Shown: piece by piece, positions 1-26,945 of the stretch | How the letters are laid out: every line of letters begins with the position of its first letter | Numbering within the stretch: position 1 is the stretch's first letter | From: Macrostomum lignano | Lineage: Eukaryota | Assembly: GCA_002269645.1 (NCBI GenBank) | Contig: NIVC01001321.1 | Coordinates: 1-26,945, forward strand | Reading direction: 5' to 3' | Length of the DNA stretch: 26,945 nucleotides | Notes under the pieces: generated by a model | Told to the model about the DNA's origin: nothing | Seen by the model: the letters and a program-made list of their open reading frames with translations, nothing else | Database searches by the model: none | Translations under genes and position numbers: made by a program

Positions 1-1
1 T

Positions 2-1648
2 TCAAAAGAGTTCAGTGACCTACACGGTTTTGAGTTCGCTGACGCCGCCCATTCGAACCATTCTGTGATAAATCATGAGAATCTAAAACTTATGCTCAAA
101 AGAATTTCCGAGCTTTATCAGGAACGCAGTTGCCGAAATTTTAGAAACGAAGTCTCTTTTAGTAAAGTCTCACGAAGCCTCTTCCGAACTAAACTGTGTG
201 ATGCAATCGCTTGAGAAAAGTGTGACTGTGTGCTTCAACGGACTGTAACAAGTCATGAGCAAAAGATCTCTGAGTTGGAAGAATTGACATCTTTGCAACA
301 AGGACAGATTTCAGAGTTTCGGTCTATACGAAGTGTTAACGAAAAAGTAATTTCTCAGCTTCAGGATGTAAATTCTTCCCTGTCAACTGATATTGGCGAA
401 TGCCGTCAGTCATTGCAAAATGCGATAGAAATTAAAGATCAGTTAGAACGCAAGGTAAGTAAGCTTCAGGATGAATGCAGTATTGCCACTCGAAAATATG
501 AAGAGTTGGTAGACACCAAACGCTTTCTTGAGGGAGAGCTACTAGCTGTTAAGAACTCTCAAGTATTGAGTGAAGAAAAACTAAATTTTGCCTCAAAGAC
601 GAATGAGGATCTTTCACATCAATTAAATAAAGCACTGAAGAAAGAGAACAACGTTACCATGAAATTTTGAACTGAAGAAGCAGAGCGAGGAGTATAACCG
701 TGATATAATTGAACTTCGCAATTCAAAAGCTGAGGCTGATAAAAAGTTGAAGAGTTACAAAGCATCGTTGTAGCTCAAAGAAAAGCTGCGTCTGAACTGC
801 AAGACACTAATTTCAAGCTAGAAAAGTCTGTTTCTGACTACGAAGAAATTTTGTATTCGCATGAGACTAACATTTTGTTGCTTCAGAAGACCAGCTTTTT
901 GCAGGAAGACTCGATCGCCAAGCTCAAAGAGTTGAATTCCGCACTGCGCAAGTCTATTGTGGAACTACAGGATGCTAACTCAAATATGGAAAAGCGGATA
1001 ATTGAGTTAGAAGAGGAAGAGCAGAGGATGCATTCGGAAATCGGATCATATCTGGAAAGAATATCCGAACTAGAATCGCAGGTCAGTGAAGAACAAATTA
1101 GCAGAGTGAATCAATTGCAAACTGCTAATACACAACTCACAGACGAGCTAAGCAAGCTAAAGGAAGAAAGGATGCATCTGAACCAAACTGTTGCTGATCT
1201 GGAATCAGAAAAGCTTAAACAACAGCAGGAAATAGAAGTGCGAGATGCGCAACTAATCCAACTCGAAGGTAATGCTGCGCATTATAAGGATGACCTCACA
1301 AAAGTATCGGACGAATTGGTCGAAGCGATGGCGTCAAAAGAGGAACTCGTAAAGGAAATCAGTACAATCGTACTCGCTAAGCAAGATTTTGAAACTCAGG
1401 TCTCTAAGCTGACACAGGAAAACTCAAATTTAGATGAGCAGAATAAAAAGCTTATTGTGGAACTGGAGCAGTCAGCAGAAGGATTTCGTTCTGCAAAGCA
1501 GGAGTTTGAGCGGTCAGTAAATGCATTAAAGTACGAATTAGAAACTCTGGAGAAATCAAACAGTTATCTGGATGGCCAGCTCCGGCAGTCCTCTGACAAG
1601 GCGTCAAATTTGGAATCCGAACTGCTATTGTTAGACAAGACCTATCAG
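2..1648 (+). CDS. Coding exon A (5'-truncated by window edge, frameshifted) of giant coiled-coil golgin-like gene
   Basis: ORFs 230-670 and 851-1663 are in the same frame and both are E/K/L/Q/S-rich coiled coil. They are bridged by a shifted frame at 669-770 (ELKKQSEEYNRDIIELRNSKAEADKKLKSY). Further frame switches occur near 125 and 230. The exon ends at CAG|GTACAA (donor 1649). Confidence 0.7.
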
Positions 1649-1840
1649 GTACAAGAATTATAATTTTGTATTTTTTCATACAGTTAATAAAAGCTTAAAT
1701 TATCACTTGCCTATCGTATAAAAAATTAAAAACAACAGAAAAATTTAGACTACGTACAGTACTCTCTCTTATTCATCGTTTTGCATTAAGTTAAATTACT
1801 GTCACTTGTCGTAACATAAGAATTTTTCTCTTCTTTTTAG
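1649..1840 (+). other. Intron 1 (192 nt, phase 0)
   Basis: GTACAA donor, AT-rich body with in-frame stops, acceptor tttttctcttctttttag|GAT GCG AAA restores the frame of ORF 1850-4123. Confidence 0.85.
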
Positions 1841-4081
1841 GATGCGAAAGTGGACCTATGTGTACAGCTCCAAAGAGCAAAAGAGGAACTACAGCAAACG
1901 CAAATAGAAAATGTGGACCTTCAAACCCGAGAAAGTGCTTCACTTGACAGTGTCAGCACTCTAACTAAAGAGCGTGACGACCTAGCCACTGAGTGCAATC
2001 TCGTAGCCTCAGAAGCTGCCCAGTTAAAAGAAGCCAACTCAGACTTAAATAACAGGCTTGAGGAGGTCTGCGCCGAGCGAGATCGCATGAAAGAAAAGTG
2101 CGCTCGACTTGTGAAGCAGTGCCGCATTTTGAAGGAAGCGTCCAAGCAGAGCCAACAACGAGCAGAGACTGCGGACATTTGCTGTCAGACTGACGAAACC
2201 ACTGAGTCAGAGGCTGCAGCTGGTACAGCATCTGCATCAGTATCAGATGCTGCAACTGAAACAGATGTAGTCATCTCTTCTGAGTCTTCATTTGAACCAG
2301 GAAGGTTGATGGTAGATGCTTGTACTGATGCAGAGCCATGTGAACTTGAAAGTCGAGTGTCTGAGCAAGATGTTGAGCAGTTATTATCGTCGAAGATGTC
2401 ACTGACTGAGGAAGTATTCAAGTTGAAGCAGCAGCTCGCAGCTTTGGAGTCATCGAAGCAAGCTGCGGATTCAGAGCTTGACAAAGCGATGACTGTCATG
2501 TCAGCTCACGAAAAGCTCGTTTCAGAACACGAAGTGTTAATATCGGAGCGGGATTCATTGATGTCGGAACGCGACGCATTGGTCACGGAGCGCGAAGCCA
2601 TTCTCTTCGATCGTGAAAATTTTTCATCAGAGCGGGATGCCTTGATAACAGAAAAGGAAGCTTTGGTGCTAGAGCGGAACACCTTGATAAGAGAACGGGA
2701 GACTTTGATATCAGAACGTGACTCCATGGCTACAGAGCGCGAGGCACTAGCCTCAGAGAACGCTCAGCTGATGGAATTCGCCACCCAGTTGAAGGAGAAG
2801 CATGACTCTGTCTGCACCGAGCGAGATCGCATGAAAGAAAAGTGCGCTCGACTCGTGAAACAGTGCCGCATTTTGAAGGAAGCATCCAAGCAGAGTCACC
2901 AGCAAACAGAAACTGCGGACATGTGCTGCCAGACTGAAGCCGCCACCGAGTCAGTGGCTGCAGCTGGTACATCATCTGCATCAGTATCAGACGCCGCAAC
3001 TGAAACAGTTATGATAATCTCTTCAGAGTCGTCATTTGAACCAGAAAGGATGATGGTAGATGCTTGTACTGATGCAGAGCCATGTGAACTTGAAAGTCGA
3101 GTGTCAGAGCAAGAGGTTGAGCATTTATTATTGTCCAAGATGTCTCTGACTGAGGAAGTCTTCGATTTAAAGCAGCAGCTTGCAGCTTTGGAGACATCAA
3201 AGCAAACTGCGGATTCAGAGCTTGAGAGAGCAATTAGTCTAATGTCCGAGCGGGACAGTTTAGCATCACAGTGCGATTCTGTAATATTGGAGCGCGACGC
3301 ACTAATTTCCGGACGTGAACGCCTGATCGCTGATCTTGAAAGCCTAGTATCCTCTCGTGATGCTCTGGTATTAGAGCGTGACTCTCTGGTAACAGAACGC
3401 GATACTCTAGTATCAGGACGTGCTTCCCTGGTAACAGAACTTGACTCTGTAACAACAGAGCGCGAAACACTAGCCTCAGAAAACGCCCAAATAATGGAAT
3501 CCGCCGCCCAGTTAAGGGAAAAGCATGACTCAGTGTGCACAGAGCGAGATCGGATGAAAGAAAAGTGCGCTCGACTCGTTAAACAGTGTCGCAATCTGAA
3601 GGAGGCTTCAAAGCAGAGTCAGCATCGAGCAGAGACCGCAGAATTCAGCTCTCAGACTGAACCGGACACCGTGTCTTTGGCTGCCGCGGGCGCTGTACTG
3701 ACATCTGATGGTGGACCAATGCCTTCAGTGACTCAAGTAAATGTATCCACAGAAACCGATCTACTGTTGCAGCCAGAAAGACCGTTGGTAGATGTTGCCG
3801 CTGATGACGAATGGACTGGTGCTCTTACTAAAAGTTCAAAGCGCGAGTTAGAGAGCTTGTTAGCATCAAAGATTTCCCTAGGAGAGGAGGTATCTGACTT
3901 GAAGAATCAACTCACCGAATCCGAGGCTGCTAGAAAGCTTGCAGAGTCTCAGCTGAAGAAATCATTGCAAAAACTACAAATAGTTGAGAATCTAGCGCAG
4001 CATGTGTCAAGTGGAGAGACACAGATTGAAGAGTTTCCGGAGTTGGAGACTGTGGTCAGCTCAGTTCGTGTCGCCCTACTT
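1841..4081 (+). CDS. Exon B of giant golgin-like gene (repeat units 1-3)
   Basis: Open frame, coiled-coil repeats, ends CTT|GTAAGT at 4082. Confidence 0.9.
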
Positions 4082-6650
4082 GTAAGTACTTCTTCCAAGT
4101 TTTGTACTCGTATATATTTTTAGCGATATTTCGGTTTTTATTTTATTGTTTTCTTCTCAATTTTTTAGAACACTCATTCCTCTAGGAGTCTTCAACAGTC
4201 AGAAATAGAACAGCTGCAATCAACGTTAAAAGGCTTGGAAAATATCCGGGACTCATTAACCAGCGAGCGCGACGCCTTGGCATCAGAACTACAAGCAATG
4301 GCGTCGCAACTTGAAGACATCGCAACTGAACGTGATTCGCTGAAGATGGATCGCAGCCTATTATCTTCTGAACGGGACACCTTGGCGTCAGAAAAAGTTC
4401 AGCTGATGGAATCTACCTCTCAAATAAAGGAGCAGCATGACGCGGTCTGCGCCGAGCGAGATCGCATGAAAGAAAAGTGCGCTCGACTCGTGAAACAGTG
4501 CCGCATTTTGAAGGAAGCATCCAAGCAGAGTCAACAACGCGCGGAGACTGCGGACATGTGCTGTCAGACTGAGACGACCACCGAATCAGTGGCTGCAGCT
4601 GGTACAGCATCTGCATCAGTATCAGATGCTAAAAATAAAACGAATATGATTATCTCTTCTGAGTCGTCATTCGAACCAGAAAGGATGATGGTAGACGCGT
4701 GTACTGATGCAGAGCCAAGTGGACTTGAAAGCCGAGTATCCGAGCAAGAGGTCGAACAGTTATTATCATCCAAGATGTCACTCACTGAGGAAGTATTCAA
4801 GTTGAAGCAGCAGCTCGCAGCTTTGGAGTCATCGAAGCAAGCTGCGGATTCAGAGCTTGACAAAGCGATGACTGTCATGTCAGCTCACGATAAGCTTGTT
4901 TCAGAACACGAAGTGTTACTATCGCAGCGTGATTCGTTGGTGTCGGAACGTGATGCATTGGTCACTGAGCGCGAAGCCATGCTCTCGGATTATGGAAATT
5001 TATCATCAGAGCGGGACGCCTTGATTAAAGAACGGGAGACTTTGGTATCAGAACGGAACGACTTTGCGTCAGAGCGTGACTCCATGGCTACAGAGCGCGA
5101 GGCATTAGCCTCAGAGAACGCTCAGCTGATGGAATCCGCCACCCAGTTGAAGGAGAAGCATGACTCAGTGTGCACCGAGCGAGATCGCATGAAAGAAAAG
5201 TGCGCTCGACTCGTGAAACAGTGCCGCATTTTGAAGGAAGCATCCAAGCAGAGTCAACAACGCGCGGAGACTGCAGACATTTGCTGTCAGACTGAGACGA
5301 CCACCGAATCAGTGGCTGCAGCTGGTACAGCATCAGCATCAGTATCAGATGCTAAAAATAAAACGAATATGATTATCTCTTCTGAGTCGTCATTCGAACC
5401 AGAAAGGATGATGGTAGACGCGTGTACTGATGCAGAGCCAAGTGGACTTGAAGGTCGAGTGTCCGAGCAAGAGATTGAGCAGTTATTATCATCCAAGGTG
5501 TCACTGACTGAGGAAGTCTTCGAGTTGAAACAGCAGCTCGCAGCTTTGGAGTCATCGAAGCAAGCTGTGGATTCAGAGCTCGACAAAGCAATGACTGTCA
5601 TGTCAGCTCATGAAAATCTCGTTTCAGACCGAGACAATTTACTGTCTGAACGGGAGAAGCTTGTCTCAATGTACAATAGTTTACTGTTAGAGCGTGACAC
5701 GTTGATTAAAGAGCGCTCAGCTACGATCTCTGAGCTTGAAAACCTAGTATTAGAACGAAACGCTCTGGTTTCGGAACGTGACACGCTTGCGTTAGAGCGG
5801 AATACTTTAGCTTCAGAGAACGCTGCTCTGATGGAATCTGCCACCCAGTTGAAGGAAAAGCATGACGCAGTCTGTACTGAGCAAGATCGCATGAAAGAAA
5901 AGTGCGCTCGACTTGTGAAGCAGTGCCGCATTTTGAAGGAAGCATCCAAGCAGAGTCATCAGCGAGCAGAGACTGCGGACATTGGCTGTCAGATTGAAAC
6001 AGCCACTGAGTCAGTAACTGCAGCTAGTGCGACAGCTACATCAGATGCTGCAACTGAAACAGATGTCATCTCTTCCGACTCTTTATTCGAACCAGTAAGG
6101 GTGATGGTTGATGCTAGTACTGATGTGGAATTCAATGAAGTTCACAGTCGAGTGTCCGAACAAGAAGTTGAGCAGTTATTGTTCTCTAAGATGGCACTGA
6201 CTGAAGAAGTATTCGAGTTAAAACAACAACTCGCAGCTTCAGAAGCATCCAGAGAAGCGACAGATTCTGAACTTGCTAAAGTAAAGGTTCTAAACTCAGA
6301 TCGAGAGGATTCAGTTTTAGATCGAGACACTTTGGTATTAGAGCGAGATTCGTTGTTAACCCAACGGGACAGCATACTTTTAGAGCGAGACACTTTGATT
6401 GCAGAGCGAGAGTCAATGCTTTCCGATCGGGAAAATTTAGTCGCAGAGCGGGACGCTTTAGCCTCTGAGAACGCTGCTCTAATGGAATCTTCTACCCAGT
6501 TGAAAGTGACGCATGAGGAAGTCAGCACCGAGCGAGATCGCATGAAAGAAAAATTTGCCCGGCTTGTAAAACAGTGCCGAATTCTGAAAGAGGCAGCCAG
6601 GCAGAGTCAGCAGCGAGCAGAGACTGCGGAATGCAGCTGTCAGACCGAAC
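2063..6650 (+). repeat. Coding macro-repeat: 7 copies of a ~650-745 bp unit containing nested 21-bp heptad repeats
   Basis: The anchor gagcgagatcgcatgaaagaaaa (ERDRMKEK, minor variants) starts at 2075, 2819, 3542, 4454, 5177, 5879 and 6530. Spacings are 744, 723, 912 (includes intron 2), 723, 702 and 651 nt. Confidence 0.95.
4082..4168 (+). other. Intron 2 (87 nt, phase 0)
   Basis: GTAAGT donor, T-rich body, acceptor ttttttag|AAC ACT CAT in frame with ORF 4235-7471. The alternative AG at 4185 is out of frame. Confidence 0.85.
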
Positions 6651-6940
6651 CAGAAAGGGAGTCAGCGACTCTATCTGACGCAAACACCGCTTCAAATGCT
6701 AGGCCGGACGTTTCAGTTGCCGATGCATCAACAGAAACGGTTGCACTTTTACCTCCCGAGGCTTCATTCGAAAAAGAGAACCCGACAATTTCTGAGTCTC
6801 AGACCGTTGAAGTTTTCTATCGCGCTTTTGACGATGCTATTAGAGCTGCTGGACTTTCATACCGCGAAGTGAGTCTCCCATCTCCGCCCTCGTTGTTGTC
6901 AATGTCCGAGCTTTCAGAATGGATTACTAACCTTGTTAGC
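4169..6940 (+). CDS. Exon C of giant golgin-like gene (repeat units 4-7)
   Basis: Open frame, same repeat family as exon B, ends AGC|GTAAGT at 6941. Confidence 0.9.
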
Positions 6941-7030
6941 GTAAGTTTCAATGAGTTTTCATTTTTTGTACTGAAATTTCTTCACTTAATACTGCAATTT
7001 TATGAAATTTTTGTCATTATTCTAATACAG
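6941..7030 (+). other. Intron 3 (90 nt, phase 0, no in-frame stop)
   Basis: GTAAGT donor, T-rich body, ctaatacag|TGC acceptor. The ORF track reads through it as an atypical hydrophobic stretch. Confidence 0.8.
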
Positions 7031-7450
7031 TGCGTGGCCAGTCAGCATCAACAGTTGGTAAATACTGGCGAGCGCTGCGAAGGCTTGGAGCAGACTATCG
7101 CCGAGAAAGAGGAGTCCCTAACTGAGATGATGGAGCGCCTTGAGATAGCCAACAAGCGAGCGATTACCACAGGCTCCGCCAGTTGGATTTCCAGCCGTCC
7201 TGCCACCTCGGTTGCCAGCCGTCAAGTTGAATGCGACCTTACTCAGCCGCTTATTGATGAGCTGGAGGCGACGCTGGCTAAACGCGACGGCAAAATTGCC
7301 GCTATGGAGCGGGACAGTCGCGAACTCAACCGGAAGCTGGAGTCCCATCTGCAAACTATGCGTCGAATGGAAGCTCGACTCCAGGCTTCGAGTCGAATGC
7401 TGCGCACTAGGCTGGTTGATAGCGCCGAGGCTGAGCAACTGGCGGTTGAG
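7031..7450 (+). CDS. Exon D of giant golgin-like gene
   Basis: Coiled-coil sequence (LEQTIAEKEESLTEMMERLE...). Probable donor GAG|GTTGGT at 7451, with an in-frame stop 18 nt later. Confidence 0.8.
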
Positions 7451-8419
7451 GTTGGTGCAGTGCTTTTGTAGGGGTTTGTAAAAACGGTGCTCACCTAACA
7501 CTAGAAAAATTTCGGAAAGCTTGGAAAAACTGCTATAGCAGCATTCCAACGAAGCTCTCTACGTTCGTACATTGTAAAAGAGGATGTCAACTTTTGCGGC
7601 GAAGTAAAGCTCTGGACCCAACCAACTACATTTTTTATAACTTTTCGGATCAATTAACAACTTGTAAAGAAACGCCAAGGCATCTCATCTGGTTCGCTCC
7701 TTTGTGCTCCCAGGGTTTGTTGGTCCAGAGCTTTACTTTCGACTCCATTCGGGTGCTCAAGTTGACATCAACTATCTGTTTATTGACGTTTGTAATTGAT
7801 ACGTCGTAGAAACGTCACAAATCTATTAATTGGGGGATTTAGCTTAGTGGTTAGAGCGTCGGACTCACGACTTAAAGGTCGGGGGTTCGATTCCCGATCT
7901 CACTGGAACAATTTGTGCTCTTGAGCAAGACGCTTAACTCTGCATTGCTTCAGTTCACCCAGCTGTAAAATGGGTGCCAGCATTAGCTGGGGTAATTGAG
8001 GCTGTGTGGCGACCCCCCCCCCCCAGTCCTTGGGCTGAACAGCCGTACGCAGCCTTCAGATGCGCCGCACAATAGCTGCGGCTGAGCTGTCGGTTGTATA
8101 TCTTCCCAATCGGGGTAGGTGTAATCAGTTATTATTATTATTATTATTATTATCATCATCATTATTATCATTATCATCATCGTCATGATTATCATTATCA
8201 TTAATAAATGATAGAACCGCTTACTGCTTACTGTTTTACGATATGAAAGATCCAGTTTGTTAAATTTCTAATTAATGAAGTTAAGCAGTGCTTTTACATT
8301 CTGAAAGTTCTAGTTTCTGAAGCGATCTCACCCCAATGCCATCCAGCTGTCTTTAGCTCTTTCTTAACCTTATTATACACAATAAATCATATTGAAAAGG
8401 CCTCTTCAATCAATTCCAG
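7451..8419 (+). other. Intron 4 (969 nt, phase 0) containing a SINE
   Basis: GTTGGT donor and caattccag|GTG acceptor join AEQLAVE to VESLFAQLDAAEEE in frame. The donor is weak, so the exact 5' boundary is less certain. Confidence 0.7.
7832..8202 (+). mobile_element. tRNA-derived SINE with CORE-like central domain and (ATT/ATC)n tail
   Basis: A box TAGCTTAGTGG (7840-7850) and B box GGTTCGATTCC (7884-7894). The segment cttgagcaagacgcttaactctgcattgcttcagttcacccagctgtaaaatggg (about 7920-7974) resembles the MIR/CORE consensus. Trinucleotide tail at 8129-8202. Confidence 0.8.
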
Positions 8420-11400
8420 GTGGAGTCTTTGTTCGCGCAGCTCGACGCAGCCGAAGAAGAGGTTGGCCAGCTGCGCTTGACCCTGCGGGACCGGGACAAT
8501 GAGCTGCTCCGGCTAGCCGACCAGCTGCGCGTCGAATCCGAGGCCAAGCGGCTCGACCTGTCAACTATGCGCGAGCAGTCCCGTCTGTACGAGGCGGAGG
8601 TGCGTCGCCTACGTTTTGAATTGGACGCCAAAGAGGAAATGCTGACGCTGACTCGCGAGGCCGCCACCACCGCCACCCCCGCAGCCGCCGCGTCCACTTC
8701 GTCGGGTTGCGGCAGAGAGGACACGGCGGGGGATGGGGAGCTGGACAATAGTGCCGCATTTTATAAGCGCCGTACGGACGAACTCACTGTTGAACTCAAC
8801 AATGCTAGAAATTCTATTCAGCGGCTGACTGGCGAGTTAAAGGAAAATTCTATTGCGGCTGAAGCTGCCGTTGAAAAACTGCGCGCCGAGCTGTCGGTCA
8901 CCGTTGAAAGCAAAGAGTTACTAAACAGAGAATTAATTGAAGCCAAAACTGCTTGCGACAGTTTGACTATTGAAATAGCCGAAGCCAAAGAAGATGGAAG
9001 CATTATAGAAAAGCTTAACTCAGAATTGGCAACGGCCTCAGATGACAAAGAGTTGTTGAACAAAGAGCTGTTTGAAGCTAAAGCTACAATTGACAATCTG
9101 ACGGCTGAATTAGCTAAAACAAAGACTGAAATCGAGCTTGTGGGTGATTCTAATTCAAAACTGACCAATGCCATCAGAGACAAAGAGTTACTAAGCGAAG
9201 AATTGAGTAAAGCTAAAGCTACAATTGACAATTTGACCGCTGAATTGGCTAAAACAAAGACTGAACTCGAGCTTGTGGGTGATTCTAATTCAAAACTGAC
9301 CAATGCCATCAGAGACAAAGAGTTACTAAGCGAAGAATTGAGTAAAGCTAAAGCTACAAATGACAATTTGACTGCTGAATTGGCTAAAACAAAGACTGAA
9401 CTCGAGCTTGTGGGTGATTCTAATTCAAAACTGACCAATGCCATCAGAGACAAAGAGTTACTAAGCGAAGAATTGAGTAAAGCTAAAGCTACAATTGACA
9501 ATTTGACTGCTGAATTGGCTAAAACAAAGACCAAAGTGGACGGCGATGCTAGTGAAGCGCTGGGCAATTTAAACTCTGAATTGACGGTCGCTTTAGAAGA
9601 AAAAGAAAAAGAACTAAGCGAGACAAAAGTTCTAATAGACAATTTGACGGCCGAATTGACCAAAGCCAAAGAAGACATGGTTATTGAATCTACAGAAACT
9701 AGAAGCATCATTGAACAACTTGCAAAGGACAAGGAAAATTTAAATCAACAACTAACTGCGGCTAACAATGGAATTGACAGTTTAAACATCGAATTTGTCA
9801 GGACTAAGGAGGATTTGAATAATAGACTGGCTGAAGCTGAATGCACGATCGATAATCTGCGCTCTGAGCTGGCCAGTGCGGCTACCGCTAATGATAATTT
9901 ATGCAACGAATTGGCAGAAGCTAAAATATTAATCGATGAGCTGAGAAATGAGCAAAAAGAAGTTGAAAAACCTACTTTGGCTACTGTAAGTTGCGCCAGC
10001 CAGACTGAAGCGGTCCCGGAAGCTGCAGGTCTCGAACAGCAGCGACTGTATGGCGCTGGTCAGGACACCGCCGATGGTGAAAGCGAAGCCAGTCTGCGCA
10101 GTCGTTTGGCTGAGAAAGAGCGCCTGGAGCAGCGCTACGCCGCTCTGGTAAAGAAGCTCCGACAGCAGCGACAGGAGACACTGCAGCAGCACCGTAATCA
10201 GCTGGCTGAAGTTCAGTCAGCAGCCGCTGCTGAGGTGGACGAGCTGCGTCGACGATTGGAAGCCAGCGAAGCTGAGCTCGATTCGGCACGGATGTCCCTG
10301 GCTTTAGCACCGCCACCGCCGCCACCTCCGCCGCCTCCGCCTCAGCAGCAGGCAGCCGAATCGGAGCTGCAGTCTCTGCGTGCTGTGCACTCGCGATGCC
10401 AAGGACAGCTGGACCAGGTTCGAGCCGAGCGCAATCGAATTCAACAGGAGTTCGACAGGCTGCGGCGGCGGCTAGAAGAGAGGCCTTTGTCGTCAACTCC
10501 GCCACCACCGCCTTCGCAGCCGATCGAGCGCTTACAGCAGTCTTCATCTCCGACGCCGTCACCGCCGCCCCTGCATGCTCCAACAGCTGAAGCATCGGCG
10601 GTTGATGCCGCTGCGGCTGCAGCAGCCGAGGATGAAGTTCTAACACTGCGCTCCGAGAACGAAGGCTTGCGCTTTAAAGTGAGCGTGCTAGAGACCAAAG
10701 CCAAGAAGATGGAGTTCCGACTTAGGGCTGAACGCGACAAGATTGACAAGCTGCAGCTGCGGCTCGACGAGAAAGACGTGGAACTGGACCAGCTGGTTGA
10801 CAAGCTTCGCGCCAGCCGGGGCCAGCTCGAATCTGAGCGCAGTCGACACCTCAACGAAGCCAAACGGCTCAGCGCAGCGCTTGAGGCTGAAGAGGCTCGG
10901 GCCGGCAAGCTCGAGCGTCGACTACGCGACGGCAGCTCCGAGTCGGCGACGGCCGCCCTCGCCGAGGAGGCGGCTGCGGCTCGCGAAGCAAAACGCCAAT
11001 CGGAGCAGCGCCTGCTAGCGGAGGCGGCCGATCTGCGCGGCCAGCTGGACGAACTGGCGGCTGACAATCGCGATTTGCGCAGCCGACTTGAAGCGGCCGC
11101 CCCGTCTGGCTCTGGCGCCTCCGCCGGGGTCAGCGCGAGCGACTGTGCCGAGTGTAGGCGTCTGCGCGAGGCTGTCCGAGTGCTGGAGCTTCAACAGGCC
11201 TCGAGACGTAGCAGGCAGCCAACTTGCGAGACCAAGTCTGTTGGCACCGAGGCGGTGTCAGTTGATGAGGCTGCCTGTCAGACATTGGAACCTGACGAAG
11301 AGAATGATGCAATGCAGCGGCGATTAAACGAGCTAGAGTTGGCGGCTGTGGAGTGCGAGTCGCTTCGGGCTCTGGTGAAGCAGATGGAGGAGTCTGCGGC

Positions 11401-11716
11401 GCCTTGTGCTCCAACGCCGACACCGCAGCCGCTGCGACCGTCGCCGTCGCCGCCACCTCCAGACTCGGAGGACACTTTGTCGGCGTCTCAATCAGCTTTG
11501 GACGAGTCATCAGTGCTGATTCCAATGCTGATGGACGAGCAGCAGGCCCTCGCGGGCTTACAATCGACAACAACACCAACGATGGCGTTGGTTCGACGAC
11601 TTCGTCGATGCCTTCAACCGTGGCGATCGTTGAGGCTTCGGCCGAGCGCGCGCAACGCCGTCATCGCATATTTGTTTGGCCTGCACTGCCTGTTGCTGTA
11701 CTGGTTGCTGCTCTGA
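8420..11716 (+). CDS. Terminal exon E: coiled coil with Pro-rich hinges and C-terminal transmembrane tail anchor (giantin/golgin-84/CASP-like)
   Basis: 1098-codon ORF ending LRLRPSARNAVIAYLFGLHCLLLYWLLL-stop. The Tyr (11669) and His (11684) are spaced Y-x4-H, as in the TMDs of tail-anchored golgins (recalled: golgin-84 IYMALLH, giantin IYFLMIH, CASP FYTLFLH). Confidence 0.85.
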   Translation: MESLFAQLDAAEEEVGQLRLTLRDRDNELLRLADQLRVESEAKRLDLSTMREQSRLYEAEVRRLRFELDAKEEMLTLTREAATTATPAAAASTSSGCGREDTAGDGELDNSAAFYKRRTDELTVELNNARNSIQRLTGELKENSIAAEAAVEKLRAELSVTVESKELLNRELIEAKTACDSLTIEIAEAKEDGSIIEKLNSELATASDDKELLNKELFEAKATIDNLTAELAKTKTEIELVGDSNSKLTNAIRDKELLSEELSKAKATIDNLTAELAKTKTELELVGDSNSKLTNAIRDKELLSEELSKAKATNDNLTAELAKTKTELELVGDSNSKLTNAIRDKELLSEELSKAKATIDNLTAELAKTKTKVDGDASEALGNLNSELTVALEEKEKELSETKVLIDNLTAELTKAKEDMVIESTETRSIIEQLAKDKENLNQQLTAANNGIDSLNIEFVRTKEDLNNRLAEAECTIDNLRSELASAATANDNLCNELAEAKILIDELRNEQKEVEKPTLATVSCASQTEAVPEAAGLEQQRLYGAGQDTADGESEASLRSRLAEKERLEQRYAALVKKLRQQRQETLQQHRNQLAEVQSAAAAEVDELRRRLEASEAELDSARMSLALAPPPPPPPPPPPQQQAAESELQSLRAVHSRCQGQLDQVRAERNRIQQEFDRLRRRLEERPLSSTPPPPPSQPIERLQQSSSPTPSPPPLHAPTAEASAVDAAAAAAAEDEVLTLRSENEGLRFKVSVLETKAKKMEFRLRAERDKIDKLQLRLDEKDVELDQLVDKLRASRGQLESERSRHLNEAKRLSAALEAEEARAGKLERRLRDGSSESATAALAEEAAAAREAKRQSEQRLLAEAADLRGQLDELAADNRDLRSRLEAAAPSGSGASAGVSASDCAECRRLREAVRVLELQQASRRSRQPTCETKSVGTEAVSVDEAACQTLEPDEENDAMQRRLNELELAAVECESLRALVKQMEESAAPCAPTPTPQPLRPSPSPPPPDSEDTLSASQSALDESSVLIPMLMDEQQALAGLQSTTTPTMALVRRLRRCLQPWRSLRLRPSARNAVIAYLFGLHCLLLYWLLL
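9077..9531 (+). repeat. Near-perfect 135-bp (45-aa) coding tandem repeat, ~3.4 copies
   Basis: gctaaagctacaa begins at 9077, 9212, 9347 and 9482. Unit AKATIDNLTAELAKTKTELELVGDSNSKLTNAIRDKELLSEELSK. Degenerate copies flank it. Confidence 0.95.
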
Positions 11717-12424
11717 TTTGTACTTGTTAGCTTGGAATATTCTTTCAGCGTACTAATAGTAGCGTAATATATGCCGAACAATTTGGCTCACTACCCTACC
11801 CTGGCTACTCGTGGCACGCAAAATTCAAGATTTTAGGCCGTCAGCATTCAGTAACATCGAAAAATTCTATTAGAACTGAAGGATTTTACGTGCCTGCGAG
11901 ACTCTCCTGTCGTGTGGGCGAGAGGAATTGTAAGACTTTAATTATGAATTCGTACTAGGTAAGGCAATCATTTTCTATGGTTACGCGGCTGTTAATTAAA
12001 GCTGTTTTTGAGGTTTAGGAATTTGATCTTTAGTATATTGAATTTCGCTGGCTAATAGGTACTAGCTTAATTATATATGCTTTTGACAAGTATGCATTGT
12101 CCAATTTTATCTGTGGTTGTTGTTCTGCTCAAATTGTTGATTGTTGATAATATTTTCAGCTTAACGTCAATATATCTTCCTTATTGTTGCTATTCATATG
12201 CAATACATGTATAAGATATCGTTGGCACAGTTCAGTTTATAGATAACTTGAGTGCTAGCTGTGAGCTCAAGACATTTCATTGCTCATTCAGACTAATCCA
12301 TGTACCACTCTCGAACTCCCAATAGGCCAACTTGATTTTTGTTTGGTGTTTCTCTTGAATGTAATAATTGGTAGAAAACTACTCACTTCATAATCATATC
12401 GTTACAAAAATTCATTGAGCCTCC

Positions 12425-12430
12425 AATAAA
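12425..12430 (+). promoter_or_regulatory. Candidate polyadenylation signal of golgin-like gene
   Basis: AATAAA about 700 nt after the stop in an AT-rich 3' region. Another lies at 12619-12624. Confidence 0.4.
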
Positions 12431-12719
12431 TAAAAATGTAATTTGCGCTCTATATACTATGCATTATCTGAAATTGATACTTGTTTTGAATTCCTTTCAC
12501 TAGTTGAATTGTTTAATGGTGACACTTGTACAAAAATATATCCTTTTAAATTAGTGCGTTAGTTTATCACTGTTCGCCTTTATCGGTTGTTTTGTGTATC
12601 GTTGTTTGGCAACTGTATAATAAAACTGTTTTGAATTTGGCCTATTCTTTTTTCAACTCAAAAAGTAGGTATATTAAAAGTACTAACTTCACCTATTGTG
12701 CTTGGAAACCGAGGGCCGA

Positions 12720-13045
12720 ATCCTGTAACCTGTAATAGCCTGGAACAGCGCCGCCCTCTGGCGGTCAGGTAGGGTCTTGGACTGCAGGACTGCCACTGTT
12801 TGGTTTGAACTTGAAAGGAGGCTTTTGGGTGCTGCCGCAAATCAAGGCGACAGCCATCCTTCAGCCCTACGCGCACTACGCACACGAGGATGCCGATACT
12901 TGCTTTCTTATCGTCAAGCATGCATAATGCTGTGAACTGAGAGTTGTCACACATGGTTCAAGCGGATTCGAACCCCAATCTAATGTAGCCAAAGACTTTG
13001 AATCGAACTCAAAGGCTTTGGTCGCTACTCAGCCCATGCACCACC
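12720..13045 (-). mobile_element. Possible second Pol III/tRNA-related SINE-like element
   Basis: The minus strand has a B box GGTTCGAATCC (12974-12964), an upstream A-box-like TGGGCTGAGTAG and a GC-richer body than its flanks. The 3' boundary is unclear. Confidence 0.35.
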
Positions 13046-13276
13046 GGTTATTTCCCGATTTTACGCTTTTACCATAGACGGCTATATTTACTGCCTAGAA
13101 CGAGCTTAAAAAGTACTATCATATAGCAAGTGAATTTATAATTGTGTTCAGTTTAATAAAATAGTAATTAAAAGAATTTTACTTGAGTCTCAAGGCAAAG
13201 AATTTGAATTCCGACAGACAGTGAAATCTGTGTAACTACCATTTTTTATCGCCAGCTGACTAAACTTGAGTAAAAC

Positions 13277-16093
13277 ATGCACCATCTAGCTCACTGCGAC
13301 CACAGTGCATCGCAGGCTAGCCGACCTATGTCGCCGAGCACGCAGTTGAAGTTTCTGCTGGCCTGGGGCCAGGGACGCAACTCCCAAGAAAGCCCGTCCC
13401 CGCTCAGCAGTGGTCATAGGCTCCGCTCGAAGCTGTCAAACAACGCTCAGCTGGACGGATCGGCTTCTTCAAATCCTAGGCCGAGTGGTCGACGAAGGCG
13501 GTCACTGACCTATGTTCCGGTGTCCGCCTGGGTCAAAGACTTCAAGGATGAAGACGAGATCGACGGGTGCAGCATGAGGACGGCAGGAAGCCGCAGATCA
13601 CCGAGTACCGGAAGATTTTCAGCCGCGTCAAGGAGCGCCTCCATTGGTGACCGGATAACATCAGTTTCGTCCAGGCAGTCGGTTGCCATGCCGCATGAGC
13701 CGACGGAGTCGCCGGCGCCTCCGCTTCCGCCGCCTCGAGCGTCACGCGCGTCGCGGCCGGCTGAACGGAGTCCGCCACCGCCGCTTCCGCCCCGACGGGC
13801 ACCCCGGCCGGCTCCTCGGAAAACTCTACCACCGCTGCCGCCTCGGAAAAAGCTGCCACCGCCGCCGCCACCGGAGCAGTTGCTTTCGCCCCCGATGCCG
13901 TCTCAGACTCCGCCACCGACGCCACCTCCAAAGACTCTGACACCGCCACCGCCGGCGCGCGTTGCGTCTTCTTCTGCTAAAGCCTCTGTTGCAGCTGTTG
14001 CTGTCACCAGCCAACGCCACCGCACGAATCGCCATTCTTCAACACTATCTCAGGCTGAGCTACGGGAGGTTCTGGCTCGCAGTGCAAGTCGCGCTGAAGC
14101 CTATCAGTCCATCGCAGATGCAGCTCCATCTGCCGGTGCCTCGATAGCAGAGTGCTCTAGAAAACGCCGCGAGCTTCGGCGGCCGTCAGACGTAGCAACT
14201 CTACTACACGAGATACTCGCTGGTAGAGCAAGCCGCTTAGGTGCCGGGGAAACTTTAGAAGTCGCCTCGCCAGCCGCGGGCGCGGCTAGCGCTAAAACAA
14301 ATAAATCAACTCACGGCTCTGGGGCTGGTCGAGCTCTTAAAAATGAGGACGATTTAAACAAGCAACGAAAAAAGTGGTACAAGAAGTCGACAAAGTCGCG
14401 CAGCTACTCCTCTGAATCGAACATAGTGGACACGCTGGCGGAGATCATTGCTGAGAAGATCAGTCGCGCCGATAGGCGCAGGCAGAAGTATGACAGCAAA
14501 GGTGACGAACGCCTTAAGTTTGCAGCATCTTCGTCCAATCATCACAAAGACAAGCCAGATTGCGTTCCTGGGACCGAAAGAAAAGTTGTTAAAGTTAAAC
14601 GGCATAGTAAGCGAACCAGCACTGCCACAGATAGTTCGCTTAGTAGGCAGCAGCAAAACTGCAACAACTGCTATGAAAAGCCACCAAGAAGAAAAACAAG
14701 GCAGTTCTGTCACACTCACGTTGTGAATATTCAGTCAGCTAATGGTGTTCACAGTCGAAGTGGCGATGGTTGGAATTTTGCGTCCAAATATGGAAGCCAA
14801 GAACTTTTCCGTAAATGTGGGCTTTCAAATAGATCGAATGCAGGAAACTACAGACCATGTGATCAGCTCTTCTTTGATGGCAGTTTTGAGCAAGCGCAGA
14901 TTCGTGCAACTGCAACGCCAGTATCTGAGCGCAGCCTGTCTGAGCGATTCAGCGTTGAACGAATTCAAGGCGAGTTAGTCTATCAAAATGTCGATAATAT
15001 CGGCACTAGCACTTGTTCAACAGATGAGGAAATTAGCAGCGAACAACGTCCAACCAATGTGTCTCAGCTGAGCACGCAAGCGTTGTATCATCACCGGTTC
15101 AGCGGTGCTGAAATCTCTTCGTTCTCGCGTTCAAGCGATTCATCGCAACGGTCAATGTCAGAAGCTCAAGCGAACTCGCACTTAGCTCCAACTGGTTGCC
15201 AGCATTCTAAGGCTGTCACAGAGCGGTTGTCCCGGCGTGAAAACTCGGATTTCGAATCTCAAGCTGCTGCAGCCGCGGCGGCTGCGGCGGCCTATGCGGA
15301 AGATTTATTCAGCGGCGTGGTTAACGGACGCGATGAGTCCAATCTTCTGCTTCCGTTGGATGAGGCACCTCACGAGTTAAGGCTAAATTGGGTGTTGGCA
15401 GACACTGGGGACGAGTTGGGAGGAGGCGACTGTGTTGACATAGAAGCAACGATTCACATCCTTGAGCCGGAGACTGCATTGCCAAGGACCAATAGACGTG
15501 AACGGAGCCCGGTGTTTTGCGCCAGTCAGACTTGCAATTGGAGTTCCGATCTGCCGAACAACTGTCGAAGTGACGTTGCTGCTGATACATTGCAGCATTC
15601 TCAAACGCGCAGCTCAATATCGTCCGATGCGTTGCAGGAAAAATTTCGCTTACCGTCAACATTGCATGGTCAGCAGCAAAATGTCTCAGACTGGCTAACC
15701 ACTGGTTGCGAAGGTTTCAATCGAGTAGCGAAAAGCGTTAATAAAAAGCGGACTACACTGCATCGACGTAGTCGAGTTCAAATTGTGGAGCCTCTTGCTG
15801 ACGCTGTGCAGCATAAGATTGAGCTTCCCAGTTGTATTTTTGAGCAAATTTTCTGTTCTTGGAGACCATTAAAACATGCGCAACTGTTTAGACAAAGCTT
15901 GGCATTCGTCAGTCTAGAGAAAATGCTGCCCGACTCAGCGAGTGAATCTGCAAGTCTCTTGACTCATTTTGGCGGATTGCTGATCAGGGCAGACAATCGA
16001 ATCCCAGCCGAGCCAGAGAGAAAATCAGCACTAATAGAGCTATCGCATTTCGATTTGCCAGATGCATCAGCTCCCGCATTGTCAAGAGATTAA
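13277..16093 (+). CDS. Intronless 938-aa low-complexity protein with Pro-rich SH3-ligand cluster and basic NLS-like segments; function unknown
   Basis: 2.8-kb ORF with ATG in aaaacATG context. It contains PPLPPPR, PPLPPRR and PPLPPRKK, a basic stretch KQRKKWYKK and a poly-Ala tract. No recognisable folded domain. Confidence 0.75.
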   Translation: MHHLAHCDHSASQASRPMSPSTQLKFLLAWGQGRNSQESPSPLSSGHRLRSKLSNNAQLDGSASSNPRPSGRRRRSLTYVPVSAWVKDFKDEDEIDGCSMRTAGSRRSPSTGRFSAASRSASIGDRITSVSSRQSVAMPHEPTESPAPPLPPPRASRASRPAERSPPPPLPPRRAPRPAPRKTLPPLPPRKKLPPPPPPEQLLSPPMPSQTPPPTPPPKTLTPPPPARVASSSAKASVAAVAVTSQRHRTNRHSSTLSQAELREVLARSASRAEAYQSIADAAPSAGASIAECSRKRRELRRPSDVATLLHEILAGRASRLGAGETLEVASPAAGAASAKTNKSTHGSGAGRALKNEDDLNKQRKKWYKKSTKSRSYSSESNIVDTLAEIIAEKISRADRRRQKYDSKGDERLKFAASSSNHHKDKPDCVPGTERKVVKVKRHSKRTSTATDSSLSRQQQNCNNCYEKPPRRKTRQFCHTHVVNIQSANGVHSRSGDGWNFASKYGSQELFRKCGLSNRSNAGNYRPCDQLFFDGSFEQAQIRATATPVSERSLSERFSVERIQGELVYQNVDNIGTSTCSTDEEISSEQRPTNVSQLSTQALYHHRFSGAEISSFSRSSDSSQRSMSEAQANSHLAPTGCQHSKAVTERLSRRENSDFESQAAAAAAAAAAYAEDLFSGVVNGRDESNLLLPLDEAPHELRLNWVLADTGDELGGGDCVDIEATIHILEPETALPRTNRRERSPVFCASQTCNWSSDLPNNCRSDVAADTLQHSQTRSSISSDALQEKFRLPSTLHGQQQNVSDWLTTGCEGFNRVAKSVNKKRTTLHRRSRVQIVEPLADAVQHKIELPSCIFEQIFCSWRPLKHAQLFRQSLAFVSLEKMLPDSASESASLLTHFGGLLIRADNRIPAEPERKSALIELSHFDLPDASAPALSRD

Positions 16094-16155
16094 TAGTAAG
16101 CTGCTGCCTACTGGGTTCGACTCTTGAACTGGCAGGTGGACATCTGAATCTATCT

Positions 16156-17127
16156 ATGCTGAATACCACGCAGCACCCAGAAGCAGCAATCGTCAGGTCA
16201 AGCCTCTGTTTGCATCAGCGATGCGGCAACAGACAGAAATTGTTTAATTCGGGCGTCGAGCAGACCTGGCCGCCCTGTTGCTTCTACAGGACCGAGTCCT
16301 GTCGAGGCTCAACAGCCCGTCGAGGCCGAAGCAATGAGCTTCTTGAGAAGCTGCAAGTAGCTTCCAATCTGGCTATACAAAGCCGGCGACAGAGCGATCG
16401 ATTCAGCAATGACTTAGATGAACAAGCAATAGAATTCAATAACTGTGACGTCACTCCTCTGACATCTATCGGTGCAACTGATTGTGCAAAGTGTCTAAAA
16501 CCAATCGAAGCATCGCTGACCGAGAAATGTAAACGATTATCCTCAAAGTACTGCAGCTTACAATGCGTCATCACACACTGTCCAGAGCTGGTCACCAATC
16601 TAAACTTGCACCTGGCCTCCGATACCGAAGCCTCGAAGAAAGATTCGAAAACGCTGCAGCGTGAGCCACCGCAACAGCCGTACTTCTCAAATCAGGAAAC
16701 GGCATCGAGTGAGAGCAGCAGCACCGATACCAGCTTGCGCACCCTCGGCAACCAGTTCAATCAGGTGAGCGATACGTGCAGAAAGCTGCTACTGTCCCAG
16801 GCGGCTGGCGACAAGCTGGCATCATCTAGCGCGGATCAGCTGCTTTCTCTCCAGTCCATCCAGACTGCAGACTCGGATCCGCGGGTCGAACAGGCTAACG
16901 AAGGCGTAAGAAGCTCGCCGCTCGATGCCCGATCCTGCAGCTCTCGAAGTTGCCCGTCTAGCAGCAATGCACGGTGCTTCGGCTCGCCTTATCTGTCGGA
17001 ACTCGAGCAGGAAGTGCCTCCTCTGGTCAGCATCACTTGCCAGCTCAGCTTAGTGGAGCAAACGACTAGCGATGCTGATACCAGTGACAGTTTTGAACAT
17101 TCTTTACCGGCTGGCGACTGCGCATAG
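16156..17127 (+). CDS. 323-aa ORF with FCS/TRASH/MYND-like Cys cluster; possibly the C-terminus of the 13277 gene
   Basis: The frame is open from 15946 and overlaps the end of the upstream ORF. It contains CAKC-x18-YCSLQC-x3-HC at 16483-16581. Confidence 0.55.
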   Translation: MLNTTQHPEAAIVRSSLCLHQRCGNRQKLFNSGVEQTWPPCCFYRTESCRGSTARRGRSNELLEKLQVASNLAIQSRRQSDRFSNDLDEQAIEFNNCDVTPLTSIGATDCAKCLKPIEASLTEKCKRLSSKYCSLQCVITHCPELVTNLNLHLASDTEASKKDSKTLQREPPQQPYFSNQETASSESSSTDTSLRTLGNQFNQVSDTCRKLLLSQAAGDKLASSSADQLLSLQSIQTADSDPRVEQANEGVRSSPLDARSCSSRSCPSSSNARCFGSPYLSELEQEVPPLVSITCQLSLVEQTTSDADTSDSFEHSLPAGDCA

Positions 17128-17346
17128 GACGCGATGGTGCTGACAGAACTTTGCTGGACCGATTGGGCCTGCGTTCTATCAGTTACTTAGTGCATTTTTT
17201 CCGCTGCTCATTTTATCTTATACTAGCAAGAATACAATTTAAATGAAATCTCATTCTTTTTTTCAATTATACTCGCGCGTTATACGCCGCCATCTAATTT
17301 GTTCTTCAAACTTGCATTTGAGGGGCAACTCGATCCATCGCCAGTT

Positions 17347-17352
17347 AATAAA
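17347..17352 (+). promoter_or_regulatory. Candidate polyadenylation signal of second locus
   Basis: AATAAA 220 nt after the stop at 17127, followed by T-rich sequence. Confidence 0.4.
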
Positions 17353-19423
17353 GTTGAGACAGCATCTTGTTTTAATTTTCGATATAATTTTTGTTCCATG
17401 AGAACAGAGGAACTTTTTGCTTGAACGTAGTAAAGAACTTTATTTAATTATTTTGTTGTACTAAGTCAAGTTTTTAAATATATATGTTCCATTTTCAAGG
17501 AGAGCATACAACAATAAGGTATGTGTAATCGACTGATAGACATATTTTAAATGTTTCAAATCAAATTAAAAGCTGGGCATAGGTTTTGAACATTGTAGCA
17601 GATATTTTTGTTGGCTATCCCTTTATTATATCTTCTCTCTACAACAGCAATAAAGGATATGGAACACGAAAACCAGTTTCAATGCATGGTCTACATTTTT
17701 TCATAGCCTCAAGCCTACGGCCAAGCTCCGGCCCGTAGTGGAAAGATAGGTGGAGTCTCGTGTCCGAGTATATTTAACTTTGCGGGGAAAGTTCTTAAGC
17801 TCTCTATAGCTCCTCCATTTTACTGTCATCGCCTTCTAGGCACACGTCACGGGCTACAGGGGGTGGCAGTGGCGCGGTTCGATCACACGTACCAAAGCTG
17901 CCACGCGCAGCGGGCCCGTGCCGCACTTTACCGCGCGGCCTACACAGTCATTTGTGCCGATATATACATGTACATAAAATTTCTTCACTAATTCGACACC
18001 ATCGAATATTTATTCTTGCTCAGTTACGAAATGCGTAAGTATCTAATTTCAGATTAGCACAGATCCGTACATAAAAGATATACTGAGTTGTTAAAAAATT
18101 AACTGGGCTTTTTGAAGATGAGGGAAACGTCGGCCAATTCACGCGTTTGTAAAAAAACAAATTTTCGTAATTCAATTTTCTTCAAGCCTTTAAAATATTA
18201 TAAAAATAAATAAAAACTTAGCATTTTAATAAAGCCCGAGTCTTGTTACATAGGTAGATAAATATACTGTCGTTTTTTGAATTTAAAATTTTTGTCTTCT
18301 GTGCTCACGATTTGAGATCAACATTACGACGAAGTTTAACTATCAAGTCTTAAATGGCGTAATGATTAGCTAGTAAAAATTCCTAAACTTGGTAAGCCTA
18401 CCAACAAGCGCCTCAACTGATAACCGAATTCATAAATCATACATCAAATGAAATCACATCAAATGCTGCCCTAGTGCCCTTGATTGGCTTGAAAGTAAAA
18501 TTGAATGTTGTGCGACAAAGGTACCCAATAGGCCATAGTCATTTAACCAAGGGCGGACCTGGAACTATTTTGAGGAGGGGGGGGGGGGCAAAGCTTTCCC
18601 AAACAGCCAAGCTTTCTAAGCAACAAACAACAACCCAACCCAATGCCATATTAGAAGTAGAAATAGGGCCTACACAGCCCACAGCACAGGCATGACACAG
18701 CACTTATAATAATTATAAGTGAAAATACTGTTATTGGTTAATGATATTTTTAGGCCTAGTTAAGTGATCATCACATATTAGTAATAATCACAATTATGTG
18801 TTTTTAGACCTATTCATAGGGCTTAATCATGAATATATATTTAGACCTTTACTAGCATAGGCCCCCTAGGTCCTAGGTGCTATCAAATTTGTCAACATCT
18901 AATTCTTCAACTCTATTGTCATTGACAAATTCAGTGTATTTTACCATGCATTATTATTGTTAACAAATTTGGTTACCTGATGATATACTAACTAGGCCAA
19001 GGGGGCCATAGCCCAGCAGTAGGCCTAGCACAGCTGCTCTGGTGTGCTAGCAACTCAGGCTCAATTCCAAGTGTAGTCATAATAATTTGGGGCTAAATTG
19101 GAATCTCGGCTTGGCTCTGCTTGTGCAATTAAGCCTAACAGCCTTGAGGGAGGGCCAACCCGCCAAGGTATAGTGAAATGTACATGCCTAATGATAATAT
19201 AAAGTTAGGGCTGCTATATACTCCTGTGTGAGTGTGTGCCTGCGTACATATCCGCGCGCTTATATGCCTGCTCAGGGGAGTCAGTGGAATAGGCAGTAAT
19301 GCTTCTCACTGCTTGTGTGCCTATGTCTCTTAAAGTATGCGAGGGTACACATAACCCCCTGCCTCTAATAAAAAAATAAAAAAATACTACTAGGCCTCAT
19401 GATGATATACCCAATATTGTTAT

Positions 19424-20229
19424 GGCAGTTGTTATTTGTCTGGTGACCAGACGAATAGCCTTTTTGCTATTTGTCCGGTTAAATTGCTAACACAAGTATC
19501 TTATTTGTTTCGTGATGAATAGACCTATTCTTGTATACTGATTAATATTTTCTTGTATATTAGAGTGTTAAGCAAAGCAGTATATTATTCAATTCGGCAT
19601 AATTTGACGTATTAAACATTCACCGACACTTATTCAGACACTTCTATAGACACTTTAGTTTCTGTCGTATGAATTGTAGGAACAAGCATTAAATTTGTTT
19701 ATTCCTAACAAACTATCAGTAAACTGCTTTATTTTAAGCTTTTTTGCTTTATTTTATTAAATATGAATTAGGAAGTGTCCTGGACAAATTTAACATTCTT
19801 CTTCACATGAAAAGAATCTATGCAGAATAACAAATTTCATGATTCATATTTAATAAAATAAAGCAAAAAATGGCTTACAATAAAGCAGTTTACTGATAGT
19901 TTGTTAGGAATAAACAAATTTAATGCTTGTTCCTATGATTCATACAACAGAAACTAAAGTGTCTATAGAAGTGTCTGAATAAGTGTCGGCGAATGTTTCA
20001 TACATCATAATTTGGTGTATAAAACACACACTAGTATAACAATATAATAGTTAAGATACAAGTAAGAAGTCTTTAAAGTCTAAGAATATTTACCCTTGTG
20101 GTTTTTATGAACTAGATATTTTAGCATTATCAATTTAACTGGATGAATAGAAAAGCATGGTCAGGATCCAGTAACCGGACAAATAACCATATCGCTATTC
20201 GTCTGGTCACCGGACAAATAACAACTGCC
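19424..20229. mobile_element. Non-autonomous Mutator/MULE-like DNA element (outer)
   Basis: TIR ggcagttgttatttgtctggtgaccagacgaatagc (19424-19459) matches the reverse complement of 20194-20229 with 1 mismatch. A second inverted block lies at 19468-19481/20172-20185. An exact 9-bp TSD TATTGTTAT is at 19415-19423 and 20230-20238. Confidence 0.85.
19607..20005. mobile_element. Foldback element with ~167-bp TIRs nested inside the outer element
   Basis: Arms 19607-19773 and 19837-20005 align as inverted repeats with about 9 substitutions and one 2-bp indel, around a ~63-bp spacer. An exact 9-bp TSD CATAATTTG is at 19598-19606 and 20006-20014. Three gacactt subrepeats lie near each end. Confidence 0.9.
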
Positions 20230-21652
20230 TATTGTTATCATTGAGTAGCTAGTATATTTATTATACATATATTTATTATACACTTAAAATTTAAAGACAA
20301 AGACTATTATAAATTGGCTTCTTAATAATAATAGGCCCTAGTACTAAAAAGATACATATAAGATAAGGCCTAATAAAGGCAAATAGTTTTCATTTGATAT
20401 TTATTTTTTACAATCTATTGAAACCTAGCTATCATTGTATAGATTTTTAACCTATAGATTTTAAACCCCCTGAATTCCAATAAATTTGCCAGAACTATTT
20501 TTGCATGAATTTTGAAATCTAAAGTCAAACTCCAACAAAACTATATTATTGGTTAAGGAAAAAAACTTAGAATTCTATAACATTTTAGCTTTCATATTAT
20601 AACCTTTTATTTTCCCTTTAGCTTTGCTTCTATTTGCTCTAGTACCATACTTTGGAGCATGTATTGACCTTGTATACCAACAAAAGTAGGCGTGCACAGT
20701 TGGTATGTTTAGGTTGACTTGACGATAAATGATGCCATGGAAGCCACTATGTGAGGCTCTAAGTTAAAGATCAGATGATTCTAAGCAAAGAAATTAGCTA
20801 GTCGCAATTAGTGTATTAGGGTCTACTCCATGGAGCACTAGTAAAGTTAAGCAAAATTTGAAAAAAATAGTAGAAGAAAGCAGGAAAAAGAAAAAGAGCT
20901 TTTCAGAATTGGGCCAAATGAGGCCAAATAAATATAAAAAGGGGGAGCAGTTAGGCAAAGTGGTTCAGAAAATGGGGATAGGGCATAGACACTGGGTCCA
21001 GAACTTGTCAAGCAAAAGTTTCTATAGAAAATACCGAGAGAAAAGAATAGAAACAGAAAAAGGGACATGCAAGGCCAAAAAAGGGCAGGTAGGCCAGAAT
21101 GGGGACTGAAAAATATATCATAGAACTGTGCCACAGGGTAGGCAGATAGGGCTGCAAATGGGGCAATAGCAAAATGAGAAAGTCCACTGTTAGTCCATAA
21201 TATGTGATTAGAAAATTTAAAATAATAAAACTTCAGTGGGAGTTTGCACTACCACAAGGGTTTATTTAAAGCATAAACTTTAATAAAATATTTAATCTTT
21301 GCATGTATCAATTTTCCACTATCAATATTATCATCAAAAAAGGTCATTTATTGCCACAGTATAAAAATGTCATTAATTGTTGCAATACTGGCATAGTTTT
21401 AAAAATTGGCATACACTCAATTTTTTTCAGTCTGAATTTGTAATTATTCAATTTTTGTTTGGGTGTATACCTAGCATGATACAGACTATGGCTCTGGTAC
21501 TAATTATCTTAGAAGTTCAAAGCATTGAATTGTCTTAGTATTGAAATGTTTGGCACTTGAGCATCTTGCCATCTGGCTACCATGTATACAATCAGAATTT
21601 TTTCTAGATTATATATATGTACATAAAAGTAATATAATTTTTTATTGAAAGT

Positions 21653-21818
21653 GGATTACTGCATTTGATAAGCCAAATGATTATTGCACTTGATAAACAA
21701 AGGATTAGTGTGCTTGATAAATTAAAGATTATTGCACTTAATAAACCAAGGAGTACTGCATTTAATAAACTAGGATAACTATGCTTGATAAACGAATGAT
21801 TATTGAGCTTGTTAAACC
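21653..21818. repeat. Degenerate 24-bp minisatellite, ~7 copies
   Basis: Units like tgattattgcacttgataaacaaa and ggattactgcatttgataagccaaa. A related copy lies at about 22441-22479. Confidence 0.8.
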
Positions 21819-22679
21819 TTATAAAAACTTGTAATAATTGAGACTAATAGTAGACTGACTGAATCCAATGCTACTGACTTCAAGAAGCTTGCACTTGCAA
21901 TGTTTTGTACATTTGCATTGGTTATAAGATTAGATTTTCCTATTATAAAAAGCTACCTTAACCATTTTATAAGCAGTTTTACAGAGAAAAGAGAGAAAGA
22001 TCTTTACAGGAGACTGCTCTCTTATCTCCCTAATTTGGGACTCTAAAGCATTTAAAAAAGTTGCTTTGTATAAATTTCAAGTAGAAAATTTTACTATATA
22101 TTTATTCTCCACCATTCTGATCTTTTTGTTAGTTAGATTACTTTAAATGTACATGTTTGTATGCATGATCAACTTGGTAATTGCAGGTTGCATTGTTTTA
22201 CTTTAAGTGCATGTAGTAAGATTTAATTTTATTTGTTCTATTAGTTTCCACCAAATGACTGCACCTTTCTATATTAATTCAAATGAAAAAGCTAGTAGTG
22301 GTAATAGTAATAGTAGCCTAACTATGGCTCAATGGCTGGGCCAAGGCCACTTAAAAACTGAAACTAAATTAAATTATTTAATAGTGATTACATTGTAGAT
22401 TCAATACCTTGCTGCATTTTTTGCAAAATTGTTTTGTTTCATTTGATGAGTAAATGATTATTGCTCTTGATGAGTAGACTCCTAAGATAATGCATACTCT
22501 GTTTAGCAAAGTTCAAAGCAGTGATTTTTTTAAATCAAGGTCCAATTAGGTCCGATTTATTTTTTTTAAATTTGTTGTTAACATTTAATAGTAAAGATGT
22601 CATTAGTAAAGTAAAGTAGATATTAGTAGTAATGTTTGTAAAATAGTTAGTTAGTAATCTTTTTGCCGCCATTGTCTCG

Positions 22680-22740
22680 TTGCTATTATTGCTGTTGCTT
22701 TTGCTGTTGTTCCTGCTATTTCTGCTGCTGTTGCTGCTGA
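22680..22740 (-). repeat. Degenerate (CAG/CAA)n trinucleotide tract
   Basis: Minus strand reads cag cag caa cag cag cag aaa tag cag gaa caa cag caa aag caa cag caa taa tag caa. Confidence 0.8.
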
Positions 22741-22981
22741 TATGCCACATATTGTTTGAGTGCATTGCACTGTGTTGCTTTACAGCTTTATGCTTCTGAT
22801 CCCTGCAGAAGTAGCACGCTATAGCTATAAAATTAAGCAAAGATAGTTAAATTGTTAATTTTAAAATTCTACAGAAGCATATTTGATTAGTATGTAAGCC
22901 TGGAATTAAAATGATATTTTGATTCCTTAGAATAACATATGTACAATTGGTTTTTGTTTCTAAGAGTTGAGAAAAAAGAAA

Positions 22982-23213
22982 AAATTCTAGGGGGATTAAA
23001 TGATAAAATAGTAACCAACAATGTATTAAAATGCCTAGACTAAAATAATAAAGTAACAAGCCCCAAATAAAAGAGAGATTCTGGTTCCGAAGAATACCAT
23101 TGCCTAAGAATATATGCTTGGTTTGTTAACTTCTTAGAGTCAAGAAGTCAAGAAGAAACAGAAAACAAATTTTAGGAGGGTATTAAATGATAAAGTAGTA
23201 ACTAACAATGTAT
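22982..23213. repeat. Diverged direct repeat (~45-bp cores ~186 bp apart)
   Basis: aaattctagggggattaaatgataaaatagtaaccaacaatgtat (22982-23026) versus aaattttaggagggtattaaatgataaagtagtaactaacaatgtat (23167-23213). Confidence 0.7.
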
Positions 23214-24392
23214 ATCATACTTACATTTCTAGGGATGGCGCCGGTGGCACTGATTGCCATGGCAATACTGGACAATTGTGAATTTCATTTAGAACTTGAG
23301 TGGATTTGATTTAGTTATATCGATTTGCAAGCTATCAAACAGTCAAACTGATCAAACAGTGCAAGTTATAAGAAAATCCATTGAGCCATTTTTTAAATTG
23401 ATCATACACATATGCACACAGATATAAACCATTTTTAATATATTGATTTGCAAGCATTTTTTTAATCTAGTTAATAATAGAAATGTGGTAGTTTAATATC
23501 TTAAGTTGGCATAGAGTAAGAATCTACAATATATAGCAAAATTTTCTAGGGTAGGTTGGTGCTAGCCTAACCCTATTGGCCCTGTCATATAATGGACAGG
23601 TAGGGATTAGCCATACAGGCTGAGGTGGACAAATGGAGCTAAGCAAGAGAAAATGACAGCAGTGGCTGGATGGTTGGGGCTAAGCCATGTAAGGCTAAGG
23701 GGTTATGCTTATGCTAATAGACTTAGAGAGAAAGGGCAAGAGCATTATGTTAGGTAGGTAGATTAAATCAAGCTAGCCCTAGGGAGGTTGAATCAAAACC
23801 AGTTGTGGTTGATTACAAGTAAGAATTAGGAGGTATAGTAGAATGTGCAACTGAGAAGATTGGTGAGATTATAGAGCCAATCAGAAGGTAGGTACAGAGA
23901 GAAAAAAAGAATAATAAGACTAAACTAGATAGAGAAGAAGAGAAAAAAAGTAAACAATAACAAGTCCAGATAAACTAGATAAATCCATATACTAAATAAC
24001 TAACTAAATCACTAATTGTTTAAGTGTGAAAAACAATAAGTCACAGATAACCTTGAGAGGGGTTGGCCCTGGCAGTTCAACTAGCCTTGCAAGATCATAC
24101 CATTGTAAAGTCCAGACCCTACCCACCCTAGCCAATTTAGGCTAGAAATAAAGAGATTGCAGACAGGGAGAGGGGGCATTTGCATTCTTAGCAAAAAAAA
24201 GAGATTCTTAGCAAACACCTTTGTCTATAACAATTTTACTTAAATAAGGTGATTTGTAAAACTGAAGAAGGAATTGGTTCTTACAAAAATGTGCTTTATA
24301 ATGGAATTGCATCAATAATTTTTGCTCATTGCTTATTGCACATCCCAAAGGGAGGCATTAGATTGCTAATCTCTACATATAAAAATATACAC

Positions 24393-24413
24393 ATATATAT
24401 ATATATATATATA
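24393..24413. repeat. (AT)n microsatellite
   Basis: About 10 perfect AT units. Confidence 0.9.
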
Positions 24414-25326
24414 ATTGTTTTTGATGAGAAAATGTGATTTAGATTGGTTCTAGAAATATAGCCAGCCAGCTGCCTGGCCTATTTAAAAACAAAAGTAAAA
24501 CTTTTATTTTAATCTTTCAACTTGTATTTGAAAGGCAACTGTGTTGCTAGTTAAGCTTAGAGCTCAAGGAGTTAAAGGGGGCCTAAAAATAAAGTTTAAA
24601 TGACAGTATCCTATTTTAATATTATATAATTCTCATTATATATATAGAATATATCATATAAATACATTATATAAATATTTACACTGTATTAAATGATTTT
24701 TAGGTTAAAGGTTTTCAATTTATTAGACCTACAAGCTGTTGAAACCCGCGGATTTTGAACCCGGGGAATTCTAATCTCCGGAACTACTTTTGCATGTATT
24801 CTGAAATCTAAGGCCATACACAAACAAATTAATAGTAGGGTAGAGGTAGACGTAAAATGGAGCACATTCGTGTAAAATTAGGGTTTGAGGCAAACGTTGA
24901 TATTGTTGGCTGGGGTACTGCACAGAATGTCAGGCAATGTCTGTCTGACTCTAAAACATATATTGCTAAACTCTGGTCTCTCCCTGACTCTCCCTATGTC
25001 CCTTGGATCCTTTAAAATTTCTATTGTCTCTTTGTTTCCTTTCTTCTCTCTCATCCCTCGTCTCTCCTCTCTCTTCTCTCCTCTCTCCTCTCTCCTCTCT
25101 TCTCTTGTATCTTCCCTCATCTCTCTTCCCTATTCTTTTCTCTCTCCTCTCCTCTCTCCTTTCTACTTTTCGTTTTCTCTCTGCTCTTCTCTCTCCTCTC
25201 TACTCTTTCGTTTTCTCCCTCCTCTCCTCTCTCCTCTCTCCCCCTGTTCTCTCGTCTCTTCCCTCACATCTTTCCTCTCTCTCTTTCCACTCATCTCTTT
25301 TCTTGTTTTATATCTTCTCTCTCATA

Positions 25327-25614
25327 CATGTGCAACAGTCGGCCGAGTCGGCCAATCTGGCCGACCAATTTGGCGGCCAACCAAGGAAGTCGCAAAAATG
25401 CCCACCCAAAAAACGCCAAAGTAGTAGTACTAAATAGCTGACGAGGCATTTCGGCTTAAAAAGTCAGTCATAGTTACTCCTGCCGTTTACCCTGTAGTAC
25501 ATTAATTTTGCTTTAGGGTTTTTTTACATGTAAGTTGCATTTTTGGCCAAAAACTATGTCGCATTTTGTTAAAACTAAGTCGCATGGCCGACCAAATTTT
25601 GGAGGTTGAGCATG
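25327..25614. mobile_element. MITE-like element (~288 bp) inserted in CT-rich tract
   Basis: Ends CATGTGCAAC and GTTGAGCATG are imperfect inverted repeats, each flanked by TA. Internal gtcggcc/ggccgac and gtcgca motifs recur. Normal complexity interrupts the polypyrimidine tract. Confidence 0.5.
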
Positions 25615-25740
25615 TATGTTCTCTCTCCCCTCGTCGCCCGTCTCTTCCCTCACCTCTCTTCTCTCTCATCTGCTCTTTCATCTCTCCTTTCTCTTCTTTT
25701 ATCTTTTCTCTCTTATCTCTTCTCGTTTCTATCTGCTCTG

Positions 25741-25813
<73 letters not shown>

Positions 25814-26366
25814 CTCTTCATTCTCCTATTTCCTCTTCTCTCTCCCTGTCTCTCCTCTCTCCTCTAGTCTCTGTAATCTCTTCTCTCCATCTTTCTTCTC
25901 CTCTCTACTCTCTCCCCTCCATTCTCCTCTTTTCTCTCCTCTCGCCTCACTCACTTCTCTCTCCCTTTGTCTCTCCTCTCGTCTCTGTAATCTCTTCTCT
26001 CTTCTCTCTCTTCTGTTCTCTCTATTCTCCCATCTCTCGTCTGTTCATTTCGTCTCTGCTCTCAGCTCATCCCCCTCTTTCATCTGTCATCTTTACTGTC
26101 TTAATGTTCTCTCATTTTGTCCTCTGTACTCTTTTCTTTCACCTCTTTTGTCTCCTCACTTTCCTTTCTCCTTTCTTCTCTTCTCTTCTCTTCCCTCTTC
26201 TATATACTCTCTCCATCTCTTGTCTCGTCTCTTCTCTCTCCACTCTCCTCCTTTATCTCTCATCTCTCATTTCTCATCTCTCCTTACACCTCTCTCATCT
26301 GTACAACTTTATCTCTTCTCTCTTCCATTCTCTCTCTTATCTCTCCTTTCTCCTCTTTACTAACTC

Positions 26367-26645
26367 CTCTCTACTCGCTCCTCTCCACTCGCTACTCTAC
26401 TGTCTACTCTCTCTATCTACTCTATCTACTTGCTCCTCTACTCGCTCCTCTACTCTCTCCTCTCTACTCGCTCCTCTCTACTCTTTCCTCTCCACTCGCT
26501 ACTCTACTCTTTCCTCTCCACTCGCTACTCTACTCTCTACTCTCTCCTCTCTACTCGCTCCTCTCTACTCTTTCCTCTCTACTCGCTCCTCTACTCTCTC
26601 CTCTCTACTCGCTCCTCTACTCTCTCCTCTCTACTCTCTCCTCTC
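26367..26645 (+). repeat. 12-14-bp minisatellite within the CT tract
   Basis: Units ctctctactcgctc, ctctctactctttc, ctctccactcgcta and ctctactctctc in tandem. Confidence 0.8.
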
Positions 26646-26945
26646 ATCGTCCTCGCTCCCTCATCTCTTCTATTATCTTTTATCTTTTCTCTTATTCCCT
26701 CTCTCACCTCTCCTCTCTTTTCGAATAGTCTATTCCTTCTTCTCCCCACTCTCAACTGCCCTCAGCCATAAGCTGGATTCTTTTCTAGACTTAGAGGTAA
26801 AAGTCTGCCCATTCCTGCTTGGAAAGCCAGTTTGTGGGACGTAGTACTCTCATGGCTGTTCTCATGCTTTGATCATGTCATCTTTCTTGCCAATTTGCAA
26901 GCCCTGAAAAGAATTTTTGTATCTTCAGCTCCACTGCAGTCTGCA

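What the first reader, a model, noticed from the sequence alone, without database searches (positions are those of the whole stretch)
2..11716. Giant (>3400 aa) tail-anchored golgin in an apparently invertebrate genome
Splicing four phase-0 introns joins the large ORFs into one coiled-coil protein ending in a single TMD with no luminal tail and the Y-x4-H motif preceded by LRxxPxAR. That motif is typical of golgin-84, CASP and giantin. Golgin-84 and CASP are far shorter, and only giantin reaches this size. As I recall, giantin lacks a clear ortholog in Drosophila and C. elegans. This could be an unrecognised giantin ortholog or a convergent giant golgin built by repeat expansion.
Basis: partly seen in the sequence, partly recalled or inferred. 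Interest (0 to 1): 0.75.

Follow-up and report, generated by a model that had tools for sequence, protein, structure and literature searches.

The report
Giant tail-anchored golgin of a flatworm
The window holds the 3' 11.7 kb of a gene of the flatworm Macrostomum lignano that encodes a very long (at least 3,211 residues) coiled-coil protein. It ends in a membrane anchor of the same type as the Golgi proteins giantin, golgin-84 and CASP. It grew giant by duplicating a 240-residue module, and it cannot be shown to be a true giantin.

Summary
The observation largely holds. Window 2-11716 (+ strand, one frame) is a five-exon gene with four canonical phase-0 GT-AG introns. It encodes a coiled-coil protein whose only hydrophobic segment is its last 19-20 residues, with the stop codon directly after. 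The anchor carries Y-x4-H, preceded by LRLRPSAR.

One claim fails. Bases 2-742 are not an open frame: they need four single-base frame corrections. So 3,211 aa are intact and about 3,458 aa is conditional.

The window is the first 26,945 nt of contig NIVC01001321.1 of Macrostomum lignano (Mlig_3_7). The N-terminus is therefore cut off, and the frameshifts sit at a PacBio contig edge.

The only detectable relatives are flatworm proteins (Schistosoma, Rodentolepis, one transcript). They share a ~170-aa coiled-coil block and the same terminal Y-x4-H anchor, but are only 640-930 aa long.

The anchor matches giantin, golgin-84 and CASP anchors well above shuffled controls. It does not discriminate among the three, and nothing outside the anchor matches any of them.

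The giant size comes from six diverged ~240-aa modules (a 183-aa helix plus a 60-aa disordered hinge) and a recent 45-aa tandem repeat.

Verdict: a new flatworm member of the transmembrane-anchored rim golgins, giant by lineage-specific expansion. Giantin orthology is unproven.

The parts
2..742 (+). 5' coding stretch at the contig edge. It reads as coiled coil but has four frame switches (about 120, about 230 in GTGTGTG, about 665 in AAATTTT, about 765) and in-frame stops at 212 and 668.
   Evidence: The window starts at base 1 of contig NIVC01001321.1.
743..1648 (+). Intact part of exon A (302 aa), a unique coiled coil.
1649..1840 (+). Intron 1: phase 0, GTACAA..TTTTTAG, 25% GC.
1841..4081 (+). 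Exon B (747 aa).
4082..4168 (+). Intron 2: phase 0, GTAAGT..TTTTTTAG, 25% GC.
4169..6940 (+). Exon C (924 aa).
2078..6532 (+). Six repeat modules: 2078-2821, 2822-3544, 3545-4456 (spans intron 2), 4457-5179, 5180-5881, 5882-6532. Each has the conserved head ERDRMKEKCARLVKQCRILKEASKQSQQRAETAD, an acidic Ser/Thr-rich disordered hinge of about 60 aa, and a long helix containing (S/T)ERDxLx heptads. A degenerate seventh head starts at 6533.
   Evidence: 55-89% nt identity. AF2: 183-aa helix at pLDDT >90 plus a 60-aa linker at pLDDT <50 per module.
6941..7030 (+). Intron 3: phase 0, GTAAGT..ATACAG, 23% GC, open in frame.
   Evidence: Needed for the length of the annotated 1591-aa product.
7031..7450 (+). 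Exon D (140 aa).
7451..8419 (+). Intron 4: phase 0, GTTGGT..TTCCAG (an alternative donor lies at 7460). It holds a tRNA-derived SINE-like insert (head at 7834-7902) and an (ATT/ATC)n microsatellite at 8124-8203.
8420..11716 (+). Exon E (1,098 aa plus TGA).
9075..9531 (+). Recent in-frame tandem repeat: 135 nt (45 aa), 3.4 copies, 97% identity.
   Evidence: The public 1591-aa product is shorter than the genome predicts by exactly two units.
10664..11212 (+). Coiled-coil block conserved across the flatworm family (QLxxRLDxxxxELDxxVDxxRHHR ... LRGQLxExxxDxRxLRxQL ... CxxC(K/R)(R/K)LxxxxxxL(E/Q)).
   Evidence: AF2 helices.
11630..11653 (+). Basic juxtamembrane motif LRLRPSAR (LRxxPxAR). Its spacing to the Tyr is the same as LRRYPIAR in human golgin-84. 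Only a P-(R/K) is kept in the other family members.
11654..11713 (+). C-terminal transmembrane anchor NAVIAYLFGLHCLLLYWLLL. The invariant Tyr and His (Y-x4-H) lie at 11669-11686. The stop codon follows directly.
   Evidence: AF2 TM helix at pLDDT 85-93.

Best explanation
This is the 3' part of a Macrostomum lignano gene for a tail-anchored golgin. The protein is a very long, segmented coiled-coil rod held in the membrane by a single C-terminal helix of the Tyr/His type, which is otherwise known only from golgin-84, CASP and giantin.

By analogy with those three proteins, the following steps are inferred and not shown. The protein is inserted post-translationally into the ER by the TRC40/GET route. 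It leaves the ER and stays at Golgi cisternal rims in a way that depends on the anchor's Tyr. It then projects a rod of roughly 300-400 nm into the cytoplasm, where it captures vesicles or organises cisternae.

It belongs to a family detectable only in flatworms. That family is defined by a ~170-aa coiled-coil block located 150-300 residues before the anchor, plus the anchor itself. The neodermatan members are 640-930 aa.

The Macrostomum protein became giant within its own lineage. It duplicated a ~240-aa module (a 183-aa helix plus a 60-aa acidic hinge) to six copies and, more recently, a 45-aa unit to 3.4 copies.

Whether the family descends from giantin, from golgin-84, or is an independent offshoot that shares the anchor cannot be decided from sequence.
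For: Shown:
- Gene model and single terminal TMD.
- Source organism.
- The RNA-seq-based public annotation joins exons C, D and E. Its 1591-aa product at 5612-11716 equals 443 + 140 + 1098 - 90 aa.
- An exhaustive HMMER search of 1.84 billion representatives found only four hits. All with a source name are flatworm proteins, and the complete ones end in the same Y-x4-H anchor with no tail.
- Y and H are invariant in the family.
- Anchor profile against giantin anchors: score 30.9, Prob 83%, E 9e-6, and 0 of 150 column shuffles reach it (maximum 21.4).
- The only Pfam family touched by the last 50 aa is the TMD end of CASP_C (13 bits, E 0.055).
- AF2 gives long confident helices, disordered hinges and a terminal TM helix.
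- Modules differ by 11-45% at DNA level, with about equal counts of synonymous and amino-acid-changing codon differences. They are therefore neither an assembly duplication artefact nor free of constraint.

From the literature:
- The TMDs of the three golgins share similarity and a functionally required Tyr (PMC5840792).
- They share a His at the same TMD position and bind TRC40 (PMC6633398).
Against: - No localisation data exist.
- The link to known golgins rests on about 25 residues of a hydrophobic helix.
- Pfam Golgin_A5 and CASP_C are not matched at their thresholds.
- No cytoplasmic similarity to giantin, golgin-84 or CASP was found.
- The N-terminus, which carries the vesicle-capture motifs in golgins, is missing.
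- The 5' 740 nt carry four frame breaks, so this copy could be damaged.
- Repeat copy number in a PacBio assembly of a neopolyploid genome is uncertain.
- The homology searches were shallow (2-5 sequence profiles), and two of the three word-indexed searches were saturated at 8,000 candidates.
Confidence: 0.6

Rival explanations
1. It is the true flatworm orthologue of vertebrate giantin (GOLGB1). Giantin would then date back at least to the bilaterian ancestor and have been lost or diverged beyond recognition in flies and nematodes.
For: - Size class of more than 3,200 aa.
- The anchor lies at the very C-terminus, as in giantin: 14 residues after the Tyr here against 16 in giantin. In the memory-typed, Pfam-validated human sequences the Tyr is followed by 27 residues in golgin-84 and about 55 in CASP.
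- The family anchor profile scores best against giantin: 30.9 against the giantin profile and 24.8-28.2 against single giantin tails, compared with 23.8 for golgin-84 and 18.6 for CASP.
Against: - Nothing beyond the anchor aligns (Prob 38.8%, carried by the TMD).
- No giantin was among the hits of the exhaustive search.
- Other members of the same family are 640-930 aa, so large size is derived in Macrostomum and not ancestral.
- The window's own tail, hand-aligned on the Tyr, is closer to golgin-84 (13/28 identical) than to giantin (10/27).
- The margin over golgin-84 is small, and the comparison rests on single sequences for golgin-84 and CASP.
Confidence: 0.15
2. It is a strongly diverged golgin-84 (GOLGA5) orthologue of flatworms, secondarily expanded in Macrostomum.
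For: - UniRef names the Rodentolepis nana member 'Golgin-84'.
- The neodermatan members have golgin-84-like sizes.
- The window's juxtamembrane LRLRPSAR has the same spacing to the Tyr as LRRYPIAR of human golgin-84.
- hhalign of the anchor against the golgin-84 tail scores 23.8, E 4e-4.
Against: - Pfam Golgin_A5, which recognises golgin-84 broadly and scored 497 bits on the human sequence, does not match any family member even at E <= 1-10.
- There is no luminal tail.
- The LRxxPxAR motif is not conserved in the other family members.
- The same UniRef name is also given to a giantin C-terminal fragment (P0014), so the name seems keyed to the shared anchor.
- I could not test whether flatworms also have a separate, Pfam-positive golgin-84.
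Confidence: 0.15
3. It is a tail-anchored coiled-coil protein of another membrane (ER, nuclear envelope, or a flatworm-specific structure), and the Tyr/His anchor is convergent.
For: - No cytoplasmic homology to any golgin was found.
- The similarity is confined to a short hydrophobic helix.
Against: - A His inside a TMD is unusual, and together with the Tyr five residues upstream it is the hallmark of the three golgins.
- The match is order-specific, at roughly 7 SD above column shuffles.
- Y and H are invariant across flatworm members that are otherwise only about 25-30% identical.
Confidence: 0.07
4. The giant ORF is partly an artefact. It could be a decaying homeologue of a neopolyploid genome, or a misassembled repeat region, so that no such protein is made.
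For: - Four frame breaks occur in the first 770 nt.
- The public annotation has only partial products, of 578 and 1591 aa.
- The annotated product lacks two of the 135-nt units.
Against: - About 9.6 kb of coding sequence downstream is free of stops in one frame.
- The frame breaks sit at the very edge of a PacBio contig and in short repeats or homopolymers.
- Modules differ by at least 11% at DNA level, so they are not a collapsed or duplicated assembly error, and they show constraint.
- The annotation is RNA-seq derived and joins exons C, D and E.
Confidence: 0.05

Closest known systems
Giantin (GOLGB1, vertebrates)
   Same: - Giant size (3,259 aa in human, from general knowledge).
- A rod of coiled coils broken by hinges.
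- A single anchor at the extreme C-terminus with Y-x4-H and essentially no luminal tail.
- The best profile match of the anchor.
   Different: - No detectable similarity outside the anchor.
- The juxtamembrane motif differs: Pro at -6 from the Tyr in giantin, against P at -9 and AR at -7/-6 here.
- The length here comes from six recognisable 240-aa modules.
- Relatives in the same family are small.
- Published work treats giantin as chordate-specific.
Golgin-84 (GOLGA5; Pfam PF09787 Golgin_A5)
   Same: - Tail-anchored rim golgin with Y-x4-H.
- LRxxPxAR before the anchor, with identical spacing to the window's motif.
- Similar size to the neodermatan family members.
- UniRef gives the R. nana member this name.
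   Different: - Golgin_A5 is not matched by any family member.
- Golgin-84 has a short luminal tail.
- The window protein is more than four times longer.
CASP (CUX1 alternative product; Pfam PF08172 CASP_C)
   Same: - Anchor with AR at -7/-6, Y-x4-H and the same 'LHCL'.
- The only Pfam family touched by the last 50 aa (model positions 225-245 of 252).
   Different: - 13 bits against a cut-off of 28, and only the window's tail hits it (1 of 5 members).
- CASP has a luminal tail of about 40-55 aa.
- No similarity in the coiled coil.
Flatworm hypothetical proteins: S. mekongi KAK4471762.1, S. turkestanicum CAH8497908.1, S. mansoni Smp_106410, R. nana VDN97416.1
   Same: True homologues. They share the ~170-aa coiled-coil block and, in the complete models, the terminal Y-x4-H anchor.
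   Different: - They are 640-930 aa long and lack the repeat modules.
- Only window residues 2878-3044 and the anchor align.
- None has been characterised.

Membership tests
Transmembrane-anchored rim golgins (golgin-84/CASP/giantin anchor class) | A single TMD at the C-terminus (tail-anchored) and no other hydrophobic segment. | tested here: met
   Kyte-Doolittle scan: the last 19 aa score 2.15 and the next best segment 1.0, with the stop directly after. AF2 gives a terminal helix at pLDDT 85-93.
Transmembrane-anchored rim golgins (golgin-84/CASP/giantin anchor class) | A conserved Tyr and a His five residues later inside the TMD. | tested here: met
   YLFGLH at 11669-11686. Y and H are invariant in 5 of 5 family members and 7 of 7 giantin tails. 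Literature.
Transmembrane-anchored rim golgins (golgin-84/CASP/giantin anchor class) | Order-specific sequence similarity of the anchor to known members. | tested here: met
   hhalign score 30.9, Prob 83%, against giantin tails. Column shuffles gave 11.5 +/- 2.7, maximum 21.4, with 0 of 150 reaching 30.9. Golgin-84 scored 23.8 and CASP 18.6.
Transmembrane-anchored rim golgins (golgin-84/CASP/giantin anchor class) | A long cytoplasmic coiled coil. | tested here: met
   AF2 gives helices of 183 aa at pLDDT >90, separated by 60-aa disordered hinges. Composition is E 13.6, L 12.2, A 11.4, P 2.2 and G 1.8%. Oligomeric state was not tested.
Transmembrane-anchored rim golgins (golgin-84/CASP/giantin anchor class) | Golgi localisation. 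| not testable with these tools
   Needs imaging of the tagged C-terminal fragment.
Giantin (GOLGB1) orthologue | Sequence similarity to giantin outside the TMD (reciprocal detectability). | tested here: not met
   An exhaustive profile search returned no giantin. hhalign of 360 aa against 294 aa gave Prob 38.8%, carried by the TMD only.
Giantin (GOLGB1) orthologue | An anchor at the extreme C-terminus with almost no luminal residues. | tested here: met
   14 residues follow the Tyr here, against 16 in seven giantin tails.
Giantin (GOLGB1) orthologue | Length above 3,000 aa as a family trait. | tested here: inconclusive
   The window protein is at least 3,211 aa, but its neodermatan family members are 640-930 aa, with no large hidden coding ORFs in the R. 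nana locus.
Giantin (GOLGB1) orthologue | N-terminal p115/Rab-binding region. | not testable with these tools
   The N-terminus lies beyond the contig end.
Golgin-84 (Pfam PF09787 Golgin_A5) | A match to Golgin_A5 at or above 31.7 bits. | tested here: not met
   No hit even at E <= 1-10 for the window exons, tails, P0001, P0002, P0003, P0004 or P0006. The positive control, human golgin-84, scored 497 bits.
CASP (Pfam PF08172 CASP_C) | A match to CASP_C at or above 28 bits. | tested here: not met
   11-13 bits over the TMD end of the model only, and only for the window's own tail. The positive control, human CASP, scored 191 bits.

The most novel reading that the evidence does not exclude
The flatworm family is the protostome counterpart of giantin. 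In that reading, a tail-anchored golgin with a tail-less Tyr/His anchor existed in the bilaterian ancestor, and giantin is not a chordate invention. Its length would be evolutionarily plastic, with ~240-aa helix-plus-hinge modules added or lost by lineage. Macrostomum, which can be made transgenic, would then offer a non-vertebrate model for testing what the length of giantin is for.
Probability: 0.15. Interest if true: 0.65.

Novelty: new member of a known kind. Interest (0 to 1): 0.42.

Why it matters
Golgins anchored by a transmembrane helix are few: golgin-84, CASP and giantin. Giantin, the only giant one, is currently held to be a chordate invention (PMC5840792).

A flatworm-restricted family with the same unusual Tyr/His anchor would be a fourth lineage of this class. 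One member of it reached giantin size on its own by module duplication.

That would show that very long rim tethers can evolve repeatedly from short ones. The modular build (a 183-aa helix plus a 60-aa hinge, six times) offers a natural length series for testing how tether length and hinge number affect vesicle capture or cisternal organisation.

Macrostomum lignano has stable transgenesis (PMC5730564), so the localisation and truncation tests are feasible.

On the practical side, the public annotation splits the gene into partial products of 578 and 1591 aa. The family members are labelled 'hypothetical' or, probably wrongly, 'Golgin-84'.

Tried and rejected
- Pfam on all exons and on the downstream ORFs gave only sub-threshold generic coiled-coil hits. 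Pfam on the 50-100-aa tails gave only CASP_C at 11-13 bits.
- ARAGORN and Rfam at gathering thresholds found nothing.
- The search for homologous proteins with the last 398 aa and with the five-sequence block alignment was saturated at 8,000 low-complexity candidates. It returned only one hit and four hits, so family breadth is under-sampled.
They came back at up to 91% identity and named golgin subfamily B member 1. Only the retrieved database sequences were used for the giantin comparisons.
They were accepted as yardsticks only after Pfam recognised them (E 2.7e-149 and 3.6e-56). They remain single sequences, so comparisons with them are weaker than with the giantin profile.
- Long-range hhalign of the family against giantin, golgin-84 and CASP found nothing beyond the TMD.
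- I considered whether the ERDxL heptads of the modules echo the 'SLQNDRDR/EERDxL' motifs of giantin. I rejected this as evidence, because such motifs are common in coiled coils and were not supported by hhalign.
- An intron reading of the gaps at 212 and 668-742 was rejected. There are no plausible splice sites, and the 'gap' sequence reads as coiled coil in frame 3.
The splice support instead rests on the gene ranges and lengths returned with a permitted look-up.
- The supplements of the genome paper and a literature search for GOLGB1 in Macrostomum gave nothing.
Full report
**Source and setting**

An exact look-up of the downstream ORF 13277-16093 places the window at positions 1-26,945 of contig NIVC01001321.1 (314,524 bp) of assembly GCA_002269645.1. 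That accession is the Mlig_3_7_DV1 assembly of the free-living flatworm Macrostomum lignano (PMC11641670). It was built with Canu from PacBio reads, polished with Pilon and annotated from RNA-seq transcripts (PMC5730564).

The window begins at a contig end, so the 5' end of the gene is physically absent.

**Checking the observation**

All long + strand reading frames between 2 and 11716 are in one frame. Four introns have canonical ends and are all phase 0:

| Intron | Coordinates | Ends |
|---|---|---|
| 1 | 1649-1840 | GTACAA..TTTTTAG |
| 2 | 4082-4168 | GTAAGT..TTTTTTAG |
| 3 | 6941-7030 | GTAAGT..ATACAG |
| 4 | 7451-8419 | GTTGGT..TTCCAG |

- The three short introns are 23-25% GC, against 42-57% in the exons.
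- Splicing gives 3,211 aa without a stop from 743 to 11713.
- The public annotation contains a 1591-aa product spanning 5612-11716. This equals 443 (5612-6940) + 140 (7031-7450) + 1098 (8420-11713) - 90 aa.
- Introns 3 and 4 are therefore spliced in an RNA-seq-derived model, and exons C, D and E belong to one transcript.
- The missing 90 aa are exactly two units of the 135-nt tandem repeat.
- A second partial product of 578 aa ends at 3886. This fits 2153-3886 in the same frame.
- The single giant ORF is thus not recognised in the public annotation.

**What fails**

Bases 2-742 are not one ORF. Frame 2 has stops at 212-214, at 668-670 and at several more positions up to 742. The coiled-coil-like reading jumps to frame 3 between about 120-230 and about 665-765.

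The switch points lie in or next to short repeats (GTGTGTG, AAATTTT). There are four breaks in 770 nt at the very edge of a PacBio contig, and none in the following 9.6 kb of coding sequence. Poor consensus at the contig end is the likeliest cause, but decay of this copy cannot be excluded. The figure '>3400 aa' (3,458 from base 2) is therefore conditional, and 3,211 aa are solid.

**Anatomy of the protein**

- The only hydrophobic segment is the last 19 aa (AVIAYLFGLHCLLLYWLLL, Kyte-Doolittle 2.15; the next best is 1.0), and the stop follows at once.
- Y-x4-H is at 11669-11686 and LRLRPSAR at 11630-11653.
- The body contains six modules of 217-275 aa (starts at 2078, 2822, 3545, 4457, 5180 and 5882) and a degenerate seventh.
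- AlphaFold2 on two modules gives, per module, one uninterrupted 183-residue helix at pLDDT >90 and a ~60-residue acidic Ser/Thr-rich linker at pLDDT <50.
- Modules are 55-89% identical at DNA level. Synonymous and amino-acid-changing codon differences occur in about equal numbers. The modules are therefore old enough not to be an assembly artefact, and they evolve under constraint.
- Exon E carries a younger 45-aa repeat of 3.4 copies at 97% identity.
- AF2 of the last 331 aa shows helices over the conserved block, a disordered stretch, a basic juxtamembrane helix and a confident terminal TM helix.

**Relatives**

A profile of the last ~330 aa plus its one close hit was searched exhaustively against 1.84 billion representative proteins. 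The close hit was P0001, a transcript fragment from SRR28338165, 49% identical over the coiled coil. Only four proteins reached E <= 1e-3:

- P0001;
- Rodentolepis nana VDN97416.1 (642 aa);
- Schistosoma turkestanicum CAH8497925.1 (466 aa), whose cluster mate CAH8497908.1 is 692 aa;
- Schistosoma mekongi KAK4471762.1 (934 aa) (names).

A search with the coiled-coil block alone added S. mansoni Smp_106410 and further Schistosoma fragments.

P0001 and the three neodermatan models that reach the C-terminus (P0002, P0004, P0006) end in the same kind of anchor with nothing after it:
- ...ILYMCILHLLLANCLLQ*
- ...LIYFCFIHLLLLHCWLF*
- ...VIYFFSVHLLLLHCWLS*
- ...IAYLCAVHLGLLYCLLA*

Y and H are invariant.

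The family core is a ~170-aa block (window 10664-11212), with QLxxRLDxxxxELDxxVDxxRHHR, LRGQLxExxxDxRxLRxQL and CxxC(K/R)(R/K)LxxxxxxL(E/Q), plus the anchor. Nothing else of the window protein aligns to the neodermatan proteins.

The R. nana locus has no large unannotated coding ORFs between its exons. Those members are genuinely small. Gigantism is a Macrostomum-lineage trait caused by the repeats.

**Comparison with the known anchored golgins**

The literature states the following:
- The TMDs of golgin-84, CASP and giantin resemble each other and carry a Tyr needed for ER exit (PMC5840792 citing Gillingham 2002).
- All three have an unusual His at the same TMD position and bind TRC40 (PMC6633398).
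- Giantin is 'specific to chordates', with no homologue in Drosophila.

I retrieved real giantin C-terminal fragments. I used Pfam-validated human golgin-84 and CASP C-terminal halves as yardsticks.

| Comparison (hhalign) | Score | Prob / E |
|---|---|---|
| Family tails (5 seq) vs giantin tails (7 seq), 24-26 columns over the anchor | 30.9 | 83%, E 9e-6 |
| Family tails vs 150 column-shuffled giantin tails | 11.5 +/- 2.7, max 21.4 | none reach 30.9 |
| Family tails vs single giantin tails | 24.8-28.2 | 49-73% |
| Family tails vs golgin-84 tail | 23.8 | 35% |
| Family tails vs CASP tail | 18.6 | 5% |
| Giantin vs golgin-84 | 17.1 | - |
| Giantin vs CASP | 16.0 | - |
| Golgin-84 vs CASP | 24.3 | - |

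The flatworm anchor therefore sits inside this anchor class as firmly as the three known members sit with each other. It cannot be assigned to one of them.

- Giantin is slightly favoured by the family profile and by the absence of a luminal tail: 14 residues after the Tyr here, 16 in giantin.
- Golgin-84 and CASP are favoured by the window's own juxtamembrane motif, with P at -9 and AR at -7/-6 from the Tyr, as in LRRYPIAR and KMAR. That motif is not conserved in the rest of the family.
- Outside the anchor there is no similarity to any of the three.
- Golgin_A5 and CASP_C are not matched at threshold. The best result is CASP_C at 13 bits, on the TMD only.
- The UniRef name 'Golgin-84' for the R. 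nana protein is not strong evidence. The same name is attached to a giantin C-terminal fragment of Myodes glareolus.

**Mechanism**

Shown: a single terminal Tyr/His TMD, a very long helical body with regular disordered hinges, and a conserved coiled-coil block about 150 residues upstream of the anchor.

Inferred by analogy with golgin-84, CASP and giantin:
- post-translational insertion through TRC40/GET;
- Tyr-dependent ER exit and retention at cisternal rims;
- a cytoplasmic rod of roughly 300-400 nm (about 2,400 helical residues at about 0.15 nm each), whose missing N-terminus would capture vesicles or bind Rabs.

The conserved block is a candidate for the 'cytoplasmic localisation domain' described for golgin-84 and giantin within about 100 residues of the TMD. 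That link is speculation.

**Verdict**

The gene is a new, uncharacterised flatworm member of the transmembrane-anchored golgin class, not a demonstrable giantin orthologue.

It is of moderate interest. It adds a lineage to a very small protein class and gives an independent example of a giantin-sized tether in a transgenic-capable animal. The functional claim still rests on about 25 residues and on analogy.

Noticed in passing
window 7834-8203 (inside intron 4): A tRNA-derived SINE-like insert. Its tRNA-like head at 7834-7902 matches Rfam tRNA over the full model at 21.4 bits, E 0.046, below the gathering score, and ARAGORN calls nothing. It is followed by a conserved-looking core, a C-run near 8012-8025 and an (ATT/ATC)n microsatellite at 8124-8203.
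   Followed up: partly
window 13277-17127, + strand: The next gene downstream. The 938-aa ORF at 13277-16093 is an annotated product in GCA_002269645.1. It is Pro/Ser-rich, looks largely disordered and has no Pfam family. A further 323-aa ORF (16156-17127) follows in another frame, and its relation to the first is unknown.
   Followed up: partly
window 25037-26645: A long CT-rich, strongly strand-skewed low-complexity region (GC skew about -0.6) made of degenerate TC/TCCTCTC/CTCTACTC arrays, including an 87-nt unit of 2.3 copies at 92% identity. The long '+ strand ORFs' there are artefacts of this composition.
   Followed up: no
window 2153-3886 and 5612-11716: The public annotation of Mlig_3_7 splits the golgin into partial products of 578 aa and 1591 aa. 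The latter is exactly two 135-nt repeat units (90 aa) shorter than the genome sequence. This suggests collapsed repeats in the transcript assembly or a copy-number difference.
   Followed up: partly
P0002 (R. nana A0A158QH61) and P0014 (Myodes glareolus): UniRef names both a flatworm family member and a giantin C-terminal fragment 'Golgin-84', although Pfam Golgin_A5 found nothing in P0002 (P0014 was not scanned). The automatic name appears to be triggered by the shared Tyr/His anchor.
   Followed up: partly
window 8420-11713 (exon E): Sharp swings of composition within one exon: 65% GC (GC3 0.77) at its start, 39% in the tandem-repeat part (9020-9900) and 59-69% in the last 1.5 kb. The exon also has Pro and Ala runs.
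   Followed up: no
L003 (S. mekongi CM068307.1), genes MN116_005160 and MN116_005161: A 171-aa product (P0041) repeats part of the sequence of the neighbouring 934-aa family member (P0004) but lies on the opposite strand, 1.8 kb upstream. It may be a local partial duplication or an annotation artefact.
   Followed up: no

Follow-up and report, generated by a model that had tools for sequence, protein, structure and literature searches.

A gene for a giant tail-anchored coiled-coil protein

The window (the whole 26,945-nucleotide stretch of DNA that was analyzed) is the start of contig NIVC01001321.1 of Macrostomum lignano, with identical coordinates. It contains the 3′ part of a coiled-coil gene, with the following features.

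230..11716, + strand: coiled-coil gene, 3′ part, encoding a single tail-anchored protein of >3,300 residues (frame-2 translation)
up to 1648, 1841-4081, 4169-6940, 7031-7450 and 8420-11716, + strand: the other exons, with GT/AG boundaries in the sequence
11657..11716, + strand: C-terminal membrane anchor AVIAYLFGLHCLLLYWLLL, a hydrophobic 19-mer that runs up to the stop codon and leaves no lumenal tail

The 3′ ~3,300 codons of the gene lie inside the window; the 5′ part is lost at the contig end, and the N-terminus of the protein falls beyond the contig start. All exons are in frame 2 and the introns are phase-0, the first of them lying somewhere between ~650 and ~800. The exon junctions match those of PAA69455.1 (P0016). 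Existing models split the gene in two, and it deserves re-annotation. A homeologous copy (L002) differs little from it and carries frameshifts, and is therefore uninformative on motifs. No tRNA or Rfam matches were found in the window.

The translation and AlphaFold2 models give a protein that is mostly helical over >3,300 residues, and a Pfam search of all exons returned only sub-threshold coiled-coil noise. The region encodes the rod of a golgin-like coiled-coil protein of M. lignano that is giant and tail-anchored. Its anchor corresponds to helix 615-637 in the model. The only Pfam hit of the last 61 residues, to the membrane-helix part of CASP_C, lies far below the family cut-off (13 bits where 28 are required; E = 0.064). 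There was thus no family-level match to CASP_C or Golgin_A5 in Pfam, and the rod gave nothing beyond the noise. The Tyr-x4-His pattern of the membrane helix resembles that of the CASP family and is conserved in P0011. We tentatively assign the protein to the Golgi, from its coiled coil, its tail anchor and the sub-threshold CASP_C match taken together; our search found no reports of localization.

The sole relative outside M. lignano is P0011, which is 35-49% identical and has the same tail anchor, with the Tyr, His and Tyr kept. No other homologues besides the M. lignano copies were found in protein libraries of 5.8 billion sequences and 1.8 billion representatives. A profile search with the C-terminus returned P0011 only, and a HMMER search of the full library with the C-terminal 585 residues added nothing but coiled-coil noise to P0011 and the M. 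lignano copies. A query of 3.5 units retrieved no orthologues, only convergent xERDxLx heptad proteins of bacteria and protists, and a query of one linker module had no match.

Seven repeat units with a basic block and a disordered linker

Part of the rod is built from repeats, with the following features.

1904..6880, + strand: seven repeat units of 217-248 amino acids each (651-744 nt)
2075..2173, + strand: conserved 33-amino acid basic zipper block of unit 1, ERDRMKEKCARLVKQCRILKEASKQSQQRAETA (dN/dS 0.06, dS 0.60)
2917, 3640, 4552, 5275, 5977 and 6628, + strand: ends of the basic block in units 2-7
5294..5452, + strand: linker of unit 5, predicted to be disordered (residues 97-149 of the model)

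Each unit comprises in order a helix of xERDxLx heptads, the conserved basic block, a first candidate site (site 1), an acidic linker rich in Ser, Thr and Ala, and a further helix. Pairwise dS between the seven units is 0.5-2.0, so that the repeats are old. The block has a canonical a/d core of M-C-L-C-L that differs from the surrounding xERDxLx heptads, and 26 of 51 columns are invariant when the units are aligned over the block region. No other part of a unit comes close to it in constraint, the dN/dS of the block being 0.06 against 0.58 for the linker and 0.38 for the contiguous motif. No known family matches the block in Pfam, and neither the motif peptide nor a block profile had a significant match in the PDB.

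The AlphaFold2 model of unit 5 has helices at residues 2-101 and 154-233, with pLDDT <50 for residues 97-149. The linkers, of ~53 residues, are predicted to be disordered and make seven breaks in the rod. Coiled-coil breaks are a normal feature of golgins (PMC4707255).

Candidate LC8 sites

The initial annotation of this DNA proposed about 20 LC8-type motifs, up to three in each linker. The strings that it listed are present; those for which it gave a position (DICCQTD at 2174, DAATETD at 2246, DACTD at 2315, SCASQTE at 9989, KSVGTE at 11234 and EAACQT at 11267) all occur there in frame 2. It missed MPSVTQVN at 3719 and SSGETQIE at 4007. The strings that we considered are given below, each over positions −5 to +2 of the motif for site 1.

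2171..2194, + strand: site 1 of unit 1, ADICCQTD
2915..2938, + strand: site 1 of unit 2, ADMCCQTE
3638..3661, + strand: site 1 of unit 3, AEFSSQTE (cf. AEFSTQTP of Bassoon, a verified binder)
4550..4573, + strand: site 1 of unit 4, ADMCCQTE
5273..5296, + strand: site 1 of unit 5, ADICCQTE; position 0 is model residue 95, at a frayed helix end
5975..5998, + strand: site 1 of unit 6, ADIGCQIE
6626..6649, + strand: site 1 of unit 7, AECSCQTE
9986..10009, + strand: VSCASQTE in a last-exon linker; position 0 is model residue 68, within residues 56-94 (pLDDT <50)
11264..11287, + strand: DEAACQTL in a disordered last-exon linker (model residues 472-498), a weak candidate with poor flanks
4007..4030, + strand: SSGETQIE, which lies toward the end of unit 3 and has a TQI anchor but an unfavorable Gly at −3
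2243..2266, + strand: site 2 of unit 1, SDAATETD, with Glu at position 0
starting at 2987 (SDAATETV), 3719 (MPSVTQVN, unit 3), 4622 and 5345 (both SDAKNKTN), 6041 (SDAATETD) and 6719 (ADASTETV), + strand: strings aligned with site 2
starting at 3737, + strand: VNVSTETD, a second TET string in unit 3, six residues after MPSVTQVN

Twenty is an over-count. Gln at position 0 (Q0) within a [C/S]-Q-[T/I] anchor is found in just nine strings, namely the seven unit sites, VSCASQTE and DEAACQTL. All nine have Thr or Ile at +1, with Cys at −1 in seven and Ser in two. The TET strings, the A[CS]TD strings and KSVGTE contain no Gln, and hence fail the anchor triplet [T/V/I/S]-Q-[T/V/I/C]. Putative LC8 peptides are RAETADICCQTETTTE and TLATVSCASQTEAVPE. 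Both last-exon sites lie between helices in segments of pLDDT <50 in the AlphaFold2 model, and VSCASQTE is the top-scoring site outside continuous helices.

Other kinds of motif were considered and set aside. W-acidic, LIR and Spindly-type motifs, sought by eye, are not conserved across the units. Reading TETD and ACTD as caspase sites is weak; the Asp is replaced by Val in units 2 and 7, and the P4 and P1′ residues are not preferred ones.

Conservation of site 1

Site 1 occurs once per unit, directly after the basic block, with the consensus A-[DE]-Φ-x-[CS]-Q-[TI]-[DE]. Q0 is invariant (7/7 units), and is one of only three invariant residues of the linker. Positions −4 and +2 are acidic in all seven units. 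Position −1 is Cys in six and Ser in one, and +1 is Thr in six and Ile in one. Positions −3 (I, M, F, M, I, I and C in units 1 to 7) and −2 (C, C, S, C, C, G and S) are both variable, as are the columns after +2. The anchor thus forms a peak of conservation separate from the block, in the pattern of tolerance of LC8 motifs, and this holds across units with dS up to 2.

The Cys residues, at −1 in six units and at −2 in four, adjoin a Lys/Arg-rich helix in a membrane-anchored protein, as might a palmitoylation site by which the rod was periodically pinned to the membrane. We regard this as most improbable. The two residues are Ser-Ser in unit 3, there is just one Cys or Ser in the last-exon sites, and P0011 has Thr; the invariant Gln, the Thr or Ile and the acidic +2 would also be left unexplained.

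Across the whole protein the pattern [DE]..[TSVIC]Q[TVI][DE] is observed seven times against 0.28 expected, but all seven are copies of one ancestral site. With a single unit in place of the seven, 1-3 occurrences are counted where 0.14-1.1 are expected (P = 0.05-0.25), which is not above chance. The signal is therefore one of retention rather than number, since Q0 has been kept across units of such divergence.

The disappearance of the excess would be expected if the linkers were flexible, phospho-regulated hinges with CK2-type sites and a SUMO-interaction-like patch but no LC8 function, the strings being kept by ancestry and composition. A linker rich in Ser, Thr, Ala, Glu and Asp should yield TET, xTD and xQT strings, its dN/dS is 0.58, and breaks are normal in golgin coiled coils (PMC4707255). 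In addition, TET strings are found in five units, with site 2 lost to KNKT in units 4 and 5, and site 3 is gone in units 3 and 7. Yet the invariance of Q0 despite saturated dS, together with acidic −4 and +2 in every unit, is not what such hinges predict, and the good flanks of five units described below are not explained by chance. On balance we think it unlikely that the linkers are hinges and nothing more.

Scoring of the anchors and flanks

In a favorable LC8 motif, −4 is polar or acidic, −3 is large and +2 is Asp, Glu or Pro, and there is neither a bulky aromatic at −2 nor an internal Pro. We rebuilt a log-odds matrix from Table S4 of LC8Pred, using its 79 binders and 32 anchor-containing non-binders; the scores given are those of the rebuilt matrix and not LC8Pred's own, for which the thresholds are an amino-acid score ≥12.9 and a volume/polarity score ≥0.1. 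The CQT sites score 5.8-9.6 bits, corresponding to the 3rd-10th percentile of binders and approximately the median of anchor-containing non-binders. VSCASQTE scores 12.1 and the TQT of P0011 16.2, where the median is 14.6 for binders and 8.8 for non-binders. Genuine LC8Pred scores of the CQT sites would probably fall below threshold. Cys at −1 occurs in none of the 79 training binders.

When the flanks alone were scored, units 1, 2, 4, 5 and 6 outscored 94-100% of non-binders and reached or exceeded the median of the binders. VSCASQTE was intermediate, units 3 and 7 were intermediate or mediocre, and DEAACQTL, MPSVTQVN and TISESQTV were poor. The TET strings have good flanks, but Glu at position 0 is found in none of the 79 verified binders; the residues other than Gln with precedent there are Asn, Met, Ser, Gly and Leu. 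ACTD has poor flanks, negative values for both scores and no residue at position 0. The site 2 strings are unlikely to be LC8 sites.

These results bear on the proposal of the initial annotation that ~20 sites, three per linker, form a ladder coupling the membrane-anchored rod to cytoplasmic dynein in the manner of Lava lamp. The three strings of a linker do share a D-x-x-[CT]-x-T-[DE] outline at a spacing of 23-24 residues, the aligned position in unit 3 reads TQV, and non-canonical anchors bind in the multivalent client KANK1. Against this stand the anchors of sites 2 and 3, and the geometry: the sites are 217-248 residues apart with long helices, rather than separated by the 3-17-residue linkers of cooperative LC8 stacks. 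Moreover LC8 is accepted to be a dimerization hub and not a dynein cargo adaptor. A ladder of this kind is very unlikely, and the dynein tether should be dropped whether or not the CQT sites bind. What survives of the proposal is one site per unit that fits the LC8 rules, beside the coil and in or near disorder.

In the linker before its membrane anchor P0011 has a canonical ASAETQTE, which outscores 97% of non-binders on the rebuilt matrix and ranks at the 71st percentile of binders. STETVAL follows 32 residues later, at the spacing seen in unit 7. The TQT is not positionally aligned with any M. lignano site.

The basic block and ETAD-x-CCQTE might instead make up one composite element, either bound by some partner that is not LC8, such as a small GTPase, a motor adaptor or another golgin, or serving as a trigger or registration sequence of the coiled coil, with the resemblance to LC8 motifs coincidental. 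The extreme constraint on the block would fit this, as would its unusual core and the ranking of the sites with non-binders on the rebuilt matrix. SKQSQQRAETA is also conserved up to −5, without a hydrophobic core and beyond the contacts of LC8. On the other hand, the anchor peak is set apart from the block by two columns that vary, and the anchor with acidic −4 and +2 comprises exactly the positions that LC8 reads. Furthermore xQTE recurs without the block in two other last-exon linkers and in P0011, and the block matched no known family in Pfam or the PDB. We consider a composite element a serious, if somewhat unlikely, explanation.

Candidate LC8 clamps at the coil breaks

Our preferred reading, held tentatively, is of ~8-9 widely spaced candidate LC8 clamps at the coil breaks, rather than a dynein link or a ladder of ~20 sites. 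Site 1 and VSCASQTE would each bind one LC8 (DYNLL) dimer by β-strand addition; the dimer has two identical grooves, and two chains running in parallel would each place their copy of the site in one of them. We infer that LC8 could act in this way as a clamp, holding the homodimer in register and stiffening the hinge where the coiled coil stops.

In the unit 5 model the motif lies at the transition from helix to disorder beside the zipper block, consistent with LC8 clamps, and neighboring coiled coils are said to rescue weak LC8 motifs. Counting against them, AlphaFold2 carries the helix of the monomer through the motif, the DSSP helix passing Q0 to reach residue 101, although at low confidence (pLDDT 57 for residues 91-100 and <50 from 97). 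The motif also adjoins the much more constrained block, and the conserved SKQSQQRAETA reaches further upstream than LC8 would require, so that the element as a whole may be read by a different partner. There is just one foreign homologue.

A more doubtful extension is that, in a golgin-like protein restricted to this lineage, each break has one Cys-anchored (CQT) LC8 site whose occupancy switches the hinge between floppy and clamped states, tuning the reach and stiffness of the tether. If the CQT sites bind, they would suggest regulation of long-tether flexibility. If they do not, what remains is a coiled coil of the ordinary kind, interrupted by acidic Ser/Thr linkers.

Comparison with known golgins and LC8 clients

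Giantin, golgin-84 and CASP likewise combine a coiled coil of great length, broken in places, with one membrane helix at the C-terminus (PMC4707255); the present rod differs in having no detectable homology, and is known without its N-terminus. Drosophila Lava lamp is also a giant golgin-type rod, for which giantin has been called the closest vertebrate homologue; its reported partners are dynein, p150Glued and CLIP-190 but not LC8, and no array of LC8 motifs has been described (PMC4707255). No homology to Lava lamp or golgin-160 was detected in the protein libraries searched with parts of the rod and the C-terminus; any N-terminal region for binding dynein or dynactin would fall beyond the contig start. 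Lava lamp is not known to have a membrane anchor.

Among dimeric LC8 clients whose motifs lie beside coiled coils or are several in number are myosin Va, Bassoon, GKAP, ASCIZ and KANK1 L2, with an eight-residue β-strand motif in a disordered segment flanking a dimerizing helix, as proposed here. These clients share with the present protein a polar or acidic −4, a large −3, Q0, Asp or Glu at +2 and several sites per chain, and the role expected for LC8 in them is that of a dimer clamp or stiffener. The differences here are the Cys or Ser at −1, and the single sites spaced 217-248 residues apart between long helices. Nup159 is a further multi-motif client, with cooperative stacking. Stacking as in ASCIZ, KANK1 and Nup159 is not expected here because the sites are single, far apart and separated by helices. 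A design of one clamp per hinge would be unlike known clients, whose sites cluster.

The closest precedent for the anchor is C. elegans SAO-1. A 2.4 Å structure has 199-CQT-201 as a β-strand in the groove of DLC-1, and a two-site C-terminal fragment (182-226) binds DLC-1 with Kd = 0.5 μM, weakened by CQT to AAA substitution (PMC9630320). SAO-1 shares the CQT anchor, but as described there it is a GYF-domain protein with a second site, VAT, ~9 residues away. If the CQT sites of the present protein bind, Cys-anchored LC8 motifs would be known from a second, independent family, and the definition on which predictors rely would become wider. It would also be the first time that LC8 sites were seen at every hinge of a golgin-type rod, one to each.

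Gene structure and annotation

From 230 to 11716, every long reading frame is in frame 2 of the + strand, and the gaps between them are short stop-containing stretches with GT...AG ends in phase 0. The public annotation divides this region.

Public gene models on NIVC01001321.1
2153-3886, gene model
5612-11716, PAA69455.1 (record title 'hypothetical protein BOX15_Mlig017789g2, partial')
13277-16093, gene model

The stretches 230-2152 and 3887-5611 are left without a model. The exon junctions of PAA69455.1 match the boundaries that we read from the sequence. The models 2153-3886 and 5612-11716 really form one gene, with every piece in the same frame and every intron in phase 0. This gene runs on in frame as far as the start of the contig, which cuts it off, and the N-terminus is therefore missing; the coding part inside the window is ~3,300 residues. 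The hydrophobic 19-mer AVIAYLFGLHCLLLYWLLL that immediately precedes the stop codon is a tail anchor.

The last exon includes a tandem repeat of 135 nt (45 residues) at 9075-9531, with 3.4 copies of 97% identity. Two copies are absent from PAA69455.1, which means that the array is wrong in either the gene model or the assembly. A second, almost identical copy of the last exon is found at 1-4700 of the homeologous locus L002 (NIVC01003107.1), with several frameshifts relative to the window that reflect either a decaying homeologue or long-read indel errors. Minus-strand ORFs of up to 304 aa (e.g. 8818-9732 and 2896-3594) overlap the coiled-coil exons. The simplest view is that they are not genes and arise from the codon usage of the repeats, which is periodic and poor in stops. 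Downstream on the same strand lies a second gene (13277-17127; ORFs of 938 and 323 aa with many PPLPPR-type proline runs) that matched no Pfam family and has a copy at the same position in L002. Finally, 25000-26800 is ~1.8 kb of CT-rich low complexity, with (TC)n and CTCTCTCTCT-type arrays and an extreme strand asymmetry (GC skew -0.60); its long ORFs are repeat artefacts.

Repeat units

Seven units, each 651-744 nt long, are found within 1904-6880. Each has, in order, about eight xERDxLx heptads, a 33-residue basic block, the motif [DE]-Φ-x-[CS]-Q-[TI]-[DE], an acidic Ser/Thr/Ala-rich stretch and a helix.

2075-2173, + strand, 33-residue basic block ERDRMKEKCARLVKQCRILKEASKQSQQRAETA; equivalents end at 2917, 3640, 4552, 5275, 5977 and 6628

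The units are old, with a pairwise synonymous divergence of 0.5-2.0. The basic block is nearly invariant in 7/7 units (dN/dS 0.06 at dS 0.60), with Cys held at successive heptad 'a' positions, and searches of Pfam and the PDB gave no match to it. No other element of the gene is as constrained; the seven motif columns have a dN/dS of 0.38 between units, the remaining linker 0.58 and the helices ~0.28. Constraint on the block far exceeds what LC8 binding would need, which favors our main alternative, in which block and motif are jointly read by another partner or serve as a registration element. We consider this explanation less likely than not, and only slightly behind the proposed LC8 clamp in probability.

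We ran AlphaFold2 on unit 5, with an alignment made of the other six units. The model has helices at residues 2-101 and 154-233, with pLDDT <50 for 97-149. Residue 95 is the Q of ADICCQTE, and lies where the helix end frays and the predicted disordered linker starts. A plain phospho-regulated hinge would be another reading of this Ser/Thr/Ala-rich stretch, and is unlikely in our judgement.

The helices are made of 21-nt (7-residue) xERDxLx tandem repeats throughout the units (e.g. 2556-2595, 3356-3444 and 5029-5073). Their best database matches come from bacteria and protists, in proteins that share this heptad, such as P0006 (55% identity over 80 residues), a resemblance that looks like convergence, not homology. 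The second short string of the linker runs directly into a hydrophobic triplet and then Ser/Glu (DVVISSESSF, 2261-2290); equivalents occur in units 2, 4, 5 and 6, but conservation does not extend to units 3 and 7. These VVISSESS and MIISSESS strings resemble PML-type phospho-regulated SUMO-interaction motifs.

Candidate LC8 motifs

The initial annotation had counted about 20 LC8 motifs. Frame-2 translation bore out every coordinate, and the strings are real, but the count mixes three different things. Taking the Q of the anchor triplet as position 0, every one of the seven linkers carries Q at site 1 (xCCQTE and variants). At site 2, TET occurs in four units, KNKT replaces it in units 4 and 5, and the aligned position of unit 3 has TQV. 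The TET strings have good flanks, but place E at position 0, where the alternatives reported for LC8 binders are N, M, L, S and G. Site 3 (ACTD, ASTD or AADD) has no residue able to serve as position 0. In the last exon Q is present in VSCASQTE and DEAACQTL, both in predicted disordered linkers between helices, and absent from KSVGTE. Two strings had been overlooked, MPSVTQVN (3719) and SSGETQIE (4007).

Shuffling of the whole protein gave 0.28 LC8-like patterns expected, compared with 7 found, all of which are copies of one ancestral site. When the repeats were collapsed to one unit the counts were within chance (P = 0.05-0.25, shuffle test). The case for LC8 sites therefore rests on retention, not number.

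We rebuilt log-odds matrices from the LC8Pred training set of 79 verified binders and 32 anchor-containing non-binders (PMC6607443, Table S4). The binders have a leave-one-out median of 14.6 and a 10th percentile of 9.6, and the non-binder median is 8.8. ACTD scores far under all binders. The CQT sites score 5.8-9.6 bits over the full 8-mer, a deficit due to Cys at -1, which is present in 0/79 training binders. Scored on the flanks only, units 1, 2, 4, 5 and 6 outscore 94-100% of non-binders and reach or exceed the binder median; they carry the published LC8 preferences of D at -4, I/M at -3 and D/E at +2. If the Cys is treated as Ser the full scores become 12.4-13.3, the 33rd-35th percentile of binders.

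Cys at -1 of an LC8 anchor has a precedent, since Caenorhabditis elegans SAO-1 binds DLC-1 via 199-CQT-201 as well as 187-VAT-189. In the 2.4 Å crystal structure both segments occupy the groove as beta-strands. The Kd is 0.5 µM for the two-site C-terminal fragment (residues 182-226), and binding becomes weaker when CQT is changed to AAA (PMC9630320). Palmitoylation of the Cys-Cys is a further reading of these residues, and a very improbable one. Column identity after the block over the seven units is 0.19 at -3, 0.33 at -2, 0.71 at -1, 1.00 at 0 and 0.71 at +1; position +2 is acidic in every unit, and the columns beyond vary again. Only three linker residues are invariant across units, Q0 among them. 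This profile fits a discrete short motif.

Apart from M. lignano copies, searches of large protein libraries yielded a single foreign sequence, P0011 (350 residues, Logan assembly of SRR28338165). Its full length aligns to the final 330 residues of the protein, with 35% identity overall and 49% within the conserved coil. The linker before its membrane anchor carries a canonical TQT site, ASAETQTE, scoring 16.2 bits (71st binder percentile, above 97% of non-binders). STETVAL follows 32 residues later, compared with 31 residues after the CQTE of unit 7. The canonical TQT with this spacing lends support to a reading of CQT as a local variant of TQT, in a single sequence whose TQT has no positional alignment to any M. 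lignano site.

Candidate peptides for LC8 binding
RAETADICCQTETTTE
RAETAEFSSQTEPDTV
TLATVSCASQTEAVPE
SVSDAATETDVVISSE

Interpretation of the repeat array

The motifs had been read as a possible multivalent ladder tethering dynein to the Golgi. Recent work on KANK1 shows that very atypical anchors can bind where sites are numerous and closely packed, with short linkers between them. Here, in contrast, 23-32 residues separate the candidate sites of one linker, and the distance from one site 1 to the next is 217-248 residues and includes long helices, so cooperative binding along a ladder is not expected. The dynein link is at odds with the accepted view of LC8 as a dimerisation hub, not a cargo adaptor. 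Nor is the parallel drawn with Lava lamp supported; that protein is described as a binder of dynein, p150Glued and CLIP-190, not LC8 (PMC4707255), and sequence searches found no homology to it. We therefore regard a dynein ladder of 20 sites as highly unlikely, and the dynein-Golgi tether is not supported.

The Golgi assignment itself is tentative. Tail-anchored golgins comprise giantin, golgin-84 and CASP (PMC4707255), and the architecture makes the Golgi a reasonable guess, but the sole family-level evidence is a sub-threshold Pfam match to CASP_C, on the membrane helix only (E = 0.064; 13 bits, where the cut-off is 28). This is the only Pfam match of the C-terminus. The tail anchor (11657-11713; residues 331-350 of P0011) is common to both species, which keep its Tyr-x4-His...Tyr.

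The credible, though unproven, LC8 candidates are thus a single motif in each unit and one or two more in the last exon. We tentatively propose, at rather less than an even chance, an LC8 clamp at each hinge. The rod would be a parallel homodimer broken by disordered hinges. Where each hinge begins, the two chains would each give their CQT strand to one LC8 dimer, which would hold them in register beside the conserved zipper block. Explanations beyond those discussed have little probability. If confirmed, the protein would join the dimeric, multi-site clients of LC8, with an unusual layout of one clamp per hinge.
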